A stretch of 64,000 bases of DNA, from contig CAZBME010000006.1 in assembly GCA_964492965.1 (NCBI GenBank), forward strand, positions 5,672 through 69,671, written 5' to 3'. Source of the DNA: an uncultured Syntrophaceae bacterium. Lineage in GTDB: Bacteria > Desulfobacterota > Syntrophia > Syntrophales > UBA8958. This document shows, one piece after another, positions 1-64,000 of the stretch (position 1 is the stretch's first letter; every line of letters begins with the position of its first letter). A program made the translations under genes and the position numbers. The notes beneath the pieces were generated by a model. That model searched no databases, had not been told where the DNA came from, and saw only the letters and a program-made list of their open reading frames with translations.

Positions 1-513
1 GGAGTCGGCCAGATCCAGGGCTGCCTGGATACCGGCGACGCCGCCGCCGATCACCAGGGTGGAACGCCGAACAGGCACCTCCAGTTCCGTACGGCCATCG
101 AGCATGGCGGCCCGGGCGACGGAGGAACGGACCAGATCCTTTGCTTTCCGTGTGGCCCCTTCCGGATCGAGGCTGTGCACCCATGAGCATTGCTCTCTGA
201 TATTGGCCATCTCCATCAGGTACGGATTGAGGCCCGCCTCGCTGACACATTTGCGGAAGGTCGGTTCATGGAGCCGCGGCGAACAGGAAGCGACGACCAC
301 GCGGTTAAGGGCGAATTCCTTGATGTCATGCTTGATCTGAACCTGACCCGGCTCGGAGCAGGTATAACCCTGGTTGATCGCATGGACGACCCCGGGCAGT
401 TCACGGGCATAGGCGGCTACGGCGGCGCAATCCACCGTGGCGCCGATATTGGAGCCGCAGTGGCAGACATAAACGCCGATGCGCACGGCGTCATGGGAAT
501 CCGATTTTTGCAT
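1..513 (-). CDS. HdrA-type heterodisulfide-reductase-like flavoprotein, first 171 codons only (gene runs off the left edge)
   Basis: My own minus-strand translation from ATG 513-511 (RBS GAGAGGA upstream) gives MQKSDSHDAVRIGVYVCHCGSNIGATVD...SCSPRLHEPTF...REQCSWVH...STLVIGGGVAGIQAALDLADS with no stop before position 1. This is a Cys-rich MvhD-like N-domain followed by a GxGxxG FAD fold. It is absent from the ORF track because it has no stop inside the window. Confidence 0.75.
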   Translation of the reverse strand, partial: MQKSDSHDAVRIGVYVCHCGSNIGATVDCAAVAAYARELPGVVHAINQGYTCSEPGQVQIKHDIKEFALNRVVVASCSPRLHEPTFRKCVSEAGLNPYLMEMANIREQCSWVHSLDPEGATRKAKDLVRSSVARAAMLDGRTELEVPVRRSTLVIGGGVAGIQAALDLADS

Positions 514-666
514 GGTATATCCTCTCTATTTCTTGATCGATCATCTGTCGTTGTACCGTTACTGAAAATGGACCATTAGTTCTTTTAATAACCATAGTAC
601 CGTGTAATGCTTGTTCCACTCTGCATACTGTAATACAGGAGACGTTATGGCCCGTCACTTGCCCGC

Positions 667-1830
667 CTACCCTCCGTACCACTCGATCTGTCCGGCCAGG
701 ACGGACATGAGGTCCCGGATTTCCAGCTTTGACGTCCCCTGTTTCAGGCGGTCTCTTATGGCGCAGGTCAGATGAATCATGCATTTCGGGCAGGCGGTGA
801 TGAGGAGGTCGGCCCCGGCGGTTCTCGCTTCCTGAAGGCGTTCCACCTGAATCTGTTTTGAATGGGCGTCGCAATTGATAAAACCGCTGTTCCCGCAGCA
901 CACGGCGCCCCGCCCATGATGTTCCATTTCCGTGAATCCCAGCTTCGGGACGAGAGCAAGGAGCTCCCGCGGACCTTTGTCACGGTTCAACATGCGGCCC
1001 AGGCGGCAGGGATCCTGAAAAGTCGCTTTGCGCTTCAGGGGCTTGAAGGCCATGCCCCCCTTGTGAACCTCTTTTTGGAGGAGATCCATGAGGAGAGTGA
1101 TCTTCAAATCGAAGCCGGGAATCACCTTGGGCATGTGTTCATGGAGGACGTAATAGCATTCGGGGCAGGAGACGATGATTTCACGAATACCGGCGCTCTT
1201 GAAGGTCTCATAGTTCAACCGGCAAAGCTGTTCGAAGTTTTTCTGGTCACCCGTCCAGAGCAGGTCATGGCCGCAGCACCGCTCGTCAGGCAGGAGGACC
1301 GGTTTGATATCCATGAAGTTCAGCAGCCGGATGCTGTCTTTGGCAATAGACAGGGTATCAACCTTGATGCCGGTGAAAAAGATGTCGAAATAGGGGGCGC
1401 AGCCCACAAAAAAGGCGGTGTCTCCCGAGGCGGCCACCTGGATGCTGTCATCGACCCAGTCCAGGCGGTTCTGTTTCAGTTCCGGGGCGGTCATCATGCG
1501 CATCCAGGAATGGATGGCGCCATCATGGGCGCGATAACCCTTCAGGCCTTTCGTTTCCGCGAGAAGCGTCCTCATTTCCAGGATAAATCCGCTGAATTCG
1601 ACGCCCGACGGGCAGCGTTCGCTGCAGATTTCGCAGGTCAGGCATTCCCAGACGGCATTTTCGATAAAGGCCTCATCCTCCCGTTCGGCTATGGCCTTGT
1701 GAGCCAGAAGCCGCGGCGAATATTCTTTCCCTGTGAGCCGCCGGGGGCAGGCAGTCGTGCATTTGCCGCATTCCAGGCATTGATACAGGGCGCGTTCGCG
1801 AATGATACGGTCCATCTTGTGCGCGTCCAT
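667..1830 (-). CDS. HdrD-like (HdrC+HdrB fusion type) iron-sulfur protein: 2x[4Fe-4S] ferredoxin motifs plus two CCG Cys-rich domains
   Basis: Part of ORF 667..2013. I place the start at the internal ATG at 1830 (RBS GGAAGGGG), 4 nt after the mvhD stop. Motifs: CLECGKCTTACP, CLTCEICSERCP, then CCGHDL...DPCRLGR and CCGNSG...ACPKCMIHL. Confidence 0.8.
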   Translation of the reverse strand: MDAHKMDRIIRERALYQCLECGKCTTACPRRLTGKEYSPRLLAHKAIAEREDEAFIENAVWECLTCEICSERCPSGVEFSGFILEMRTLLAETKGLKGYRAHDGAIHSWMRMMTAPELKQNRLDWVDDSIQVAASGDTAFFVGCAPYFDIFFTGIKVDTLSIAKDSIRLLNFMDIKPVLLPDERCCGHDLLWTGDQKNFEQLCRLNYETFKSAGIREIIVSCPECYYVLHEHMPKVIPGFDLKITLLMDLLQKEVHKGGMAFKPLKRKATFQDPCRLGRMLNRDKGPRELLALVPKLGFTEMEHHGRGAVCCGNSGFINCDAHSKQIQVERLQEARTAGADLLITACPKCMIHLTCAIRDRLKQGTSKLEIRDLMSVLAGQIEWYGG

Positions 1831-1834
1831 AGCG

Positions 1835-2266
1835 TTACGCCCCTTCCATTTCCACAACGTGTGTTTTCCGTGAAGTGACTGGCCCCAGTGATTCCATGTC
1901 GCGGGCAAAATCCCATAGGGCCTGCACAAGCTCTTCCCGTTCGTGAGCGCCGAAACTTTTTTCCACCAGCCGCTTCTGCCGGATGCCAAGTAAATGCAGA
2001 AGCTTACGGACACGTTTCACATTTTCATGGCCGACGGCGGGGCCAGGTCCGTAGCGACAATCTTCATCGGTGCATTCCAGGAGAATCACGCCGTCTGCGC
2101 CGTATTCGAAAGCCTTGAGGATCAACGCCTGATTGATGCGGCCGATACACATGACCCGGATGAGACGAAAATTGGCGGGCATGTCCATTTTGGCCATGCC
2201 TGCCGCATTGTAGCAGGCAAAGGGGCTCCAGTTGCAGCAGATGCCCAGAAGTTTTATCGGTTCCAT
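1835..2266 (-). CDS. mvhD: MvhD-type (methyl-viologen-reducing hydrogenase delta subunit family) [2Fe-2S] electron-transfer protein
   Basis: 143-aa ORF: LGICCNWSPFACYNAAG...IRVMCIGRINQALILKAFEYGADGVILLECTDEDCRYGPG, the typical MvhD pattern. The start lies 1 nt after the HdrL stop. Confidence 0.85.
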   Translation of the reverse strand: MEPIKLLGICCNWSPFACYNAAGMAKMDMPANFRLIRVMCIGRINQALILKAFEYGADGVILLECTDEDCRYGPGPAVGHENVKRVRKLLHLLGIRQKRLVEKSFGAHEREELVQALWDFARDMESLGPVTSRKTHVVEMEGA

Positions 2267-2267
2267 A

Positions 2268-5200
2268 TCAGAAAGCCTCCGTCATGGTGCAGGCCACAAT
2301 CTCTTCCAGAAGGCGGTTCGAAAAGTAGGGCATATCCATGGCTGTGACCGGGCAGCGTCCGACGCAACCTCCGCAGCCCACACAGTTATGGCGCAAAACC
2401 TCAGCCGTATAGAACCCGCGGTCATTGGGCACCAGCCGGACGGCGTCAAACGGGCAAATATCGACGCAACGGCCGCAACCCCGGCACCTTTCCGCATCTA
2501 CACGCGGGCTCAGTTCGTGATCTTTGAGGAAGGCCTCGGCCGCGGCGGTGGCCACATGTGCCGCAAGAGCTGCTCCCGCCTGGAAGGCCGTCACCCGCTT
2601 GAGTGTTCTGGGCATTACCCGGTAGAGCCCTATCTGCGGGGTATGGAAGAAGGCAAAGTCGTAACGGTAAAACTTCTTGAGGCCGAACATCCCTTCCGGG
2701 ATGGCCAGAGACAAGAGGTTGTGATCTGCCAGGCAAATGATGTCGGCCCGCCATTGGCGTCGCTGTCCGTCATCGTCAATCGTGACCTGAAAATCGCCCA
2801 TGTGTCCCTTGATGCCTTCTATCACCGCCTCCGGTACGTGAATGATGCTCTTGCCGGGGGCTCCACTGATAGGCCGCGAGCGAATTTCCTCGGGCATCTC
2901 CCGCTTGTCTTTAAGCTGGCAGCGATGCACGAGGCGGACCTTGAAGCCCTGAAGATCCAGGATATGGGCGCAGCTGAGCCCCACGTCCGATCCGCCGAGA
3001 ATGAGGATATTGCTCCCGATTTTGGTGGTCCCCCCACGCAGGGGCCCTTGGAATCGCGACCGTACGAAGGCCTCTCTGAGAAAATCCCTGGCCGTGGCGA
3101 CAAGCCGATCGTCTGAACGGTCGGTTGCCCCCAGATGGTCGCGGATATTGACGGTTTCAAACCGGCTGCGGTCCAGGCCCATGGTTTCGAACAGGTGGAT
3201 GCGGGCTCGATTCCGCTGATCGTTGCAGGAAATACACTGGAATTCAAGGGGGCAGCAGACGCAGGACGCCAGGATGACCCGTCCCAGATTCTTGCTGCGG
3301 ACGGTCTTGGCGATTTGTTCCGCCCCCCGGGGATGGCAAACGGAAAAGATAAGCTCGCTGTGCATAACCCCCGGCAGGTCCTGACCCATTTTCCGGATTC
3401 GTTCGAGGGCGGCGGCGGTGGCCATGGTGCCGTTGCATGTGCAGGTGAAAACACCGATCCGGTCATCCTGTCCGGTGTACATGACTTCAACCTCTGAGGG
3501 CTTCCCGGGTATTCTCAGGGAGGAGCACTCGGCCATTGCCCGCCCGGCTGATGCGGAACCGGCTATCAGGACATTGACGATATCCGTGGCGCGCTTGAAG
3601 TTTCCCACACGATAGACACCTTCCTGATTCAGGATGTCGCGCTGGGTGATTTCGTCTTCGCTGGCAATGATGATTGCCGGGCTGGTAACGGTAACCCGTC
3701 GGGGAGTTCGGTCATGATCAATGGCGCCGATATCCCGGCATGCGTTTTCGCATACCCGGCATTCGCAGCAGGACGCGCATTGGAGGCAGCGCCGGGCTTC
3801 GGCGATGGCCTGCTCTGCCGTGAATCCTGTTTCAACTTCTTCGAAATCCTCACGTCTTATCATCGGATCGCGCCGGGCCATCTCGGGGCGGGTGAGCCGC
3901 GGGGCGCCTTCAGGGAGGTCGAGATGTCCCGGGGTGTCATAAGGCACAATCGCTTGCGTATCCGGAGCCTTTCCCGTACCCGCGAGATAATCGATTACCC
4001 TGGCGGCGGCTCTCCGGCCCTGAGCCATGGAACCGACGACCGTGTCGGGACCCGTCACCACATCGCCGGCGGCAAACACGCCGGGTTGATCCGTATCATG
4101 GTCCTGGTTAACCAGGACACGACCGGCTTTATCCGATTTAAAATGACCTTTGATGCCGGTCTGCTTCCAATGAGGTTCCTGGCCGATGGCCACGATGATG
4201 TGATCGACGGGAAACAGGAACTTTGAATTCTTGACGGGTTCCGGGCGGCGGCGCCCGCTCTCGTCGGGTTTCCCCATTTTCATGCGGATCAGTTCCAGGG
4301 CTTCCACCTTGCCATGCTTGGCCTGCACGGAAGCCGGAGCCACCCGGAATTCGATCCGGATGCCCTCTTCCTCGGCTTCTTGTATCTCCGAAAGACGGGC
4401 CGGCATATCGCCCCGTTCACGGCGGTAGCAGATGGTCACATCTTTGGCCCCCAGGCGGATGGCTGCACGGGCGGCGTCGATGGCGGAATTCCCTCCGCCG
4501 ATTACGGCGACCTGCCCCGCAAGTTTCAGCGCCTTTCCCGTATGGAGAGCCGTGAGCATATCGACGGCGCCGAGAACGCCTTTGGCGTCTTCGCCGGGGA
4601 TGTCCAGGAGAAGATCCCGGTGTGCTCCCGTGCAGAGAATAACGGCTTGAAACCCCTCGTTGAACAGATCCTGAAGATTCCGGACCAAAGTGTTCGTACG
4701 GATCTCCACCCCGGCATCGACGATGGCTCGGATTTCCATGTCGAGGATGGCTCTGGGCAAACGGAAGGCGTTGATGCCCATGCGGAGCATGCCTCCCGCT
4801 TCAGGGTGGGCCTCGAAAATGGTGACGGGGAAACCGGCCCGGTTAAGGTAATGAGCGGCGGCCAGTCCTGCCGGACCGGCGCCGATCACGGCGACACGTT
4901 TCGTTTGCTGCGGTTTTTTGACGGGGGAAAAGCGGGGCGGGTGCTGTTCAAGCTCCCGATCGGCCAGAAAACGTTTCACCGAGCAAATGGCAACCGGTTC
5001 GTCTACGTTCATGCGACGGCAGGTCTCTTCGCAGGGATGGTGGCAGACGCGCCCGCAGATGCCCGGAAGGGGATTGTCCCCGCGGACAACCTCCAGGGCT
5101 TCATCAAAGCGCGATGCCGCCGTCAGTGCCATATACGCCTGAACGTTTATGCCCAGTGGACAGGCTGTCCGGCAGGGGGCCGGTTGGCGTTTATCCATTT

Positions 5201-5639
5201 CCAGTGCCCGGGAAGGACAGTAGGGCGGTGTCCGGAGCAGAGGAGGGTGGGCCGTATCCTGCAAGGGACAAACCTCCATGCAGCGCCCACAACCGGTACA
5301 AAGATCATAGTCCACATAGGCCGGGTTCTGAACGGTGACGACCCGATACCCTTCCGGCCCCTTTTCAATGGATTCGACCCGTGCATGGGTCATGGCCGTC
5401 ACCAGAGGGTGGCGGGTAACGCGAAGGTAAAGGGGGCGAAACTGGAAATTGAGGTCCGCCGGCCATTCCGTGAAACTTTCACGGCCGCTGGGCATTTCCA
5501 GAAAATGGGGGGCTTTGGTCACCCACAGCAGGGGCAGGCCGGACTGGGCCAGATCCTGAGCTACCTTGAGGGCGCCGTATCCGGACCCCACAAGGAGGAT
5601 CGCCTTGCTCTCTGGGTTGGGTAGAGGCGCCTTTTTCAT
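2268..5639 (-). CDS. Large HdrA-like flavo-iron-sulfur protein fused to a GltD/NfnB-like NAD(P)H oxidoreductase module (HdrL type)
   Basis: 1123-aa ORF. It has an N-terminal FAD fold (ILLVGSGYGALKVAQDL), several CxxCxxCxxxCP clusters, and an internal RVAVIGAGPAGLAAAHYLNRAGFPVTIFE...GGML and VAVIGGGNSAIDAARAA (GltD-like). The C-terminus is an HdrA-like part ending with a 2x[4Fe-4S] ferredoxin. The ATG at 5639 overlaps the stop of the upstream gene (ATGA). Confidence 0.8.
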   Translation of the reverse strand: MKKAPLPNPESKAILLVGSGYGALKVAQDLAQSGLPLLWVTKAPHFLEMPSGRESFTEWPADLNFQFRPLYLRVTRHPLVTAMTHARVESIEKGPEGYRVVTVQNPAYVDYDLCTGCGRCMEVCPLQDTAHPPLLRTPPYCPSRALEMDKRQPAPCRTACPLGINVQAYMALTAASRFDEALEVVRGDNPLPGICGRVCHHPCEETCRRMNVDEPVAICSVKRFLADRELEQHPPRFSPVKKPQQTKRVAVIGAGPAGLAAAHYLNRAGFPVTIFEAHPEAGGMLRMGINAFRLPRAILDMEIRAIVDAGVEIRTNTLVRNLQDLFNEGFQAVILCTGAHRDLLLDIPGEDAKGVLGAVDMLTALHTGKALKLAGQVAVIGGGNSAIDAARAAIRLGAKDVTICYRRERGDMPARLSEIQEAEEEGIRIEFRVAPASVQAKHGKVEALELIRMKMGKPDESGRRRPEPVKNSKFLFPVDHIIVAIGQEPHWKQTGIKGHFKSDKAGRVLVNQDHDTDQPGVFAAGDVVTGPDTVVGSMAQGRRAAARVIDYLAGTGKAPDTQAIVPYDTPGHLDLPEGAPRLTRPEMARRDPMIRREDFEEVETGFTAEQAIAEARRCLQCASCCECRVCENACRDIGAIDHDRTPRRVTVTSPAIIIASEDEITQRDILNQEGVYRVGNFKRATDIVNVLIAGSASAGRAMAECSSLRIPGKPSEVEVMYTGQDDRIGVFTCTCNGTMATAAALERIRKMGQDLPGVMHSELIFSVCHPRGAEQIAKTVRSKNLGRVILASCVCCPLEFQCISCNDQRNRARIHLFETMGLDRSRFETVNIRDHLGATDRSDDRLVATARDFLREAFVRSRFQGPLRGGTTKIGSNILILGGSDVGLSCAHILDLQGFKVRLVHRCQLKDKREMPEEIRSRPISGAPGKSIIHVPEAVIEGIKGHMGDFQVTIDDDGQRRQWRADIICLADHNLLSLAIPEGMFGLKKFYRYDFAFFHTPQIGLYRVMPRTLKRVTAFQAGAALAAHVATAAAEAFLKDHELSPRVDAERCRGCGRCVDICPFDAVRLVPNDRGFYTAEVLRHNCVGCGGCVGRCPVTAMDMPYFSNRLLEEIVACTMTEAF

Positions 5640-6226
5640 TTCAGATTACCGGAATGCTCCTTCTTTGAGCGGCCTTTGAGAATGGCCTCGCCATATTCAA
5701 GACCCCGGTCAAAGGCCTGGGCATTACTTTCCTGGGTTGCCGCAGGGACGGAGGATAGCACCGCCTTGCGGAGCGCATCTGCACAAACAAGGTTCTCCAC
5801 GGCGGCAAGAAACCCAAGCATAACAATATTCGCCATCATTTTATTGCCCAACTCCTCGGCAAAGCGTGTGGCGGGGATGTTGTAGGTCTTCCATCCCGTA
5901 TCCGTTTTTTGTGTCCGGACAAGATTCGTTTCCCATATCAGCGTGCCGCCCGGGCGGAGACTTTGGACGTTTTTCGTATAGGCTTCCTGACTCATGCACA
6001 CGAGGACTTCCGGTTCTTCAACGCAGGGATAGAGAACTTCTTCCGGGCTGATGATCACTTGGCTGGAGCATGAGCCACCCCGGGCTTCCGGGCCATAGTT
6101 CTGCGTCATCGTGGCGTGTTTGCCGTCATGTAAAGTCGCGGCTTTTCCCAGGATATCTCCGGCCATGACAATGCCCTGGCCTCCAAAACCCGTGATTAAA
6201 ACATGCCTTTCTTGATTCATCTGCAT
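5636..6226 (-). CDS. 2-oxoacid:ferredoxin oxidoreductase, gamma subunit
   Basis: Part of ORF 5636..6283. The start is taken at ATG 6226 (alternative 6220), just after the beta-subunit stop at 6238. The sequence HVLITGFGGQGIVMAGDILGKAA is typical of the gamma subunit. Confidence 0.85.
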   Translation of the reverse strand: MQMNQERHVLITGFGGQGIVMAGDILGKAATLHDGKHATMTQNYGPEARGGSCSSQVIISPEEVLYPCVEEPEVLVCMSQEAYTKNVQSLRPGGTLIWETNLVRTQKTDTGWKTYNIPATRFAEELGNKMMANIVMLGFLAAVENLVCADALRKAVLSSVPAATQESNAQAFDRGLEYGEAILKGRSKKEHSGNLK

Positions 6227-6237
6227 TGACGTCACCG

Positions 6238-7128
6238 TTATCCTGCATCTTCCCGTGGTGCTTTTCGATCCGGGTGGGGCCACTGGGCAATCTGACGCCG
6301 CCTCAATGCCTGGTAATTATCCCAAAAGGTGGGCCGCTCGATATCGACAAACTTGCCCACCACGATTTCATCGTCGAAATTCAAGGCGGCGTCTTTCGGG
6401 TCAATATCATTACGGATCACCGAGCGTTCGTGATAGAACTTGAGGGTGTCAAGAGCGCTCCCCATGCGATTCCGCCTTCCGAAAGAGGAGGGGCAGGGCG
6501 TCAGGACCTCAATAAAGCTGAAGCCCTTTTTCTGCATGGCTTCCGTAATGGCATTCGTGAGAAGCCGGATATGCAGGGCCGTCCAGCGGGCGACATACAC
6601 AGCGCCGCAAGCAGCGGCCAGACTACAGAAGTTGAAGGGTTCCTCCGGAGATCCGTCGACGCTGGTCGTGGTCTTGGCGCCGAGGGGCGTGCTGGGGGCC
6701 TGCTGGCCTCCCGTCATGCCGTAGTTTAAATTATTTACGCAAACGACCGTAAGGTCCATGTTACGCCTGGCCGCATGAATGAAATGGTTCCCGCCGATGG
6801 CGAAGAGATCGCCGTCTCCGGAGACGACCATGACTTTTGTGTCCGGTTTGGCCAGTTTCAGGCCTGTCGCAAAGGGAAGGGCCCGGCCGTGGGTCGTATG
6901 AAAGGAATCGAGCTTGATATAACCTGCCATGCGCCCTGTACAGCCGATTCCCGACACCATGGCCATCTGGTTGAGATCCCGGCCGGATTTCTGAATGGCA
7001 GCAATGACGCCGCTGAAGACGGTGCCGATGCCGCAGCCCGGACACCATATATGGGGGATCCTCTCGATCCGGAGAAGATCATCCATGGGATGAGGGGCGG
7101 CATGATGAGTTTCTTTTCGTTTCGTCAT
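6238..7128 (-). CDS. 2-oxoacid:ferredoxin oxidoreductase, beta (TPP-binding) subunit
   Basis: 296 aa with WCPGCGIG, GIGCTGR and VVSGDGDLFAIGGNH (TPP/Mg motif). Confidence 0.9.
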   Translation of the reverse strand: MTKRKETHHAAPHPMDDLLRIERIPHIWCPGCGIGTVFSGVIAAIQKSGRDLNQMAMVSGIGCTGRMAGYIKLDSFHTTHGRALPFATGLKLAKPDTKVMVVSGDGDLFAIGGNHFIHAARRNMDLTVVCVNNLNYGMTGGQQAPSTPLGAKTTTSVDGSPEEPFNFCSLAAACGAVYVARWTALHIRLLTNAITEAMQKKGFSFIEVLTPCPSSFGRRNRMGSALDTLKFYHERSVIRNDIDPKDAALNFDDEIVVGKFVDIERPTFWDNYQALRRRQIAQWPHPDRKAPREDAG

Positions 7129-7130
7129 GC

Positions 7131-8285
7131 TTATTCCTTTATTGCTTTCTCGATAGCCCCGAGGATTCTGGCCGGATTAATGATAGCCCCGCCGAAATGG
7201 GAAACCAGCGTGACGGGACAGGCGCCTCCCGCACACCGCTCCAATTCGAGGACCATCTGGCCGGCGTTGATTTCCGGCATAATGAGCGCCCGGACATGGG
7301 GCGCGACGGACCGGATCAGGTCTTCAGGGAAAGGCCAGACCGTTTCGAGTTTGATGAGCCCTGCCCGGATGCCCCTTGCCCGTGCTTCGCGGACAGCTTG
7401 ACGGGCGGCCCTCACACTGATGCCGTAAGCGACTACGACCACCTCGGCATCATCCAGGAATACATTCTCTGTCCGGACGATCCGGTCGCGGTTGGCGCGA
7501 ACCTTCCGTACAATGCGTTCGACCATCTGCGCCTGCGCCTCGGGATTCATGGCGGGATAGCCGCGCTCATCGTGGGTCAGCCCCGTAATGTGGATATGAT
7601 AACCGTCGCCGCAGTTGGCCATGGGCGCCACACCATCAGGATCCGCCCGGTAAGGCAGAAATTCCTCCGGCGGCACGGAGGGCTTGCGGCGGCTGACGAT
7701 TTCAATTTTATCTTCCGTCGGAATCACAACCCGTTCGTTCATATGGCCCACAACCTCGTCGGCCATGATAATCACGGGGAGGCGATATTGTTCGCTCAGG
7801 TTGAAGGCCCGGATGGTGAAGTCGAACATCTCCTGGGGGCTGGAGGGAGACAGGGCGATGATTTCGTAATGGCCGTGCGAGCCCCAGCGGGCCTGCATCA
7901 TGTCTCCCTGAGCCACCAGTGTCGGCAGCCCCGTGCTCGGTCCCGCCCGCTGCACATTGCAGATCACGCAAGGCGTCTCCGTACAGAGGCCCAAGCCGAT
8001 ATTCTCCATCATGAGGGAAAAGCCGGGCCCTGAGGTGCTGGTCATGGACTTGACGCCTCCCCAGCTGGCTCCCAGGATGGCGGCCATGGAGGCCAGTTCG
8101 TCTTCCATCTGAATATAGATGCCTCCCAGCTGTGGGAGCCTTCGTGACATGCGTTCTGCGACTTCCGTGGCCGGTGTGATGGGATACCCTGCAAAGAAAC
8201 GGCATCCGACCGCCAGCGCCCCTTCGCAACAGGCATGGTCACCGTTCATGAAATGGGTTCCCGTCAGCACAGCTTTGTTCGCCAC
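7131..8285 (-). CDS. 2-oxoacid:ferredoxin oxidoreductase, alpha subunit
   Basis: 384 aa with MNGDHACCEGALAVGCRFFAGYPITPATE...TSGPGFSLMMENIG. It ends 2 nt before the beta-subunit start. Confidence 0.9.
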   Translation of the reverse strand: MANKAVLTGTHFMNGDHACCEGALAVGCRFFAGYPITPATEVAERMSRRLPQLGGIYIQMEDELASMAAILGASWGGVKSMTSTSGPGFSLMMENIGLGLCTETPCVICNVQRAGPSTGLPTLVAQGDMMQARWGSHGHYEIIALSPSSPQEMFDFTIRAFNLSEQYRLPVIIMADEVVGHMNERVVIPTEDKIEIVSRRKPSVPPEEFLPYRADPDGVAPMANCGDGYHIHITGLTHDERGYPAMNPEAQAQMVERIVRKVRANRDRIVRTENVFLDDAEVVVVAYGISVRAARQAVREARARGIRAGLIKLETVWPFPEDLIRSVAPHVRALIMPEINAGQMVLELERCAGGACPVTLVSHFGGAIINPARILGAIEKAIKE

Positions 8286-8289
8286 GATG

Positions 8290-8574
8290 TTACTCCTTTA
8301 CCTGTTTCCCGCCGGTTCCGTTGCCATCGACGCTGTATATGGCGAATTCGGGGCACAATACCTCGCAGAAATGGCAGTTTGCGCATTTAGAGGCATTCAC
8401 GACGTCCGGGGGATGATATCCTTTTTTATTAAAGTCCGAAGACAGGCGCAATACTTCCCGTGGGCAGTAAGCGATGCAGAATCCGCAACCCTTGCAGCGA
8501 TCGTCTATAATGACGACCTTCCCCAGGGTGGTCTGCGTTTCTGCCAGATCGAGTGGTTTTCTCCAGTATTTCAT
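8290..8574 (-). CDS. 2-oxoacid:ferredoxin oxidoreductase, delta subunit (2x[4Fe-4S] ferredoxin)
   Basis: 94 aa with CKGCGFCIAYCP and CANCHFCEVLCP. It is the first gene of a delta-alpha-beta-gamma order, as in kor/oorDABC-type operons. Substrate specificity cannot be deduced by eye. Confidence 0.85.
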   Translation of the reverse strand: MKYWRKPLDLAETQTTLGKVVIIDDRCKGCGFCIAYCPREVLRLSSDFNKKGYHPPDVVNASKCANCHFCEVLCPEFAIYSVDGNGTGGKQVKE

Positions 8575-9015
8575 CGATTCTTATCAACAAATAAATAACA
8601 TTAAACGATTCCAGCGAACCCGCAAGATAACCTGTGGGTCCCATGACCAACATTATTGAGCCGGGGGATTTTAGGAGTGCGAAGGCCCCTATTGCTAAAC
8701 ACGCCAAATCCTGTTGATTTCGAGTGCAGTAAGCTGGCTCGGACATTACCAAGCTTGCCTGGTGGTAATTCCATGAGGGCTTATAAGATGTAGGCAACGG
8801 TGTCAAGAAAAATGTTTTTATTTTAAAATACTATTACTTCCAGCCACTTCGTTGGTAGGCCCTTTGTCTGATCTTTCAAAATCCTTGCACCGGAATGAGA
8901 ATAGGAGTACAAATCTGTATCTTCCGTTTCCGCTTGGGAACCCTAGAGAGTTTAAGTGCCCCTTTTTAATTCACGGGCGCCATTCAACCCATACCTTTAA
9001 ATTTAGGAGGATAAT

Positions 9016-10182
9016 ATGAACCACAAACACAGTTCAAAGTTGGTTGTCATTTTTATCATGTTCGCCCTGCTGACGGTCGGCGCCGCTCAGCAGACAGTTG
9101 CCGCCACCGCGATTGACCTTAACCCCAAATTGACAGCGGGCCGGCTTGCCCAGAATACCGATGTCTTTGAGGTCATTTTCGACGCGACCCTGTCCATGAA
9201 CGATATTTACAAAAACAGCACCAAACTAAACCAGGAAAAAGCACTGATCGACCTTTTTAACGATACGATTCCCAACATCAGACTGACAGCGGCGGCCAGG
9301 GCCTTCGGTCAATTCCAGCCTTACGGTGATCCGACCACGAAGCCCCTTTTCGGGCCGAGCGACTACGCAAAATCGGCCCTGTCCCAGGCGATAGCGCCCT
9401 TCACGTCGGGAAGCGGCTTCAGCCCCCTGGATGCAGCCCTTGATGGCGCTGCAGCCGACCTGCGATCACCATCTGGACAGATGGCCGTGATTGCTTTCAG
9501 TGATGGCGAAGATATGGAGGCTTATGCCCCCGTTGCCGCCGCAAGGAGATTGAAGAGCGCCTATGGGGAGAGGATTTGCATTTACACCGTTCACCTGGGA
9601 GACAGTCCCGCCGGCCGGAAGCGGATGCAGCAAGTTGCCGAAGCGGGTCAGTGCGGCTTCATGGTGACTGGAGACAGCATTGCCTCGCCGGAAGGCATGG
9701 CGGACTTTGTGGAAAAGGTTTTCCTGAAGGCCGCCCCGCCCAAACCGGTTGCAAAGGAAGAGCCCATCGTCAAGGAAAAGGTTGCCGAGGCAAAGGTCCA
9801 AGCCCAGGCCGCGCCGGAAGTCAAGTCGGAACCGGTGACGATCGCTCTGGATCTCCAGTTTGCTACGGGAAAATCCAATATCCAGCCCAAATACCATGAC
9901 AAAGTCAAAAAGGTAGCTGATTACATGGTTCAGTACCCGAACACGAAGGCCGTTATTGAGGGCTATACGGATAATGTCGGTAAAGAGGCTGCCAACGTAA
10001 AGCTATCCCAGAACCGGGCCAATAGTGTCAAACAATACCTTGTTAGAAAATTGAAAATTGATGCATCGCGGATTGAAGCAATCGGCTATGGTCCCAAGAA
10101 GCCTGTTGCCAGCAATGCAACGAAAGAAGGACGGCAGCAGAACAGGAGAGTCCATGCCGTCATCAGTGATATGACGAAGTAG
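9016..10182 (+). CDS. Secreted/outer-membrane vWA-like domain protein with C-terminal OmpA/MotB peptidoglycan-binding domain
   Basis: RBS AGGAGG precedes ATG 9016. There is a signal-like N-terminus (KLVVIFIMFALLTVGAAQQTVAA), a vWA-like segment (VIFDATLSM...VIAFSDGED), a Pro/Lys/Glu linker, and an OmpA_C motif (IEGYTDNVGKEAANVKLSQNRANSV...NRRV). Confidence 0.8.
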   Translation: MNHKHSSKLVVIFIMFALLTVGAAQQTVAATAIDLNPKLTAGRLAQNTDVFEVIFDATLSMNDIYKNSTKLNQEKALIDLFNDTIPNIRLTAAARAFGQFQPYGDPTTKPLFGPSDYAKSALSQAIAPFTSGSGFSPLDAALDGAAADLRSPSGQMAVIAFSDGEDMEAYAPVAAARRLKSAYGERICIYTVHLGDSPAGRKRMQQVAEAGQCGFMVTGDSIASPEGMADFVEKVFLKAAPPKPVAKEEPIVKEKVAEAKVQAQAAPEVKSEPVTIALDLQFATGKSNIQPKYHDKVKKVADYMVQYPNTKAVIEGYTDNVGKEAANVKLSQNRANSVKQYLVRKLKIDASRIEAIGYGPKKPVASNATKEGRQQNRRVHAVISDMTK

Positions 10183-10216
10183 TCTCGCTTGTTAGTTCAA
10201 CGTAAGGCTTACAGGG

Positions 10217-10251
10217 GGCCTGTCCGGGCTGGGGAAAAGTGCGGACAGGCC
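10217..10251 (+). terminator. Terminator-like hairpin after the vWA-OmpA gene
   Basis: GGCCTGTCCG (10217-10226) pairs perfectly with CGGACAGGCC (10242-10251) around a 15-nt loop. It is followed by TTCCGCGTCTTGCGTTC, which is only weakly T-rich. Confidence 0.4.
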
Positions 10252-10339
10252 TTCCGCGTCTTGCGTTCAACCGAAGGGTTGAGTATGCCAAACACAGCAG
10301 GACCGATCGGTTTGCAGACATCAGACCGATAACTGCCGG

Positions 10340-11119
10340 TTACTCCTTTTTCAGGAAAATACCCGTCGGATCGCATTCATCCCGGAGTATCCTGATCAGT
10401 TCAGGATCCGGGCGCTCTGTTTCATGAACGTCGGCGGCCACCTTGAGATTCCAGCCCGTATTCTCCCTGATCTGGTCGATCGTGACGCCCGGGTGGTAAG
10501 ATGCCAGATACATTTCCCTGGTGTCGGAATCGAAGCGCAGGATGGCCAGAGTGGAAATGACGACACTGGGGCCGTTGCCGACGAAGCCGTATTGCTCCCT
10601 TTCCTTGCCCCCGCTGAAATAGCCCGGCGTTGTGATGAAATCGACCTTTCCCGGGAAGCGTTGTTTCTGGTGGAGCATCATTACAATCGTTCTTTTGCAA
10701 CAAGCCCCGATATCATTCGAACCGCCACTGCCGGCAAACCGCACGGTCGGCTCATAATAATCGCCGATGACATGGGTATTGAGATTCCCGTATTTGTCGA
10801 TCTGGGCGCCGCCCAGGAATCCGACGTCGATATCACCGGCATGCACGATGCCCAGTCCCTCCATGAGGCCGCCCTGCATGGCGGAGCCGGGAACAAGGAC
10901 GGAATCCGCGACGGAGAAGGGCGTGACGATCGGTTTGCAGTCGATGGCGCCCGATTCATAAATGGCGATGATATCGGGGGCATGAGTTTTCTGGGCCAGG
11001 AAGGCCCCGAGAAGGGGGAGGCCGGTTCCGACGATGACTTTCTCTCCGTCTTTGATTTCTCTTGCCGCGGCCACGGCCATCATTTCCTGAAGGGTGAAGT
11101 CTGTATAGTTGCTAGTCAT
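10340..11119 (-). CDS. Family-I CoA-transferase, subunit B (glutaconate/3-oxoacid CoA-transferase type)
   Basis: 259 aa with DFTLQEMMAVAAAREIKDGEKVIVGTGLP...FAGSGGSNDIG. It sits directly downstream of the A subunit. Confidence 0.85.
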   Translation of the reverse strand: MTSNYTDFTLQEMMAVAAAREIKDGEKVIVGTGLPLLGAFLAQKTHAPDIIAIYESGAIDCKPIVTPFSVADSVLVPGSAMQGGLMEGLGIVHAGDIDVGFLGGAQIDKYGNLNTHVIGDYYEPTVRFAGSGGSNDIGACCKRTIVMMLHQKQRFPGKVDFITTPGYFSGGKEREQYGFVGNGPSVVISTLAILRFDSDTREMYLASYHPGVTIDQIRENTGWNLKVAADVHETERPDPELIRILRDECDPTGIFLKKE

Positions 11120-11131
11120 GATGTCCTCCTT

Positions 11132-12076
11132 TTAGAAGCCATAATTGACGGACGATGAGCTAATGTCTCTCGCTTTCAGATCGAGAAATTTCTGCATCCC
11201 GAAGGTATTGACATATTTCTCCAGATATTGCGCCCTGTCGGAAACGCCATAAATCCACTCGTCCATAAACTTCTGCCACCCTTCCACCGTCTTGGATTCC
11301 TGGATGTACTTGAAGATGAAGGGCCGGTCCACGTCATAATGGCCCTGACAGTTCTTGGGGTGGGCTCCGAATGGCGCCGGGACGACCGCCACCACTTTAT
11401 AACCCGGCAGGATCGTGCGGTTCGGGTCTCTCCCGATGGCTTCACGGGTGGCCAACTCCTCGCAGGAAATGATGACCTTCTTGCAGGCCCTCATGCTCCA
11501 GGGGGCGTCGCCCAGGATGCCCCACATTTGGGCGTTTCCTTCCTCATCGGCCCGCTGGACGTGGAATATTCCGATATCGGGTTGCAAAGCCGGCACCAGG
11601 ACGTGTTCGTATCCCGAACCAAAGGGATCCTTCATCAATTTTGCCTTGTCATCACCCATCCAGGCGGAATATTTGAGCATGTCGGAGCCCTTCATGGAAT
11701 TGATGGGGATATAGGGGATGCCCAGCGATCCCGCCAAAAAACGGGCCATCATGGCGAAATTCGTGTAATCCTCCATCTCGACCTTATGGGGGAACCCCTT
11801 CTCCATGGCCCGCCGGAAGCAATAACAGGGGCCGAAAACCTCCATCCATACGTAGGAGGCGATAATCCGGTCAACGCAACCCGCGCCGATCAGTTGATCT
11901 GCCTGCTCGTTAAAGCTGGCCTGGCAGATCGTCAGATGCTTTTTGTTCTGCCTGATGATCTCGTGGTTGAGTACATAGGAGATACTGTGGAAAAACCCTC
12001 CGCTGGCGACGGTCATGCCGTCTTCAACAAAACCTGATACCGCTTCCCGAGCTGTCATCACTTTTGATGCTTTCAT
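11132..12076 (-). CDS. Family-I CoA-transferase, subunit A (glutaconate CoA-transferase GctA-like)
   Basis: 314 aa with KVMTAREAVSGFVEDGMTVASGGF...LAGSLGIPYIPINSMKGSD, a GctA-like size and pattern. Confidence 0.85.
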   Translation of the reverse strand: MKASKVMTAREAVSGFVEDGMTVASGGFFHSISYVLNHEIIRQNKKHLTICQASFNEQADQLIGAGCVDRIIASYVWMEVFGPCYCFRRAMEKGFPHKVEMEDYTNFAMMARFLAGSLGIPYIPINSMKGSDMLKYSAWMGDDKAKLMKDPFGSGYEHVLVPALQPDIGIFHVQRADEEGNAQMWGILGDAPWSMRACKKVIISCEELATREAIGRDPNRTILPGYKVVAVVPAPFGAHPKNCQGHYDVDRPFIFKYIQESKTVEGWQKFMDEWIYGVSDRAQYLEKYVNTFGMQKFLDLKARDISSSSVNYGF

Positions 12077-12599
12077 GATCGATACCCTCCTTATCGATGG
12101 GACTTATTCCAATTCCAAAGCAAAAACCGATGGGCGTTCAGATACAGACTCTTATAACGTATTGAATTTTGTTGAGCGATGATTTGCGCTCAAGGCATTG
12201 ATCAGAGATCTCAGGTAAAAAAACATTGTTATTAAAAAAAACTTGACGAAATTTAAGCAACTTGAGTATATGTAAGGGAAATAGGGGGTGTTCCATAAAT
12301 TAGTGACTATTTAATAAAGCACCTTTTACATTTTCATGCAGAGCCAATCGATGGATAAACCTACCAGTGCTAAGGTGAAAAGTCAAAACAAAGCTTTTGG
12401 GCTGATCCCTACAAATCATAGACCGGTTTTACGCTAGTGTAACATGTTCCAGTAGTCCTGTGCGGTTGAATTAAGCCGGCATATTACATTTTCACACGTT
12501 CACTGAATCCGTTAGCTTTATTGCCCCAAGTTTGAGGTCGGGGCTGAAACTAATTGTTTGCATGGTATTCATCATCCAAATCAAAGGAGGAGGTAAGAA

Positions 12600-13961
12600 A
12601 TGGGAAAAAGTCAACTGGGTGCTATGGAGCGTTTTGCTTTAGCTATTGAGAAGTATGTGCCCGATGCTATTACGTCGGCGGTCGTCATGATTATTATCTT
12701 GTTTGTCTTTGCCACGGGCATCGGGGTGCCCGTAGAAAAGACGGGAGCGGCCTATTACAAGGGATTCTGGATGCTCCTGGCCTTTACGATGCAGATGACT
12801 CTGATCATTACCCTGAGCTCCGTCTTCGGCCAGTCGCCCCTCTTCCGGAAGGTCGTTCTGATGCTGTCCGGCATTCCCAAGTCGCCATTTCAAGTGATTG
12901 CCATGGCATCCATTTTAACGGCTGTTCTGGCCTATTTTTATTGGGGTTTGGCCATTACCCTGGGGCCGGTCATCGCTGTCTACTTCTGCGGCGAGGCCGA
13001 GAAGAAGGGAATCAAGGTCGATCTTATGGTCTGCCTGGCCACCGTTTTTGCCGCCCATTCGATCTGGCAGTACGGTTTATCCTCCAGTGGGCCACTGCTG
13101 ATGGCTACGCCCGGGCATTTCCTGGAAAAGACCGTAGGAATACTGCCCCTGTCCACGACCATCTGGTCTCCGGCAGCCATCATTATGACAATCGGCTTTA
13201 TCGTTTTGCTTTTGATTGTGTCTCGGTTGCTCTTTCCCAAGCATCCCAAGACGATTGCCAATTATCCCGATGCCTACAAACTGGTTGAGGACCACGCGGC
13301 CGAGGCGGCCGCCATGGCGGAGGAAAAGGACCTGACCTTTTCCCAGAAGGTGGAGCGAAGCCATATCATGGGTTATATCATATGCCTTGGTCTCGTCTAC
13401 TGGCTTTATCAGCATTATTTCGTCAAGAATCTGAGTCTGGATCTGAATGCCTTGAACGCCACCTTCCTGCTGCTTTGCTTCCTCCTGCACCGGAACATCT
13501 ACCGGTTCCAGGAGGCCTTGAAGGAAGGGATCCGGTCGTCCTGGTCCGTCGTCGTGATCTATCACATGTACGCCTTTGCGGCGGGAATCCTCCAGTTTAC
13601 GCCCGCTGGCGAGTACATCGCCAAATTCCTGGGCGAGATCTCGACACCTTATACGTTCCCGCTGCTAATGGCCATATCCGGAGCGATCATTGCCATTTTC
13701 GTCCCCTCCAGTGGCGGGCAGTGGGTTATCCAGGGGTTCGTCACCTCCAAGGCGGCTGCCGCAACCGGCGTTTCATTCCAGAGAGGTCTTATGGCCCTCG
13801 GTATCGGTGACCAGATAGGCAACCTGGTCTCGCCCTTCTGGTATGTCATTGTTGCCGGTATCGCCCGGGTCGATTTCCGCAAGTTCTTTGGGTACGGTAT
13901 GGTCTTTGCCCTTCTGTGGTTTGTCTGGGGGATCATCTGCTTCACCTTTCTCCCCTGTTGA
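12600..13961 (+). CDS. atoE: Short-chain fatty acid transporter (AtoE family)
   Basis: 453 aa, polytopic membrane protein. The N-terminus MERFALAIEKYVPDAITSAVVMIIILFV and the size match the AtoE family. A strong RBS (AAAGGAGGAGG) precedes the ATG. Confidence 0.8.
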   Translation: MGKSQLGAMERFALAIEKYVPDAITSAVVMIIILFVFATGIGVPVEKTGAAYYKGFWMLLAFTMQMTLIITLSSVFGQSPLFRKVVLMLSGIPKSPFQVIAMASILTAVLAYFYWGLAITLGPVIAVYFCGEAEKKGIKVDLMVCLATVFAAHSIWQYGLSSSGPLLMATPGHFLEKTVGILPLSTTIWSPAAIIMTIGFIVLLLIVSRLLFPKHPKTIANYPDAYKLVEDHAAEAAAMAEEKDLTFSQKVERSHIMGYIICLGLVYWLYQHYFVKNLSLDLNALNATFLLLCFLLHRNIYRFQEALKEGIRSSWSVVVIYHMYAFAAGILQFTPAGEYIAKFLGEISTPYTFPLLMAISGAIIAIFVPSSGGQWVIQGFVTSKAAAATGVSFQRGLMALGIGDQIGNLVSPFWYVIVAGIARVDFRKFFGYGMVFALLWFVWGIICFTFLPC

Positions 13962-14041
13962 TGCGGTTTAGATGAAAATCCCTCTACCTCCTTTAGCAAA
14001 GGGGGCAAGTCAATCACGGGGGGCGAGTCATGAGATAACGA

Positions 14042-14079
14042 AGAAGGCGGGAGGGGCCCCAGTCCCTTTCCCGCCTTCT
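14042..14079 (+). terminator. Terminator-like GC-rich hairpin after atoE (no T-tract)
   Basis: AGAAGGCGGGA (14042-14052) pairs perfectly with TCCCGCCTTCT (14069-14079) around a 16-nt loop. The downstream sequence CAGAGAG is not T-rich. Confidence 0.35.
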
Positions 14080-14105
14080 CAGAGAGATCAGGAAGAGGTT
14101 AAAAA

Positions 14106-14870
14106 ATGAAGCTGCAAGGAAAAGTAGCGATTGTGACCGGTGCCAGCAAAGGCATCGGCAAGGGGATCGCCATCCGGTACGCCCAGGAAGGGGCGACAGT
14201 GGTACTGGCCAGCCGTTCCGTGGATTTGCTGGAAGTGATCGCCGCCGATATTCGGAAAGAGGGCGGCAAGGCCCTACCCCTGCCCCTGGATGTCATGCGG
14301 TACGAAAGCATTGAAGGGGTCGTTGCCAGAACGGTGTCCGAATTCGGCCGCCTGGATATCATGGTGAACAATGCGGGCATTTCGATGGCCAAACCATCTG
14401 AAGAACTGGCCATCCAGGATTGGCAGCGGGCTCTGGATACGGACCTGTCCGGGGTTTTCTACGGCTGCCAGTGTGCGGCCAGACAGATGTTTCGTCAGGC
14501 GGAAGGGGGGAGTATTATCAACGTCACCTCCGTATACGGCCTGGTGGCCGCGCCGGGACGGCTTGCCTATTGCGCCAGCAAGGCGGCGGCAAACATGCTG
14601 ACAAAAGTTTTGGCCATCGAATGGGCAAAAAAGAAGGTGAGGGTGAACGCCATCGCCCCCGGTTATATCCGCACGGAACTGGTCCAGGGGGTCATTGACA
14701 GCGGCATGCTGCAGCCCGAAGTGATCGAGAAACGCACGCCTTTGGGGCGGATTGGCGAGGTTTCGGAACTTCTGGGCATCGCCGTTCACATGGCATGTGA
14801 AGAATCGTCTTTCATGACCGGGTCGATCGTCAACGTCGACGGCGGCTGGGAGGCTTACGGCTATTTGTAG
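14106..14870 (+). CDS. Short-chain dehydrogenase/reductase (FabG-like)
   Basis: 254 aa with GKVAIVTGASKGIGKGIA, NNAG and YCASKAA (the TGxxxGxG and YxxxK SDR motifs). Confidence 0.9.
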   Translation: MKLQGKVAIVTGASKGIGKGIAIRYAQEGATVVLASRSVDLLEVIAADIRKEGGKALPLPLDVMRYESIEGVVARTVSEFGRLDIMVNNAGISMAKPSEELAIQDWQRALDTDLSGVFYGCQCAARQMFRQAEGGSIINVTSVYGLVAAPGRLAYCASKAAANMLTKVLAIEWAKKKVRVNAIAPGYIRTELVQGVIDSGMLQPEVIEKRTPLGRIGEVSELLGIAVHMACEESSFMTGSIVNVDGGWEAYGYL

Positions 14871-14986
14871 GGCAATGATGAAGATTTTCGGCATTCCGCA
14901 AAATCTCCCCCCCACTCTTTAGAAAAGTGGGGAGCTGTGATGCTTAAGGCAATGACATTGAGATAATAAATAGGAGCGAATGAAGA

Positions 14987-15910
14987 ATGAACGAGAAAGT
15001 GATTATCACGGCGGCCATTACCGGAGGTATTCATACCCCCACCATGTCACCCTATCTTCCCGTGACACCCAAACAGATTGCCGATGATGCCGTAAAGGCC
15101 TGCGAGGCCGGCGCTGCCGTCTGCCATATCCATGCCCGCAATCCTGAAACGGGGCAACCGACGGCGGATGTCCATATCATCAAGGAGATCATCACCAGTA
15201 TCAAGAGCCGTTGTAATGTCGTGATCTGTATCACCACCGGCGGCGGACTGGGGATGACCGTGGAACAGCGCGTTGCGCCCGTTACGCTCTACAAGCCGGA
15301 ACTTGCTTCTCTGAATGCGGGTTCCACAAACTTTGCCCTCTTTCCGATGATTCCTAAATATAAGAAATGGAAGTTTGAATGGGAAAAACAGTACCTAGCC
15401 ATGTCGGAAGATTTCATTTTTGCCAATACCTTCAAATCCATGCGTGAATTTTGTACGGTTTTTAACAAAATGGGGACCAAGCCGGAATTTGAAATCTACG
15501 ATTCAGGCATGGTGAATAATGTTGCTTTCATGATCCAGGCCGGTTACATCAAGAAGCCCGTTTACATCCAATTTGTCATGGGGGTGCTGGGCGGGATCAC
15601 CCCCAGTGCCGAGAACCTTATGTTTCTCGTCGATTATGCCCGCAGGCAGATCGGGGATTTTGTTTTCTCCGTATGCGTGGCCGGTCGGGCTCAGTTTCCT
15701 ATCTGTACGCAATCGCTTCTCATCGGCGGAAATTGCCGTGTCGGTCTGGAGGACAATCTCTATCTTGAAAAAGGCGAAATGGCTAAAAGTAATGCCGATC
15801 AGGTGGCGAAGATAGTGCGGATCGCCAAAGAGTTGGGTGTTGAGCCGGCATCCCCCGATGATGCCAGAAATATGCTGGGACTCAAAGGGATCCGTAAAGT
15901 CAATTACTGA
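14987..15910 (+). CDS. Beta-keto acid cleavage enzyme (BKACE/DUF849; 3-keto-5-aminohexanoate cleavage enzyme family)
   Basis: 307 aa with VIITAAITGGIHTPTMSPYLPVTPKQIADDAVKACEAGAAVCHIHARNPETGQP, the characteristic BKACE N-terminus. Confidence 0.85.
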   Translation: MNEKVIITAAITGGIHTPTMSPYLPVTPKQIADDAVKACEAGAAVCHIHARNPETGQPTADVHIIKEIITSIKSRCNVVICITTGGGLGMTVEQRVAPVTLYKPELASLNAGSTNFALFPMIPKYKKWKFEWEKQYLAMSEDFIFANTFKSMREFCTVFNKMGTKPEFEIYDSGMVNNVAFMIQAGYIKKPVYIQFVMGVLGGITPSAENLMFLVDYARRQIGDFVFSVCVAGRAQFPICTQSLLIGGNCRVGLEDNLYLEKGEMAKSNADQVAKIVRIAKELGVEPASPDDARNMLGLKGIRKVNY

Positions 15911-16100
15911 CGACCTTGTAAAGCGTGAAATTCTGCATTTCTTCTAGGACTGATTCCTATGAAGGATAAAGGAGGCGTCCCACTTCGGAATCGGACGGCA
16001 TCCGATTGTCTGCAAAGAGCCTTTCATACATATTATCATCGAACCTGCCCGGTAAGAGAAGACGGATGCAGGTCGATTTTATGTTTTGGAGGTAACGGCC

Positions 16101-16289
16101 ATGAAGAAAATGGAGACGCGAGACGGCGGAAATTTTAACGGTATCGCCGGCAATAGTGTGGGAGATCTTAATTTAACGCCCGTTGATATTTTAAAGAAGT
16201 ATGGATCACGAGTGGTCGAACGGTTTGCCGTAAACCTTTACGACTACACCAGGACCGATTACCGCGTCAACTTGACCGCTGCGCTGTAA
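16101..16289 (+). CDS. Hypothetical small protein (62 aa)
   Basis: ATG 16101 lies 7 nt after a GGAGGT RBS. The track ORF starts at TTG 16086. I recognise no family, and coding status rests only on the RBS, the ORF and its operon position. Confidence 0.35.
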   Translation: MKKMETRDGGNFNGIAGNSVGDLNLTPVDILKKYGSRVVERFAVNLYDYTRTDYRVNLTAAL

Positions 16290-16437
16290 GAAACGTACCG
16301 ATCTTCAAATAAATGCCGGCATTTTGATTTGACGGCATCTACGTTTCGAGACTATACTCGCATTGCAGATGGCCTTGTTACGGCTTCATCGTTGATCCAT
16401 TAAAATAATCATGTTCTAATGATTCAAGGGGGAGCAA

Positions 16438-17358
16438 ATGCGAGTGATTTCTGATGCGGAAGTGGCAGGGTTGATCAATATGGGAGAGGCGATCACCGCT
16501 ATGAACGCCGCATTTGAGCAATTTGGAAAAGGCGTGGGCGCAGCTCTGCCTCGCACCCGTGCTGCGGCCACGCATGACGGTCAAACGGCGGCGATTGCCA
16601 CGATGGGTGCGGCCCTTTCCGCCGCCGGCGTGGTCGGCGCGAAGATCTACTCAACCATCAACGGCCAATTCAATTTCGTTATCGTGCTGTTCTCCGCTTT
16701 GACCGGTGAGGCCCTCTGTGTGATTGCCGCCAACGAGATTACCCGATTCCGCACGGCCGCAGCAAGTGCCGTAGCCATGCGTGCATTGGCGCGCAGTGAT
16801 GCAAAAACGCTGTCTATCTTCGGCGCCGGCGTGCAGGCGAACGCACATGCGGAGGCTTTTTTGCTGTCCCATGCCTTTGAGCAGGTTTACGTTGCCGGTC
16901 GCAACAATACGGAAGCTTTTGCCGAACGGATCCAGGCCAGGTTCGGCATAAGGTCTAAAGCCACTGACATGGTGACTGCCGCATCCGAGGGTGATGTAAT
17001 CGCCACCTGTACACGTGCCAGCGAGCCCCTGTTTGACGGAGATTTGGTCAAGGCGGGCACTTTCATCGCCGCCGTCGGATCAAGCAAACCGCAGGCGCGC
17101 GAATTGGATGATAAGCTGCTGTCCCGAGCGGGCCGGATCGTAGTGGAGTGGCTGCCGGCGGCGCAGGCCGAGGCCGGCGAATTTGTGCAAGCCGCCGCCG
17201 ATGTGATTGATCCGGCGCGTGTTGATGAATTGGGCAAGGTCATTGTGCAAGGGAAAAATTATATCCGCCATGAAGACGACATTGTGATCTATAAATCTGT
17301 CGGCATAGGACTGGAGGATGTTGCCCTGGCAAACCTCGTATGGCAGAGGGCACAGTAA
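16438..17358 (+). CDS. Ornithine cyclodeaminase / mu-crystallin family NAD(P)-dependent enzyme
   Basis: 306 aa with TRFRTAAASAVAMRALAR...LSIFGAGVQANAHAEAF...YKSVGIGLEDVALA, the OCD/mu-crystallin pattern. RBS GGGGGAG. Confidence 0.85.
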   Translation: MRVISDAEVAGLINMGEAITAMNAAFEQFGKGVGAALPRTRAAATHDGQTAAIATMGAALSAAGVVGAKIYSTINGQFNFVIVLFSALTGEALCVIAANEITRFRTAAASAVAMRALARSDAKTLSIFGAGVQANAHAEAFLLSHAFEQVYVAGRNNTEAFAERIQARFGIRSKATDMVTAASEGDVIATCTRASEPLFDGDLVKAGTFIAAVGSSKPQARELDDKLLSRAGRIVVEWLPAAQAEAGEFVQAAADVIDPARVDELGKVIVQGKNYIRHEDDIVIYKSVGIGLEDVALANLVWQRAQ

Positions 17359-17394
17359 AAAAGTCCATCCGCACTTTAATCTTCCTGGAAGTGA

Positions 17395-17435
17395 GCATAC
17401 GTCATTTTTGACGGGTATGCCTTGTTTCAATTTGA
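17395..17435 (+). terminator. Rho-independent terminator candidate after the OCD-family gene
   Basis: GCATACGTCA-TTTT-TGACG(GG)TATGC forms a 10-bp stem with a 2-nt bulge at 17395-17420. It is followed by CTTGTTTCAATTTG. Confidence 0.5.
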
Positions 17436-17581
17436 TAATAAGTACAGTTCACGATTGGCAACAGGCATCGTCACCATGCCACATATTTTGCAGTCTATAC
17501 TTTCTTGGCATACCAGACCATGCTTCTTATACTACTTTCCATCAGGAGCAAGTTCTTCTCAAGATAAATCATACAGCGTTA

Positions 17582-17595
17582 TGTGAAATTTCACA
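17582..17595. promoter_or_regulatory. Perfect 14-bp palindrome TGTGA-AATT-TCACA (CRP/FNR-family-like half sites)
   Basis: Read directly at 17582-17595, about 135 bp upstream of the TPR gene. The half sites equal the CRP consensus, but the spacer is 4 nt rather than 6 nt. About four perfect 14-bp palindromes are expected by chance in 64 kb. Confidence 0.2.
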
Positions 17596-17730
17596 GCACT
17601 ACTTTGCGTGTAAACAGATTCAAACGCGTCAAAGTATCGCATGTGATCTGTCTCTTTTTTTCAGAGAAAATATTTGTTTCATACGAAACTACCATGTAAT
17701 ATCATGTGAGTAAATCATCTGGAGGACATT

Positions 17731-18183
17731 ATGCGGTGTCGTGGAATAATTATTCCTGCTCTGGTTCTGGCCGGGTTGTTGTTTTCGCAAGTTGCGCAGG
17801 CATTGACGATGGAGCCCCCATTGCCGAATGATTGTGCAGAGGCGGAAAAAGCGACGGATCCGCAGACCAAGGTAAACTTGTACACACGCTGCCTTGATGC
17901 GACCGATAAGTACGATAGACCACTCGAGGCCTATCAGCGCAATAATATATATTTTCATCGTGCCAATGCGTTGTTCGAACTGCAACGCTACGCAGAAGCA
18001 CTTGCCGACTATGACCGGTTTCTTGCCAAAACCAGCAGCGGCCATGTCTGGGCGCTGCATCAGCGTGGATTGACACATCAGGCGATGGGGCAACGTCAAC
18101 TTGCTCTTGCTGACTTCAAGCAGGCATTGGAGTCCAATCCTGATGCACTCTGGGTGCGCATAGGGCCGAAGGGGGCTGCGTAG
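17731..18183 (+). CDS. Secreted TPR-repeat protein
   Basis: 150 aa with a signal-like N-terminus (IIIPALVLAGLLFSQVAQA) and TPR-like repeats (YFHRANALFELQRYAEALADYDRFL, HQRGLTHQAMGQRQLALADFKQALESNP). RBS GGAGGA. Confidence 0.7.
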   Translation: MRCRGIIIPALVLAGLLFSQVAQALTMEPPLPNDCAEAEKATDPQTKVNLYTRCLDATDKYDRPLEAYQRNNIYFHRANALFELQRYAEALADYDRFLAKTSSGHVWALHQRGLTHQAMGQRQLALADFKQALESNPDALWVRIGPKGAA

Positions 18184-18399
18184 GTAACCTTCTCCATATG
18201 CATAGATAGGGAATATAAAATAAATGTAATCTGGTTAATGGGAGGTTCTTCCTCAAATGTTTGCTTGAAACCTTTTGTCTCTTGTGCAAGATTATAAATG
18301 ATTATCGCTGACTCCGCGATTTTATCGATGGTGAATATCGGAAGGGAAATACGTCTAACCGCTTTATTTTTTTAGGACGTGAAGAAAGGAGAATGCATT

Positions 18400-19557
18400 G
18401 TGATTGATTTCAGTTTGAACAAGGATCAACAAAAATTGTTGAATTTAGCGAAGGATTTTGCTGAAAAGGAAATTAGACCTGTAGCAATCGAATATGATCG
18501 TGAAGGGGCCTATCCCGAAGCAATCCTTAAGAAGGCACATGAACTTGGGTTGATGTACACGAATATTCCCAAAGAGTATGGTGGCTCTGGCATGAGTTTT
18601 TTGGAGCATTATGTCGTAACGGAAGCCATGAACTATGAATGCTGTGCCATCGGGCAGCAGATAGGTATATCGCACCTGGCGACAGGGGCCATCCTCATCG
18701 GGGGTAGTGAGGAACAGAAGAAAAAGTTTCTCGGGGACATGTGTGGGAGCTATCGGAGTGCCTGTTTCTGTTTGACTGAAACAGAGGCGGGATCGGATGC
18801 GGCTATGATGAGCACAACCGCGGAGAAGAAGGGAGATAAATACATCATCAATGGCACGAAGTGCTACATCACGAATGGTGGATATGCGGACTTGCTTTGT
18901 GTCTTTGCTACGGTCGATAAAAGCCTAGGAACAAAAGGGATAAGTTGTTTCGCGGTTCCAAGGAGTACTCCGGGAATCAAGGTGGGGCGGGTTGAAGATA
19001 AAATGGGCCACAGGGCCTTGAATGTTGTTGAACTCTTCTTTGAAAATGTTGAGGTCGGGAAAGAGAATTTGATTGGTGGGGAAGGCCAGGGATTCAGGTT
19101 GGCGATGATGGCTCTTGATCGAGGCCGTGTGAATATCGCGGCGGTATGCACCGGCATTTCACAGAAGGCACTGGATGAGTCCGTAAACTGGGCAAATACT
19201 CGGGTCCAGTTCGGACAGAAAATCGGCAATTTCCAGGGAGTCCATTTCATGCTCGCTGACATGAATGCCCTGGTGATGGCTTCTCGGGCAATGTACCTGC
19301 AGGTGGCATGGATGCTGGACCAAAGGATGCGATGTACAACGGAAGGGGCGCTAGTTAAGTTTTTTGCCACAGACGCGGCGATGAAGATTACGACAGATGC
19401 GGTTCAGATCCTTGCTGGCTCCGGATACATGAAAGGTTCCATGGTCGAAAAACTAATGCGTGATGCAAAGCTAACCCAAATTTTCGAAGGGACAAACCAG
19501 ATTAACCGGATGGTTGCCGGGCGCGGGATTCTTGGTGGATCTCCTAGGTTGTTTTAA
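18400..19557 (+). CDS. Acyl-CoA dehydrogenase
   Basis: Part of track ORF 18379..19557. I prefer the GTG at 18400, 7 nt after AAAGGAG. Motifs: CFCLTETEAGSDAA, YITNGG, GEGQGF, IFEGTNQI. Confidence 0.9.
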   Translation: MIDFSLNKDQQKLLNLAKDFAEKEIRPVAIEYDREGAYPEAILKKAHELGLMYTNIPKEYGGSGMSFLEHYVVTEAMNYECCAIGQQIGISHLATGAILIGGSEEQKKKFLGDMCGSYRSACFCLTETEAGSDAAMMSTTAEKKGDKYIINGTKCYITNGGYADLLCVFATVDKSLGTKGISCFAVPRSTPGIKVGRVEDKMGHRALNVVELFFENVEVGKENLIGGEGQGFRLAMMALDRGRVNIAAVCTGISQKALDESVNWANTRVQFGQKIGNFQGVHFMLADMNALVMASRAMYLQVAWMLDQRMRCTTEGALVKFFATDAAMKITTDAVQILAGSGYMKGSMVEKLMRDAKLTQIFEGTNQINRMVAGRGILGGSPRLF

Positions 19558-19847
19558 ACATAAATGGTATGGGGATACGGCGAGATTCAGGAGAGGTATT
19601 ATATTGGGGAATTCTTTTCTTTGAGGTATCGCAATCTTTGCCGTACAAATTTTCGTCGGAAGCGGCAAGACTCTGATGATGTGCAATCATGGAAGGAAGT
19701 CCCATGGGCAGTGGAAAGCATTCGGATGGGGGTTGCGATGATTTTGGCAATGTGCTTCCATACAAGCAGAAGCTGTAAATAGAAATTTTCCTGCTAGAAA
19801 TTGTGATTGCCATAACTACTGTTCTGTTGCCGGAGAAAGGTTGGGAT

Positions 19848-20606
19848 ATGTTTGATCTAAAAGGGAAAGTTGCTATTGTCACAGGGGGGAATGGGGGTAT
19901 AGGGCTTGGTATGGCACGAGGATTGGCAAACGCTGGGGCGTGTGTCATCGTGGCTGCTCGAAATGAAGAGAAGTCTAATATGGTCATACAGGATTTGCGG
20001 GCGCTCAGTTCTGACTCATTTGCGCTAAACGTTGATGTAACCGACGAGCAATCGGTTGAAAATATGGTTTGCGAGGTTTCTCAGCGGTGTGGTCGAGTCG
20101 ATATTCTTGTGAATAATGCCGGGATGAATATCAGGAATCCTGTCCAAGATCTTCTTCTTGATGAGTGGCGGCAAGTCTTGGACACAAATCTAACAAGTGC
20201 TTTTCTTTGTGCTCGCAGCGTATATCCCCATATGAAGGAAATAGGTGGGGGCAAAGTCATTAATATCGGATCTATGCTATCGGTATTTGGTGCATCATAC
20301 GCGCCAGCTTACGGGGCAAGCAAAGGCGGTATCGTGCAGCTTACAAAATCAATGGCCGTTGCTTGGGCAGGCGACCATATTCAGGTCAATGCTATATTGC
20401 CAGGCTGGATTGATACTGACCTGACGCGCCAAGCCAGACATAGTGTTCCAGGCTTGCATGATCGAGTTATTAACAGGACACCGGCAGGAAAATGGGGAAA
20501 CATAAATGACCTTGCTGGTATTGCCGTCTTTTTGGCCAGTTCTGCCTCTGATTTCGTCACCGGTGCGGCTATCCCGGTGGACGGTGGTTATTCGGCACTG
20601 GGATAA
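19848..20606 (+). CDS. Short-chain dehydrogenase/reductase (KduD/gluconate-5-dehydrogenase-like)
   Basis: Start at ATG 19848 (MFDLKGKVAIVTGGNGGIGLG) inside track ORF 19803..20606, with NNAG and YGASKGG motifs. Confidence 0.9.
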   Translation: MFDLKGKVAIVTGGNGGIGLGMARGLANAGACVIVAARNEEKSNMVIQDLRALSSDSFALNVDVTDEQSVENMVCEVSQRCGRVDILVNNAGMNIRNPVQDLLLDEWRQVLDTNLTSAFLCARSVYPHMKEIGGGKVINIGSMLSVFGASYAPAYGASKGGIVQLTKSMAVAWAGDHIQVNAILPGWIDTDLTRQARHSVPGLHDRVINRTPAGKWGNINDLAGIAVFLASSASDFVTGAAIPVDGGYSALG

Positions 20607-20789
20607 TCCATTAGATGGGTTTTTGTAAAATCCAAGAGTTATCGCAATGTAACAAGAAAAAGTATCCAATCGGCTGCACGGCTTCTTGACTGAGATCTGT
20701 CGCCAAGAGTGGATACTAAAGTATTCATGCTGTCAGTCATTTTTCATAGAATCATCGTTCAAAAGCGGCTGTGAAAACAAGGAGGATAT

Positions 20790-21566
20790 ATGCTGGAGTC
20801 ATTAAACGACAAAGTGGCATGGGTAACAGGTGCAGGAACGGGTATTGGACAGGCAGGAGCAGTCGCGCTTGCAAAAAATGATGTCAAAGTTATTCTTTCC
20901 GGACGGAGAAGAGAGGCTCTTCAGGAAACAGCCGAAATCATAAAGCAAATTGGCGGAGAGGCCAAAATAGAAATCCTGGACGTTTCGGACGAGAAGGCTG
21001 TTCAAGACGTCGCAGATCGCATTTATGAGGCCTATGGTCGGCTCGATATTCTTGTCAACAATGCAGGAACGAACGTAACGGAGCGGCATTGGGGTACAGT
21101 TACACCGGAAAAATGGAACCAGGTTATCGATATTGACTTGAATGGTGCATTTTACTGCGCTTCAGCGGTAATACCCATCATGAGAAAACAGAAAGACGGC
21201 CTGATCATCAATGTTTCCTCCTGGTATGGCCGCTTTTATTCGTACATTACAGGACCGGCGTACTGTGCCGCAAAGCATGGGCTGCTCGCCATGAATGCAA
21301 CCATCAATATCGAGGAATGCATTCATGGGATAAGGGCATGTGCGATTTGTCCAGCAGAGGTCTGGACACCCATCATCGACAGGCGGCCGGATGCCCTCAG
21401 TAATGAAGAGAAGGCAAAGATGCTGAAGTCTGATGACCTGGGTGAGACCATCCTTTTTGTGGCGCGTCTTCCCAGGCACGTTTGCATCAATGAACTGCTC
21501 ATGAGCCCTACATGGAATCGTGCCTATGTTTATGATTCCAGTCGACAGCCGCCTGTAACGGGTTAA
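20790..21566 (+). CDS. Short-chain dehydrogenase/reductase
   Basis: 258 aa with KVAWVTGAGTGIGQA, NNAG and YCAAKHG. RBS AAGGAGG. Confidence 0.9.
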   Translation: MLESLNDKVAWVTGAGTGIGQAGAVALAKNDVKVILSGRRREALQETAEIIKQIGGEAKIEILDVSDEKAVQDVADRIYEAYGRLDILVNNAGTNVTERHWGTVTPEKWNQVIDIDLNGAFYCASAVIPIMRKQKDGLIINVSSWYGRFYSYITGPAYCAAKHGLLAMNATINIEECIHGIRACAICPAEVWTPIIDRRPDALSNEEKAKMLKSDDLGETILFVARLPRHVCINELLMSPTWNRAYVYDSSRQPPVTG

Positions 21567-21665
21567 TTTCAGGATCATGTTAAGATTGCGACAACGATAA
21601 ACGGCAAGCTTGATTAATTTTAATGCGGCTTTTTGTCCACCGTAAGTACGTATGATCAAACTTTA

Positions 21666-24305
21666 TCAGTCTTCAGATTCGCTTAACCCATCATCCTCTT
21701 TCGCGGGGGCGCCAGCCTTTTTCGGGATGATTTTTCTGTAGACCTCTTTCGGGGATCTTTTTTGGCCGGCAACGGTTAAAAGCCTGTCGATCGTAATATC
21801 GAAAAGTTTTTCATTCTCTTCCAGATAGGGCAGGATCAATTGCCAATCGGCATCGGTAGTGGCAACGAACTCACCGCCGTTGAGCTGCTCATCGACCAGT
21901 TTTTTGTGGGGATCTCTCACGTAAATCGCACCGCCGGAAGCCAGGGAGAAAATATTGGATCCCGGGTAGGGCGATTCATATTCGCGGATCGATCCGTCGT
22001 TATCATCGAAGCCAATACCGTTCAGAATGACAAAACCACCGCCGTTCAAGGGATCACCGGCCATGAATGATTCCGCAAGGTAGTCCAGGGCTGTCCCGTT
22101 GATGACTACCCGGGGTTTGCCGACGGCGTTGATCAGGGGGCGACCCGCGGCGTTTCCCATGATATAGGCAGTGCCGCCTTTGGCGCCGTACATGAATGTC
22201 TGGCCGACATCGCCGAATACGACCAGCTTTCCTTCTTTCATGATCTGGCAGAGCTGATCCTGGGCATTGCCATGAACATAGATCTCCATGCCGTCAATGC
22301 CCGATGCCAGGTAATCGCCCGATGCGCCATAGACGTCAATCCGCACATCCGTTGTTGCCGGGCCGAACCCGCAGCCCGTAAACCGCTGGCCCCGGTATTT
22401 GTAAACAATAAAACGCTTCCAGCCGAGTTTGTGGGCGGCCACGATCATCACCGCATCGCAGTGGTCGCCTTCCGGCTCAAAATGTTCCGCGTCAATGATG
22501 AGGGTCCTTTCATCATTTTTGGGCGCACGCAGTTGAGCGCGGGTGGCAAAATCGATCCGGCTGAAACGGGCATCGGACTTTTCCGTGATCAGGGGAGTGG
22601 CGGAAAAAATTTCATCCAGAGTGATCTTCAGGACATGCTGGACGGAGCTTCTTTTTATCCGGCCGGTGTTGTACCTCCGGTCGTTCAACAGGGCCAGGGC
22701 GTCGATAGCCGTTTGCTTGAAGTCTTCCTTTTCCAGGGCATATCCCTTGATGGTTTCAATCGCGAACCTGAACCTGTCGGGTTCAAATCCCTCGATATGG
22801 TTCCGGACATAGGTAAATATTTTTTGAGCGGCCGCCGCGGTATCCTTTTCTGAAAACAGTCCGGCAAGTTCTTCTGCTGTTGCTTTCCATTCGTCCGTTG
22901 CGGTGATCTGTTTTGAGATGTCGCAGATGAGTTTGTCTTTGGGCGTTTCGATGACTTTCCCGAATTTGTCGGTGCAGATCAGTGTCTTGCTGCCCGTGCC
23001 GTCACCCGCATCCTTGAGGCTGAAGATGAAGGAGCCGCCATCCGTATAACTGCCGCCGCGGGCGTTCCAGTATTTATCGGCAATGGGCCCGAAGCGCGGA
23101 TCTTCCCGTTCCAGGGAAATAAGAGTTGCATCGATGGCCTGTTTTTCCGAGCATATCAGGCCGATCTGCACTTCCCCTTCCTGCAGGGCAAACACCTGGG
23201 GGCGAAGCATGGCCGTGTCCGTAATGCCGATCAGCTGGAATTGATCATTCTTCCAGTCATTCCGGGCGATAATGAAAAACCATGGCCCGTCGGGCGATGC
23301 ATTGACGTGATGGGTCTGGATGGCCTTATACAGCTCCTGCTTTTCTGCAGGAAGCATGTCAAAATCCATTTCCGATGTTGGCGCCATGGCCTCGATCAGG
23401 TATTCCAGGGGATATTTGTAGACACGGCTCCACAGGTCGAGAAGGCAGGCGGCCTCCTCCGTATCCGTCAGAAACAGGGGATAATAGTTCCGCTGCTTGA
23501 GATATTCATAGACGGCCTGATAGTTTGCGAAATCGCCGTTGTGCACCAGCGCTTCATTGAGTGCGCTGAACGGGTGGCAGCCGCCGGGATGCCAGACGCG
23601 GCCGCGGGTCGGATAACGCTGGTGGGCAAGCCAGGCGTGGGCCTTAAAATCATCCAGTTTGTAGTACCGGACCACATTTTCCGCATAACCGACGATTTTC
23701 AGAATCATCATGTTCCTGCCATGGGACATGACAAAGGCCTTTTTTTCACCGAGGGAAGCATAATACTGCGAGTTGATTTTGAAGCTGTTCTGATAGACAA
23801 ACTCGTCCTCGGCATCCCGCCGGTCCATGGAGGAGAAGTTGTTATCGTCAATGTATTTGTCCAGGATGTCGTCCTTGACGCGCACGAAATAACGCATGAC
23901 ATCAGGGGGCCTGACGTCAAGACCGATGCTGCGGTGGTCGTCAATCGTAGCCAGCTTTTCGGACTTGTCGATTTTAAAGTAAGGTTTGATGTACGTGTTT
24001 TCAATTTCATCGGCCACCGTGGGGTCCAGGAGGGCGATGTGGAACATGTAATCCTCGTCGAGGACCTGACGGGAAACACCCAGGGCTTCGGGAACAAATC
24101 CGACGGCGCCTATGCCGCCGCCTTTCCCGTTGCCTCTGTTGTGCATCTGCGCGGACGGTTCAAAGATGTTCTTCCCGGTGACGGGAATGGAACAGATAAA
24201 TCCGGTGACGCCGCAGCCGCCTTCCTCTTCGGTATTCGGGGCGAGAGTGGGCACCTGGCTGCAAATCTCAGTGCGTGAATATAATATTTTTTCAGCATTA
24301 TCCAT
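21666..24305 (-). CDS. Glutamate-synthase-like fusion: class-II (Ntn) glutamine amidotransferase domain plus long middle region plus C-terminal GXGXG beta-helix domain
   Basis: Part of track ORF 21666..24314. I prefer ATG 24305 (GGAG 10 nt upstream). The N-terminus reads ...EEEGGCGVTGFI...HNRGNGKGGGIG...AHQRYPTRG...VHNGDFANY (Ntn-GATase-like, with the catalytic Cys behind a roughly 30-aa leader). The C-terminus reads YKYRGQRFTGCGFG...VYGASGDYLASGIDGMEIYVHGNAQDQ...GDVGQTFMYGAKGG...GNAAGRP (GXGXG repeats). Confidence 0.8.
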   Translation of the reverse strand: MDNAEKILYSRTEICSQVPTLAPNTEEEGGCGVTGFICSIPVTGKNIFEPSAQMHNRGNGKGGGIGAVGFVPEALGVSRQVLDEDYMFHIALLDPTVADEIENTYIKPYFKIDKSEKLATIDDHRSIGLDVRPPDVMRYFVRVKDDILDKYIDDNNFSSMDRRDAEDEFVYQNSFKINSQYYASLGEKKAFVMSHGRNMMILKIVGYAENVVRYYKLDDFKAHAWLAHQRYPTRGRVWHPGGCHPFSALNEALVHNGDFANYQAVYEYLKQRNYYPLFLTDTEEAACLLDLWSRVYKYPLEYLIEAMAPTSEMDFDMLPAEKQELYKAIQTHHVNASPDGPWFFIIARNDWKNDQFQLIGITDTAMLRPQVFALQEGEVQIGLICSEKQAIDATLISLEREDPRFGPIADKYWNARGGSYTDGGSFIFSLKDAGDGTGSKTLICTDKFGKVIETPKDKLICDISKQITATDEWKATAEELAGLFSEKDTAAAAQKIFTYVRNHIEGFEPDRFRFAIETIKGYALEKEDFKQTAIDALALLNDRRYNTGRIKRSSVQHVLKITLDEIFSATPLITEKSDARFSRIDFATRAQLRAPKNDERTLIIDAEHFEPEGDHCDAVMIVAAHKLGWKRFIVYKYRGQRFTGCGFGPATTDVRIDVYGASGDYLASGIDGMEIYVHGNAQDQLCQIMKEGKLVVFGDVGQTFMYGAKGGTAYIMGNAAGRPLINAVGKPRVVINGTALDYLAESFMAGDPLNGGGFVILNGIGFDDNDGSIREYESPYPGSNIFSLASGGAIYVRDPHKKLVDEQLNGGEFVATTDADWQLILPYLEENEKLFDITIDRLLTVAGQKRSPKEVYRKIIPKKAGAPAKEDDGLSESED

Positions 24306-24322
24306 TATTAGCAAACTCCGCT

Positions 24323-25804
24323 TTAATTACTGTAATCGATGTGTTCGAGCAGGTCCGTCCGGCCCACAAGTTCCGTGACACTTTTCATGCCGAACTTCTG
24401 AAGGATCTCGACAAGCTGGACATTCCATGCATGGTACATATTGGTCAGGCGCTGTGTCGCCCATTCCTCGCCGAACAGGTCCGCCAATTCGGAGTCTGTC
24501 GAGGCGATGCCCCGGGCGCAACCTCGTCCCGATTCACAATTGCCGCAACGGACACATTCCAGGGAGACCATCTCTGAGGTGCCGATCACGGCCCCGTCCG
24601 CGCCAAGGCAGATCGCTTTGGCCAGATCATGGGCGGTCCGGATGCCGCCGGAGGCGATGAGCGTCACGGCATCCCGGGCGCCCTCATCCTTCAGGAAACC
24701 ATGAACCTTGGCGATGGCGTACTCGATGGGCATGGCAATGTTCTTCTTGGCAATATCCGGCGCTGCGCCGGTGCCGCCGTAACCGCCGTCGATGTGGATA
24801 ATATGTGCGCCGGCATAGTAGGAGCCGACGGCAACCATGTCCACGTCATTGGGTGTGGACACCTTGACGGAAACCAGGGCCAATGGATTCATCTGCTTGA
24901 TCCAGTCGATGTGCTTCTTATGATCTTCGATGGAATAGACCGAATGAAACGGGAAGGGCGAAAACAGGGAGGTGCCCTTGACGGCCTCCCGCATTTTGGC
25001 GACGCTTTCCGTATTTTTTTCTCCGAGGAGGTGTCCGCCGAGGCCCGGTTTTGCACCCTGCGCGTATTTAAACTCGACGATTTTCACCCGCTGGATAGTC
25101 TCCTCGCGCACACCGAAGAGCCCCGTAGCGATCTGGGTGATCACGTGGTCATCATAAGGTTTGAGCACCTCCGGGTAGCCGCCTTCACCGGTGCAGGTAA
25201 AGGTATTCCATATGGCGGCATTCCGTGCCTTGGAAACCATGGTGGGCAGGCTGACAGACCCGAAGGACATGCCGCCGCCATAGACCGGGGTCGAGATGAC
25301 CACATTGGCCCGTCCGTCGTTTCTCCGGTTCAGTTTAATTTCCGTAGAGATTTTATTCTTGTCAATCTTCGGCGGGTTGGCGGGAAACTTGAACCGCAAC
25401 TTGTCGAAACCGCCGCCGGAATTGCCCACGTTGTATTCGAGGTCCGTCCGTGCGGGCGGATAACCCGTCTCGGCCATGATCCACGTGCCGGTGATCATGT
25501 CCGCCGTCCAGCGGAAGTCGCCCAGCGTCTCATACATGGGATTAAGGGACAGGCTCAAGGCCTGCCGCGGGCATTTGCCGATGCAGCAAAAAGTCTTCTG
25601 CTGGCATTCAAAGCCGATGCATTTGTAGTCGATGGGCGGATTTACCCGGTTGTGCCCTTCAACCCTTTCATGGACGCCATAGGGGCATGTCTTGGCGCAC
25701 GTTCCGCAGTCAATGCAAGCATCAGACCGGGTAACCTTGTACTTCGGCACTTGATGTTTGAATCGTGAAGGCATGTTTTTAATTTTTACAGTAGATGGTT
25801 TCAT
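24323..25804 (-). CDS. Glutamate synthase FMN-binding (GltB domain 2) subunit with N-terminal 2x[4Fe-4S] ferredoxin (archaeal-type)
   Basis: 493 aa with CIDCGTCAKTCP...CIGKCP, then GGGMSFGSVS, TGEGGYPE, YAQGAKPGLGGHLLG, HSVYSIEDH, IDGGYGGTGAAP and ASGGIRTAHDLAKAICLGADG. The ATG overlaps the upstream stop (ATGA at 25801-25804). Confidence 0.85.
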   Translation of the reverse strand: MKPSTVKIKNMPSRFKHQVPKYKVTRSDACIDCGTCAKTCPYGVHERVEGHNRVNPPIDYKCIGFECQQKTFCCIGKCPRQALSLSLNPMYETLGDFRWTADMITGTWIMAETGYPPARTDLEYNVGNSGGGFDKLRFKFPANPPKIDKNKISTEIKLNRRNDGRANVVISTPVYGGGMSFGSVSLPTMVSKARNAAIWNTFTCTGEGGYPEVLKPYDDHVITQIATGLFGVREETIQRVKIVEFKYAQGAKPGLGGHLLGEKNTESVAKMREAVKGTSLFSPFPFHSVYSIEDHKKHIDWIKQMNPLALVSVKVSTPNDVDMVAVGSYYAGAHIIHIDGGYGGTGAAPDIAKKNIAMPIEYAIAKVHGFLKDEGARDAVTLIASGGIRTAHDLAKAICLGADGAVIGTSEMVSLECVRCGNCESGRGCARGIASTDSELADLFGEEWATQRLTNMYHAWNVQLVEILQKFGMKSVTELVGRTDLLEHIDYSN

Positions 25805-27210
25805 ACGCTCGCAGCTTCTCTGTTTTTAAATAGTTTTCCAAAGGTTTCATGGTCGATGTCATCAAAAAAGATGGCCCGGCCGGTTTCTCCCCGCAGACGA
25901 CGGGCTTCTCGGATGCCCATGGCGCCCATTACCTCAAGGAGTTGTGAATGCCAGGCCCCCATGAGGTTGATGATCCTCTGGGTGACAATTTTCACCGGGA
26001 TTTTTTCCAACCGTTCGGGGAAAACCAGCAACTTTTCCGGTTCCTCGTATAGACGGACGCCGAGGGCAATGAGCAACGGCATGTCGATGGCGGTCAAGTC
26101 TGCGCCACAGAGCATGGCCTTGGGAACATGCTCCGCCATGGCGATTCCACCGGAGAAAATCAAGGTGATTTCATCGCGGATCCGGTCTTCAACAAGCCGC
26201 AGGTGGACGGCCCGGATAATATCTTTTATCAAACGAGGGCTTGAGGTCGATGCACCAGCGATCTCCAATCCGCGGTAGTCGGCAACGACATGGATAATCT
26301 CCGCGCCGCTGTGTGCAAGCTTGGAAACAATGTCCTCCACATCCTTCACCGCCGGAATTCTGATGATCGTGAGTGCCTTGCTGATGCTTTTGATCTTGTC
26401 TTTCACGGCCGGGAAATGGTTCAGCAGTTCATCATTATACTCAACGGCCACGATTCGCGCCTTCTTGATGACGGCCTGATGTTTGTCAATGTCTGTATGC
26501 GTTATGAAGGGGATGATGTTTGGGGTATACTTTTCAACATCCTTTGTCATGCCGGCAACCGGCATGATGATGCATGTGTTGATCTCCGCCGCCGCCCTGG
26601 CCAGTGCCACCTTGATATTCTTGCTCAGGTTATCCGCCGGGATATCGAAGAGAATGGGAATGGGAAGATCGACCGTATCGGGAATCTTCGACAACAACTG
26701 TCCGTTTGCATCAAAGGCCAGATGATTGAGTTTCCTGCCCAGTTCAACGGAGGTGCTGATATATTCCCGTCCATGGATGCCATCCCGGGTCGGTCGGACG
26801 ATTTCAGACATGTCCGTCCACATGCTGTCAAACCCCGTTCCGGTAAACGGTCCCCTGTATCCGGCGCCGGAAACGGGGACCTTCCCGTCCTCCGCCTGTT
26901 TCCACAGGGTGATGAACATATCGGATTTCCAGTAGGAACCGCCGATATTCAGGAAGTCGCGTTCCAGTGATTTTTCCAAGGCGCCCCGGGGGCACTCCTG
27001 AATGCACCGGAAACAGTTTCTGCACACGACGGTGTTGGGGTCCGCCATCTTTCGCGGATCGTCTTTCCCTCGTTTATGGGCCTCATAGATGCATACTTTG
27101 GTGCACCGGCCGCAGTTGATGCAGTTTTCTCCCCGGACAATCTTGAACTTGAATATGGATTCAAGATCAAGGGGCGTCGCTTTTGCGTGGATGTGATATT
27201 TTTTAGGCAT
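25801..27210 (-). CDS. Ferredoxin-fused, catalytically degenerate paralogue of the glutamate-synthase FMN/central-domain barrel
   Basis: 469 aa with CINCGRCTKVCIYEAH...CRNCFRCIQECP. The remainder aligns by eye to the neighbouring FMN subunit only at the ends (GYRGPFTGTGFD...; ITLIFSGGIAMAEHVPKAMLCGADL). It lacks MSFGS, TGEGG, QGAKPG and DGxGGTGA. Confidence 0.65.
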   Translation of the reverse strand: MPKKYHIHAKATPLDLESIFKFKIVRGENCINCGRCTKVCIYEAHKRGKDDPRKMADPNTVVCRNCFRCIQECPRGALEKSLERDFLNIGGSYWKSDMFITLWKQAEDGKVPVSGAGYRGPFTGTGFDSMWTDMSEIVRPTRDGIHGREYISTSVELGRKLNHLAFDANGQLLSKIPDTVDLPIPILFDIPADNLSKNIKVALARAAAEINTCIIMPVAGMTKDVEKYTPNIIPFITHTDIDKHQAVIKKARIVAVEYNDELLNHFPAVKDKIKSISKALTIIRIPAVKDVEDIVSKLAHSGAEIIHVVADYRGLEIAGASTSSPRLIKDIIRAVHLRLVEDRIRDEITLIFSGGIAMAEHVPKAMLCGADLTAIDMPLLIALGVRLYEEPEKLLVFPERLEKIPVKIVTQRIINLMGAWHSQLLEVMGAMGIREARRLRGETGRAIFFDDIDHETFGKLFKNREAASV

Positions 27211-27256
27211 AATTGTTATTCGTCTTTATGAAATGAAGTTTATATGTGACAGTGGC

Positions 27257-29101
27257 TCAGTTGTTCCGCTCCACCATGGCCCAGTATTCCTTGCTGTCGT
27301 CGACCTTCTTCAGGAAGTCCGCGATTTGTGCTTCCGGACGGCCGAACTTGCCCTCCATCCTATTTTCCAGCGCGTCCCAGAGCATCATGAGCTCAAGATT
27401 GGTCTGGCATATCTCCTCGCAGGCTTTGCAGTGCATGCACATAAAAGCGTTTGCCGCTTCCGCAGGCGTCACTTCTTTTCCCGTAATGAGCTTCTTGGCC
27501 AGCGCTACCTTCCCTTTCGCCGTGACGCCTTCATTCCCTGTGACGAGGTAGGCGGGGCATACGGCGATACAGTTCCCGCACTTGGCGCAGGCATGGGTGG
27601 TGAGCTCGAAATCGAGGTTGTCAACCTTTTCATCCTTTCCCAGGAGCCATGTGGCCGCTTTACCGATGATCGGCGAAAAGAGCGTCAGGAGGTTCATGGA
27701 AAAACCGAAAACGGCCGGATTGAAGAGAAGGGTGGAGAGCCCCGTTGAATTGACACCGAAGAATTTTCCCGGATTCAGGATGTTGTTCGGGTCCACTTTG
27801 GCCTTGTATGCTTTCAGCTCCCGCTGTTTTTCACTGCTGTAGAGGTCATTGATAAAGGCGGCATTCCAGAGGCCAAGGCCATAGGGCTCGGCGCCCAATG
27901 AAACCGCCGTCTTGGTGAGCATGGAAACCAGGGGCATATTCATATAATATTTTTTGCTCCTGGAGTCGCAAAGGAAAGTGGCCATGATAAGTGCCTGTTT
28001 TTCATCCAGGATATACGAGTCTATGCATACTTCAACTCCGAAACGGTTGCCCAGTTTTTTTGCTTTTTCAATAAAGGTTGGGGCTACGGTGATCGGGATA
28101 ATAATCTCACTGGCCAGGATGGTCGGTCCCAGGCGCTTTGTCTTCATCCCAAAAAGGCGTTCATTCCACAGATACCCGGCGGCATAACGGGGCGCGGCCT
28201 CAATATGACCCGCTTTGGCCATGAATTTCACAAAAGATTCTTCATCCTCCGCGCTGCTGAACTCCACGAGGACGCCGGCGCTCTTCTTGAATATGCCGGC
28301 CCGCATGACCGCGTTTGTGTCATTCAAATGATTTTCATCCAAAAACCGGATGACGTTGGGGTTGAGCTTCTCCGCGCTTTTGCTTTTTATGAATCGGTCG
28401 ATAAATGCGAAAGCCTCTTTATCGTCATTGAAATACAAAAGATGTGCGTATGAGGCCTTCGGCATGTCCCGAAGCTTGAGGGTGGCTTCAACCACGATGC
28501 CGAATTCTCCCTCGGTGGAAACAAAGAAGGTGAAATCAGGGTCGACAGGGGACAGCGTTTTGAGTTCGCCGGCGCCTGTAATCACCTTCATGGACACAAT
28601 TTGCTTTGATAAGTGACCGTATCTGAAGCTGTTAATCCCGTAGCCGCCCGTCGAGATCCAACCGGCGACCGTGGAAAACTTGCTTGAGGGATAGGTCATC
28701 AGGCACAAGCCCTCTTTCTTGGCCATGATATCGATATCGCTCCATCGGGCGCCCGCTTCAACGGTGACGGTCTTTTCTTCGGTGTTGAGCTCCAGGATTT
28801 CCCGGAAAGGAGACAGGTCGATGACGATCCCGGCATTGGTAGGGATGACGCCGCCGAAGCCCCATGATGCGGAGCCTCTCGGTGTCACAGGGATCTTCTG
28901 CGCGTTGGCAAACGCCAGGACCTTTTTTATCTCGTCCGTGTTTTTGGGCTGGATGACAAAATCGGGTTGCGTTTGAAAAAATGTTTTGGTCATGATCTCT
29001 GGAACATCGCCGATGTCATGACTGTACATCTCTCGTTCTTCCATTTTGTCGAGTATTTTTATATCGCCCGCGATCTTTCTGAATTCTTCTACTGGCTTCA
29101 T
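27257..29101 (-). CDS. FAD-linked oxidase (GlcD/D-2-hydroxyacid dehydrogenase family) fused to a C-terminal 2x[4Fe-4S] domain
   Basis: 614 aa with an FAD-binding PCMH-type region (KIPVTPRGSASWGFGGVIP...GIVIDL...VEAGARWSDI...TVAGWISTGGYG). The C-terminus carries CAKCGNCIAVCP and CMHCKACEEICQ. It is the first gene behind the sigma-54 promoter at 29196-29211. Confidence 0.8.
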   Translation of the reverse strand: MKPVEEFRKIAGDIKILDKMEEREMYSHDIGDVPEIMTKTFFQTQPDFVIQPKNTDEIKKVLAFANAQKIPVTPRGSASWGFGGVIPTNAGIVIDLSPFREILELNTEEKTVTVEAGARWSDIDIMAKKEGLCLMTYPSSKFSTVAGWISTGGYGINSFRYGHLSKQIVSMKVITGAGELKTLSPVDPDFTFFVSTEGEFGIVVEATLKLRDMPKASYAHLLYFNDDKEAFAFIDRFIKSKSAEKLNPNVIRFLDENHLNDTNAVMRAGIFKKSAGVLVEFSSAEDEESFVKFMAKAGHIEAAPRYAAGYLWNERLFGMKTKRLGPTILASEIIIPITVAPTFIEKAKKLGNRFGVEVCIDSYILDEKQALIMATFLCDSRSKKYYMNMPLVSMLTKTAVSLGAEPYGLGLWNAAFINDLYSSEKQRELKAYKAKVDPNNILNPGKFFGVNSTGLSTLLFNPAVFGFSMNLLTLFSPIIGKAATWLLGKDEKVDNLDFELTTHACAKCGNCIAVCPAYLVTGNEGVTAKGKVALAKKLITGKEVTPAEAANAFMCMHCKACEEICQTNLELMMLWDALENRMEGKFGRPEAQIADFLKKVDDSKEYWAMVERNN

Positions 29102-29195
29102 GTATGCTATGTCTCTTCAGTTGTTATAATGAGGGGGTCAATTGTCGCCCCATGTTCTTGTGGATTACGGAAAGCTGCTATGGAGCCGCAGTAAG

Positions 29196-29211
29196 AGCAA
29201 GATAAATGCCA
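29196..29211 (-). promoter_or_regulatory. Sigma-54 (-24/-12) promoter candidate
   Basis: The minus strand reads TGGCATTTATCTTGCT. It matches TGGCAC-N5-TTGCW at TGGCA and TTGCT with exact GG-to-GC spacing, about 95 nt upstream of ATG 29101. Confidence 0.7.
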
Positions 29212-29372
29212 CAACCTGAGTTGTACTTCCAGAGTCGCTCTTGGGAGAGTGTGCTTTTCCTGCCGATAGTAGCAGGGGAAGCGCCCATGCCGCTTTCTCC
29301 GTATCAAGGGGTCTTTGCCTACAACAATAAATTGTGGCTGTCAACACTTTTTTGTCACTAATTCAAATATTA

Positions 29373-29383
29373 AACAAAATTGT
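29373..29383. promoter_or_regulatory. AACAAAATTGT box, candidate enhancer (UAS) element, copy 1
   Basis: An exact 11-mer shared with 44756-44766. It lies about 165 bp upstream of the -24 element, a typical bEBP distance. The core ACAA-AA-TTGT is an interrupted dyad. Confidence 0.3.
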
Positions 29384-29659
29384 ATCAAAATCCAATGCGT
29401 TGATGTAAGTGACCATAACTACTGGACTATGCCTTTTAAGGTCAACAAAAACGAGACAAAAATGTATTATTATCCTATTTTGTGGAACAATAATGTAACG
29501 TGCTTGAAGCACGGCCTCCTTTTCTCCCTGCAATTGGTGTTTTGTAATATTAAAACAGATGGTTAAAATGATGATCTCTGCGGCGCGAAAAATAGTTCAG
29601 CAGAGGAAATCCGGGATAATTCCCGAATAATGGTACAATAATGTACAATTAATTGGAAT

Positions 29660-31081
29660 TTACGTCTCAAAGCAGTATTTGCTTGTTTCTCCGTGCGGCT
29701 TCAGGGGGTATTCGCCGGTGTAGCACGCCAGACAAACCTCTTCCATCTTCATGCCGGTTGCTTCAACCATGCCTTCCGGCGAAAGATAGTACAAGGAATC
29801 CAGGCCGACGAATTCGGCAATCTTATCCACGTCGCCTTTCTGGGCGGCAATGAGTTCCCCCTTTGATGAGAAGTCAATGCCGTAAGGACAGGGGTGACGT
29901 GTCGGCGGGCAGCTGATTACCATATGGATTTCCTTGACACCGTTATCCCGCAGATTCCGGACGCGGTTGCGGCTGGTTGTGCCGCGGATGATGGAGTCTT
30001 CGACAATGGTTATCCTTTTTCCTTCCAGGAGAGGCTTTACGGGATTGAGCTTGACCCGGACGCCGAAGTCCCGCACGGGTTGTGTCGGCTGGATGAAGGT
30101 TCTGCCGACATAATGGTTCCGGATCATGCCCATTTCGAAGGGGAGACCGCTTTTTTCCGCATAACCCAGGGCAGCGTAATTCCCTGAGTCAGGGAAAGGC
30201 ATGACAAGGTCTACATCAGGGCAATACTCTTCGGCAAGGCGGTGCCCCAGGCGCTTCCGGCACAAATAGACGTTTTGGCCGAAAATCTGACTATCGGGCC
30301 GGGCAAAATAGATGAGTTCGAAGATACAATGGGCATGCTTGACTGCGGGGAAGGGCATGAGGCTTTTTACGCCAGTTTCATCGATGATGATGATTTCACC
30401 GGGCTTGATGTCCCGGACGTAGGATGCGCCGACGAGGTCCAAGGCGCAGGTTTCCGAGGCGACAACCCAGCCGCCGTTGATCTGCCCCAAGCACAGGGGC
30501 CGGAAGCCCCGGGGATCACGGGCGGCGATAATCTTTTGCCGGGTCATCATGACCAGGCTATAAGCCCCTTCAACCTGGGAAAATGCCTTGGTGAGGGCTT
30601 CTTCCAGGCCGTCTTTTACGTGGGGGGCCATGAGGTGAATAAAGACCTCCGTGTCCATCGTCGACTGGAAGATGGATCCCCGATCCTCCAGGGCCGAGCG
30701 CAGGGCCTGGGTATTGGTAAGATTGCCGTTGTGGCCGATGGCGTAATATTCATCGGCATGGTGGGCCAAAAAGGGCTGGGCATTGGCCAGAACGGAGGAT
30801 CCCGTTGTGGAGTAGCGCACATGGCCGATGGCCAGGTGTCCTTTTAATTTTGACAGGTTGTCTTCACGAAAAACCTCGGAAACAAGCCCCATGCCTCTGT
30901 GGTCCCAGATGTCGCACCCGTCGGAGGAAACGATGCCGGCACTCTCCTGTCCCCGGTGCTGGAGGGCAAACAGGCCGAAAAATGAAACCCGCGCTGCTTC
31001 GGGGTGGCCGTAAATGGCGAAAACCCCGCATTCATGGCGGGGGATAGAGGCATCAGGCATTAAGCATTCGGCATCAGACAT
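29660..31081 (-). CDS. purF: Amidophosphoribosyltransferase
   Basis: 473 aa with ECGVFAIYGH, HRGQESAGI, GHVRYSTTG, GHNGNLTN and IVEDSIIRGTT. The start overlaps the carB stop by 1 nt (TGATG). Confidence 0.9.
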   Translation of the reverse strand: MSDAECLMPDASIPRHECGVFAIYGHPEAARVSFFGLFALQHRGQESAGIVSSDGCDIWDHRGMGLVSEVFREDNLSKLKGHLAIGHVRYSTTGSSVLANAQPFLAHHADEYYAIGHNGNLTNTQALRSALEDRGSIFQSTMDTEVFIHLMAPHVKDGLEEALTKAFSQVEGAYSLVMMTRQKIIAARDPRGFRPLCLGQINGGWVVASETCALDLVGASYVRDIKPGEIIIIDETGVKSLMPFPAVKHAHCIFELIYFARPDSQIFGQNVYLCRKRLGHRLAEEYCPDVDLVMPFPDSGNYAALGYAEKSGLPFEMGMIRNHYVGRTFIQPTQPVRDFGVRVKLNPVKPLLEGKRITIVEDSIIRGTTSRNRVRNLRDNGVKEIHMVISCPPTRHPCPYGIDFSSKGELIAAQKGDVDKIAEFVGLDSLYYLSPEGMVEATGMKMEEVCLACYTGEYPLKPHGETSKYCFET

Positions 31082-34000
31082 CAGTTCACCTTTTTATTGT
31101 TTTTGTGATATTCCTGTAAAGGGCAAACCTGCCAGTCCTCGGCCTTCAGGGAAGCAATTGCTTCGCTCAGAGCCTTGGCGCCCGCGATGGTTGTCGTATA
31201 GGGCACGTTGTAAACCAGGGCGCCCCGCCGGATGTTATAACCGTCGAAGGACGACTTCCGACCGACGCTCGTATTGATCATCAACTGGATATCGCCGTTC
31301 TTGATGTAATCCACCACATGGGGACGGCCTTCCGTCAGCTTGTGAATGGCCTTGATTTCGACACCGTGTTCGTTCAGATAAGCTGCCGTTCCCCTTGTGC
31401 CTAAGAGTTTGAATCCTAAATCCCTGAAAATCCGGGCAATCGGCAATATCTTTTCTCGATGGGTTTTGTGGACGCTGATATAGACCTGCCCTTCCAGGGG
31501 CAGGCGGAATCCTGCGGCCATCTGGGCTTTGGCGAAGGCCATGCCGAAGGAACTATCGATGCCCATGACCTCGCCTGTCGATTTCATTTCCGGCCCGAGG
31601 AGGACATCGACATTGGGGAAGCGGCTGAAGGGGAAAACAGCCTCTTTGACGGCGATGTGTCCGTGGTGAATGGTTTTCGTGAACCCCAGCTCTTGCAGAG
31701 ACTTTCCCATCATCACCTTTGTCGCCAGTTTGGCGAGGGGAACGCCAATGGCCTTGCTGACGAAAGGGACGGTGCGCGAGGCACGGGGATTGACTTCCAG
31801 CAGATAAAGATCGTTTCCCTTGATGGCGTATTGGATATTCATAAGACCGATGACGCCCAACTCCGCGGCAATCATCTTGGTCTGTTTTTCGATCAGGGTG
31901 ATCATTTCCGGCGAGAGGGTCATGGGTGGGAGGATGCAGGCACTGTCTCCCGAGTGAATGCCCGCTTCTTCAATATGCTCCATAATACCGGCAACCACGG
32001 TTTCTTTCCCATCGCTGATGGCATCCACATCGACCTCAATGGCGTCTTCGAGGAACTGGTCTATCAAAATGGGATGCCCCGGTGATACGTGAACGGCCCG
32101 TTCCATAAACTGGCGAAGGGTGTCGCTGTCATAGACGATTTCCATGGAACGCCCGCCCAGAACATAGGAGGGCCGAACCACGACGGGATAGCTGATCCGC
32201 TCTGCAACGATGACGGCCTCTTCGGCGGTCATGGCCGTGCCGTTGGCCGGCTGCTTGAGCTGGAGCAGGTCAACAATCTCCTGAAACCGTTTGCGGTCTT
32301 CCGCCCGATCGATGGCGTCGGGAGAGGTGCCCAGGATATTTGCCCCTGCCGCTTCCAGCCCCTTGGCTAAATTGAGGGGCGTCTGGCCTCCGAACTGGAC
32401 GATGACACCCAGGGGATTCTCTGCCTTTAATATGTGGAGGACGTCTTCCAGGGTCAGGGGTTCAAAGAAGAGTTTGTCCGAGGTATCGTAGTCCGTGCTG
32501 ACCGTCTCGGGATTGGAATTGACCATGATGCTCTCGATGCCTTCTTCCCGGAGCGCAAAGGAGGCATGGACGCAGCAATAGTCGAATTCGATTCCCTGGC
32601 CGATCCGGTTGGGGCCGCCTCCCAGGATGACCACTTTGGGTCGGGATGATGGCCGGGCTTCGTCTTCTGCCTCATACGTCGAGTAGTAATAGGGCGTGTA
32701 GGCCTCGAACTCGGCTGCGCAGGTGTCCACCAGTTTGTAGACGGGCAGGATATGATTGTCGTATCGCATTTTGCGAATGGCGATTTCATCGGTCTTCCAC
32801 AATTCCGCCAGACGCCGGTCCGCAAAGCCGAGGCTTTTCGCTTCCCGAAGCGCCTCCAGCGACGGAGAAAGGGAGAGAAGCTTCCGGTCCGCTTCGACGA
32901 TTTCCTGGATATGGTAAAGGAACCAGGGATCGATTTTCGTCATGTCGAAGATGTCCTCAATGGAAAGGCCATGATAAAGGGCGGTGGCGACATAGAAGAG
33001 GCGCAGGGAGTTGGGGGTCCGGAGCTTCGGGGCTAAAAAATCCCGGATGTTGGCTATGTCTTCCGGCAGTTTCTCCAGAAGGCTGAAACGGCCGATTTCC
33101 AGAGACCGGATGGCCTTCTGGAGGGATTCCTTGAATGTCCGCCCGATGGCCATGGTTTCTCCAACAGATTTCATTGACGTTGTCAGGAAATCTTCCGTCT
33201 CGGGGAACTTTTCGAAAGTCCAGCGGGGGATCTTCGTCACGACATAATCGATGGTAGGTTCAAAGGAGGCCATGGTCTCCCGTGTAATATCGTTAGGGAT
33301 TTCATCCAGGGTATAGCCGACGGCAAGCTTTGCGGCGATCTTGGCGATAGGAAAGCCTGTGGCCTTCGAGGCCAGGGCCGACGATCGCGAGACGCGGGGA
33401 TTCATTTCAATGACAATCATCTCGCCCGTATCGGGATGAATGGCGAACTGGCAATTGGAGCCGCCCGTTTCGACGCCTATTTCCCGCATAATGGCGATGG
33501 CCGCATCGCGCATGACCTGGTATTCCCGGTCGGTCAGGGTCTGTGCGGGGGCGACGGTGATGGATTCGCCTGTGTGGACGCCCATGGGGTCCAGGTTTTC
33601 AATGGAGCAGATAATGACGACGTTGTCCGCCTTGTCACGCATGACCTCCAATTCGTATTCCTTCCAACCCAGGGCCGACTGTTCGAGCATGATTTCGTGA
33701 ATCATGCTGGCATCAAGGCCCGATTTGGCGATTTCCGTCAGTTCTTCCCGGTTGTAAGCCACGCCGCTTCCCGTGCCTCCCAGAGTAAAGGAGGGCCGGA
33801 TGATGATGGGGAAACCGATGTCGGCCGCCACCCGGTAGACATCCTCCATCGACTTGGCAAAGCCGCTTTGGGGGACTTTCAGGCCGATGCGATTCATGGC
33901 GTCACGGAACTTCTCCCGGTCTTCGGCCTTATGGATGACCTCAAGGGAGGCCCCGATCATTTCCACGCCATATTTTTCGAGAATACCCGCCTCGGCCACG

Positions 34001-34302
34001 GCGACGGCCGTGTTGAGGCCCGTCTGGCCTCCAAGGGTCGGCAGGAGGGCATCGGGCCGCTCTCTGGCGATTATTTTGGCCACGGCCTCCGGTGTGATGG
34101 GCTCAATATAGGTGCGGTCCGCCGTTTCGGGGTCCGTCATGATGGTCGCCGGATTGCTGTTGATGAGGATGACTTCATAGCCTTCCTCTTTCAGGGCCTT
34201 GCAGGCCTGTGTTCCCGAATAGTCAAACTCGCAGGCCTGGCTGATGATGATGGGACCGGAGCCGATGATTAATATTTTCTTGATGTCCGTTCGTTTAGGC
34301 AT
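31081..34302 (-). CDS. carB: Carbamoyl-phosphate synthase large subunit
   Basis: 1073 aa with [37 protein letters not shown]. It has duplicated ATP-grasp halves and a C-terminal MGS-like domain. Confidence 0.95.
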
Positions 34303-34329
34303 ATTTCAATTCTCAATGAAGGTCCTTAA

Positions 34330-35859
34330 TTATTCCCACTCGATGGTGCTGGGCGGTTTGGAACTGATGTCGTAGACTACCCGGTTGATGCCCCGGACCT
34401 CGTTGATGATCCTGTTGGAGATCCTGGCCAGGAGCTCCTGGGGAAGCCTGGCCCAGTCCGCCGTCATGGCGTCGTCGCTGGTGACGGCCCGGATGGCGAC
34501 TATATTTTCATAGGTTCGCTGATCGCCCATAATGCCGACGCTCTTCAGGGGAAGAAGGACGGCGAAGGACTGCCAAAGCTTCCGGTAGAGTTTGGCCTCC
34601 CGGATCTCTTCCATGAGGATGACATCGGCCTTTCGGAGGACGGATAGCCGTTTCTCCGTGATATCGCCGATAATGCGGATGGCCAGACCCGGTCCCGGGA
34701 AGGGTTGACGCCAGACCATCTCATCGGGGATTCCCAGTTCCTTTCCCAGAAGCCGCACTTCGTCCTTGAAGAGGTGTTTGAGGGGCTCCACGAGCTTAAG
34801 GTTCATCTTTTTAGGAAGCCCGCCTACATTGTGGTGGGACTTGATGACGGCGCTGGGGCCGCCGAAGGCCGATCGGGATTCGATAATATCCGGATAGAGG
34901 GTGCCCTGGGCGAGAAAGGCCACATTCTTGATTTTCCGGGCCTCCTGCTCGAAGACCTCAATGAAGGTCCGACCGATAATCTTGCGTTTCTTTTCCGGGT
35001 CCTCGACTCCCTTCAGACGATCCAGAAATAGCTTCTTGGCCCGAACGAAACGGAGATTCATCTGGAAGTGACGGCGATAGACCTCTTCCACCTTCTTCGC
35101 CTCCCCCTCCCTGAGGACGCCGTTATCGACGAAGACGCAGGTCAACTGGTTTCCTATAGCTCGGTGGATGAGGACGGCGGCCACGGATGAATCGACACCG
35201 CCGGAAAGACCCAAAAGAACCTTGCCGTTACCGACTTGGGCGCGGATCTCGTCGATGGTCTCTTTGGCAAAGGACTTCATCGTCCACGATTTCTTGCACT
35301 TGCAGACGGTGAAGAGGAAGTTTTCCAGCATCTTCTTCCCTTCGGGTGTATGGACCACTTCGGGGTGAAACTGGAGGCCGTAGAACTGATTCTTTTGGTT
35401 TTCGGCGGCGGCAATGGCTGTATTGGCCGTGGAGGCCGTGATCCGGAATCCCTTGGGCAGGGCGCCGATCTTATCGCCATGGCTCATCCAGCATTTCGTC
35501 TTTTTTGCGACGCCGGCAAAGATGCCTTCCTCTTTGTCAATCGTCAGTTCCGCAAAGCCGTACTCCCTCTTCTGGGAGGCAATGACCTCACCACCCAGGG
35601 CATGGACCATGAACTGGAGGCCATAACAGATGCCAAGGATGGGGATACCCATCTCAAATATGTCCGGGGCCACCTTGGGGCTGTTTTTTTCGTAGATGCT
35701 GGCGGGACCGCCGGAGAGGATGATGCCCTCCGGTTTCAGCTCCCGGATCTTGGCCATCTGGATGGACGGCGGCTCGATCTGGCAATAGATATGATGCTCC
35801 CGGACGCGCCGGGCGATGAGCTGGTTGTATTGGGAACCGAAATCGACGATGAGAATCAT
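34330..35859 (-). CDS. guaA: GMP synthase (glutamine-hydrolysing)
   Basis: 509 aa with a GATase-1 domain (GICYGLQ...HPE), an ATP-PPase motif ([10 protein letters not shown]) and the C-terminus PPSTIEWE. The ATG overlaps the carA stop (ATGA at 35856-35859). Confidence 0.95.
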
Positions 35860-36995
35860 ACGGTCTTCGCCTCCATAAGTTTCAGAAAATGGTCAAACAG
35901 GTAGGCCGAATCGTGGGGTCCCGGCGCTGCCTCGGGGTGGTACTGAACGCTGAAAGCGCGTAAATTCGGGTAATTCAGACCTTCGGAGGTGCAATCGTTG
36001 AGGTTGTTGTGGGTTGCCGTCCGGTCACATGTCAGAGAGTCGGGGGCAACGACGAAGCCGTGATTCTGGGATGTAATCTCGATCTTTCCCGAAATAATGT
36101 TCTTTACGGGCTGGTTGATGCCGTGATGGCCGAATTTCAGTTTTTCTGTTTTTCCGCCCACGGCCTGGCCGAGGACTTGGTGACCCAGGCAGATGCCGAA
36201 AATGGGGACTTTCCCGAGAAGAAACCGGGCCGCCTCCACGATGTAAGGCAGGGCGGCCGGGTCTCCCGGACCGTTGGAAAGCATCACGCCGTCGGGAAGG
36301 GAGGCCATGATGTCCGCCCCCGTCGCTGTGGCAGGGAGTACCGTGACGGCGCATCCCCTTTCCTCAAGCATCCTCAGGATATTGTATTTGACGCCGCAAT
36401 CCAGGACGGTCACGCGGTGGCGTTTAGGGTTGATTTCGTTTCCTTCTCCCATAGCCATAGGCTTGCCGTCTTGCCAGCGATAGGGTTCCCGGCAGGAGAC
36501 CTCCTTGACAAGGTCCCTCCCCACAAGACCCGGGTAGGTCCGGACCTGCTCCAGGAGGATCTCCCGATCAAAGGTTTCCGTAGAGATGATGCCCCGCATT
36601 GCTCCGGACAACCGCAAACGCCGGGTCAAGGCCCGCGTATCGATGCCTTCGATGCCGATCTTCCCGTAGGATTCGAGGAATGCCTTCAGGGTTTGTCGAG
36701 AGCGCCAGTTGCTTGGGCAGGGCTGGTACTCCTTAACGACAAATCCTTCCAAATGGATAGCCGCTGACTCCATGTCGTCCGGATTGATCCCATAGTTGCC
36801 TATGAGGGGATAGGTCATGGCAACGATTTGCCCTTTGTAGGAGGGGTCTGTAATGACCTCCTGGTATCCCGTCATGCCCGTGTTGAACACGACCTCTCCC
36901 ATCGTTTGGCCCTCCCCGGCAAAGACGCTGCCCGGAAAGGCGCTGCCATCTTCCAGGACAAGGATAGCTGGTGGCTGTTGCCGCAGAAGCGACAT
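35856..36995 (-). CDS. carA: Carbamoyl-phosphate synthase small (glutaminase) subunit
   Basis: 379 aa with [18 protein letters not shown]...[14 protein letters not shown]...GICLGHQ...VQYHPEA. Confidence 0.95.
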
Positions 36996-37049
36996 GTGGA
37001 ACTCCTTAAATGTCCAATGATTTTAAATTGGTTAAACAAAACTCCGCAT

Positions 37050-37105
37050 AAAAAAACAAAGGCGGAAATGCAAAGGCGTTCACATTCGCCTTCGCATTTC
37101 CGGCC
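37050..37105 (-). terminator. Rho-independent terminator after glnN
   Basis: Arms 37061-37078 and 37087-37105 pair over about 17 bp with one mismatch and one bulge. On the minus strand the hairpin is followed by TTTGTTTTTTT (37060-37050). Confidence 0.7.
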
Positions 37106-37219
37106 CTCTCATAACGTATCCGACCTGAATTGTCTACCTTATTTAGGCCACCCCGGCTGCCTTTCTTCGACTGGCCGGGGGGGCTCCATCAGGAATAGAT
37201 CGGATGATGTTCTCATGGG

Positions 37220-39391
37220 TTAGCTGATAAACAGCATCTCCCAGAACTTCGGCATGGGCCACTCGTCATCGGCCACGATTCCTTCCAGGGCGTCGACGTA
37301 TTCGCGCAGTTCGTTCATCTTCGTCTTGACTTTCCCGCAGAGCATTTCGGCCTTTTTTTGTTCGTCGTGAATTGCTCCGGCCTTTTCGACTCTCGCCAGG
37401 ACCTCCTTGTTCGTCGCGTAGGCCTTATTGACCAGATCGACGAGGGTCTTGAGGATTTCCTGCTGGGCTGCAAGGTCAGCTCCTTTACCCAGGGCATCCC
37501 TCGTGCCGATGATGGTCTTCGCAAGGGTCTTCTGATAGGCCGTTACTGCGGGGATCACCTGATTCATGCACATATTGTTGAGGCATTTGACCTCTATCTC
37601 CAAGTCCTTGATGTATTTTTCGAGATAGATCAGATACCGGGACTTGAGTTCCACATTGGACAGGACCTTGTATTTGTCGAAGAGGTCGAGAGCCTTTTTA
37701 GTGACCAGGGCCTTCAGGGCCTCAGGCGTCGTTTTTGCGTTGGGAAGGCCCCGTTTGGCAGCTTCTTTTTCCCATTCGGCCGTGTAGTTGTCGCCGTTGA
37801 AAAGGATCCCCTTGATCTCCTTGATTTCCTTCTTCAGGACGTCGAAGACGGCCTGATTGATGTTTTTCCCATCCATGGCCTTGATCTTCGCCGCCATGTC
37901 GTCGAGGCTTTCGGCGACGATGGTGTTGATGACTGCCGCCGGGAAAGAGATGGACTGGGAGGAGCCGACGGCCCTGAATTCAAACTTGTTTCCCGTAAAG
38001 GCAAAGGGCGAAGTCCGGTTTCTGTCGGTGTTGTCCTTGCTGACGATGGGCAACGACGAGATGCCCAGATCGATAATGGCATGGTCCGTGGCCTTGGAAA
38101 TGCGACCCTTTTCTATGTCTTCGAGGATCTTGGTCAGTTGTTCGCCCAGGAAGATGGAGATGATGGCTGGCGGGGCTTCGTTTGCGCCCAAACGATGATC
38201 GTTGGCGTAGGACCCCACGGAGGCCCGAAGGATGTCGGCATGACGGTAGACGGCGCGGACGGTGGCAATGAGGAAGACGAGAAACTGGATATTGTCTTCA
38301 GGTGTGTTGCCGGGATTCAGGAGATTGTTCCCGTTATTGTCCGACAGAGACCAGTTTACGTGTTTGCCGGAGCCGTTGATGCCTGCGAAGGGTTTTTCAT
38401 GGAGGAGGCAGGCGAAATTGTGCTTTTTGGCCACGGACTTCATGGTGTCCATGACGATCTGGTTATGATCAACGGCAATGTTGGCCTCTTCAAACATGGG
38501 GGCGAGTTCGAACTGGCTGGGGGCCACTTCGTTGTGCCTCGTCTTGGCGGGAACGCCGAGCTTGAAGAGCTTCTCTTCCACATCGTGCATATAGGAAGAG
38601 ACCCGTTCCTTGATCGTGCCGAAATACTGATCCTCCAGTTCCTGGCCCTTTGCCGGAGGGGCACCGATGACGGCCCGGCCGCCGAGGACAAGGTCCTCAC
38701 GCTTGAAGAAGTAGTCCGTGTCGATGAGGAAATATTCCTGTTCCGGTCCCAGGGTCGAATAGACGCGCTTTACATTTTTGCTGCCCAGAATCTTGAGCAT
38801 GTTGACAGCGCTCTGGTTGACGGCCTTATTTGACCGCAGAAGGGGGGTCTTCTTGTCGAGGGCCTCACCCGTGTAGGAGATAAAGGCCGTCGGGATGCAG
38901 AGGGTGGTGGAAATGCCGTTTCTGCGGATGAAGGCGGGCGAAGAAATATCCCATGCCGTATAGCCGCGGGCCTCAAAGGTGGCGCGGATGCCGCCGCTGG
39001 GGAAACTCGATGCATCCGGTTCCCCCTGGACCAACTGCTTGCCGGAGAACCGCTCGATGACCTCGCCCATCCCGATGGGATCGACGAAGGCGTCATGCTT
39101 TTCCGCCGTAATACCCGTCATGGGTTGGAACCAGTGGGCGAAGTGGGTGGCGCCTTTTTCAAGTGCCCATTCCTTCAGGGCGTGCGCCACAATATTGGCC
39201 GTCTCGATGTCGAGAATCTTATCCTCATTGATGGCGTCAAGGACTTTTTTGTACGTGTCTTTCGGGAGCTTGACCTTCATGGCCTTGAGGCTGAAGGTAT
39301 CCTCGCCGTAATACTCCGATATGGGCGAGAACTTCTCCTTCTCAACAATGTCTTTTCTTTCTGCTGCGATTGTTGGGCTGATATTCTTCAT
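37220..39391 (-). CDS. glnN: Glutamine synthetase type III
   Basis: Part of track ORF 37220..39529. The start is taken at ATG 39391 (MKNISPTIAAE...; RBS GGAGGAATT immediately upstream). The roughly 723-aa size and GATHFAHWFQPMTG...NGSGKHVNWS are typical of GS-III. Confidence 0.9.
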   Translation of the reverse strand: MKNISPTIAAERKDIVEKEKFSPISEYYGEDTFSLKAMKVKLPKDTYKKVLDAINEDKILDIETANIVAHALKEWALEKGATHFAHWFQPMTGITAEKHDAFVDPIGMGEVIERFSGKQLVQGEPDASSFPSGGIRATFEARGYTAWDISSPAFIRRNGISTTLCIPTAFISYTGEALDKKTPLLRSNKAVNQSAVNMLKILGSKNVKRVYSTLGPEQEYFLIDTDYFFKREDLVLGGRAVIGAPPAKGQELEDQYFGTIKERVSSYMHDVEEKLFKLGVPAKTRHNEVAPSQFELAPMFEEANIAVDHNQIVMDTMKSVAKKHNFACLLHEKPFAGINGSGKHVNWSLSDNNGNNLLNPGNTPEDNIQFLVFLIATVRAVYRHADILRASVGSYANDHRLGANEAPPAIISIFLGEQLTKILEDIEKGRISKATDHAIIDLGISSLPIVSKDNTDRNRTSPFAFTGNKFEFRAVGSSQSISFPAAVINTIVAESLDDMAAKIKAMDGKNINQAVFDVLKKEIKEIKGILFNGDNYTAEWEKEAAKRGLPNAKTTPEALKALVTKKALDLFDKYKVLSNVELKSRYLIYLEKYIKDLEIEVKCLNNMCMNQVIPAVTAYQKTLAKTIIGTRDALGKGADLAAQQEILKTLVDLVNKAYATNKEVLARVEKAGAIHDEQKKAEMLCGKVKTKMNELREYVDALEGIVADDEWPMPKFWEMLFIS

Positions 39392-39459
39392 AATTCCTCC
39401 ATGTATATAAGATGTGTTGGTGACTTTATTCTTATCCTTCAGTTTATTGCCTGTGTTGC

Positions 39460-41793
39460 CTATTCCAGAGGGGTGTTTTCCACGAGCTCCCATATCCCGC
39501 AGGGGCAGGCCGCGGCACAAAAACCGCAACCGATGCAGCGGTCTCCATCCACAGCATACTCATAGGCATCTCCTGCCAATGTGTTCCGGGAGATGGCATT
39601 TTGCGGACAAAGGGTCTCGCAGAGTCCGCAGTCCCGGCAGGCGCCGCAGGAGGCGCATTGGCTCGAACAGGTGTTCAGGTCTCCCTGCGGGCTGACGCGG
39701 GGATTGTAATACTCCAGATGAATCCGAGCCGGTTCGATGGCCGGAAGGTTATCGTAGGTGTTCTGACGGCCCTGCAGGATATCGTCAATCGTCCTGGCGG
39801 CAATCCTGCCTGCGCCGATAGCCTCCGTCAGAAGACCTGGACGCACGGCATCGCCAATGGCGAAAACCTGGGGATCGCTCGTTTGATATCGGTCATTGAC
39901 GGCGATGAATCCTTTATCAAGGACAAGGTCTTCCGGAAGGAAGGGCATATCCGGCGCATCGCCGACGGCCATAATGACCGTATCAGCCGGGAGCAGTTCG
40001 CCATCGGTCAACTCCACGCCTTTTTCCGTAACGGCCTTGGTAAATTTCGGCCATAGAAATTTTGCGCCTGCGGCCTCGGCATGCTTCCGCTCAACGCCGA
40101 AGGAAGCCGGTTCCTGAATGTCTATCAGGGTGATCTCTTTGGCGCCCAGGCGCGCAGCTTCAGCGGCGGCATCGCAACCCACATTGCCGGCGCCTATGAT
40201 GACGACCTGACGGCCGACCTGAATCTGATTTGCCTTGCTCAGCCGGAGGAAATCCAGGGCGGCCATAGCCATTTCCTGGCCCGGCACGGAAATCCTGCGG
40301 GGTTTTTGCGCCCCTGCCGCAATGATCACCGCATCATGTTTCCCTTTGATTTTCTGAAACTCCTTTTTCGTGAGGGGCTTCTTCAGGTACACCTGACTGA
40401 TCTGATCCTGGATTCGCTTCAGTTCATGGCCCACGACCTCGTCGGGGATGCGGCTCTTGGGAATCGTGGCGGTGATCTTCCCACCCAGACTCTCTTCCTC
40501 CTCGTAGACCACCGGTTGATGGCCCATCATCCACAACTGCCAGGCGGCGGAAAGACCTGCCGGACCGCCGCCGATGATGGCGGCCGTCTTTCCCGAAGTT
40601 GGGGCTGGTGTCGGTAATTTCGCCGATAGGGAGGCCTTTCCGAGACCGGCCACGTCCAGTGTGGGCATCTGCATGATCTGACGTGTACAATTTGCCATAC
40701 AGAGGTTTGGGCACAGATAACCACAGACGGTTGCCGGGAAGGGGGTATAGGTCAGGGCCAGATCCACGGCTTCATCCATTTTCCCCTGGCGGATGAGGCT
40801 CCAGCGCTTCTGAACGGGTATTCCCGTCGGGCAGGAGGCTTGACAGGGGGGGAGGTGCTTTTCGTTTTCCCAAAAGGGAATATAGCGTCGCAGTTCGCCT
40901 GCGGGAATGATGTCGATGACGTCCCGGGCAATATCCGTCAGGTCGCCGATGAGGCCGCTTTTCCCCAATTCCTGTTCCCATACTTCTTCACGAAACTGAT
41001 GGAGGCTCCGGACGGTTTTGCCTGCTTTCTCGTAGGGTTTGCGGGCAACAAGGATCTGCCAGGCGGAGCGGTCGGCGGTAAGGATCGCATACAATTCCGT
41101 TCTCCCGACAGACTTGAGGAACGTCGCCATGTTATCCTTCAGCCATTTCCAATCGGCGTCGTCGAGAACGGTCAGCTTGGCATCTTCTTCGCTGAAGCCT
41201 TGATGGGGACCCCGGAAGAAAATCTTGCCGCTTACCATCCCCACGCATGGGCGGTAGCCCATAATGTTTTCGTAACGCGGGGTATCGTGTCCGCAGACCA
41301 CGGCAATGCCGCCGGCCATAAATTCGGCAAAGGAATCACCGACGCTGCCCAGGACCCAGAGTTCCGGGGGGTTGAAACGGGGGTTCTGCTTGGTCATCGT
41401 CATGCCCCGGGCGCCGATATCCCCGACGATATAAATCTTTCCCTGAGCCATGGCATTAGCCACGCCGTTTGAGGCGTGACCACGAACAATGATCTGTGCG
41501 CCGGCGTTAAGCCAGCCCACATCGTCGGAACAAGGACCAAAGACGTCGATGGTGGTATTGGGAAGTCCCATGGAACCCACACGTTGCCCTGCCGATCCGA
41601 GGACGCGGATCAGGATTTCTTCTTCGTCGGCCTTCCAGAGGCGGCCTCCGATACCATGTTGCCCGTAGGCGTGAATCTCTATGCAGCGATGTCCCTTCCT
41701 GACCGCCTCCTGAAGGGACGCCTCCAGGGTTCGTGTATTCACCCTGACGCCGTCTTTCATTCCCGGAATGATGATGGTGGGTTTATATGGCAT
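39460..41793 (-). CDS. Glutamate synthase GXGXG-domain protein fused to GltD-like NAD(P)H oxidoreductase and a C-terminal 2x[4Fe-4S] ferredoxin
   Basis: 777 aa. The N-terminus reads IEIHAYGQHGIGGRL...VLGSAGQRVGSMG...VRGHASNGVANAM...VGDIGARG (GXGXG). The middle reads CQASCPTGI...AAIIGGGPAGLSAAWQL...VVIIGAGNVGCDAA (GltD). The end reads CASCGACRDCGLCETLCP...CIGCGFCAAACP. Confidence 0.85.
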   Translation of the reverse strand: MPYKPTIIIPGMKDGVRVNTRTLEASLQEAVRKGHRCIEIHAYGQHGIGGRLWKADEEEILIRVLGSAGQRVGSMGLPNTTIDVFGPCSDDVGWLNAGAQIIVRGHASNGVANAMAQGKIYIVGDIGARGMTMTKQNPRFNPPELWVLGSVGDSFAEFMAGGIAVVCGHDTPRYENIMGYRPCVGMVSGKIFFRGPHQGFSEEDAKLTVLDDADWKWLKDNMATFLKSVGRTELYAILTADRSAWQILVARKPYEKAGKTVRSLHQFREEVWEQELGKSGLIGDLTDIARDVIDIIPAGELRRYIPFWENEKHLPPCQASCPTGIPVQKRWSLIRQGKMDEAVDLALTYTPFPATVCGYLCPNLCMANCTRQIMQMPTLDVAGLGKASLSAKLPTPAPTSGKTAAIIGGGPAGLSAAWQLWMMGHQPVVYEEEESLGGKITATIPKSRIPDEVVGHELKRIQDQISQVYLKKPLTKKEFQKIKGKHDAVIIAAGAQKPRRISVPGQEMAMAALDFLRLSKANQIQVGRQVVIIGAGNVGCDAAAEAARLGAKEITLIDIQEPASFGVERKHAEAAGAKFLWPKFTKAVTEKGVELTDGELLPADTVIMAVGDAPDMPFLPEDLVLDKGFIAVNDRYQTSDPQVFAIGDAVRPGLLTEAIGAGRIAARTIDDILQGRQNTYDNLPAIEPARIHLEYYNPRVSPQGDLNTCSSQCASCGACRDCGLCETLCPQNAISRNTLAGDAYEYAVDGDRCIGCGFCAAACPCGIWELVENTPLE

Positions 41794-41816
41794 GGGGAAC
41801 TCCTGCTTCCTTCATC

Positions 41817-43451
41817 TTATAAAACATAGCGGATCTGAAGCCTTTCGGCGGCAGCGCTGTCGGCAATACCCAGGGCGTCGGACATGCCTATTGGCAGGGA
41901 GGTTGAACGGCCGAGAGGCGCCATGATCTTCTTCAGCTCCTGGTCGAAGCTCAAATAGACATCAACAAGGCGCTCCGCCACTTTCTCCGGGTCCAGACGC
42001 CGATAAAGCCTGGGGTCCTGGGAAGTGATGCCTTTGGGACACAAGCCGATATTGCAGATGTTGCAGCGATCGCTCTCGGAACCAAGGCACCCCGCCGCCG
42101 CCTGCATGATATATTTGCCAATCTGAACGCCGCTGGCGCCCAGCATGATCAGGGCCGCGGCATTGGCGGCCAGATTGCCGTTCTTGCCGATGCCGCCCCC
42201 CGCAAACAGAGGGATTTCGTTCTGCTTGCCGATTTTAACCAGCGTCATATAGGCGTCGCGAATGTTACTGGCTATGGGGTGCCCCATGTGATTCATGGAA
42301 ACATTATAGGCCGCGCCTGTGCCGCCGTCCTCGCCGTCGATGGCGAGCCCTGCCGCATAGGGGTTTCTCGTCAGGTTGTTCAGGACGGCAAGAGTTGTGC
42401 TCGTCGCGGAAATTTTGGGATAGACGGGCACCCGAAATCCCCAGGCCATGGCCATGGACTGGATCATCTTTGCCACCGATTCTTCAATGGAATACTGGGT
42501 CTGGTGCGTCGGCGGACTGGGGAGATTTATTCCCTGCGGGACGCCACGGATGGCGGCGATGAGCTTGTTGACCTTGTACCACATGAGAAGGCCGCCGTCA
42601 CCGGGCTTCGCGCCCTGGCCGTATTTGATCTCGATGGCGCAGGGGTCTTCCTTCATGTCCGGCAGGGCATGGATGATTTCATCCCAGCCGAAGTATCCGC
42701 TGGCGATCTGCAGAATGATGTACTTCAGAAACCGGGACCGCAAGAGCCGCGGCGGACATCCGCCCTCGCCCGTAGAAACACGAACCGGCATTCCCTTCTC
42801 TTCGTTCAGGTAGGCGACACCCATCTGGATGCCTTCCCACATGTTCGGCGACAGGGCGCCGAATGACATGCCGCCGATGATCAAGGGGTAGATCTCCCGT
42901 ACGGGAGGAACCCAGCCATTCTCGTTCATGGTTTTGACCAGATCTTCCGCCGGAAGAATTCTGCCCAGAAGGGTGTGGAGTTCGAAATCGTGGCGGCCTG
43001 CATCGAGGGCCGGATCCGTGAGCATAGAGATGCGGATGAACTTGATTTCGTCGAGCACACTGCGGGGATCGTTGCGCCGGCCGCCCCGGCGGCGTGGGAC
43101 ACCACCCTGATTGATATGGAAACGGAGCTTGTCAATCTCTGTGCTGCGGATAGGTTGAATGCACCGGTTCGGACAGGCGAGATCGCACATGCCGCAGCCG
43201 ATGCAGGCATGGGCCGGATCGGTTCGCTGATCGATGCCGTGATAGACTGTGAAAAGATTACCCGGTTTCTCCTCCAGTCCGACAGTTGTCTGAACGATAC
43301 GTTTGCGGTGAACGCCCAGTTCGATGGCCCGGACGGGGCATACGGCAGTACAACGGCCGCAGAGGGTGCAGGTCTCCTTATCCCAGACGATTTGCCAGGG
43401 AAGATCGCTTGTGCTCAGGGTAGAAGGGCCTATCTTTCCCATTGATTCCAT
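41817..43451 (-). CDS. Glutamate synthase FMN-binding subunit with N-terminal ferredoxin domain (archaeal-type)
   Basis: 544 aa with CTLCGRCTAVCP...CIGCGMCDLACP, GGMSFGALS, TGEGG, YGQGAKPGDGGLL, IDGEDGGTGAA and AGGGIGKNGNLAANAAALIMLGASG. RBS AGGAGG lies 7 nt before ATG 43451, and the gene overlaps the upstream gene by 22 nt. Confidence 0.85.
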   Translation of the reverse strand: MESMGKIGPSTLSTSDLPWQIVWDKETCTLCGRCTAVCPVRAIELGVHRKRIVQTTVGLEEKPGNLFTVYHGIDQRTDPAHACIGCGMCDLACPNRCIQPIRSTEIDKLRFHINQGGVPRRRGGRRNDPRSVLDEIKFIRISMLTDPALDAGRHDFELHTLLGRILPAEDLVKTMNENGWVPPVREIYPLIIGGMSFGALSPNMWEGIQMGVAYLNEEKGMPVRVSTGEGGCPPRLLRSRFLKYIILQIASGYFGWDEIIHALPDMKEDPCAIEIKYGQGAKPGDGGLLMWYKVNKLIAAIRGVPQGINLPSPPTHQTQYSIEESVAKMIQSMAMAWGFRVPVYPKISATSTTLAVLNNLTRNPYAAGLAIDGEDGGTGAAYNVSMNHMGHPIASNIRDAYMTLVKIGKQNEIPLFAGGGIGKNGNLAANAAALIMLGASGVQIGKYIMQAAAGCLGSESDRCNICNIGLCPKGITSQDPRLYRRLDPEKVAERLVDVYLSFDQELKKIMAPLGRSTSLPIGMSDALGIADSAAAERLQIRYVL

Positions 43452-44545
43452 ATTACAACCTCCTGCCGGTGCGGCGGGATCATGACCGTGTCATATTTCA
43501 TGGGCTGGAAATCTTCACTCTTGTTCCGGGCCGGGATGGCTGCATCCAGGCCGCACATTTCCGAGGATAAGGCGTACATGCCACAGGTTCCCCCAACAAT
43601 TCCGGGGCGAAGCTTTTTGCTGTCCTGCACCATAAAGATCGTTCGATCGGGCAAGCAACCGATCACACAATTCGGGCCGTCAATAATCAGGGGCCGGCAG
43701 GCGTGCTTGAGGGCTCGCAGACGCTCTCCATTGGGATGACGATCGAGTTCTTCATCCTTAAGAGGCGTGAGGATATGCTTGTACATATCCAGGTCCATGC
43801 CGAGCTTTTTCCGGGCAAAGTGGAGGGTGTGGGTAAGAACCTCTGAATCGGACTGGTAACCCACATAGCCGGCATAATTCCGGGAGGCTAGGTATTCACG
43901 AATGGGACCAAAAGCGGTGTTTTCGCCATTGGTCATCGTGGAAAACCCCTGAATAAAGAAGGGGTGGCACGCATAGATATCGATGGCGTAATTCGTGTTC
44001 TGCCTGCCTTGAGCCAGAATGATCCGGGCCTGGAATTCTTCGTTGTCGAGTCCCAGGTACTCGGCAAGGGTAAGAGGATCGCCTACCTCCTTAATCATGA
44101 TCACATCGGGCCAAAAACTGAAGACCATCATGGACCCGTCCTGTTTCCCCATTTGTTGAAGTTTGAGGCGCGTGAGCATAAGGCGGTATTCGATTTCTTC
44201 GTTGCTCAGGGAGTTCCAGTCCGGAGGATAGTCGTAGACCCGGACGAGATAATTGTCCCTTTTCGGCGTTCCCGGGGGCGGTGTTTTGGCCGGCCGGATG
44301 GAGAGCTTGTATTTAATCATGAAGTCCAGATCCATCATGTAGCGATCCAGGGTCCGGATGCCCTCGTTGGAAAAGATACCCGACAGAATCGGCGCGCCTT
44401 TGAAGCGTTCGAAGGTTCCTCCCAGATCGGTCAGAAACAATCCCACCCCGGATCCATCATGGCCTTCTTTCATGACGTTCAAGGCATGAATGGCGGTCAT
44501 GGGCGAAAGGGGCTCCTGGCTTGTGATGGCAAATAATCGGCACAT
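43430..44545 (-). CDS. Glutamate synthase class-II glutamine amidotransferase subunit (stand-alone)
   Basis: 371 aa beginning MCRLFAITSQ (Cys directly after Met, as in Ntn-GATases), then HDGSGVG...TNGENTAF. It is the first gene behind the sigma-54 promoter at 44613-44628. Confidence 0.85.
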   Translation of the reverse strand: MCRLFAITSQEPLSPMTAIHALNVMKEGHDGSGVGLFLTDLGGTFERFKGAPILSGIFSNEGIRTLDRYMMDLDFMIKYKLSIRPAKTPPPGTPKRDNYLVRVYDYPPDWNSLSNEEIEYRLMLTRLKLQQMGKQDGSMMVFSFWPDVIMIKEVGDPLTLAEYLGLDNEEFQARIILAQGRQNTNYAIDIYACHPFFIQGFSTMTNGENTAFGPIREYLASRNYAGYVGYQSDSEVLTHTLHFARKKLGMDLDMYKHILTPLKDEELDRHPNGERLRALKHACRPLIIDGPNCVIGCLPDRTIFMVQDSKKLRPGIVGGTCGMYALSSEMCGLDAAIPARNKSEDFQPMKYDTVMIPPHRQEVVIWNQWER

Positions 44546-44612
44546 ATGAAATCCTCTCTATCGATGAATGTTCCATCGAAAGCGTCGACCGGGTCTATGT
44601 AAAAAATAAAAT

Positions 44613-44628
44613 AGCGAAAATGATGCCA
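44613..44628 (-). promoter_or_regulatory. Sigma-54 (-24/-12) promoter candidate
   Basis: The minus strand reads TGGCATCATTTTCGCT, with a TGGCA -24 element and GC of the -12 element at the exact consensus spacing (TCGC versus TTGC). It lies about 70 nt upstream of ATG 44545. Confidence 0.65.
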
Positions 44629-44732
44629 TAAACCAACATGCAACTAATTTTTTATAGTTTCCCGATATATATGGGTTCTATCGGCATCATGGGCGGGAAT
44701 GGCCTCTTTTGATTAAGCAAAAAGAACAAATA

Positions 44733-44748
44733 TGTATTTATTGAGACA
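44733..44748. promoter_or_regulatory. TGT-N10-ACA (NifA-type UAS pattern)
   Basis: TGTATTTATTGAGACA, read directly, about 105 bp upstream of the -24 element. The pattern is short and could be chance. Confidence 0.2.
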
Positions 44749-44756
44749 ATAAACGA

Positions 44757-44768
44757 ACAAAATTGTTT
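44757..44768 (+). promoter_or_regulatory. ACAAAATTGTTT box, candidate enhancer element, copy 2
   Basis: An exact 12-mer that recurs inverted at 46390-46401, and as an 11-mer (AACAAAATTGT) at 29373-29383. It lies about 130 bp upstream of the sigma-54 -24 element and 8 bp after the activator stop. Confidence 0.35.
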
Positions 44769-44775
44769 CGTTCCG

Positions 44776-46332
44776 TTATTGGATTGTTCCCGTTGCGGCT
44801 TCCCGTTTCTTCTGGTTAAACTTCTTGGGATCGATCTCCAGTTTTTGTATTTTGTATTGGATAATACGCTTGGTGGTCCCTAATAGTTTTGCCGCCTTAC
44901 TCTGATTGCCCTTCGTTTCCTTCAAGGCGTCGATAATCAGTGAGCGTTCCTGGGATTCGATGACGGTGTTGAAGCGCCCGGTTTCCTTTTTTTCGCCCTC
45001 CCGTATTTTGGTCTGCAGGGAGGGCGGAAGGTGAATCATTTCAATGGAATCTCCCTCCGCGAGAATAACCGCCCGCTCAATGCAGTTTTCGAGTTCCCGC
45101 ACGTTGCCGGGCCATTTGTGGGTCAAGAACGCCTCGATGACGCCCGTGGATATTCTTTTTACTGGTTTCCCAATTTCTTTCGCATATTTCAGAACGAAGT
45201 GATCGGCCAGGAGGATGATATCGTTACCTCGTTCGCGCAGGGGCGGCAGGTAGACGGGAAAGACGCTCAGGCGATAATACAGGTCGTTACGAAATTGCCC
45301 GGCGGTGATACAGTCCTCCAGGCGGCGATTCGTCGCCGCTATGACCCGCACATCCGTCTTGACCAGACGGGGAGAGCCCAGGGGTTGAAACTGCCTTTCC
45401 TGAAGAACTCTGAGCAGTTTTGCCTGGGCAGCGGCGGACAGCTCCGACACCTCATCGAGGAAGATCGAGCCGCCGTTGGCCTCTTCAAACCGCCCGCGAT
45501 GCTGCCGCAGGGCTCCCGTAAAAGCCCCCTTTTCATGACCGAAGAGTTCGCTTTCAATGAGCGTATCGGGTATGGCGGCGCAATTGACCTGAATCAAAGG
45601 GCCCTTGCTGCGGGGGCTGTTCATATGGATGGCTTTGGCGATGAGTTCTTTGCCCGTACCCGTTTCTCCATTGATGAGGACGGTTGTACTGGAGTCGGCC
45701 ACATGGCTGATCAGGCCGAAGACTTCCTGCATTCCCTTGGAATGTCCTATGATATCCGTAGAGGGGGTCTTGCCCTGATTGATGATCTGTCGCAGGCGAC
45801 GGTTTTCCTCTTCCAGGGCCAGGATATGGACGGCCTTGGCAATGAGTTCGGCCACGGAGGATAAAATAGCCAGTTCGCCGTCCAGGTTTGTGACGTTTTT
45901 GTACCCTTTGTCTGCCGAGAGGATGCCAACCACCCGGGAATCGTACATGATGGGGACGCAAAGGAAAGACAATTCGTCCTGGTTCAGGAATCGTCTGGCA
46001 CCCGTACGATCCAGAAAGAGGGCTTCTTTGCCGAGGACGGGAATAGCCATGGGGCGACCGGTCTGGGCGACCTTGCCGGTAATACCCTCACCCATTTGAT
46101 ATGAGATTTCCATGCCTTCGAGGTTGACGCCGTGGGCGACCTCCAGCCAGACTTCGCCATTATCGCGGTTCAGAAGGGCAATCATGCCCCGTTCCATCCC
46201 AAGTCGTTTATTCATTTCGCCCATGACCTGCTCAAGCTGGTCCCTCAGGTCCCAGGGTTGGGCCAGGATCTTGGCTATGGCATGCAGGGCGGCCAGTTCT
46301 TCGTAATTATGATTGCTCATGGTGTCATCCAT
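44776..46332 (-). CDS. Sigma-54-dependent transcriptional activator with N-terminal GAF domain (NifA-like architecture: GAF, AAA+, Fis-type HTH)
   Basis: 518 aa with a GAF-like N-terminus, an AAA+ core ([19 protein letters not shown]...GAFTGA...GGSIFLDEV...ATNR) and a C-terminal HTH ([20 protein letters not shown]). It has no receiver domain. Confidence 0.9.
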
Positions 46333-46389
46333 TCAGAGATGTTTTGCAATTTAATTAAGCATGTCTTATACCATGAGGGGAGAGTAGTC

Positions 46390-46401
46390 AAACAATTTTG
46401 T
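46390..46401 (-). promoter_or_regulatory. ACAAAATTGTTT box, copy 3 (inverted relative to copy 2)
   Basis: The plus strand reads AAACAATTTTGT. It sits in the divergent intergenic region between the activator gene (start 46332) and the PPDK_N gene (start 46583). Confidence 0.3.
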
Positions 46402-46508
46402 ACAAAAATGGACAAAGGTAAAATATTGAGAGATAGAAGACAAAATCGTATAAAAAATAAATTGGGATTGTTATCTTTAATTCTGATATAAAATAGTATG
46501 CAGTGACT

Positions 46509-46529
46509 GGTCAGAAGTCAAGAGTCAGG
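46509..46529 (+). repeat. Three tandem heptamers containing GTCA (GGTCAGA AGTCAAG AGTCAGG)
   Basis: GTCA occurs at 46510, 46517 and 46524 with an exact 7-nt period, 55-75 bp upstream of ATG 46583. Confidence 0.4.
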
Positions 46530-46582
46530 CGCGATGGAAGCGACTGCGATCATTCCTGCAAGCAAAGAAAGAAATCGAGGTT

Positions 46583-49186
46583 ATGGTCATGGTGTCTTTT
46601 ACCCGAGTGAGTTCCGGTGTTAAGGGCTTGGATGAAATCCTGAGCTATCTGCAGTCGGGTGACAATGTTGTCATGCAGGTGGACGACATAGAGGATTACA
46701 AATCCTTTGTCATTCCTTTTGTCAACACCGCCCTGGAGAATCATGAACGGGTTGTTTATATGCGCTTTGCCCGTCATGCCCCGCTGCTCGAGGCAACGGG
46801 CAAAGTCAAGATTTATAAACTGAACGCCGACACCGGGTTTGAGTCGTTTTCCACGCAGGTTCACAACATTATCCGGCAGGAAGGCCGTGATGTTTTTTAT
46901 GTTTTCGACTGTCTGTCCGATCTTCTCCTGGCTTGGGCGACAGACCTGATGATCGGAAATTTCTTCGTCATCACCTGCCCTTATCTGTTCGAGCTCAATA
47001 CGGTGGCCTATTTTGCCATTCTGAGGAGCCGTCACTCCTTCAAGACCGTTGCCCGGATTCGGGAGACCACCCAAGTCCTTCTGGATATTTACAATTATCA
47101 GGGCAGGATCTGCATCCATCCTTTAAAGGCCTGGCATCGTTATTCGCCCACCATGTTTCTGCCGCATATCAAGGAAGGCAATACCTTTACCCCTATCATG
47201 AGCAGCGTGGACGCGACAAACCTGTTCTCCTTCCTGGGCCAGAAGAGCACGGTCAATGCGGAACGGCATCTGGATTATTGGGATCGCATCTTCCTTCAGG
47301 CCCAGGAAAGCGTTGCCGATGATTCACCGGAAGCCGCCCAGGAAAAGCAGGAGATGGTCGAACAGCTCTCGCGGATACTGATCGGCCGTGAAAAACGGAT
47401 GTTAGCATTGGTCAGAGACTACTTTACTCTGGAGGATCTTCTGGAGATAAAAGACCGGCTGATCGGCACCGGTTTTATCGGCGGCAAGTCCGTGGGTATG
47501 CTCCTGGCGCGGAATATCTTGCGGCAGGACAAATCCCTGGATTGGCAGGTTCATCTTGAGCGCCACGATTCCTACTATATCGGTTCGGATGTTTTTTACT
47601 CCTATATGGTGCAGAATGGCTGGTGGAAGCTGCTCATGTCCCATAAAACCAAAGAGGGATACTTTGAAATTGCCAAGGAATTAAAGAGCAAGATGCTCCG
47701 CGGTTCCTTCCCTATGGAAATCAGGGAACAGTTTCAGCTCATGCTGGAATATTATGGCCAGTCTCCCATCATTGTCCGTTCCAGCAGTCTGCTGGAAGAC
47801 GCTTTCGGCAACGCTTTTGCCGGCAAGTATGAGAGCTATTTTTGTGCCAATCAGGGAACACCGGAACAGAGATTAGAAAATTTTGAAGAGGCTGTACGTC
47901 GTGTCTTTGCCAGCACCATGAACGAAGACGCCCTGACCTACCGCCTCCAGCGGGACCTGGACAGGCAGGACGAGCAGATGGCCCTCCTGATCCAGCGCGT
48001 GTCCGGTTCCTACCGGAAGCATTATTTTTTCCCGGATATTGCCGGTGTGGGTCTCTCTTACAACACCTTCGTCTGGAAGCAGGGCATGGACCCAAAGGCG
48101 GGGATGCTCCGCCTCGTTTTCGGCCTGGGGACGCGGGCGGTAAATCGTGTGGAAAATGATTATCCGCGTATTGTCGCCCTCGATGCACCGCTGGTGAAGG
48201 CCCATTCCGGGTTGAATGACGCCCGTCGCTTTTCCCAGCACGACGTAGACCTCCTTAATCTGGAAGAAAACCGTTTTCAGTCTCTGTCTCTGACCCAGAT
48301 CATTGAGGAGGGCCTGGACACCAAAATGGAACTCTTCGGAATACGCGACCTGGTGTCATCGGAACGAATGCGGGCCATGGGCCGGCCTTCTCAGGATTTC
48401 TGGATTCTTACCTTTGATGAATTCCTGGCGGCGACGGACTTTCCCCAGACCATGTCCGCCATGCTCAAGGCCCTCGAAACGGTCTACCAGTATCCTGTTG
48501 ACATTGAATTTACAGGTAATTTCAATCTGGATGGGAAGTTGCAGATCAACCTCCTCCAGTGCCGTCCCTTCCAAACGAAAGGGCAGAATGTTCGGGTCGC
48601 CATTCCGGAGAAAATTCCGGCGGATCATATCCTGCTCAGGCAGGAAGGGAATTTCATGGGGGGGAGCGTTTCCCAGCCCATATCCAGAATCATCTATATC
48701 GATCCCCTGAGCTACACAAAACTGTCCCTTTCAGAAAAGTATGATGTCGCACGCATCGTGGGTCGCTTGAACAAGTTGATCGAAAGCCGCAGCGATGTGC
48801 CGACCCTTCTTTTGGGACCGGGTCGATGGGGAACGACGACGCCGGCCATGGGGGTGCCCATCACTTTCTCAGAGATCAACAATATCTCGATTATCGCGGA
48901 AATCGCCTACAAGGACGGCAGCCTGATTCCCGATCTGTCTTTCGGGACCCACTTCTTCCAGGATCTCGTCGAGATGGATGTTTTCTATATGGCCATTTAT
49001 CCCGACCGGGATCATGTCTTTTTCAACACGCCCTGGATGGAGGCACGTCCCAACATCATGGCGGCTCTGTCGCCCCGGGACAGCAACTACGCCGCCGCGG
49101 TGCGCGTTTATGACGTGACAAATGAAGGCTTGAGGCTTTTGTCGGATGTGGTGACGCAGAAGTTGATCTGTTTCAAGCAGTCATAG
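46583..49186 (+). CDS. PEP/pyruvate-binding (PPDK_N, ATP-grasp) domain protein with an N-terminal degenerate KaiC/RecA-like domain
   Basis: 867 aa. The N-terminus SSGVKGLDEILSYLQSGDNVVMQVDDIEDYKS resembles the KaiC/RadA GLDE..L..G motif, but the Walker-A GxxGxGKT/S position reads VDDIEDYKS. The middle region has GGKSVGMLLA...VRSSSLLEDAFGNAFAGKYES, typical of the PPDK/PEP-synthase nucleotide-binding domain. I saw no phosphohistidine swivel or TIM-barrel PEP domain. Confidence 0.7.
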   Translation: MVMVSFTRVSSGVKGLDEILSYLQSGDNVVMQVDDIEDYKSFVIPFVNTALENHERVVYMRFARHAPLLEATGKVKIYKLNADTGFESFSTQVHNIIRQEGRDVFYVFDCLSDLLLAWATDLMIGNFFVITCPYLFELNTVAYFAILRSRHSFKTVARIRETTQVLLDIYNYQGRICIHPLKAWHRYSPTMFLPHIKEGNTFTPIMSSVDATNLFSFLGQKSTVNAERHLDYWDRIFLQAQESVADDSPEAAQEKQEMVEQLSRILIGREKRMLALVRDYFTLEDLLEIKDRLIGTGFIGGKSVGMLLARNILRQDKSLDWQVHLERHDSYYIGSDVFYSYMVQNGWWKLLMSHKTKEGYFEIAKELKSKMLRGSFPMEIREQFQLMLEYYGQSPIIVRSSSLLEDAFGNAFAGKYESYFCANQGTPEQRLENFEEAVRRVFASTMNEDALTYRLQRDLDRQDEQMALLIQRVSGSYRKHYFFPDIAGVGLSYNTFVWKQGMDPKAGMLRLVFGLGTRAVNRVENDYPRIVALDAPLVKAHSGLNDARRFSQHDVDLLNLEENRFQSLSLTQIIEEGLDTKMELFGIRDLVSSERMRAMGRPSQDFWILTFDEFLAATDFPQTMSAMLKALETVYQYPVDIEFTGNFNLDGKLQINLLQCRPFQTKGQNVRVAIPEKIPADHILLRQEGNFMGGSVSQPISRIIYIDPLSYTKLSLSEKYDVARIVGRLNKLIESRSDVPTLLLGPGRWGTTTPAMGVPITFSEINNISIIAEIAYKDGSLIPDLSFGTHFFQDLVEMDVFYMAIYPDRDHVFFNTPWMEARPNIMAALSPRDSNYAAAVRVYDVTNEGLRLLSDVVTQKLICFKQS

Positions 49187-49269
49187 TCACGCTATTCCCG
49201 ATTCACCGCTTGTATGTATCCTTATTATTTTCTTCTTCCTGGCGGGTTGATGATCAAAGAGCTGAGAAG

Positions 49270-49323
49270 CCTCCCGGCTTCCTTCTCCTTGAAAGCGGAA
49301 CCTCGGAGAAGGAAGCCGGGAGG
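49270..49323. terminator. Perfect 18-bp-stem hairpin between convergent genes (bidirectional terminator/stabiliser candidate, no T-tract)
   Basis: CCTCCCGGCTTCCTTCTC (49270-49287) is the exact reverse complement of GAGAAGGAAGCCGGGAGG (49306-49323), with an 18-nt loop. Confidence 0.45.
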
Positions 49324-49336
49324 AAGGTGTCATGGG

Positions 49337-50719
<1,383 letters not shown>

Positions 50720-50740
50720 TTATTCTTACATGTAGTTTAT

Positions 50741-51772
50741 TCATACATGGGCAGAACTGAATTGGTCCAATACCAGATCGAACGGTAAAAGGTTGCCGTA
50801 TTCCATGACCGACGACATCCCCCGATTATCCACATCCATGCCCAGTTCCTGAACATAGGCGGAAGGATTGAGGCCGCCGATGAGGATAATGCCGATTTTA
50901 TTGATATCCACAGGAAACTGGCAGACGGGCTCGCTGATCTCGCCTGTCTTGAGGACGCCGTTAATGCCTGCCGCCTGCAGTTTTTCCAGTAGGGCTCTCG
51001 TCAGGGGATAGCAGGGCGCAGGGATTTCGCGGAAATTGGCCAGAATCATGCCTTCACCGCTTTCCACGGCCTGGCCGACAGAGGTCATCTTGCCCCGGAT
51101 GAAGATCTCCGAGGGATCAAGGGATGAACCGGAATAATAAATGAGCTCACCGAACCGCAAGGCTTGCCGGTGTTTTACCTGCAGAATGCCTCCGAACTTG
51201 GAATCCATAGGAATGCCGTTTTTCAGGAGAACGCCGTTGACGACAATGCTGCAGATCGTCGCCAATCCCATCTTGCCTTCGGGTACGATAATGGATCCCA
51301 GGCGCTCGCCTTCTCCGGCCACGGCCACAAGGTTGCTTACGGCAAATCCGGCATTAAAAACGGGCCGCATGAACTTCAGAACGGCGGGGAATGTGGCCTT
51401 GCGGAAAAAGGAGAGGTTCACCGGCACGAGTCCCTGCCGTGTTTCAGGGTTGAACGTTGTTTGGTAAGCCAGAACCTCAATGCGTGAGATGGCCAGGCCC
51501 ACCTTGTCCCGGACCCGGGCCTTGCTTAGTTCATCAAGGCCCCTGTCCGTAATGACTCGCCCGTCCTTCTGGCCGATCAACCTTGTCAGTCCCCGTTCGT
51601 CCATCAGTTTCAAGTGATAACGAATGGCCCTTTCGCTCGGCATGACGCCCATCTCCTGCATGCGGCGGGCGATAAGTCGCGACCCGATGGGTCCCTGCAC
51701 CTCGGAAAGGGCGCGCAAAATCATGAGGGTTTTGCGTTCGATATCTTCGTGATTGGTAAAAACTGAAACCAT
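50741..51772 (-). CDS. nrpR: NrpR-family nitrogen repressor homologue (winged HTH plus one NrpR/DUF128 regulatory domain)
   Basis: Part of track ORF 50741..51778. I prefer ATG 51772 (RBS AAAGGATGG). The N-terminus ILRALSEVQGPIGSRLIARRMQEMGVMPSERAIRYHLKLMDERGLTRLIGQKDGRVITDRG resembles the methanogen NrpR wHTH (ERAxRYHLKxxDExGLT) as I remember it. The roughly 340-aa size fits the HTH plus single-domain type. Confidence 0.7.
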   Translation of the reverse strand: MVSVFTNHEDIERKTLMILRALSEVQGPIGSRLIARRMQEMGVMPSERAIRYHLKLMDERGLTRLIGQKDGRVITDRGLDELSKARVRDKVGLAISRIEVLAYQTTFNPETRQGLVPVNLSFFRKATFPAVLKFMRPVFNAGFAVSNLVAVAGEGERLGSIIVPEGKMGLATICSIVVNGVLLKNGIPMDSKFGGILQVKHRQALRFGELIYYSGSSLDPSEIFIRGKMTSVGQAVESGEGMILANFREIPAPCYPLTRALLEKLQAAGINGVLKTGEISEPVCQFPVDINKIGIILIGGLNPSAYVQELGMDVDNRGMSSVMEYGNLLPFDLVLDQFSSAHV

Positions 51773-51798
51773 CGGCAATAGGCCATCCTTTGCCGATT

Positions 51799-51827
51799 GA
51801 TTTATACATAAATGTGCCGCCTGTCAA
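51799..51827 (-). promoter_or_regulatory. Sigma-70-type promoter candidate for nrpR
   Basis: On the minus strand, TTGACA (51827-51822) is followed by 17 nt and TAAATC (51804-51799). This would give a very short leader, and the -10 element is poor. Confidence 0.3.
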
Positions 51828-51864
51828 TATAAAAAATCGTATATTATCAAAAAAATTAAATAGA

Positions 51865-51909
51865 TGGACCATTTTTGGCCTTTGCGTTCCGAAACGGTAA
51901 AATGGTCCA
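51865..51909. repeat. Perfect 11-bp inverted repeat TGGACCATTTT / AAAATGGTCCA with a 23-bp spacer
   Basis: The arms are at 51865-51875 and 51899-51909, read directly, in the nrpR / histidine-kinase divergent region. Each arm contains an ATGG(A/T)CCA(T/A) near-palindrome. Confidence 0.6.
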
Positions 51910-52154
51910 AATTTGTATCAAAGCGATATTTTTCTTAAATAATCGGCAAAAATTGAGGGCTCTTGAAATGTGGCTCCATTTGAAACTATAAAATATCTCC
52001 AATAATACTTGGGCCTGATTCGGCTGGAAAGATTAAATATAAATTTGCTGTTTCTTTAACTATGCCGATCAGTAACCTGCCTGTTTTTTTGAATCCGCCG
52101 GCAAAACATGTTATAAGAGAATGTACGGGGAAAGGTGAGCTTGTGGGAGGCGAG

Positions 52155-54848
52155 ATGACGCATGAAGGGTTGACCGCCAGGGTAAGCGCCCTGGAAAAAG
52201 AGATCGAAAAAATCCGTGCGGAAAGAGATGCTTTCTGCGCAGACGTAAAAATATATGAGAACCTCCTGGATATTGCCCAAGGGGCCATCACCATCACCCG
52301 CCTGGAAGACGGCGTTCTCCGTTTTGTCAACGATACCTTCTGTCGAAGAACGGGCTACCGCCGCGAGGAGGTTCTGGGGAGGAGATCTCGGGATCTCAAT
52401 ATATTTGCCGATCCCGCCGAACGGGACCGCCTTTTCGCAGTTTTTATGTCCGAGGGGAAGCTGGAAGGCGTTGAGGTAAAATACCGGGCCAAGGACGGCA
52501 GTATTCTGGAATCGCTTATTTCCGCCGCTCCGATACGCTTCCATGATGAAGACTGTATCATGCTCTCCAGTATATTGATTAATAAACAAAAAATGATCCA
52601 GCGTGAACTTCAGGAGCGGGAGGAGCAATATCGGCTCCTGGTCGAAACGGCCAATGAAGGGATCGTCATCATCCAGGATGGCATCTTCCGCTTTACCAAC
52701 GCCAAATTTCAGCAACTCCTCCAATATTCCGAGGCGGAAATGCTTGGCCTTCCCCTTGCCGATGTTGTCTATCCCGACGATCGTGATCTTGTCGTTGCCC
52801 GTCAGCGGCAGCGCCAGATGGGTGAAAAACCGCCGGATGTCTACGAATTACGTCTCTTGGATCGCACCGGGCGTGTTGTCTGGATGGAAACACGCACGGT
52901 TATGATTAACTGGCAAGGCGGCCGTGCGACATTGAGTATGTTGGCCGATATGACGGAGCGAAAGAGGTATGAGGAGGAACTCCGCCAGAGCGAAGAGAGC
53001 TACCGGAATATCATGGCGCTGGCCCCTGATGTGATTTCGATCAGTCGTCTCGAAGATGGGCGTTACAAGGAGATAAACAGTGCCTTCACCGAGCTGACCG
53101 GTTACACGGCAGCCGAGGCGATCGGCCGAACCGTCATGGAACTGGATCTCTATGCCAATCCGGATGATAGGAAGCGAATTGTTGATGCCATTCGTGAACA
53201 TGGACAGGCGGAAGGCTTAGAGGTTGATTTCAGAAATAAGCAAGGTACTCTTATTCATGGCCTCGTTTCCGCCCGGCCGATCCGCTTTCAGGGAGAGCCT
53301 TGCATAATGGTGATGGTGACGAATATCACTTTTCTCAAAAAGGCACGGCAGGCCCTTCAACAGAGCGAGGAAACCTATCGGCTTCTGGTCGAGAATGCCT
53401 ACGAGGGGACTTATATTACCAGGAATGGCGCGCTGACGTTTGCCAATGCCAGAATGACGGAGATCACGGGATACAAAACGGAGGAACTGGCGGAGATCTC
53501 GTTTGACGCGCTGGTTCATCCCGAAGACCGGCAAGAGGTTATCTTATGGCTGGGCGTGGCGGAGGATGGAAAGGCATCGGAGCCTCTCTCCTTCCGTTTG
53601 ATCAATCGGGACAGCGATGTGCGATGGGTCGAATTGAACACCGTACCGATCACATGGGAAGGAAATCCGGCCGTTCTGCATTTTCTCCGGGACATGAGCC
53701 TGCAAAAGAAAATGGAGAGCCAGCTTATTCAGGCCGGGAAAATGGAGGCCCTGGGCACGCTTGCCGGAGGCATTGCCCATAACTTCAATAACATGCTCAT
53801 GGGTATTCAGGGACATATTTCCCTGATGCTGCTCGATATGAACGCCGGCCATCCGGACCGTGAAAAACTAAGCCGGATCGAAACGATCATCAAGGATGCC
53901 GCGGTATTGACGAAAGAGCTCCTCGGCCTTGCCCGGGGCGGGAAATATGAGGTCAAAGCCACAGATCTCAATCGTCTGGCAACGGAGAGCGCCAATCTAT
54001 TCGGGCGGACCCGGAAAGAAATCCGTGTCCACCTGTCCCTGCAACCCGATCTCCGGACGGTCGAAGTCGATCAAAGCCAGGTTGAACAAGTGCTCTTGAA
54101 TCTTTTCGTGAATGCCTCCCAGGCCATGCCCGACGGCGGCGATCTTCATATAGAAACGGGCAATATTAACCTGGACAGCTATTATGTTGCGCCCTACGGC
54201 ATTTTACCGGGACGATTTGTCCGCCTTACCATAACGGATACCGGAATCGGTATGGATGGGGAAACCATGAAGCGGATTTTTGATCCCTTCTTCACGACCA
54301 AGGAAATAGGTAAGGGCACCGGCCTGGGATTGGCGTCGGCTTATGGCATCATCCGGAATCACAATGGCATCATCAATGTTTACAGTGAAAAAGGCAAGGG
54401 CGCGACCTTCAATATCTACCTTCCCGCATCAGACAAGCAGGTTAAGGAGGAAAAGCTGTTCCTGGGCGAGATCATGACCGGGCTGGAAACGATCCTTCTG
54501 GTTGACGATGAGAAGGCAATTCTCCTCGTCGGCAAAGAGATCCTGGAGCGGTTGGGTTATAAAGTCCTTACCGCAGCCGGCGGTGAGGAGGCCGTTGAAA
54601 TATTCCGCCGGGAAGGTGGCCGGATTGCCATGATCATCCTGGATATGATCATGCCCGACCTAAGCGGGGGGGATACCTTCGCCCGGCTGCAGGGCATCGA
54701 TCCCGATGTCAGGGTTCTTCTCTCCAGCGGCTACAGCCTCAACGGGCAGGCGAAAAAAATCATGGAACGGGGATGCCGGGGCTTCATTCAGAAGCCCTAC
54801 AGCCTGTCGGACCTGTCCCGGAAGTTACGGGAGGTTCTGGACGCATAA
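52155..54848 (+). CDS. Multi-PAS hybrid sensor histidine kinase / response-regulator receiver
   Basis: Part of track ORF 52062..54848. I prefer ATG 52155 (GGGAGG 6 nt upstream). It has a coiled-coil leader, about four PAS repeats, HisKA ([13 protein letters not shown]), HATPase (DTGIGM...GTGLGL) and a C-terminal REC domain ([12 protein letters not shown]...[11 protein letters not shown]). Confidence 0.85.
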
Positions 54849-54855
54849 CCTTTCT

Positions 54856-57705
54856 TTACTCGTACATCTCCATCAGCAACTCCAGAATCTTCTGCTGGTT
54901 GGGCGAGGTCGGGTCCGTCGCCATATTGACGGCGTCCCGGGTCGTGTAGAAGGCGATTTCCTTCAGCGCCTCCTTGGGGATGCCGTGGGCCTTCAGGCTG
55001 AGCGGGATTTCCAATTCCCGGTAAAGATACAGAAGGCTTTCCTCAAGATCGTTCGAACGATTGATGAGGTAGGCCATATCCATGAAAGCTTCCTTGCAGG
55101 TTTCCTTGTTGGCTTTGACAAAACCTAAAAGCCCGAAGATGGCCGCCCGGCCGTGAGGCAGGTGGTAATGGGCGCCCAGGGTATGGGTCAGGGCGTGTCC
55201 GATGCCCAGTCCTTTGAGGAAGGCCAGTCCGCCGCACATGGCTGCCATGCACAGGTCGGTCCGGGCCTGGATGTTGTTCCCGTCTTTATAGGCCGGGATC
55301 AGGCTTCGGCCGATGAGCTTCACGCCGTAGAGGGCCATGGATTCGAAATAGGGGTGATAGGGCGTGGCCAGGGAAACGTAGCCTTCGATGCAGTGGGCCA
55401 GGGCGTCTATCCCCGAGTCGATGGTCAGGCCGGGGGGCATGGTCTTGCAGAAGTGGGGGTCCACCACGGCGAGCTTGGGGATGAAATGGTTGCTCATCAG
55501 AATGAATTTCAAGTCCCGTTCTTTGTCGGTCAGCACGGCGCAGGGGTTGACCTCGCTTCCCGTTCCCGAGGTGGTGGGGATGCAGATAATGGGAGGAAAT
55601 ATCGGTTTGATCTTGCCGCCGCCGCCGACGAGGCCTTCGTACTCCCGCAGGTCGCCGCTGTGGGTGACCCGCAGCCCAAGCGTCTTGGCCGTATCCAGGG
55701 AACTGCCGCCGCCTAGGCCCACAATGCCGTCACAGCCGTTTTCCTTGTAAAGCTTGCCTGCCCGTTCAATTAATTCAATGGGCGGATCGGGTTCCACGTC
55801 GGGGAAAATGACCGTTTCTATGCCGCTCTTCTCCAGGATCCGGCGGACCTCTTCGGCCCGGCCGCTTTTGAACAGGAAAGGATCAGTGACGAGGAAAGCC
55901 TTGGAAACATTCAGTTGCTTGATCCGTGGGCCCATGGTCTGAGCAACCCCGGCGCCCAGCATGACATCGGGCAGGGGAGGGATGCGGACTTCCCAGACCT
56001 TTTCTTTTTCCCTGAATGAATCCAGGCCGCTCCAGAGGTTCCGGACTTCGTTTTCATCCACGTCAAAGACGGCGTCCGTCGGCTTGATCGTTTCTTCCCG
56101 AACAAAGGCCGGCATGTCCAGATCCATCTTGCTGAATTCGGCCTTTTCGTTGAAGGCCAACTGGTCCCGAAGGGTCTGCTTGCCGACTTCCATAACATCT
56201 TCGGGGGTCATATGGAGCCCGAAGCGGGCATTCATCAGATCGGCAAAGAAGGGGTAAACGGATTTGCCTCCGGGTACGGAATTGAGGCAGTAGCCGAAGG
56301 CATCGCAGGCGGCCGACTGGATCTGTGATTTCAGTGAGTTCTCCGTCTGTTTGTTCTTGTCTTTGGGTAAGCGGTAGGTCAGTCCCGCCGTATGATCCGC
56401 TCCCATGGGACTTGTAAAATAGGTCATGCCGGTTCCTTTGACCGACCGCGGATCGTGGGCTGGCAAGGCTTGTCCTTTGAAGGCGGGCACCCGCTTAACG
56501 CCCAAATGCCGGGCGGTGGCAACGACGCCATTACCAAGGGCGACGCCCAGAGGTGTTTCCTTTTCGATTTCTTCCAGAAGGCGCATGGCCGCTTCCCCAT
56601 CACCCCAGGCCATTTCCCCCGCCTCCGCCGCAACGCCCAGAGCGCTGCCTGCTTCAACGCCGTCCACACCAAGGTCGTCGCACATGAATTTGAGCCGGGC
56701 TATGGCATCGTTGTCGGTGATGCCCAAGTTGGTGCCCAAAAGGGCTATCAATTCATATTCATAGGCACCACAGATCTTCTTGCCGTCTTTATCGGGGTAG
56801 ATAATGGAACACTGGACGAGGCATCCGGGCATGCAGCCGTGCATCTTGCCTCCCCGGTCGTAGAGGATTTTCTGAATGGCGTTGCCGCTGACGGCGATGA
56901 AGTTTTCCGGCCGACCGGAACGATAGTTGTTTGCGGGCAGAGTCCCATGGCTGGCCGAGTTGTTGATCGCAAAAGGGGTGCCGAATCGTGAGAAAAGGCT
57001 GCAACTGATGTCATGTTTGAGGACATTTGCCCAGGCCCTGACAATTTTTCTGAAGGCTTCCGGATCGGCAATGTCGGCCTGATCGGCCTGCGCGGGATCG
57101 AGAATGATCGCTTTGAGCCCCTTCGACCCCATGACGGCGCCGAGTCCGCCGCGGGCGGCGTTGCGCGAAGGATCGCCGAAGATGTCCGTCAGGGAAACAG
57201 AGGCGCCTTTATATTGTCGTTCTCCCGCTACGCCTGTAGAGATGACGGCAATCTTGTCCCCGAATTTCTTCTGCAGCGAAGAGACCAGCTCATAGTTCTT
57301 CATCCCCCGGTATTCATCGGCGGCAATAAGTTCAGCCTTGTCTTTGGAAACCAGCAAGCAATAGGATTGCTTGTTCTGGGCGATGCCCTGCACAATAATG
57401 GCGCGAATACCCAGACGGTCGAGGATCTGACCGGCAGGCCCCCCCGAATTGGCCTCCTTGATGCCCATGGTGAGGGGGCTTTTAGCGCCTACGGAGATTC
57501 GGCCCAGTTGCGGGGCTCTGGTCCCTGCCAGAGGACCGCAGGCTACGATCAAGTGGTTTTCCGGACCCAGGGGATCCGCCATGGGCGGTACCTCCTGGGT
57601 CATGATCTTGGCGAGCAGGGCGCTGCCTCCTAGGTATTTCCACTGCTCCGGCAGATTTTCAAATGTGATTTTTTCATCCCCCAGCATGACCCTTAAAATT
57701 TTCAT
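54856..57705 (-). CDS. Fusion protein: tungsten/molybdopterin aldehyde:ferredoxin oxidoreductase (AOR family, about residues 1-570) plus iron-containing alcohol dehydrogenase (about residues 590-949)
   Basis: A single uninterrupted 949-aa ORF, with RBS GGGAGGGG. The AOR part has LGGSALLAKIM...GPLAGTRAPQLGRISVGAKSPL, a Cys cluster HGCMPGCLVQC, SPMGADHTAGL and ACDAFGYCLNS. The ADH part has GLGGGSSLDTAK, PTTSGTGSE, DALAHCIE and GHALTHTLGAHYHLPHG. Confidence 0.85.
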   Translation of the reverse strand: MKILRVMLGDEKITFENLPEQWKYLGGSALLAKIMTQEVPPMADPLGPENHLIVACGPLAGTRAPQLGRISVGAKSPLTMGIKEANSGGPAGQILDRLGIRAIIVQGIAQNKQSYCLLVSKDKAELIAADEYRGMKNYELVSSLQKKFGDKIAVISTGVAGERQYKGASVSLTDIFGDPSRNAARGGLGAVMGSKGLKAIILDPAQADQADIADPEAFRKIVRAWANVLKHDISCSLFSRFGTPFAINNSASHGTLPANNYRSGRPENFIAVSGNAIQKILYDRGGKMHGCMPGCLVQCSIIYPDKDGKKICGAYEYELIALLGTNLGITDNDAIARLKFMCDDLGVDGVEAGSALGVAAEAGEMAWGDGEAAMRLLEEIEKETPLGVALGNGVVATARHLGVKRVPAFKGQALPAHDPRSVKGTGMTYFTSPMGADHTAGLTYRLPKDKNKQTENSLKSQIQSAACDAFGYCLNSVPGGKSVYPFFADLMNARFGLHMTPEDVMEVGKQTLRDQLAFNEKAEFSKMDLDMPAFVREETIKPTDAVFDVDENEVRNLWSGLDSFREKEKVWEVRIPPLPDVMLGAGVAQTMGPRIKQLNVSKAFLVTDPFLFKSGRAEEVRRILEKSGIETVIFPDVEPDPPIELIERAGKLYKENGCDGIVGLGGGSSLDTAKTLGLRVTHSGDLREYEGLVGGGGKIKPIFPPIICIPTTSGTGSEVNPCAVLTDKERDLKFILMSNHFIPKLAVVDPHFCKTMPPGLTIDSGIDALAHCIEGYVSLATPYHPYFESMALYGVKLIGRSLIPAYKDGNNIQARTDLCMAAMCGGLAFLKGLGIGHALTHTLGAHYHLPHGRAAIFGLLGFVKANKETCKEAFMDMAYLINRSNDLEESLLYLYRELEIPLSLKAHGIPKEALKEIAFYTTRDAVNMATDPTSPNQQKILELLMEMYE

Positions 57706-57993
57706 GACCCCTCCCGTTCGATAGAAGTGAACCCTTTTATTACTGTAAATAAATGCATTGGCTTATGGAAATGAATTTTGAACAGGCAGAGTATATGAAG
57801 CCCAGGGGTCTGCGTCAAGTTTTTTTAAAGAAAATGCCGAATGATTTGAAGTCTCTATGCCGAAAATGACATAGGATGATCCGGTGGAGGGCTTATGGTT
57901 GATCCGTCCGGACGGCATGAGGAACTAAACGGTTGATATAGCGCTGTTTTTGAGACGGGCAATTATCTCCCGTATCGAATGCGGGATAAATTT

Positions 57994-58023
57994 TGAAACA
58001 GGGCGTTTTCCAACGCCCTGTTT
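57994..58023. terminator. Perfect 13-bp-stem hairpin 40 nt downstream of the purF-like gene (terminator-like, no proper U-tract)
   Basis: GAAACAGGGCGTT (57994-58006), loop TTCC, then AACGCCCTGTTTC (58011-58023). On the minus strand it is followed by AAAATTTAT. Confidence 0.4.
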
Positions 58024-58063
58024 CAAGGACGTCGGGACCGCAGTTGTGCCACGTGGCCCGTTA

Positions 58064-59440
58064 TCAGAGGGGACGGACGCCGTCCCAGCATTTCAGGCAG
58101 AGGTCCTGCCGCGGGATGCCCAGGGCGGATACGAAGGCATCTATGCTGTTGTATTTGACGGAGTCGGCATCGATTTGTCCGGCGATCCATGTTTCGAGAC
58201 ATCTCAGATCTTCCAGATCCTGAATCTGGCCTGTGGGAAAACACTGACGGGCCACCAGCTCGTCCAGAGAGCGGGTGGAAACGCCGAAATCGCAGGGATA
58301 CAGCAGAGGAGGGCAGGCAATCCGCACGTGCACTTCCCTGGCCCCGGCCTTTTTAAGGTCCCGGACCTTGTCCCGGATCTGGGTGCCCCGGACGATGGAG
58401 TCATCGCAAATCACGATTTTTTTCCCCTCCACGGCGTATTTCAGGACCGATAGTTTCCGCTTGGCCATCCTTTCCCGGGCACCCTGGCTGGACTGGGTAT
58501 AGCTCCGGTCGGCATAACGGTTATAAAGAAAGACATCCTGGTAATGAATCTTGGAATGTTCATGATAACCCAAGGCGTGGCCGATGCCGGACATGGGCAC
58601 GGGGGCGACGATGTCCGCCGTCATGCCCTGCTCCTCAATGTCACGCTGCGCAAGACTCCGGCCAAGGTGGTTGCGGGCCTCCTGAACGTATAACCCGTCG
58701 ATAATGGAATCGATACTGGCCGTGTAAGCCCATTCGAAACAGCAGTGGGCCTTGCGGGGAGACGGGAGTTGCTTCAGGGTTTGAAATCCCTTCTCATTAA
58801 TCAGGACGATTTCACCCGGCCGGACATCGCGGTAGATGTCCATGTCCATGTTTTGAATGGCCCGCGATTCGGAGCTTACGGCGAAGCGTTTTGCGTCCTG
58901 GCCCAGGATAAGAGGACGGAAGCCGTAAACGTCCCTTGTTGCATAGATGCCTTCCGCGGAGAGGATGACAAGGGCATAGGCCCCTTTGACCCTTTGAGCC
59001 AAAGCCGTGAGGCCGGAGACCATGTCGTCGGCTTCCATGATGGTTTTGGCGATGACTTCGATATTATAACCCCGGTAGAAAGCATGCCCCTGATTCTTCA
59101 TCTCTGCGATCAGGGACTCGGCGTTGATGATGTTCCCGCTGAAGGCAAGCGATATTTCCCCGAGCCTGGATTGCCATGTCATGGGTTGCCTTTCCCAGAG
59201 ACTCACATGCCCTATGCCCCATCGGCCGTGAAGATATTCAAGATCCTGCTCCGAAAAGGCAATACCGGCCTTGCCGTGGTGAGTTACCTGACGGATGCCC
59301 TTGTCATAGGTGGAAATGCCGCAGAATTCCTGCCCCCGGTGCTGAAGAAAGTCAATGCCGTTGTAGATATCATAGGTGCAAGGAGACTGGGAGTAGAGAC
59401 CAAAAATGCCGCAGTTGTCTTTTAGTTCGCTCATAACCAT
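58064..59440 (-). CDS. Divergent amidophosphoribosyltransferase-like protein (Ntn-GATase plus PRTase plus Fe-S Cys pattern), second copy
   Basis: 458 aa. It keeps NCGIFGLYS, HRGQEFCGI, FSGNI, ICDDSIVRGTQ and the Cys residues (AHCCFEW, ACPPLLYPCDFG, CLKCWDG). However, the canonical GHVRYSTTG reads GHVSLWERQ. Confidence 0.7.
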   Translation of the reverse strand: MVMSELKDNCGIFGLYSQSPCTYDIYNGIDFLQHRGQEFCGISTYDKGIRQVTHHGKAGIAFSEQDLEYLHGRWGIGHVSLWERQPMTWQSRLGEISLAFSGNIINAESLIAEMKNQGHAFYRGYNIEVIAKTIMEADDMVSGLTALAQRVKGAYALVILSAEGIYATRDVYGFRPLILGQDAKRFAVSSESRAIQNMDMDIYRDVRPGEIVLINEKGFQTLKQLPSPRKAHCCFEWAYTASIDSIIDGLYVQEARNHLGRSLAQRDIEEQGMTADIVAPVPMSGIGHALGYHEHSKIHYQDVFLYNRYADRSYTQSSQGARERMAKRKLSVLKYAVEGKKIVICDDSIVRGTQIRDKVRDLKKAGAREVHVRIACPPLLYPCDFGVSTRSLDELVARQCFPTGQIQDLEDLRCLETWIAGQIDADSVKYNSIDAFVSALGIPRQDLCLKCWDGVRPL

Positions 59441-59448
59441 CCTTTAAA

Positions 59449-59510
59449 GATCAATGATCAATCAACCGTTGTCAATTATCACGAGAGGGGCCTTTAATTG
59501 ATAATTGATC
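59449..59510. repeat. Operator-like repeat array between carB copy 2 and the purF-like gene
   Basis: GATCAATGATCAAT (59449-59462) matches the reverse complement of ATTGATAATTGATC (59497-59510) at 13 of 14 positions. An internal third copy, TCAATTATCA (59472-59481), is a perfect 10-bp inverted repeat with TGATAATTGA (59499-59508). Confidence 0.5.
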
Positions 59511-59521
59511 ATGGGCCATTG

Positions 59522-62725
<3,204 letters not shown>

Positions 62726-62913
62726 GGGGAAATCTCCTTGATTTGTCACGAATTTGTATCGATATGCTGCATTTTTTGAACATAATTGTCTAAAAGTCTG
62801 CGTTATATAGGAAAGTTGTCGGGCGATGTCAAGGAGTATTGTGCTAATGACTATATCATTGAATTTACGGCTGCAACGACTTGGTTCACCCGTATTTGCG
62901 AACCATTTTTATC

Positions 62914-62941
62914 TTGACAATGTTTATACCCTTAGTATAGA
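62914..62941 (+). promoter_or_regulatory. Sigma-70-type promoter candidate for the 3-hydroxyacyl-CoA dehydrogenase gene
   Basis: TTGACA (62914-62919), 16 nt, then TATAGA (62936-62941), 46 nt upstream of ATG 62987. Confidence 0.45.
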
Positions 62942-62986
62942 AATCCACGAGAAATTGCTTATTAATAAATTTAAAGAGGTGATGAA

Positions 62987-63856
62987 ATGAAGATTGATGC
63001 TGTGAAGAATGTATGTGTGGTCGGAGCAGGCAACATGGGACATCAGATTGCACTCCAGTGCGCCCTTTCCGGGTTCAAAACGGTAAGCACGGATGTTATC
63101 CCGGCAGTCCTCGAGAAGGCCGAGAAGTTTGTCGATTCCTACCTGGCCGGGCGTGTGCAAAAGGGAAAAATGACGGAAGATGCGGCGAAAACCGCCAGAG
63201 GCCTGATCTCGTTTACCGGCGACCTGAAAGAAGCCGTAAAGGATGCCGACGTGGTTATTGAGGCGGTTCTGGAAAGAATCGACCTGAAGCGCAAGATTTT
63301 TGCCGATCTGGACAAAATGGCTCCGGCCGGTGCCATTCTGGCCACGAACAGCTCTTTCATCGTCAGCTCCCGTATTGCCGACGTCACCAGCCGGCCCTCC
63401 CAGGTCGTCAACCTCCACTTCTTCAACCCGGCCCTCGTTATGAAACTGGTTGAAGTTGTCCAGGGGCCCCACGTTTCCGACGAAACGGCACAGTGCATGA
63501 TGGATTTCTGTCTGAAGATCGAAAAAGTACCTATCCTTATTAAGAAGGAAGTGGACGGCTTTGTTCTGAACCGTATTTTCAGTGTTATTTCCAGAGAAGC
63601 CCTCTGGATGCTCGAAATGGGCGTTGCCTCCGCTGAGGATATCGACAAGGCTTGCGTCTATGGCGCCGGTCACCCCATGGGCCCCTTCCGCCTCAACGAC
63701 CTGACGGGTATCGACCTGACTTACGATATCTGCATGGGCCGGTTTTATGCATCAGGCGATACGGCAGACCTGCCGACACCCAGCGTCGTCAAAAAGTACG
63801 CCGAGGGTAAGTTCGGCCAGAAAACCGGTGAAGGCTGGTACAGCTACAAGAAATAG
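62987..63856 (+). CDS. 3-hydroxyacyl-CoA (3-hydroxybutyryl-CoA) dehydrogenase
   Basis: 289 aa with VCVVGAGNMGHQIALQCALSGF, NSSF, HFFNPA and GFVLNRI. RBS AAAGAGGTG. Confidence 0.9.
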   Translation: MKIDAVKNVCVVGAGNMGHQIALQCALSGFKTVSTDVIPAVLEKAEKFVDSYLAGRVQKGKMTEDAAKTARGLISFTGDLKEAVKDADVVIEAVLERIDLKRKIFADLDKMAPAGAILATNSSFIVSSRIADVTSRPSQVVNLHFFNPALVMKLVEVVQGPHVSDETAQCMMDFCLKIEKVPILIKKEVDGFVLNRIFSVISREALWMLEMGVASAEDIDKACVYGAGHPMGPFRLNDLTGIDLTYDICMGRFYASGDTADLPTPSVVKKYAEGKFGQKTGEGWYSYKK

Positions 63857-63886
63857 ATTGCCGGACCATCGCGAGCTTATCAAAAC

Positions 63887-63920
63887 GCGCCCCGGGGGAT
63901 CCTCCCGGGGCGTTTTTTTA
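63887..63920 (+). terminator. Rho-independent terminator
   Basis: CGCCCCGGG (63888-63896) pairs with CCCGGGGCG (63904-63912) around the loop GGATCCT, followed by TTTTTTT (63913-63919). Confidence 0.8.
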
Positions 63921-64000
63921 TTATGACCGGATCATCGTCAGCATCATCTTGAATTTCCCGATGGCTTTCAAGGCATGGGATTCACTTGCGGGCATGATGA

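Follow-up and report, generated by a model that had tools for sequence, protein, structure and literature searches.

Four genes for a 2-oxoacid:ferredoxin oxidoreductase (OFOR) run directly into genes for an Hdr-like module in the DNA of an uncultured Syntrophaceae bacterium. We asked whether this arrangement specifies a dedicated complex that connects 2-oxoacid chemistry to NAD(P)H and a CCG-domain substrate, as an earlier note on the sequence had proposed. The window, the whole stretch of DNA analyzed, spans 64,000 nucleotides of contig CAZBME010000006.1.

The operon and its eighth gene

The ORF listing gives seven minus-strand genes between 8574 and 667, encoding OFOR delta, alpha, beta and gamma, a 1123-residue HdrL, MvhD, and an HdrD-like CCG protein. 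The inter-gene distances read at the sequence (4, 2, 11, −4, 1 and 4 nt from delta to the HdrD-like gene) exactly reproduce those of the earlier note, and Pfam and NCBIfam confirmed each of its seven gene assignments. The features are:

8575–9015, no strand: upstream intergenic region, presumed promoter and leader, between the operon and a divergent OmpA-family gene
8290–8574, minus: OFOR delta, 94 aa, 2x[4Fe-4S] ferredoxin (Pfam Fer4_7, Fer4 and Fer4 dicluster)
7131–8285, minus: OFOR alpha, 384 aa (Pfam POR_N and PFOR_II)
6238–7128, minus: OFOR beta, 296 aa, predicted to bind TPP and a [4Fe-4S] cluster (Pfam TPP_enzyme_C)
5636–6226, minus: OFOR gamma, 196 aa (PF01558 POR)
2268–5639, minus: HdrL, 1123 aa, HdrA-derived scaffold with an embedded NfnB/StnC-type NADPH/FAD module (Pfam, NCBIfam, PDB, fold comparison)
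1835–2266, minus: MvhD, 143 aa, predicted [2Fe-2S] electron-transfer subunit (PF02662 FlpD, 3.9e-33)
667–1830, minus: HdrD-like protein, 387 aa, HdrC-like 2x[4Fe-4S] domain and two HdrB-like CCG domains (Pfam Fer4 and two CCG)
1–513, minus: HdrA2-type HdrA, N-terminal 171 codons, cut by the window edge (sequence read and relatives)

None of the six junctions within the seven-gene stretch exceeds 11 nt; the HdrL stop codon lies 1 nt from the MvhD start, and the gamma stop codon overlaps the HdrL start codon (ATGA, 5636–5639). The earlier note had argued that this spacing leaves no room for internal promoters, and a signal scan detected no promoter-like or terminator-like site within the operon above shuffled expectation. 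A gap of 153 nt separates the end of the HdrD-like gene (667) from the start of an eighth minus-strand gene (513), and a search of this gap for a terminator-like fold found none. The operon comprises at least eight genes and does not end at 667. In the upstream region, searches returned no Rfam family and no unusual fold, and the consensus scan lists no promoter on the operon's strand.

The eighth gene opens with a canonical HdrA N-terminus (MQKSDSHDAVRIGVYVCHCGSNIG...), and the fragment is 60–88% identical to the gene 3′ of HdrD in relatives. In one relative (L001) the full-length HdrA has ~813 residues, with a TGA in frame at codon 203 and an MvhD domain fused to it; summed over its two halves, the score against the HdrA2 model NF040770 is 1174 bits (cut-off 1100). 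The in-frame TGA is conserved among relatives, where we read it as a selenocysteine codon and the protein as a putative HdrA2-type selenoprotein, HdrA::MvhD.

Nitrogen-assimilation genes begin ~13 kb from the operon, with several unrelated operons between. Other genes in the window encode CoA-transferases, a short-chain fatty-acid transporter, a BKACE enzyme and an acyl-CoA dehydrogenase.

Gene order in relatives

Close relatives were taken as the 78 loci found by HdrL alignment, with HdrL 50–76% identical. The four OFOR genes lie directly upstream of HdrL in 57 of the 57 loci with enough upstream sequence; the arrangement is far beyond chance. MvhD, HdrD and HdrA follow HdrL in 63 of 65 loci, and one relative (L016) is without HdrA. 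The order OFOR-HdrL-MvhD-HdrD-HdrA is nearly invariant in related genomes; the seven genes of the earlier note stand, and the extent it gave the operon falls short, the HdrA2-type HdrA after HdrD being the gene that the window cuts. The hosts include Syntrophales, Desulfarculales (among them the cultured Desulfocarbo indianensis), Adiutricales, and metagenome-assembled genomes (MAGs) labelled Actinobacteria, Spirochaetota and Poribacteria.

A more distant sample was drawn from representatives of six other full-length HdrL clusters, 31–37% identical to the HdrL of the window. OFOR genes and MvhD again flank HdrL in five of the six, and HdrD comes next wherever the contig extends far enough; the remaining HdrL (P0253) has no visible OFOR and no visible HdrD. 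The earlier note had named OFOR-hdrL adjacency as a check on its reading, and that adjacency is conserved in both samples. At one distant locus (L082), the genes immediately upstream, on the same strand, encode an enoyl-CoA hydratase and an ADP-forming acyl-CoA synthetase.

Of the 30 loci where the gamma/HdrL junction could be measured, 18 have −4 nt and 9 have +2 nt; across relatives, most values at this junction and at alpha/beta, HdrL/MvhD and MvhD/HdrD are −4 or +1 nt. At most 11 of 77 loci share any other flanking gene, and OFOR-HdrL-MvhD-HdrD-HdrA is a self-contained unit. The same 77-locus flank comparison found no conserved thiol-carrier gene in or beside the cluster and no conserved ferredoxin gene within it.

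Subunits, proposed complex, and alternatives

The alpha gene has a GTG start with AAAGGAG just ahead, and its translation contains a YPITP motif. Alpha scores 582 bits against NF006412 (cut-off 411) and is the only OFOR subunit to pass a curated NCBIfam cut-off, that model being generic; the cut-offs of the OorA- and OorB-specific NCBIfam models were not reached. Delta (best NCBIfam match OGOR_delta, 67.6 bits, cut-off 125) and gamma (NF006323, 195 bits, cut-off 235) fall below theirs. The closest PDB chain to alpha is 1yd7, the Pyrococcus furiosus 2-keto acid:ferredoxin oxidoreductase alpha subunit (5e-124), followed by 8ys5_A (2-oxoglutarate synthase alpha, 3e-79) and 6n2n_A (1e-60), against only 1e-15 for the pyruvate-type (PFOR) alpha chain 9bt4_B. 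Beta, with a GDG...N motif, is closest to 8ys5_C (2-oxoglutarate ferredoxin oxidoreductase beta, 1.5e-66), with 4e-12 for a PFOR chain. All eight delta cysteines (27, 30, 33, 37, 64, 67, 70 and 74) and beta Cys29, 32, 63 and 212 are 100% conserved among orthologues.

By similarity, the OFOR appears to be of the 2-oxoglutarate (OGOR/KOR) type, and since its subunits are nearest such enzymes, 2-oxoglutarate is most likely the 2-oxoacid. The earlier note had reached the same substrate through the nitrogen-assimilation neighborhood; the substrate remains plausible, and that reason is weak, given the distance of those genes and the unconserved flanks. An amtB-glnK pair ~2 kb upstream in five or six Syntrophales loci weakly favors a link to 2-oxoglutarate and nitrogen.

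The earlier note had also described a GltD/NfnB-like NAD(P)H module in the large protein. Pfam places this module (Fer4_20 and Pyr_redox_2) at HdrL residues 148–637, together with HdrA-like segments and a C-terminal 2x[4Fe-4S] domain. Among solved structures, the HdrL core is nearest to the NfnABC and StnABC bifurcating subunits, which align with residues 154–631 at 37–40% identity (8oh5_C and 9n5u_A; fold comparison); HdrA segments align with residues 11–127, 721–906 and 1011–1108. The FAD motif (GxGxxG, 253–258), the NADPH motifs (GGGNSA, 381–386, and YRR), Arg293 (aligned with Arg187 of T. maritima NfnB, the arginine at the b-FAD N5) and the N-terminal cluster cysteine motifs are invariant among 59 homologues, so the FAD- and NAD(P)H-binding residues, whose loss would have counted against the earlier interpretation, are retained. 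HdrL is predicted to contain an intact Nfn/Stn-type bifurcating NADPH module. In the translation, both HdrA-like Rossmann folds lack the usual acidic residue after beta-2, making FAD binding there uncertain. The AF2 model has a mean pLDDT of 77, with low confidence across the C-terminal 85 residues.

MvhD Cys11, 18, 40, 65 and 70 are 100% conserved among orthologues. The HdrD-like protein carries two complete HdrB-type C...CC...CxxC sets (C144/C185/C186/C222/C225 and C275/C311/C312/C347/C350), which, with its eight ferredoxin cysteines, are 98–100% conserved in 57 orthologues.

With the adjacency and the FAD/NADPH motifs conserved, the sequence is best read as specifying a dedicated complex that ties 2-oxoacid chemistry to NAD(P)H and to a CCG-domain substrate. 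On balance, we think that the eight genes probably encode one multi-subunit flavin-based bifurcating or confurcating complex coupling a 2-oxoacid, NADP(H) and a putative disulfide. The observed gene content, tight coupling, synteny and conserved cofactor motifs frame this scheme, whose physical association, stoichiometry and direction we infer. The OGOR/KOR-type four-subunit OFOR would form the low-potential catalytic end (2-oxoacid + CoA <-> acyl-CoA + CO2 + 2 e-, ~−500 mV), and HdrL would provide an NADP(H) site on an Nfn/Stn-type bifurcating FAD and seven or eight Fe-S clusters. The free MvhD and the MvhD domain fused to HdrA would both serve as [2Fe-2S] connectors, and the HdrA2-type flavoprotein, with its selenocysteine, is a second candidate for the bifurcating flavin. 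HdrD, an HdrCB fusion with two noncubane-cluster motifs, would be the high-potential end, acting on a putative disulfide/thiol couple. The net reaction would be 2 NADPH + acyl-CoA + CO2 + R-S-S-R <-> 2 NADP+ + 2-oxoacid + CoA + 2 RSH, with low-potential electrons exchanged internally between flavins and the clusters of OFOR delta, without free ferredoxin. The mean of −500 mV and about −150 mV is close to the potential of NAD(P)H, the same energetic pattern as in methanogenic Hdr. The Fdh-Hdr-Fmd complex (7bkb, among the PDB matches), in which low-potential electrons pass directly to a CO2-fixing enzyme, is a solved precedent.

Operon structure alone fits both a physical complex and co-expressed enzymes linked via free ferredoxin, and does not distinguish them. 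It is possible, though we consider it rather less likely, that the OFOR acts on free ferredoxin and a soluble HdrL-MvhD-HdrD-HdrA works separately as an Nfn- or Flx-Hdr-like ferredoxin:NADP+/disulfide oxidoreductase, the coupling being metabolic through the ferredoxin pool. Delta is a standard 2x[4Fe-4S] module, and such modules pass electrons on to free ferredoxin in other OFORs of four subunits; every one of the Nfn, Stn and Hdr relatives works with free ferredoxin (PDB descriptions and established background); and relatives have wider delta-to-alpha and HdrD-to-HdrA junctions (medians 58 and 55 nt). However, the gamma/HdrL boundary is the tightest conserved junction, adjacency is essentially invariant down to ~35% HdrL identity, and the conserved cluster genes include no ferredoxin. 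A ~1100-residue HdrL beside an OFOR in five of six sampled clusters also goes beyond the need of a shared ferredoxin pool. That the adjacency is functionally meaningless, a product of shared ancestry only, is highly improbable: the linkage persists to the same identity across MAGs of several phylum labels, with overlapping start and stop codons at the OFOR-Hdr boundary and both flanks unconserved.

A catabolic complex that is not specific for 2-oxoglutarate seems unlikely. It would convert amino-acid-derived 2-oxoacids or pyruvate to acyl-CoA for substrate-level phosphorylation, confurcating low-potential electrons into NADPH and avoiding ferredoxin-dependent H2 or formate release. An OFOR and an ADP-forming acyl-CoA synthetase are the classic pair of archaeal peptide fermentation; L082 carries this synthetase and the enoyl-CoA hydratase beside its OFOR genes, and the nearest solved alpha subunit is from the peptide fermenter P. 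furiosus. The window's CoA-transferase, transporter, BKACE and dehydrogenase genes fit as well, but these neighbors are not conserved in relatives. Alpha and beta are far nearer OGOR-type than PFOR chains, and amtB-glnK points, weakly, the other way, although the authors who described a similar cluster in Syntrophobacter fumaroxidans named its enzyme POR (PMC5947623).

The earlier interpretation is partly supported and its underlying observation confirmed. Many anaerobic bacteria share the operon, and if the single-complex reading is true, it would link their 2-oxoacid chemistry directly to NADPH.

Comparison with known systems

We know of no HdrL that has been biochemically characterized. Like the HdrL-MvhD modules known from sulfate reducers and syntrophs, the operon has a large HdrA/GltD-like fusion followed by mvhD; such modules include HdrL1-3 of Desulfobacterium autotrophicum (PMC2702500) and, in S. 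fumaroxidans, HdrABC/HdrL and HdrAL/POR. D. autotrophicum HdrL1 adjoins dsrABC and other HdrLs adjoin fdh or hdrABC genes, whereas the operon here has a fixed set of partners: OFOR, HdrD and selenoprotein HdrA2. The earlier note had left open whether the OFOR-Hdr linkage had been described; searchable papers contain a single mention, without characterization, of an S. fumaroxidans Hdr cluster associated with pyruvate:ferredoxin oxidoreductase (Sfum_0012-0018, named HdrAL/POR), likened to this operon by published description only, whose proteins went undetected in proteomes in every condition tested (PMC5947623).

HdrL shares with NfnAB, NfnABC and StnABC the FAD and NADPH motifs, the N5 arginine and two N-terminal [4Fe-4S] sites. 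It differs in that the module is embedded in HdrA-derived domains, with MvhD, HdrD, HdrA and OFOR as partners and neither an NfnA partner nor a HydBC-like NADH module in the operon. Methanogenic HdrABC-MvhAGD and Fdh-Hdr-Fmd (5odc, 7bkb) have the same HdrA-type flavoprotein, MvhD connector, and HdrB/C-type CCG and ferredoxin domains, and the same three-module logic of donor, bifurcating flavin and disulfide reductase. As in Fdh-Hdr-Fmd, a low-potential CO2-handling enzyme would attach directly, here a TPP-dependent OFOR in place of formylmethanofuran dehydrogenase. An NADPH module replaces the hydrogenase or formate dehydrogenase as donor, HdrD combines HdrB and HdrC in one fused protein, and the host is bacterial, making CoM-S-S-CoB an unlikely HdrD substrate.

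In class II benzoyl-CoA reductase, Bam[(BC)2DEFGHI]2, the HdrD-like BamD, the HdrA-like selenoprotein BamE and the MvhD-like BamF use bifurcation to connect a catalytic module of very low potential with NAD(P)+; that module is the tungsten AOR-family BamBC, and the NADH module is NuoEFG-like. The operon here is without a BamB homologue, and the AOR-family gene of the window (54856–57705) is unlinked to it. Four-subunit OorDABC/KorDABC-type OFORs (8ys5, P. furiosus 1yd7) share the delta-alpha-beta-gamma set and the motifs, and are the best family and PDB matches. Those enzymes stand alone on free ferredoxin, whereas in this operon the gamma gene runs into the start of a gene for an Hdr/Nfn flavoprotein.

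The eight-gene operon and its conservation

The ORF list, the translations and direct reading of the junctions reproduced exactly the seven minus-strand genes described in the earlier note, with all six gaps between them. The assignments made there (four OFOR subunits, an HdrL-type protein, MvhD and an HdrD-like protein) were upheld by Pfam and NCBIfam. The operon is longer than the seven genes claimed: an eighth, encoding HdrA, begins at 513 and leaves the window.

Genes of the operon
8574-8290, minus strand: OFOR δ, 94 aa; 2x[4Fe-4S] ferredoxin (Pfam, NCBIfam)
8285-7131, minus strand: OFOR α, 384 aa; GTG start with an AAAGGAG ribosome-binding site ahead
7128-6238, minus strand: OFOR β, 296 aa; TPP-binding domain
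6226-5636, minus strand: OFOR γ, 196 aa; POR domain
5639-2268, minus strand: HdrL, 1123 aa; GltD/NfnB-like core, HdrA-like segments, C-terminal dicluster domain
2266-1835, minus strand: MvhD (FlpD), 143 aa
1830-667, minus strand: HdrD-like protein, 387 aa; HdrC-like dicluster domain and two CCG domains
513 to the window edge, minus strand: HdrA N-terminus (eighth gene), 171 codons; canonical HdrA N-terminus

From the δ gene to the HdrD-like gene, the ORF list and direct reading give junctions of 4, 2, 11, -4 (an ATGA overlap at 5636-5639), 1 and 4 nt, the mvhD start lying 1 nt past the HdrL stop. A consensus scan detected no promoter- or terminator-like sites within the operon beyond the level of shuffled sequence. 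The 153-nt gap between the HdrD and HdrA genes contains no terminator-like fold, Rfam match or unusual folding, and a search of the 441-nt leader upstream of the operon for a regulatory RNA or riboswitch gave no Rfam match and ordinary folding.

Alignment of 14 HdrL homologues and a scan of one genome per species gave rise to 78 loci in which HdrL is 50-76% identical to the window protein. These loci come from Syntrophales, Desulfarculales (including the cultured Desulfocarbo indianensis), Adiutricales and other Thermodesulfobacteriota, and some belong to MAGs labelled Gaiellales/Thermoleophilia, Spirochaetota or Poribacteria. In tblastn searches with the window proteins, the four OFOR genes lie immediately upstream on the same strand at all loci with sufficient upstream sequence (57/57), and MvhD, HdrD and HdrA lie immediately downstream at 63/65 (tblastn). 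One exception is an artefact of the threshold; at the other, the related locus L016, HdrA is truly absent. Among the 30 loci where it could be measured, the γ/HdrL junction is -4 nt in 18 and +2 in nine; the α/β junction is -4 nt in 30/38, the HdrL/MvhD junction +1 nt in 35/67 and the MvhD/HdrD junction -4 nt in 21/27. Clustering of all flanking ORFs yielded no further conserved neighbour, the commonest family being present at 11/77 loci, so the eight genes are a self-contained module.

Clustering of the library at 50% identity leaves a single representative for all the orthologues. About ten more clusters contain full-length collinear HdrL at 31-38% identity, and six were inspected. In five (P0242, P0243, P0246, P0258 and P0259; HdrL 34-37% identical), OFOR genes come before HdrL and MvhD after it, with HdrD and a split HdrA following wherever the contig extends far enough. 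In the sixth (P0253; 31%), MvhD is present and OFOR and HdrD were not seen. The OFOR-hdrL adjacency, which the earlier note had proposed to check in related genomes, is thus kept throughout the closer loci and in 5/6 distant clusters, and across those six clusters the ~1100-aa HdrL architecture is almost synonymous with OFOR linkage. Other HdrL types adjoin dsr, fdh or hdrABC genes (PMC2702500, PMC5947623).

Subunits and predicted redox centers

The α subunit matches PF01855 (POR_N; 2.9e-69) and PF17147 (PFOR_II; 7.5e-20), exceeds the NF006412 cut-off of 411 bits with a score of 582, and contains the YPITP motif region (FFAGYPITPATE) in its translation. The β subunit matches PF02775 (2.6e-37) and contains the GDG...N motif region (VVSGDGDLFAIGGNH); its Cys29, 32, 63 and 212, the ligand set of the proximal [4Fe-4S] cluster, are conserved 100%. 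The γ subunit corresponds to domain III (PF01558; 4.8e-38), and δ has two CxxCxxCxxxCP motifs with all eight Cys conserved. YPITP, GDG...N and the cluster cysteines are all kept, and by Pfam and NCBIfam δ-α-β-γ is a complete four-subunit OFOR.

Among solved chains, α matches P. furiosus 1yd7 (5e-124, ~58% identity), 8ys5_A (2-oxoglutarate synthase; 3e-79), 6n2n_A (1e-60) and, far more weakly, the PFOR α chain 9bt4_B (1e-15), and β matches 8ys5_C of the 2-oxoglutarate enzyme at 1.5e-66 and PFOR β at 4e-12. The best matches are of the OGOR type (NF042987, NF007206, NF007207; PDB 8ys5, 6n2n), with NCBIfam scores under the OGOR-specific cut-offs (376 against 579 bits for α, 256 against 364 for β, 68 against 125 for δ). 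By these comparisons the OFOR subunits are closest to OGOR/KOR-type enzymes, and 2-oxoglutarate is the most likely substrate.

Pfam and NCBIfam place the GltD/NfnB-like core of HdrL at residues 148-637, and comparison with solved structures and a fold search with the AlphaFold model (mean pLDDT 77) agree on an NfnB-type module at residues 154-631. The search with the full HdrL model was dominated by this core and uninformative for the HdrA-like parts. The closest solved relatives of the module are the NfnABC/StnABC bifurcating subunits 9bov_A, 9n5u_A and 8oh5_C (37-40% identity for the latter two in the fold comparison), followed by NfnB proper (5jca_L and 4ylf_B). The FAD- and NAD(P)H-binding residues, whose possible loss the earlier note had flagged, are retained: the FAD motif GxGxxG (G253/G255/G258), the NADPH motif GGGNxA (G381/G383/N384) and the cysteines of two N-terminal [4Fe-4S] sites (C156/C160/C195/C199/C203/C207) are invariant across 59 homologues, and the YRR common to NfnB and StnC follows the NADPH motif. 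HdrL R293, invariant in the 59 sequences, lies opposite T. maritima NfnB Arg187 in the alignment to 4ylf_B, a residue that hydrogen-bonds N5 of the bifurcating FAD (PMC6405883).

The remainder of HdrL resembles HdrA, with residues 11-127 matching HdrA 143-259, residues 721-906 matching the HdrA N-terminal domain and residues 1011-1108 matching the C-terminal ferredoxin domain. The acidic residue usual after β2 is absent from both HdrA-like Rossmann folds, which are therefore candidate FAD sites at most. The protein is a large soluble fusion of HdrA-like domains and a GltD-like NAD(P)H-binding domain, with mvhD next, consistent with HdrL as defined in the D. autotrophicum genome paper (Strittmatter et al., 2009; PMC2702500); public annotation calls it 'FAD-dependent oxidoreductase' or 'glutamate synthase beta subunit-like'. 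NCBIfam NF045663 ('diclust_near_Sec'), a 759-aa family consisting of an NfnB-like flavoprotein fused to a CCG/dicluster domain, matches in part both HdrL (2268-5639) and HdrD (667-1830). The presence elsewhere of the same two modules in a single polypeptide fits HdrL and HdrD working together.

The HdrD-like protein matches PF02754 twice, each CCG domain having the form C-Xn-CC-Xn-C-X2-C. Across 57 orthologues, conservation is 98-100% for both cysteine sets (C144/C185/C186/C222/C225 and C275/C311/C312/C347/C350) and for the eight ferredoxin Cys. The cysteine pattern matches that of HdrB for two noncubane [4Fe-4S] clusters, so HdrD bears the marks expected of a functional disulfide reductase site. 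The best named homologue places the host in Syntrophales; since it is bacterial, CoM/CoB is not expected as the couple of HdrD.

In relatives, hdrA starts a median of 55 nt after the HdrD gene and encodes ~813 aa. HdrA of the related locus L001 is collinear with NF040770 (HdrA2), a model of HdrA with a fused MvhD, over 1-775 of 777, the window itself holding only the 171 N-terminal codons. Almost all of ~50 readable loci (L001:15039-17480 among them) have an in-frame TGA at codon 203 within the strictly conserved motif DCSI-TGA-ILGPKM, followed by ~610 further in-frame codons that include the fused MvhD domain. Reading through the TGA, the two halves sum to 1174 bits against the NF040770 cut-off of 1100. 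We read this TGA as a selenocysteine signature and HdrA of the relatives as a predicted HdrA2-type selenoprotein. Gene callers split the selenoprotein hdrA in two, and the window stops short of codon 203.

Genomic neighborhood

The choice of 2-oxoglutarate in the earlier note had been drawn from a nitrogen-assimilation neighborhood. Those genes (split glutamate-synthase-like genes, GS type III, two carbamoyl-phosphate synthetases, GDH and an NrpR-like regulator) begin at 21.6 kb, past a mixed-strand stretch with an OmpA-family gene, CoA-transferases, a short-chain fatty-acid transporter and a BKACE/OCD/acyl-CoA dehydrogenase cluster. None of the nitrogen or intervening genes is conserved beside the module in relatives, and we reject this neighborhood as evidence for 2-oxoglutarate. 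In five or six Syntrophales loci (L057:3438-5029, for example), amtB and glnK (PII) precede the operon by ~2 kb in the same orientation, with a divergent aldehyde dehydrogenase in between, a weak hint of a lineage-restricted link to 2-oxoglutarate and nitrogen.

Redundancy in the nitrogen-assimilation region is unusually high, with two separate split archaeal-type glutamate-synthase-like gene sets at 21666-27210 (-) and 39460-43451 (-), GS type III at 37220-39529 and carbamoyl-phosphate synthetase large subunits at 31081-34302 and 59522-62749. One member of these sets, a 777-aa protein (39460-41793), fuses a GXGXG domain with a GltD/NfnB-like flavoprotein and a ferredoxin domain. An NrpR-family regulator (PF01995 and HTH_12; 50741-51778, -) lies next to glutamate dehydrogenase (49337-50692, -) in this apparently Syntrophales genome; NrpR is a 2-oxoglutarate-sensing nitrogen repressor of methanogenic archaea. 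At 54856-57705 (-), a 949-aa protein fuses AFOR_N and AFOR_C with Fe-ADH and ADH_Fe_C (aldehyde:ferredoxin oxidoreductase and iron-containing alcohol dehydrogenase) and could convert acid to aldehyde to alcohol in one polypeptide. The genes at 10340-21566 (CoA-transferase subunits, an AtoE-like short-chain fatty-acid transporter, three SDRs, BKACE, ornithine cyclodeaminase/mu-crystallin and acyl-CoA dehydrogenase) may form an island for the fermentation of amino acids or keto acids. G+C falls to 0.47 at 18001-22000 (0.55-0.59 nearby), with a GC skew of up to +0.25 at 18-20 kb; this low-G+C stretch could be acquired DNA.

Proposed complex and its relation to known systems

Through flavin-based electron bifurcation, strict anaerobes gain access to potentials below that of NAD(P)H. 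To our knowledge, the bifurcating flavin of every characterized Hdr- or Nfn-type complex has its own specific module as electron donor or acceptor. We lean towards a single complex that would join 2-oxoacid/acyl-CoA, NADP(H) and a disulfide (2 NADPH + acyl-CoA + CO2 + RSSR <-> 2 NADP+ + 2-oxoacid + CoA + 2 RSH) and pass electrons to the clusters of OFOR δ by internal wiring. The NADP(H) module on an Nfn-type flavin would be donor or acceptor for the two-electron carrier, the MvhD proteins would act as connectors with an HdrA-type flavin alongside, and an HdrCB-type disulfide reductase would form the high-potential end. OFOR would be the low-potential enzyme, taking the position that formylmethanofuran dehydrogenase has in methanogens. 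The midpoint between ~-500 mV (2-oxoacid) and ~-150 mV (disulfide) is close to the potential of NAD(P)H, so the energetics fit bifurcation or confurcation. As far as computation can test it, the interpretation in the earlier note is supported, with corrections to the gene count, to the reason for 2-oxoglutarate and to the prior mention in the literature.

The main rival to a physical complex is that the same net chemistry runs through free ferredoxin, which we consider less likely. Neither ferredoxin nor a thiol carrier, DsrC or succinyl-CoA synthetase was found as a conserved accessory in the flanks of 77 loci. Catabolic use of a substrate other than 2-oxoglutarate, a variant mainly in direction and substrate, seems less probable still. 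In its favor, at the distant locus L082 (L082:1384-4835; HdrL 35% identical), the module is immediately preceded, in the same orientation, by genes for an enoyl-CoA hydratase, an ADP-forming acyl-CoA synthetase and an acetyltransferase. This gene order is a hint that the organism uses the acyl-CoA product oxidatively, with a yield of ATP. This locus and the amtB-glnK loci are two weak hints that point in opposite directions.

The single wired complex might also be the first case of a TPP-dependent 2-oxoacid oxidoreductase within a bifurcating machine, an Nfn/Hdr hybrid that reductively carboxylates succinyl-CoA to 2-oxoglutarate straight from NADPH, without free low-potential ferredoxin, and pays for it by disulfide reduction; this broader proposal is tentative and doubtful. 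If true, the hard-wired OFOR would extend the known bifurcation modules to the making or breaking of C-C bonds at a 2-oxoacid, in the first unit to combine Nfn-type and Hdr-type flavins. It would explain how energy-limited anaerobes (syntrophs and complete oxidizers using the Wood-Ljungdahl pathway) make 2-oxoacids at ~-500 mV, and suggest, concretely and in a form open to test, how ferredoxin-level chemistry is kept in balance with the NADPH pool in syntrophs and other anaerobes short of energy. Because the module is present in dozens of genomes (MAGs of several phylum labels and the cultured Desulfocarbo), one biochemical characterization would annotate many of them.

The earlier note had left undecided whether this linkage was already described. 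There is one prior mention: an OFOR-linked Hdr cluster of S. fumaroxidans, HdrAL/POR (Sfum_0012-0018), appears in one sentence and was seen in no proteome (PMC5947623); it is a possible counterpart of the present module. We found no other report of an OFOR-linked Hdr cluster in literature covered in part, so an earlier description is possible, and no biochemical characterization of any HdrL complex in the literature searched.

The operon and its conserved flanks lack an NfnA partner ([2Fe-2S] and FAD) and HydBC-like NADH dehydrogenase subunits, which rules out an NfnAB or StnABC/NfnABC complex, and lack any AOR-family gene for the tungsten subunit BamB of class II benzoyl-CoA reductase (Bam). 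The module is widespread and strictly conserved, and is predicted to be a variant of the Hdr- and Nfn-type bifurcating complexes. The flavin module in the HdrL core is of the NfnB/StnC type, with FAD and NADPH sites, the N5 arginine and two N-terminal [4Fe-4S] sites. The HdrD-like protein combines an HdrB-type CCG site with an HdrC-type 2x[4Fe-4S] domain, as in soluble Hdr (HdrABC/HdrA2B2C2 with MvhD), and the parts list of the operon repeats the logic of the methanogenic Hdr complexes.

What the first reader, a model, noticed from the sequence alone, without database searches (positions are those of the whole stretch)
21666..29211. Sigma-54-driven operon encoding a second, rearranged glutamate-synthase-like complex headed by an FAD-oxidase/Fe-S protein
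Seen, in order behind a near-consensus sigma-54 promoter (TGGCATTTATCTTGCT):
- a GlcD-type FAD-linked oxidase with a C-terminal 2x[4Fe-4S] domain (614 aa)
- a ferredoxin-fused barrel protein that aligns to the FMN subunit only at its ends and lacks MSFGS, TGEGG, QGAKPG and DGxGGTGA (469 aa)
- a canonical ferredoxin-FMN glutamate-synthase subunit (493 aa; ATGA overlap with the previous gene)
- an 879-aa fusion of an Ntn-type amidotransferase (Cys behind a roughly 30-aa leader) with the GXGXG beta-helix domain

A GltD-type NAD(P)H subunit is present in the other GOGAT operon at 39460-44545 but is absent here.

Established: glutamate synthase needs GATase, FMN and GXGXG domains plus a two-electron donor. 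GlcD-family enzymes oxidise D-2-hydroxy acids.

Inference (speculative): the FAD/Fe-S protein replaces GltD as the electron-input module. If its substrate were D-2-hydroxyglutarate, it would supply both 2-oxoglutarate and the two electrons, giving a redox-neutral reaction (2-hydroxyglutarate + glutamine to 2 glutamate). I do not know of a description of such a system.
Basis: partly seen in the sequence, partly recalled or inferred. Interest (0 to 1): 0.75.

Follow-up and report, generated by a model that had tools for sequence, protein, structure and literature searches.

The report
Glutamate synthase with swapped electron-input module
A nitrogen-regulated four-gene operon encodes an undescribed, widespread form of glutamate synthase: a dead copy of its flavin subunit and an FAD/iron-sulfur protein stand where the usual NADPH subunit would be, but the proposed 2-hydroxyglutarate fuel is not supported.

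Summary
Four tightly packed minus-strand genes (21666-29101) follow a unique, cross-genome-conserved sigma-54 promoter (29196-29211).

- P1: FAD protein plus 2x[4Fe-4S].
- P2: ferredoxin-fused, catalytically dead duplicate of the FMN subunit.
- P3: canonical ferredoxin-FMN glutamate-synthase subunit.
- P4: Ntn-amidotransferase/GXGXG fusion, true length 879 aa.

P2-P3-P4 is an invariant, co-linear core found in at least 594 species genomes, bacterial and archaeal. P1 precedes it in 29 of 81 loci. It is followed by P2 in all 76 informative metagenome loci. It is fused to P2 in Chloroflexota (19-member cluster). Elsewhere P1 is replaced, mutually exclusively, by MvhD alone, MvhD-MetV or MvhD-MetV-MetF. 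This supports the reading that P1 is a swappable electron-input module replacing GltD.

The D-2-hydroxyglutarate idea is not supported. The whole P1 family lacks the metal-binding His/His/Glu and catalytic His motifs of GlcD-type D-2-hydroxy-acid dehydrogenases. It scores far below every curated equivalog cut-off. The donor remains unknown.

I found no description of this system in the literature searched. Verdict: a real, new variant of a known enzyme kind. Interest 0.65.

The parts
29196..29211 (-). Sigma-54 -24/-12 promoter element TGGCATTTATCTTGCT, 94 nt upstream of the P1 start codon
   Evidence: It is the only strict TGGCAY-N5-TTGCW match in the window, against 0.11 expected. The same element lies 89-137 nt upstream of P1 in L001-L006, L012, L016, L019 and L021. 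It forms the only invariant block besides the ribosome-binding site in the 9-locus upstream alignment.
29324..29335 (.). Palindrome ACAATTTATTGT, a candidate enhancer-binding-protein site about 113 nt upstream of the -24 element. A second, imperfect copy (ACAATTTTGT) lies at 29374-29383.
   Evidence: It is the single window match to ACAAT-N0-3-ATTGT, against 0.24 expected. Similar ACAAT..ATTGT boxes align in L002, L004-L006, L012 and L021. Its function is inferred, not shown.
27257..29101 (-). P1: FAD-binding (PCMH/VAO fold) dehydrogenase with a C-terminal 2x[4Fe-4S] domain, 614 aa. Proposed electron-input module.
   Evidence: PF01565 7.8e-35, PF02913 1.7e-11 and Fer4_8 4.4e-09. The eight cluster Cys (505/508/511/515 and 555/558/561/565) are invariant. 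The fold matches D-LDH and AGPS at TM about 0.74 and 0.64. It lacks the catalytic motifs of D-2-hydroxy-acid dehydrogenases.
25801..27210 (-). P2: 2x[4Fe-4S] ferredoxin domain fused to a degenerate duplicate of the glutamate-synthase FMN barrel, 469 aa. Proposed scaffold and electron relay.
   Evidence: Shown. The family has an invariant signature, PVSGAGYRGPF..GFD..WTDMSEIVRPTRDGIHGRE. The Cys motif beside the former FMN site is lost in this clade (0 of 23) but kept in all 52 MvhD-type relatives and 7 other P1-type relatives.
24323..25804 (-). P3: ferredoxin-fused canonical FMN/2-oxoglutarate (synthase) subunit, 493 aa
   Evidence: PF01645 9.6e-86. It is 34% identical to the FMN domain of a canonical 1544-aa GltB, with every motif aligned. 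The motifs are at least 95% conserved in 69 orthologues.
21666..24305 (-). P4: Ntn (class II) glutamine amidotransferase, helical linker and GXGXG beta-helix in one 879-aa protein
   Evidence: GATase_6 and GXGXG. Cys31 in EEGGCGVTGF, and the MHNRGNG, HQRYPTxGRVWHP, VHNGDFANY and DTE motifs, are conserved in 46 orthologues. It is 24% identical to the archaeal-type GATase subunit at 43430-44545. The only significant structural matches are glutamate synthase alpha subunits.
44776..46332 (-). NifA-like GAF / sigma-54-AAA+ / HTH activator, the probable regulator of the operon (inferred)
   Evidence: PF00158 3.7e-70, plus GAF and HTH_8. TIGR01817 nifA scores 482 bits, below its 529-bit cut-off. Its orthologue lies directly next to the four-gene cluster in L001, L002, L004-L006, L021, L109, L123 and L159.

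Best explanation
The operon encodes a four-subunit iron-sulfur flavoenzyme that makes glutamate from glutamine and 2-oxoglutarate. It is expressed from a sigma-54 promoter, probably under a NifA-like, nitrogen- or 2-oxoglutarate-responsive activator.

Proposed roles:
- P4: its N-terminal Cys is exposed by removal of a roughly 30-residue leader. It hydrolyses glutamine, and its GXGXG domain braces the complex.
- P3: takes the ammonia and reduces 2-iminoglutarate on FMN.
- P2: a catalytically dead duplicate of P3 that keeps its 2x[4Fe-4S] domain. It acts as scaffold and electron relay.
- P1: stands in place of the GltD subunit. Its FAD takes two electrons from a still unidentified donor. The electrons pass one at a time through the cluster chain P1 (2 clusters), P2 (2 clusters), P3 (2 clusters plus the cluster next to FMN), and then to FMN.

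The donor is not a 2-hydroxy acid oxidised by the GlcD mechanism.

Shown here: the domain content, motif conservation, operon structure, promoter conservation, co-linearity, gene fusions, and the mutually exclusive alternative modules.

Inferred: complex formation, the direction and path of electron flow, leader removal, and the regulator.
For: - Domains and motifs.
- Catalytic residues of P4 and P3 are at least 95% conserved across architectures.
- The genes are packed tightly: a 46-nt gap, a 4-nt overlap and a 17-nt gap.
- The sigma-54 element is unique in the window and conserved in position in relatives.
- P2-P3-P4 is co-linear in every locus with enough DNA, out of at least 594 species genomes carrying a P2 relative.
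- P1 is followed by P2 in 76 of 76 informative metagenome loci.
- P1-P2 fusion proteins exist (P0146, P0148, P0259, P0265). One cluster has 19 members, at least 9 of them full length, from independent assemblies on contigs up to 258 kb. P2-P3 fusions also exist.
- The upstream partner is either P1 (29 loci) or MvhD alone, with MetV, or with MetV and MetF (44 loci), never both. Only 1 informative locus has neither.
- The nitrogen context is consistent: GSIII, carAB, guaA, purF, a NifA-like activator and a second GOGAT in the window; glnA, amt and PII in relatives.
Against: - No biochemical or expression data exist for any member.
- No complex model could be made with these tools.
- P1's substrate pocket cannot be read. 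The model has mean pLDDT 71, with the active-site loops below 50.
- P1 is absent from most of the wider family, so the P2-P3-P4 core does not depend on it.
- The core carries ferredoxin-type domains and might simply accept electrons from free ferredoxin.
- The organism already has an NAD(P)H-type GOGAT 10 kb away, so the need for a second one is unexplained.
- The AlphaFold model of the P4 amidotransferase domain was poor.
Confidence: 0.6

Rival explanations
1. P2-P3-P4 is a self-sufficient ferredoxin-dependent glutamate synthase. P1 (and MvhD/MetVF elsewhere) are merely co-expressed enzymes with their own function and are not part of the electron path.
For: P2 and P3 each carry a ferredoxin-like 2x[4Fe-4S] domain that could dock soluble ferredoxin. 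The core occurs without P1 in most lineages.
Against: P1-P2 single-polypeptide fusions occur in several independent assemblies. P1 and MvhD-type genes are mutually exclusive and always immediately upstream on the same strand. Only 1 of 75 informative loci lacks any partner.
Confidence: 0.15
2. P1 is a D-2-hydroxyglutarate (or other D-2-hydroxy-acid) dehydrogenase that supplies both 2-oxoglutarate and electrons, giving a redox-neutral 2-hydroxyglutarate + glutamine -> 2 glutamate reaction.
For: The closest solved relatives by sequence and fold are the D-lactate dehydrogenases LctD and LDHD. The Trp-x-x-Arg motif aligning with the LW.AR motif of LctD and LDHD is kept (LWNER). That this Arg binds the substrate carboxylate is from memory. 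The reaction is thermodynamically reasonable (general knowledge).
Against: The GH.GDGN.H and GEHGIG motifs are absent from the window protein and from all bacterial, archaeal and fused orthologues. The 8jdb entry is the H405A variant, and the Ala falls on the second His of that motif. That these motifs carry the metal ligands and the catalytic His is from memory of the LDHD/D2HGDH structure papers. NCBIfam scores are far below cut-off: GlcD 123 against 568, YdiJ 63 against 1350. Human D2HGDH matches only the FAD domain, at 6e-07. Alkyl-DHAP synthase, which is not a hydroxy-acid dehydrogenase, is an equally good structural match.
Confidence: 0.04
3. The complex is not a glutamate synthase. It could be another GOGAT-like enzyme (for example N-methylglutamate-synthase-like), or an electron-transfer module serving another reaction such as methylene-tetrahydrofolate reduction in the MetFV-linked relatives.
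For: GOGAT-like three-part enzymes with other chemistry exist (MgsABC; general knowledge, and mentioned in PMC6237917). In 28 loci the core follows MvhD-MetV-MetF with gaps of 8-240 nt.
Against: P3 keeps every 2-oxoglutarate/FMN motif of authentic GltB at 95% or more, and P4 keeps the Ntn Cys and oxyanion motifs. The neighbours are glutamine synthetase, amt/PII, a NifA-like activator and glutamine-dependent biosynthetic genes. No methylamine-pathway genes turned up in the Pfam and NCBIfam scans of the window genes between 12.6 and 46.3 kb; no such gene was specifically searched for.
Confidence: 0.1

Closest known systems
NAD(P)H-dependent glutamate synthase, including the split 'archaeal-type' form (GltB1/GltB2/GltB3 + GltD), present in this same window at 39460-44545
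   Same: It has the Ntn amidotransferase, the ferredoxin-fused FMN/2-oxoglutarate domain with an adjacent Fe-S cluster, and the GXGXG beta-helix. The motifs align one to one.
   Different: There is no GltD subunit. The GATase and GXGXG domains are fused through a helical linker. An extra, catalytically dead FMN-subunit paralogue (P2) is obligatory. An FAD(PCMH-fold)/2x[4Fe-4S] protein sits in the donor position.
Ferredoxin-dependent glutamate synthase (single-chain Fd-GltS, e.g. Synechocystis 1OFD)
   Same: It has no pyridine-nucleotide subunit, and electrons enter through Fe-S centres to FMN. It is the structural match for the GXGXG part.
   Different: Fd-GltS is a single chain with a central domain and no ferredoxin-type dicluster domains. 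Here there are three dicluster domains and a dedicated flavoprotein. P2 matches the FMN domain, not the central domain, of GltB. It may play an analogous scaffolding role (inference).
Putative F420-dependent glutamate synthases FGltS(I/II) of methanogens, and FrhB10-GOGAT clusters of ANME (PMC3448663, PMC9012536)
   Same: They share the concept: a GOGAT core combined with a non-GltD, Fe-S-containing flavoprotein as a dedicated electron-input subunit. Both were predicted from gene context only.
   Different: The input subunit there is an FrhB/FpoF-type F420H2 dehydrogenase. P1 has no such domain, and it also occurs in bacteria.
GlcD/GlcF-type FAD + Fe-S 2-hydroxy-acid dehydrogenases (GlcDEF, YdiJ, LctD, LDHD)
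   Same: It has the FAD_binding_4 and FAD-oxidase_C fold followed by a GlcF-like 2x[4Fe-4S] segment.
   Different: It lacks the His/His/Glu metal site, the catalytic His and the CCG domains. All equivalog scores are far below cut-off.
MetFV-HdrABC-MvhD methylene-tetrahydrofolate reductase complexes of acetogens (as described in PMC9012536, PMC9430772)
   Same: In 28 relatives of the core, MvhD, MetV and MetF genes precede P2-P3-P4 in the place that P1 occupies here.
   Different: The window operon has none of these genes. No HdrA turned up among the recurrent conserved neighbours of the fetched loci, though HdrA was not searched for directly. The link of MTHFR-type proteins to a GOGAT core was not described in the papers I found.

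Membership tests
Glutamate synthase (glutamine:2-oxoglutarate amidotransferase) | Class II (Ntn) amidotransferase domain with catalytic N-terminal Cys and the R / N-G / D motifs | tested here: met
   Cys31 in EEGGCGVTGF, and the MHNRGNG, HQRYPTRG, VHNGDFANY and DTE motifs, are conserved in 46 orthologues. It is homologous to the GltB1-type subunit. Removal of the 30-residue leader is assumed, not shown.
Glutamate synthase (glutamine:2-oxoglutarate amidotransferase) | FMN/2-oxoglutarate synthase domain (PF01645) with the MSFGS, TGEGG, QGAKPG, SIED and GGTGA motifs | tested here: met
   P3 matches PF01645 at 9.6e-86. It is 34% identical to the GltB FMN domain. The motifs are at least 95% conserved in 69 orthologues. 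P2 fails this test.
Glutamate synthase (glutamine:2-oxoglutarate amidotransferase) | Fe-S cluster next to FMN | tested here: met
   P3 has C-x2-C-x2-C-x5-C (CVRCGNCESGRGC) aligned to the C-x5-C-x4-C of GltB. Four Cys suggest a [4Fe-4S] rather than a [3Fe-4S] cluster (inference).
Glutamate synthase (glutamine:2-oxoglutarate amidotransferase) | GXGXG beta-helix domain | tested here: met
   PF01493 3e-13 at P4 residues 654-812. Foldseek hits only glutamate synthase alpha subunits: 7mfm_G, 6s6s_A and 1ofd_A.
Glutamate synthase (glutamine:2-oxoglutarate amidotransferase) | Known electron-donor part: a GltD-type NAD(P)H/FAD subunit (NAD(P)H class) | tested here: not met
   There is no GltD homologue in the operon, nor next to it in 161 related loci, except as part of separate canonical operons.
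Glutamate synthase (glutamine:2-oxoglutarate amidotransferase) | Catalysis of glutamine + 2-oxoglutarate + 2 e- -> 2 glutamate | not testable with these tools
   This needs an enzyme assay or genetic complementation.
GlcD-type D-2-hydroxy-acid dehydrogenase (GlcD, D-LDH, D2HGDH/YdiJ) | FAD_binding_4 + FAD-oxidase_C two-domain fold | tested here: met
   PF01565 7.8e-35 and PF02913 1.7e-11. Foldseek TM (target) is 0.73-0.75 to the mouse and isopod D-LDH.
GlcD-type D-2-hydroxy-acid dehydrogenase (GlcD, D-LDH, D2HGDH/YdiJ) | Metal-binding His-x6-His ... Glu-His active-site motifs (GH.GDGN.H, GEHGIG) | tested here: not met
   The window has DSYILDEKQAL and GAEPYGLGLWN at these positions. The same holds in 19 orthologues and fusions from bacteria and archaea. 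The role of the residues is from my memory of the LDHD/D2HGDH structure papers. The H405A entry 8jdb confirms that the second His lies in this motif.
GlcD-type D-2-hydroxy-acid dehydrogenase (GlcD, D-LDH, D2HGDH/YdiJ) | Score above the curated equivalog cut-off | tested here: not met
   TIGR00387 glcD scores 123 bits against a 568-bit cut-off, NF008408 scores 86 against 897, and NF049975 YdiJ scores 63 against 1350.
Sigma-54-dependent operon | -24 GG / -12 GC element with consensus flanks at a fixed distance upstream of the first gene | tested here: met
   TGGCATTTATCTTGCT is unique in the window and conserved in at least 10 related loci.
Sigma-54-dependent operon | Cognate bacterial enhancer-binding protein | tested here: inconclusive
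   A NifA-like activator lies 15 kb upstream in the window, and its orthologues sit beside the cluster in relatives. Binding to the ACAAT..ATTGT boxes was not tested.
Sigma-54-dependent operon | Single transcript starting about 12 nt downstream of the GC | not testable with these tools
   This needs 5' RACE or RNA-seq. Gene spacing (46, -4 and 17 nt) is consistent with one transcript.
F420-dependent glutamate synthase (FGltS, predicted) | FrhB/FpoF-type F420H2 dehydrogenase subunit | tested here: not met
   None of the four proteins matches such a domain.
N-methylglutamate synthase (MgsABC) | Neighbouring gamma-glutamylmethylamide synthetase and N-methylglutamate dehydrogenase genes, and no external electron-transfer domains | tested here: not met
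   Pfam and NCBIfam scans of the window neighbours show GlnN-type GSIII, carAB, guaA and purF, and no sarcosine-oxidase-like Mgd genes. Three dicluster domains are present. No Mgs reference sequences were compared directly.

The most novel reading that the evidence does not exclude
P2-P3-P4 is a universal 'plug-in' glutamate-synthase core of anaerobes. It is wired directly to interchangeable dedicated dehydrogenase modules: P1 with an unknown substrate here, MvhD alone in some lineages, and an MTHFR-type MetFV-MvhD module in many sulfate reducers and others. Nitrogen assimilation would then draw electrons straight from a specific metabolite or redox complex. One candidate is methyl-tetrahydrofolate. 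The electrons would not pass through the NAD(P)H or free-ferredoxin pools. If so, P1 defines a new catalytic subfamily of VAO/PCMH flavoproteins.
Probability: 0.35. Interest if true: 0.8.

Novelty: new variant of a known kind. Interest (0 to 1): 0.65.

Why it matters
Glutamate synthase is the main gate for nitrogen into biomass. Textbooks list NADPH-, NADH- and ferredoxin-dependent classes, plus a predicted F420 class. This locus belongs to a further, unnamed architecture. It occurs in at least 594 species genomes, among them syntrophs, sulfate reducers, Chloroflexota, anammox relatives, methanogens and ANME. Databases label its parts only as 'FAD-binding protein', 'glutamate synthase domain-containing protein' or even 'glucosamine-fructose-6-phosphate aminotransferase'.

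If the electron-input modules really are swappable, the family shows how energy-limited anaerobes choose the reductant for nitrogen assimilation. It also offers a tractable system (four genes, soluble, no membrane anchor predicted) for finding a new donor and a new VAO-family chemistry. The pseudo-enzyme P2 is a clean example of a duplicated catalytic subunit turned into a scaffold or electron wire.

Tried and rejected
- D-2-hydroxyglutarate or 2-hydroxy-acid donor: rejected as unsupported after the active-site comparison and the equivalog scores.
- P2 as a homologue of the GltS 'central domain': rejected. The profile comparison places it on the FMN domain (residues 1017-1206 of a 1544-aa GltB), and it is a full-length paralogue of P3.
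- Membrane anchoring of P1 through its hydrophobic 455-487 linker: the best 19-residue Kyte-Doolittle mean is 1.42, below the usual 1.6 threshold, so it is not called a transmembrane helix.
- RNA regulators in the 550-bp leader or intergenic region: no Rfam match at E up to 1.
- Intrinsic terminators between the genes: none lie in the short intergenic gaps. The scan found no more sites than shuffles gave.
- Structure of P4: mean pLDDT 59.5, with the amidotransferase half below 50, so it was used only for the GXGXG part and the helical linker.
- Structure of P1: useful for the fold only, because the active-site loops are below pLDDT 50.
- Literature: six full-text searches and targeted reading found no description of this gene set. 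Combinations of these terms were used: glutamate synthase, FAD-linked oxidase, GlcD, MvhD, MetF, sigma-54, Syntrophus, GltB1/GltB3.
- The look-up of encoding contigs for the 100%-identical P0001 returned nothing.
- Both collection scans returned only the best 80 loci. Distant P1 homologues outside this context were therefore not sampled.

Full report
**Observation**

- P1 (27257-29101, 614 aa) has an FAD_binding_4 domain (7.8e-35), an FAD-oxidase_C cap (1.7e-11) and a C-terminal 2x[4Fe-4S] segment.
- P2 (25801-27210, 469 aa) has an N-terminal dicluster ferredoxin domain. It matches only the last part of the glutamate-synthase FMN domain (PF01645, 3.6e-08).
- P3 (24323-25804, 493 aa) has the same ferredoxin domain and a full PF01645 match (9.6e-86).
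- P4 has a class II amidotransferase and a GXGXG domain.

A three-way alignment of P2, P3 and the FMN subunit of the window's other GOGAT operon was informative. P2 has lost MSFGS, TGEGG, the QGAKPG...SIED loop, DGxGGTGA, and the Cys motif next to the FMN site. P4 begins at ATG 24305: the 100%-identical database protein has 879 aa. The gene spacing is a 46-nt gap, a 4-nt overlap and a 17-nt gap.

The element TGGCATTTATCTTGCT (29196-29211) is the only strict TGGCAY-N5-TTGCW match in 64 kb, where 0.11 is expected. The other GOGAT operon (39460-44545) carries a GXGXG-GltD fusion. No GltD homologue is in or next to the four-gene cluster.

**What the parts are**

P3 is 34% identical to the FMN domain of a canonical 1544-aa GltB, with every functional motif aligned. 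In 69 orthologues these motifs are at least 95% conserved.

In P4, five motifs are conserved in 46 orthologues: Cys31 in EEGGCGVTGF, MHNRGNG, HQRYPTxGRVWHP, VHNGDFANY and DTE. Residues 440-600 are poorly conserved. The P4 amidotransferase domain is 24% identical to the archaeal-type GATase subunit at 43430-44545, which starts Met-Cys.

P2 is a full-length paralogue of P3 (hhalign probability 100%, E 2e-52, 418 columns) with a 44-column deletion over the substrate loop. Against whole GltB it matches the FMN domain, not the central domain. The P2 family has its own invariant signature, PVSGAGYRGPF..GFD..WTDMSEIVRPTRDGIHGRE.

P2 is therefore a pseudo-enzyme that keeps its iron-sulfur domain. In the window's clade it has also lost the Cys motif beside the former FMN site. 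All 52 MvhD-type relatives and 7 other P1-type relatives keep it.

**Regulation**

A -24/-12 element lies 89-137 nt upstream of P1 in L001-L006, L012, L016, L019 and L021. In a nine-locus alignment of the upstream regions it is the only invariant block apart from the ribosome-binding site.

A NifA-like GAF/AAA+/HTH activator lies at 44776-46332. Its orthologues sit directly beside the four-gene cluster in several relatives. A palindrome, ACAATTTATTGT (29324-29335), about 113 nt upstream of the promoter, is unique in the window. It has counterparts in relatives and is a candidate activator site.

The surrounding minus-strand block consists entirely of genes that make or use glutamine: GOGAT, GSIII, carA, guaA, carB and purF.

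**Comparative genomics**

A search of 1.84 billion representatives with P2 found 243 clusters at E of 1e-30 or better. A scan of one genome per species found at least 594 genomes with a P2 relative. They include Syntrophales, Desulfobacterota, Chloroflexota, Nitrospirota, Brocadiaceae, Methanocellales, ANME-1 and Methanomassiliicoccaceae.

In all loci with enough DNA, P2, P3 and the P4 fusion follow each other on one strand. P2 and P3 are fused in L022, L040, L056 and L062.

The gene immediately upstream falls into mutually exclusive classes:

| Upstream partner | Loci |
|---|---|
| P1 | 29 |
| MvhD-MetV-MetF | 28 (+2 truncated) |
| MvhD-MetV | 4 |
| MvhD alone | 12 |
| None | 1 |
| Too short to tell | 5 |

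glnA often lies further upstream.

I then ran the test in the other direction. A metagenome scan with a P1-family alignment gave at least 497 relatives. In the best 80 loci (65-82% identity), P2 follows P1 in 76. The other four have less than 760 bp of downstream DNA.

Four representative proteins of 1098-1218 aa carry FAD_binding_4, FAD-oxidase_C, Fer4, Fer4 and the degenerate barrel in one chain. One of these clusters has 19 members, at least nine of them full length, from NCBI, JGI, ENA and Logan assemblies of Chloroflexota on contigs up to 258 kb.

These fusions, the strict adjacency and the mutually exclusive alternatives are the main evidence that P1 works together with the core as one of several interchangeable redox modules.

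**Is P1 a 2-hydroxy-acid dehydrogenase?**

Its best solved relatives are LctD (1.5e-24) and mouse LDHD (6e-22). Human D2HGDH matches only the FAD domain, at 6e-07. Curated equivalogs are missed by wide margins: GlcD scores 123 bits against a cut-off of 568, and YdiJ scores 63 against 1350.

Where LctD and LDHD have GH.GDGN.H and GEHGIG, P1 has DSYILDEKQAL and GAEPYGLGLWN. As I recall from the LDHD/D2HGDH structure papers, those motifs hold the metal ligands and the catalytic His. The H405A entry 8jdb shows that the second His lies in this motif.

The same replacement is found in bacterial, archaeal and fused orthologues. The family conserves instead LWxER, PYGxGxWN and a set of Tyr/Asp/Lys residues.

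An AlphaFold model (pLDDT 71, pTM 0.68) matches D-lactate dehydrogenases (TM 0.73-0.75 on the target) about as well as alkyl-DHAP synthase. So 'GlcD-type' holds for the fold only, and the donor cannot be named.

**Mechanism proposed**

- Shown: domain content, motif conservation, operon structure, promoter conservation, co-linearity, fusions, and alternative modules.
- Inferred: P4 loses its leader and hydrolyses glutamine. P3 reduces 2-iminoglutarate on FMN. P2 is scaffold and relay. The FAD of P1 oxidises an unknown donor and feeds electrons through six [4Fe-4S] clusters and the cluster next to FMN.

I put 0.6 on this.

The rivals are:
- A self-sufficient ferredoxin-dependent core with P1 as a bystander (0.15). 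The fusions and the exclusivity pattern argue against it.
- A non-GOGAT chemistry (0.1). The fully conserved synthase and amidotransferase sites and the nitrogen-assimilation context argue against it.

**Comparison with what is known**

The core is a glutamate synthase by every sequence criterion except the donor subunit. The nearest precedent in concept is the predicted F420-dependent FGltS of methanogens (PMC3448663), together with the FrhB10-GOGAT clusters of ANME (PMC9012536). There a different Fe-S flavoprotein sits in the donor position.

No NCBIfam model names P2 or P4. Sources call these proteins 'FAD-binding protein', 'glutamate synthase domain-containing protein 1/3' or 'glucosamine-fructose-6-phosphate aminotransferase'. 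Six literature searches found no description.

I rate it a new variant of a known kind.

**Limits**

- There are no expression or biochemical data.
- Complex modelling is not available with these tools.
- The alignments allowed for structure prediction were shallow, and the P4 model is poor in its amidotransferase half.
- Both scans kept only the best 80 loci, so distant P1 homologues in other contexts were not sampled.
- Whole genomes could not be checked for the presence of other GOGAT or GDH genes.

Noticed in passing
L022-L081 (e.g. L046:7939-9987, L063:7868-9982): In relatives that lack P1, the same GOGAT-like core is preceded on the same strand by MvhD (PF02662), a MetV-like protein (PF12225) and a MetF methylene-tetrahydrofolate reductase (PF02219). 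glnA often lies further upstream. The gaps between MetF and P2 are as small as 8-50 nt. This occurs across Desulfobacterota, Nitrospirota, Chloroflexota, Actinomycetota and Leptospirales MAGs. I found no description of an MTHFR-type module wired to a glutamate-synthase core.
   Followed up: partly
window 44613-44628 (-): A second sigma-54-like element, TGGCATCATTTTCGCT (GG-N10-GC, 2 mismatches), lies 68 nt upstream of the start of the canonical split GOGAT operon (44545). Both GOGAT operons may therefore be sigma-54 dependent. Matches at this stringency are no commoner than chance in the window as a whole (12 found, 16.7 expected).
   Followed up: partly
window 21666-46332 (-): One 25-kb minus-strand block holds only genes that make or use glutamine: a NifA-like activator, GATase-FMN-GXGXG/GltD GOGAT, type III glutamine synthetase, carA, guaA, carB, purF (TIGR01134, 500 bits), and then the four-gene operon.
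   Followed up: partly
window 25801-27210 (-), P2 residues 378-404: The C-x2-C-x2-C-x5-C motif beside the former FMN site is absent from P2 in the window's clade (0 of 23). It is present in all 52 MvhD-type relatives and in 7 archaeal, Desulfobacteria and Brocadiaceae P1-type relatives. P2 has thus degenerated in steps.
   Followed up: yes
window 22600-22900 (-), P4 residues about 470-570: The poorly conserved middle of P4 is predicted with high confidence (pLDDT 80-94) as a bundle of five helices. It has no significant structural match in the PDB. Its role is unknown.
   Followed up: partly
window 27640-27740 (-), P1 residues about 455-487: A conserved hydrophobic, Pro-containing linker (LLFNPAVFGFSMNLLTLFSPIIG) joins the FAD cap to the Fe-S domain of P1. 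It falls below the transmembrane threshold (Kyte-Doolittle 1.42) and has low model confidence. It may be a docking surface.
   Followed up: partly
L022, L040, L056, L062; proteins P0123, P0127: P2 and P3 are fused into single proteins of about 990-1090 aa in several Nitrospirota, Latescibacterota and delta-proteobacterial MAGs. Together with the P1-P2 fusions, this links P1, P2 and P3 pairwise.
   Followed up: yes
L055:14299-19497, L056:14629-18725: In two Nitrospirota-type MAGs, a canonical split GOGAT (GATase, FMN, GXGXG-GltD) lies directly downstream of the MvhD-MetVF-core cluster. The two GOGAT types therefore coexist side by side, as they do in the window.
   Followed up: no
window 12600-21566 (+): Downstream, and convergent with the operon, lies a plus-strand set of genes: short-chain fatty acid transporter, SDR, beta-keto acid cleavage enzyme (BKACE), ornithine cyclodeaminase/mu-crystallin, TPR protein, acyl-CoA dehydrogenase and two more SDRs. 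It has no evident link to the finding.
   Followed up: no

Follow-up and report, generated by a model that had tools for sequence, protein, structure and literature searches.

A single-chain fusion of a tungsten-type aldehyde:ferredoxin oxidoreductase with an iron-containing alcohol dehydrogenase in Syntrophaceae and related bacteria, a putative alcohol–acid oxidoreductase

The stretch of DNA analysed here (the window) comprises 64 000 nucleotides from an uncultured Syntrophaceae bacterium (GCA_964492965.1, CAZBME010000006.1:5672-69671). At 54856..57705 on the minus strand it carries one uninterrupted open reading frame of 949 codons plus stop (ATG start; stop codon at 54856-54858), and a protein identical to its product is in the NCBI collection (P0001). 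The original prediction had given the uninterrupted 949-residue frame but not its strand. Four Pfam domains, all matched well over their curated cut-offs, were found along the 949-residue chain in the order AFOR_N, AFOR_C, Fe-ADH and ADH_Fe_C. AFOR_N occupies residues 2-202 (57100..57702, minus strand; 196.9 bits, cut-off 29.8) and is followed by AFOR_C, domains 2 and 3, at residues 222-541 (56083..57042, minus strand; 175.2 bits, cut-off 27), the match spanning profile positions 3-345 of 385 with the last ~40 positions missing. Residues 542-563 (56017..56082, minus strand) form a C-terminal tail of the kind seen in the short-AOR clade described below (...PTDAVFDVDENEV..W.GLD), and residues 564-579 (55969..56016, minus strand) form the inter-module linker, FREKEKVWEVRIPPLP. 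The second half consists of the N-terminal, Rossmann-like domain of an iron-containing alcohol dehydrogenase (Fe-ADH; residues 580-750, 55456..55968, minus strand; 163.6 bits) and the helical ADH_Fe_C domain (residues 761-947, 54865..55425, minus strand; 124.3 bits). Hallmarks of an aldehyde:ferredoxin oxidoreductase (AOR) followed by a complete Fe-ADH had been predicted, and in agreement with Pfam each quoted motif was located: HGCMPGCLVQC at residues 289-299, GADHT at 435-439 and DAFGYC at 468-473 in the AOR half, and GGGSSLDTAK at 665-674, DALAHCIE at 767-774 and HALTHTLGAHYHLPHG at 837-852 in the ADH half. The solved structure nearest to the AOR half was 1aor (E 2.7e-60); those nearest to the ADH half were methanol and 1,3-propanediol dehydrogenases that depend on NAD (E between 1e-50 and 1e-59). 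Public annotation names one half only, either 'iron-containing alcohol dehydrogenase' or 'aldehyde:ferredoxin oxidoreductase'.

Directly upstream of the ATG a Shine-Dalgarno-like element, GGGAGGGG, was read from the sequence (57708..57715, minus strand), and ~85 nt upstream lies a sigma-70-like promoter, TTGACG-17-TATACT (57790..57818, minus strand), proposed from its consensus match (10/12). A 10-bp perfect hairpin, AAACAGGGCG...CGCCCTGTTT, was likewise read directly past the upstream amidotransferase gene (57996..58023, minus strand); it was missed by the terminator scan because its T-tract is weak, and it may be the terminator of the amidotransferase gene, leaving the fusion gene monocistronic. 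The neighbours of the fusion gene in the window are a histidine kinase gene and the amidotransferase gene, in a setting of nitrogen-assimilation genes; given this setting and a putatively monocistronic gene, the context of the window copy was taken to be uninformative on function. No genes for a WorS polyferredoxin, WorN or WorABC were found beside the fusion gene in the window, and no Fe-S subunit gene recurred near the fusion across 80 loci. A small WorX/ThiS-like partner gene was looked for upstream and not found, the small ORFs there encoding universal stress proteins or unknowns.

Among the best-matching database clusters, 120 of 120 contain the fused reading frame as a single ORF. Of the species-level genomes, ~62 of 80 carry it too, and these include closed chromosomes with the full-length gene (OY820932.1, CP070660.1). 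Its carriers belong to the Smithellaceae, Syntrophaceae and Desulfobacterales, three genomes hold tandem paralogues, and the search for the architecture in other genomes yielded 183 distinct full-length fused proteins, 56-100% identical, from independent projects. Linker sequence is conserved (mean identity 0.81) and its length fixed, the segment 540-585 measuring 46 residues in 179 of 181 family members. A sequencing or assembly artefact, in which a frameshift or the loss of a stop codon had joined two adjacent genes, was a caution attached to the original prediction; these distributions refute it, and its probability is now negligible. Nothing was counted in its favour: no stop or frameshift separating two genes was seen in relatives, and split relatives are few (L059, L070, L074, L076 and L080) and come mostly from low-coverage or long-read MAGs.

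Residue conservation was scored over the 183 distinct fused proteins. All cofactor, metal and catalytic residues checked were invariant, with the exception of His417 in the AOR half (181/183) and Asp608 in the ADH half (182/183), so that no pterin, Fe-S or metal ligand has been lost. Within AFOR_N, the invariant Arg69, Asn86 and Arg181 align with Arg76, Asn93 and Arg182 of Pyrococcus furiosus AOR (1aor alignment), where they contact the pterin phosphate and Mg. Both pterin motifs, D343-D-L-G-V-D348 (D-x-x-G-x-D) and D468-A-F-G-Y-C473 (D-x-x-G-x-C), are present and invariant. The conserved active-site residues of AORs are Thr243, Glu313, Tyr427 and His448 in P. furiosus numbering (PMC13328260). 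In AFOR_C of the fused proteins Thr243, Glu318 and His438 are present and 100% conserved, Tyr317 lies beside Glu318, and the position of P. furiosus Tyr427 is taken by His417 in 181 of 183.

The predicted [4Fe-4S] ligands are C291-x3-C295-x3-C299 (56809..56835, minus strand) and C473 (56287-56289, minus strand), all four invariant. The original prediction had pointed to a C-x3-C-x3-C spacing that departs from the C-x2-C-x3-C of P. furiosus AOR, and this was borne out; the first spacing is unlike that of every solved AOR. Pairing of P. furiosus Cys288 with Met in the HMMER alignment, which would make the first Fe-S cysteine absent, was read as an effect of gap placement; allowing one inserted residue would bring C291, C295 and C299 opposite Cys288, Cys291 and Cys295. 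Across 103 short-clade AORs the C-x3-C-x3-C spacing shows a conservation of at least 90%, and on these alignments it is a trait of that clade, unrelated to the fusion, and no anomaly. In the ADH half the dinucleotide-binding motif G665-G-G-S668 is invariant. Asp767, His771, His837 and His851, identified in the alignment to 8zrl and 100% conserved, are the predicted metal ligands, which we take them to be from their counterparts in FucO and ADH2. Mean conservation was alike in both halves (0.75-0.78).

A full-length AlphaFold model, built on a 103-sequence alignment as the structural check that had been called for, was confident (pLDDT 91.3, pTM 0.86), with pLDDT below 50 only at linker residues 571-573. 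In Foldseek comparisons the AOR half superposed on 1aor with a TM score of 0.85 (rmsd 2.3 Å, 29% identity), and the ADH half on the Fe-ADHs 3bfj, 3owo and 8zwd with TM scores of 0.89-0.92. Since a pTM of 0.86 exceeds what one confidently placed module making up 60% of the chain could give, the relative placement of the AOR and ADH modules appears to be predicted with confidence as well.

The closest free-standing relatives belong to a large clade of short AORs (~565-580 residues), found for example in Geobacter, Geotalea and Pelobacter propionicus and including P0124 and P0140. These are 36-51% identical to the fused protein over residues 1-~560, have their cysteines in the C-x3-C-x3-C arrangement as well and end at the equivalent point of the AOR part, but are without an ADH module. 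They stop at the C-terminal tail (P0124, of 568 residues, matches query residues 1-564), and judged from these sequences the short C-terminus is a trait of the clade. P0124 clusters with the fused family in a neighbour-joining tree (bootstrap 1.0), and an adjacent separate ADH gene was looked for beside P0124-type genes, the closest sisters, and not found. No characterised short-clade AOR was found in the literature. Further fusions were encountered both in AOR→ADH order (P0125, P0128) and in ADH→AOR order (P0205/P0232, P0233), the latter in Firmicutes and Heimdallarchaeota. Every AOR→ADH lineage has unfused AORs as its sister group (bootstrap support 1.0, 0.99 and 0.77), and we infer five fusion lineages from the sequences, three AOR→ADH and two ADH→AOR. 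The independent fusions of either order retain complete domains. Repeated fusion of an AOR with an ADH, in both orders, is classic evidence that the two enzymes work together.

In other genomes the fusion gene is often placed within same-strand operons of acyl-CoA metabolism. At ~16 of 80 species loci the order thiolase - abfD - fusion - large acyl-CoA dehydrogenase was found on one strand (median gap from abfD to the fusion, 194 nt), and the abfD neighbour scored 769 bits against the 4-hydroxybutyryl-CoA dehydratase 1u8v. Eight other loci carry subunits of glutaconyl-CoA decarboxylase, acyl-CoA dehydrogenase, enoyl-CoA hydratase and subunits of succinate dehydrogenase/fumarate reductase.

The fused protein probably has two activities and, independently of CoA and ATP, interconverts alcohol, aldehyde and acid with NAD(H) and ferredoxin as electron carriers. 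The same function, a one-protein acid/alcohol oxidoreductase linking the ferredoxin and NAD(P)H pools, had been proposed earlier, and the reading frame, the near-invariant residues, the even constraint on both halves, the model, the recurrent fusion, the acyl-CoA operons of other genomes and the serial action of separate AORs and ADHs elsewhere speak for it. Points on the other side are the His at the position of P. furiosus Tyr427, the first Cys spacing, the missing ADH gene beside the closest free-standing AORs, the NCBIfam scores under their cut-offs and the uninformative setting of the window copy. The single polypeptide would hold two complete catalytic modules that act on one carbon in turn, each transferring two electrons. 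The C-terminal group-III (iron-type) ADH would interconvert a primary alcohol, the presumed substrate, and the aldehyde with NAD(H), and the N-terminal AOR/WOR module, holding a bis-pyranopterin metal cofactor (presumably with tungsten rather than molybdenum) and one [4Fe-4S] cluster, would interconvert the aldehyde and the free carboxylic acid, exchanging electrons with ferredoxin via the cluster. The conserved linker of fixed length would keep the modules in a defined arrangement, so that the reactive aldehyde could be made and consumed inside one protein. In the oxidative direction the strongly downhill oxidation of the aldehyde would pull the thermodynamically uphill oxidation of the alcohol; in reverse, reduction of the aldehyde would pull the difficult reduction of the acid. 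Neither CoA nor ATP would take part. In a Syntrophales-type host the oxidative direction seems somewhat the more likely, and it would deliver NADH and reduced ferredoxin at 1:1, as used by electron-confurcating hydrogenases and formate dehydrogenases.

Neither half reached an NCBIfam equivalog cut-off. The best scores of the ADH half were those for ErcA (256.6 bits, cut-off 550), 4-hydroxybutyrate dehydrogenase (249.6, cut-off 500) and the next family (247.9, cut-off 550), and it fell under the curated cut-offs for ErcA, 4-hydroxybutyrate dehydrogenase, choline dehydrogenase, lactaldehyde reductase, EutG and others. Together with the operons described above, this bears on whether the enzyme is a general alcohol/acid converter or is specific for C4 hydroxy acids, with a product entering crotonyl-CoA via AbfD. 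Under such a specificity the ADH might be a 4-hydroxybutyrate dehydrogenase and the AOR might act between succinate semialdehyde and succinate, so that succinate would be linked to 4-hydroxybutyrate without CoA; in another form, 1,4-butanediol would be oxidised via 4-hydroxybutanal to 4-hydroxybutyrate. The ~16 abfD loci, the close match of their AbfD to 1u8v, the eight loci with glutaconyl-CoA decarboxylase and succinate dehydrogenase/fumarate reductase subunits, and the rank of 4-hydroxybutyrate dehydrogenase among the top three matches all speak for it, as does the fact that AbfH, the partner of abfD in Clostridium, is an Fe-type ADH. However, the 4-hydroxybutyrate dehydrogenase score is half of its cut-off and is equalled by those of ErcA and choline dehydrogenase, the solved Hbd-type chain 30sm (1e-18) is matched much more weakly than the methanol dehydrogenases, no CoA-transferase gene lies within four genes either side of the fusion in the abfD-type operons, and abfD is absent at most loci, the window included. 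A C4-specific enzyme is unlikely. Whether the abfD-linked copies could explain propionate dismutation in Smithella (carboxylation to succinate, then 4-hydroxybutyrate and butyrate) was also considered, and this was rejected on the strength of labelling work: de Bok et al. in 2001 reportedly found that labelled bicarbonate was not incorporated and deduced an intermediate with six carbons.

Catalysis by one half alone is improbable. The Fe-ADH could then be structural, oligomerising or regulatory in the manner of ErcA, or the AOR a cofactor-less relic, and it fits such a role that the regulatory ErcA heads the list of the ADH half, albeit under its cut-off, that Fe-ADH domains can drive the formation of filaments in AdhE (PDB 6tqh and 8uhw are among the matches), and that one copy, in genome L075, retains only ~the first 75 ADH residues. 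Against this stand the near-complete invariance of the nucleotide, metal, pterin, Fe-S and catalytic residues checked in the 183 proteins (exceptions only at Asp608 and His417, as above), the equal constraint on both halves and the complete domains kept by independent fusions of both orders. Still less probable, indeed very much so, is an ADH module that has no second substrate site and through which the AOR would exchange electrons with NAD(P)H, like AorABC of Aromatoleum. NAD-linked AORs are known as class III WORs (PMC13328260, PMC9295118), but these rely on a subunit with FAD and on several Fe-S clusters in series, whereas neither a flavin nor an Fe-S site exists in the Fe-ADH fold, which passes hydride only to a bound carbonyl; a flavin or Fe-S cofactor motif is absent from residues 580-949.

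The bifunctional enzyme favoured here resembles AdhE, the bifunctional acetaldehyde-CoA/alcohol dehydrogenase, in its plan, an N-terminal aldehyde-oxidising module followed by a C-terminal group-III Fe-ADH, and here too the aldehyde would remain within the polypeptide. The ADH half matches the ADH domain of AdhE (NF010378; PDB 7dag, 6tqh and 8uhw), the NF010378 match covering the ADH part only (profile positions 480-762; 203.6 bits against a cut-off of 951). In place of the CoA-acylating ALDH-family domain of AdhE, for which no Pfam match (Aldedh) was obtained in the fused protein, the N-terminus is a pterin/[4Fe-4S] AOR, so the acid side would be the free carboxylate and not an acyl-CoA; the second electron carrier is predicted to be ferredoxin, compared with NAD(H) in AdhE. 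Ethanol-grown Desulfovibrio employs a pair of a W-AOR and an NAD-dependent ADH. In acetogens, Thermoanaerobacter and Pyrococcus, an AOR and an ADH work one after the other as separate proteins (PMC10816221, PMC12096430). This two-enzyme pathway shares with the fused protein the enzyme families, the predicted chemistry and the electron carriers, but the fused protein differs in the covalent link with its conserved linker and in an AOR of a different, shorter clade.

The newest classification of WORs covers 92 clades and sorts the enzymes by subunits into five classes, a physiological role being known for five clades only (PMC13328260). Like class I enzymes (WorL only: PfAOR, BmWOR, CsWOR87), the fused protein has a lone large subunit with one predicted [4Fe-4S] cluster and ferredoxin as the presumed carrier (Putumbaka et al. 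2026, PMC13328260); unlike them it has, within its one chain, a further catalytic module predicted to depend on NAD(H), the C-x3-C-x3-C spacing, His in place of Tyr427 and an AFOR_C domain short of its last ~40 profile positions. The multi-subunit classes II-V are defined by adjacent WorS, WorN or WorABC genes, which the fusion locus does not have. The fused architecture is absent from this 2026 scheme and from a 2025 review. A described natural AOR-ADH fusion was not found in the literature, where matches to 'fused' concerned His-tags or unrelated proteins, in line with the earlier statement that no characterised fused enzyme was known.

A broader reading is doubtful on the sequences at hand: the fused WorL-ADH would be a distinct, unclassified class of tungsten enzyme with about five origins in Bacteria and Archaea, channelling aldehydes in CoA- and ATP-independent carboxylate-alcohol interconversion, and the abfD-linked copies of Smithellaceae and Syntrophaceae would supply a new direct step from succinate to 4-hydroxybutyrate (or from a diol to a hydroxy acid) feeding the crotonyl-CoA metabolism of syntrophs.

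To our knowledge, no enzymes other than AORs reduce carboxylic acids that have not been activated, and pairing AORs with ADHs is the basis for the bioconversion of acids to alcohols. The natural AOR-ADH on one chain marks a gap in the newest WOR classification. Its repeated fusion in both orders argues strongly, on comparative grounds, for alcohol/acid conversion as a physiological task of uncharacterised AOR clades of syntrophs and sulfate reducers, a role that one recombinant protein would suffice to test directly. By giving NADH and reduced ferredoxin at 1:1 for confurcating hydrogenases, the enzyme would bear on the energetics of syntrophy.

The fusion gene lies on the minus strand at 54856-57705 of the window as a single ORF of 949 codons with an ATG start, and all the motifs quoted in the original prediction for aldehyde:ferredoxin oxidoreductase (AOR) and iron-type alcohol dehydrogenase (Fe-ADH) were found in it. 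Pfam matches far over the curated cut-offs were obtained for AFOR_N (residues 2-202), AFOR_C (222-541), Fe-ADH (580-750) and ADH_Fe_C (761-947). The best solved relative of the AOR half was P. furiosus AOR (1aor, E 2.7e-60, residues 5-526), and those of the ADH half were NAD-dependent methanol and 1,3-propanediol dehydrogenases (E 1e-50 to 1e-59, residues ~579-948). With a GC3 of 0.71 versus 0.62-0.74 in neighbouring genes, the gene is native-like in composition. A sigma-70-like promoter rated good (TTGACG-17-TATACT, 57818-57790), a ribosome-binding site (GGGAGGGG), a hairpin 3' of the upstream gene and the convergent orientation of the downstream gene together suggest that it is transcribed alone.

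In a 5.8-billion-protein collection, the identical domain set was carried by all 120 best clusters (76-100% identity, 941-967 aa), which were drawn from NCBI, JGI, ENA and Logan. Relatives were sought in one genome per GTDB species; 93 were found and 80 fetched, and about 62 of the 80 loci had an intact single ORF over query residues 1-949 (55-85% identity), the remainder being truncated at contig ends or frameshifted. Hosts were MAGs named Smithella/Smithellaceae, Syntrophaceae, Syntrophales, Syntrophobacteraceae, Desulfomonilaceae, Desulfobacteraceae and Desulfatitalea, closed chromosomes among them. The reading of the fusion as a sequencing or assembly artefact, a concern of the original prediction, is excluded by this recurrence of the single ORF, and its chance is practically nil.

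Tandem pairs of fused genes were seen in three Smithellaceae/Syntrophaceae genomes (L012 4929-10850, L014 743-6609 and L015 4944-10850), the second copy being ~71% identical to the query, which suggests subfunctionalisation, e.g. for different substrates. A 712-aa copy on a closed MAG chromosome (CP070704.1; L075 8001-10139) matches query residues 1-651 only, with most of the ADH module gone; possibly this variant is truncated or in decay.

The structure of the full fusion was modelled on a 103-sequence alignment, a shallower alignment having reached pLDDT 45. Mean pLDDT was 91.3 and pTM 0.86, with low confidence confined to residues 571-573 and 691-700. The modelled AOR half was superposed on 1aor (TM 0.85, rmsd 2.3 Å) and also on C. 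autoethanogenum AOR, and the modelled ADH half on 3bfj, 3owo, 8zwd and FucO (TM 0.89-0.92); no solved chain spanning both halves was found in the fold comparison. As pTM takes in the whole 949-residue chain, a value this high suggests that the position of one module relative to the other is confidently predicted too.

When 1.84 billion representatives were searched exhaustively with HMMER, the AOR half fell into a large clade of free-standing AORs. These are 557-580 aa long, share 36-51% identity with it over query residues 1-~560, and include 576-aa proteins from cultured Geobacter, Geotalea and Pelobacter propionicus. The C-x3-C-x3-C spacing flagged in the original prediction is present, but the free-standing short AORs share this motif and stop exactly at the linker start. 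On sequence comparison, neither the motif nor the seeming loss of the C-terminal end is therefore an effect of fusion; both are traits of the clade. HMMER puts P. furiosus Cys288 opposite a Met of the query, most simply through gap placement; if one residue is taken as inserted, C291, C295 and C299 would correspond to P. furiosus Cys288, Cys291 and Cys295. Two members of the clade carry additional regions without Pfam match, ~160 N-terminal residues in P0240 (734 aa) and ~215 C-terminal residues in P0217 (782 aa), and the clade seems prone to fusions.

Residues were checked in 183 distinct full-length fused proteins. Invariant in the AOR half were Arg69, Asn86 and Arg181 (P. furiosus Arg76, Asn93 and Arg182), Thr243, Cys291, Cys295, Cys299, Cys473, Tyr317/Glu318 (Tyr312/Glu313), His438 (His448), D343-x-x-G-x-D348 and D468-x-x-G-x-C473, and in the ADH half G665-G-G-S668, Asp767, His771, His837, His841 and His851; the loss of pterin or metal ligands that would have counted against the original prediction was thus seen in none. 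Asp608, at the position that favours NAD over NADP in FucO-type enzymes, was kept in 182 of the 183. Where P. furiosus AOR has Tyr427, one of the listed conserved active-site residues (PMC13328260), 181 of the 183 have His417 (codon 56455-56457), and this change may be a specificity determinant. The closest sister, the 568-aa free-standing AOR P0124, also has His there; most other short AORs, P0125 and P0128 retain Tyr. Mean identity to the query was 0.75-0.78 and equal in both halves, that of the 16-residue linker was 0.81, at least as high as in the halves, and segment 540-585 was of equal length in 179 of 181 sequences. Such even conservation, with a conserved linker of fixed length, indicates purifying selection that maintains two functional active sites in a fixed arrangement.

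The HMMER search also brought up further AOR→ADH fusions, P0125 (977 aa, 'Ca. Tharpellaceae' and Deltaproteobacteria MAGs) and P0128/P0146 (949 aa). The reverse order, ADH→AOR, was found in P0205/P0232 (~1,026 aa; L081 8001-11081) and in a separate lineage, P0233 (1,004 aa, Heimdallarchaeota), both with a canonical AOR half. The P0205 family comprises ~70 clusters from Firmicutes (Oscillospiraceae, Anaerovoracaceae). C-x2-C-x3-C and a full-length AFOR_C are present in the AOR half of this family, which shares 60-69% identity with free-standing AORs of ~630 aa from Desulfosporosinus and Oscillospiraceae. An NJ tree (94 taxa, 560 columns, 200 bootstraps) showed unfused short AORs as the sisters of all three AOR→ADH lineages: the query family grouped with P0124 (support 1.0), P0125 was nested within four free-standing proteins (0.99) and P0128/P0146 lay inside a 17-member clade (0.77). 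Mutual identity of their ADH halves was only 29-34%. The fusion has thus arisen several times and in both orders, the number of events being approximate on an NJ tree, and this repetition is strong comparative evidence that the two families function together. At L089 1-6879 a P0125-type gene comes after DUF1302, DUF1329, BNR-repeat and MMPL transporter genes of the same orientation. Such a set is associated with the uptake of hydrophobic compounds, a hint that this lineage acts on long-chain alcohols or aldehydes.

In the window, the fusion gene is surrounded by NrpR, glutamate dehydrogenase, glutamate-synthase-like, class-II amidotransferase and carB genes and a convergent PAS histidine-kinase/receiver gene; these nitrogen-assimilation surroundings are uninformative about its function. 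Elsewhere, three same-strand clusters were found: thiolase, abfD, fusion, large acyl-CoA dehydrogenase, thiolase, ThDP enzyme and Zn-ADH/QOR (~16 loci); glutaconyl-CoA-decarboxylase-like alpha and beta, fusion, acyl-CoA dehydrogenase, enoyl-CoA hydratase and succinate dehydrogenase/fumarate reductase subunits (8 loci); and hydrolase, SnoaL, GNAT-like, fusion and SDR (7 loci). The abfD product scores 769 bits against 1u8v and has the C-x3-C and H-x6-C cluster ligands; by these features it is a genuine 4-hydroxybutyryl-CoA dehydratase. At L001 6329-7807 and at ~15 other loci (L002, L007, L011, L012, L015-L017, L022, L035, L043, L057, L065, L071), abfD precedes the fusion gene on the same strand by ~190 nt and is flanked by genes for thiolase and an acyl-CoA dehydrogenase of 610 aa. 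This points to a probable role of at least part of the fused family in C4 hydroxy-acid and crotonyl-CoA metabolism, the substrate not being fixed thereby.

Nitrogen-assimilation genes are duplicated within the 64 kb (21666-44545 and 58064-62749). A carB gene paired with a class-II amidotransferase gene occurs twice, at 29660-34302 and 58064-62749, and so does a split glutamate-synthase-like set, at 21666-25804 and 39460-44545. The window also encodes a type III glutamine synthetase (37220-39529), a glutamate dehydrogenase and a sigma-54 activator. The NrpR-type repressor gene (50741-51778, minus strand; NRD1_2 and HTH_12, 270 bits) adjoins glutamate dehydrogenase in an apparently deltaproteobacterial genome; NrpR is best known as a nitrogen regulator in methanogenic archaea. 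An 867-aa protein (46583-49186, plus strand) has only PPDK_N (ATP-grasp-like, residues 299-677) between long N- and C-terminal regions without Pfam match.

We infer the following mechanism from the intact sites and comparative genomics. The ADH half would transfer hydride between NAD(H) and the alcohol/aldehyde couple, and the AOR half would interconvert aldehyde and free acid at its pterin-metal site, passing electrons via its own [4Fe-4S] cluster to ferredoxin. Fusion would keep the reactive aldehyde local and couple an uphill to a downhill step (acetaldehyde/ethanol ~-197 mV; acetate/acetaldehyde ~-580 mV). The logic resembles that of AdhE, with AOR in place of the CoA-acylating aldehyde dehydrogenase. 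Oxidation in a syntroph would yield NADH and reduced ferredoxin 1:1, as confurcating hydrogenases need; reduction would be chemically as feasible, and occurs with AOR and ADH in acetogens and Thermoanaerobacter (PMC10816221, PMC12096430). A specific role in 4-hydroxybutyrate/succinate (or butanediol) conversion would refine this main reading and has a small but real chance. That one half is non-catalytic is improbable given the invariant residues, and use of the ADH half as an NAD(P)H electron port is less probable still, as that half has no flavin or Fe-S site.

Consistent with the original prediction, which knew of no characterised fused enzyme, no natural AOR-ADH fusion was described in the literature covered by full-text searches. 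It is absent from a 2025 review of tungsten enzymes and not mentioned in a 2026 classification of 4,064 WorL (AOR/WOR family large subunit) proteins into five subunit-based classes (PMC13328260); fused sequences are already public, each named for one half only. The AOR-ADH fusion is well supported as a recurrent, unstudied domain architecture. Both component enzymes are well known, and already known to act in series.
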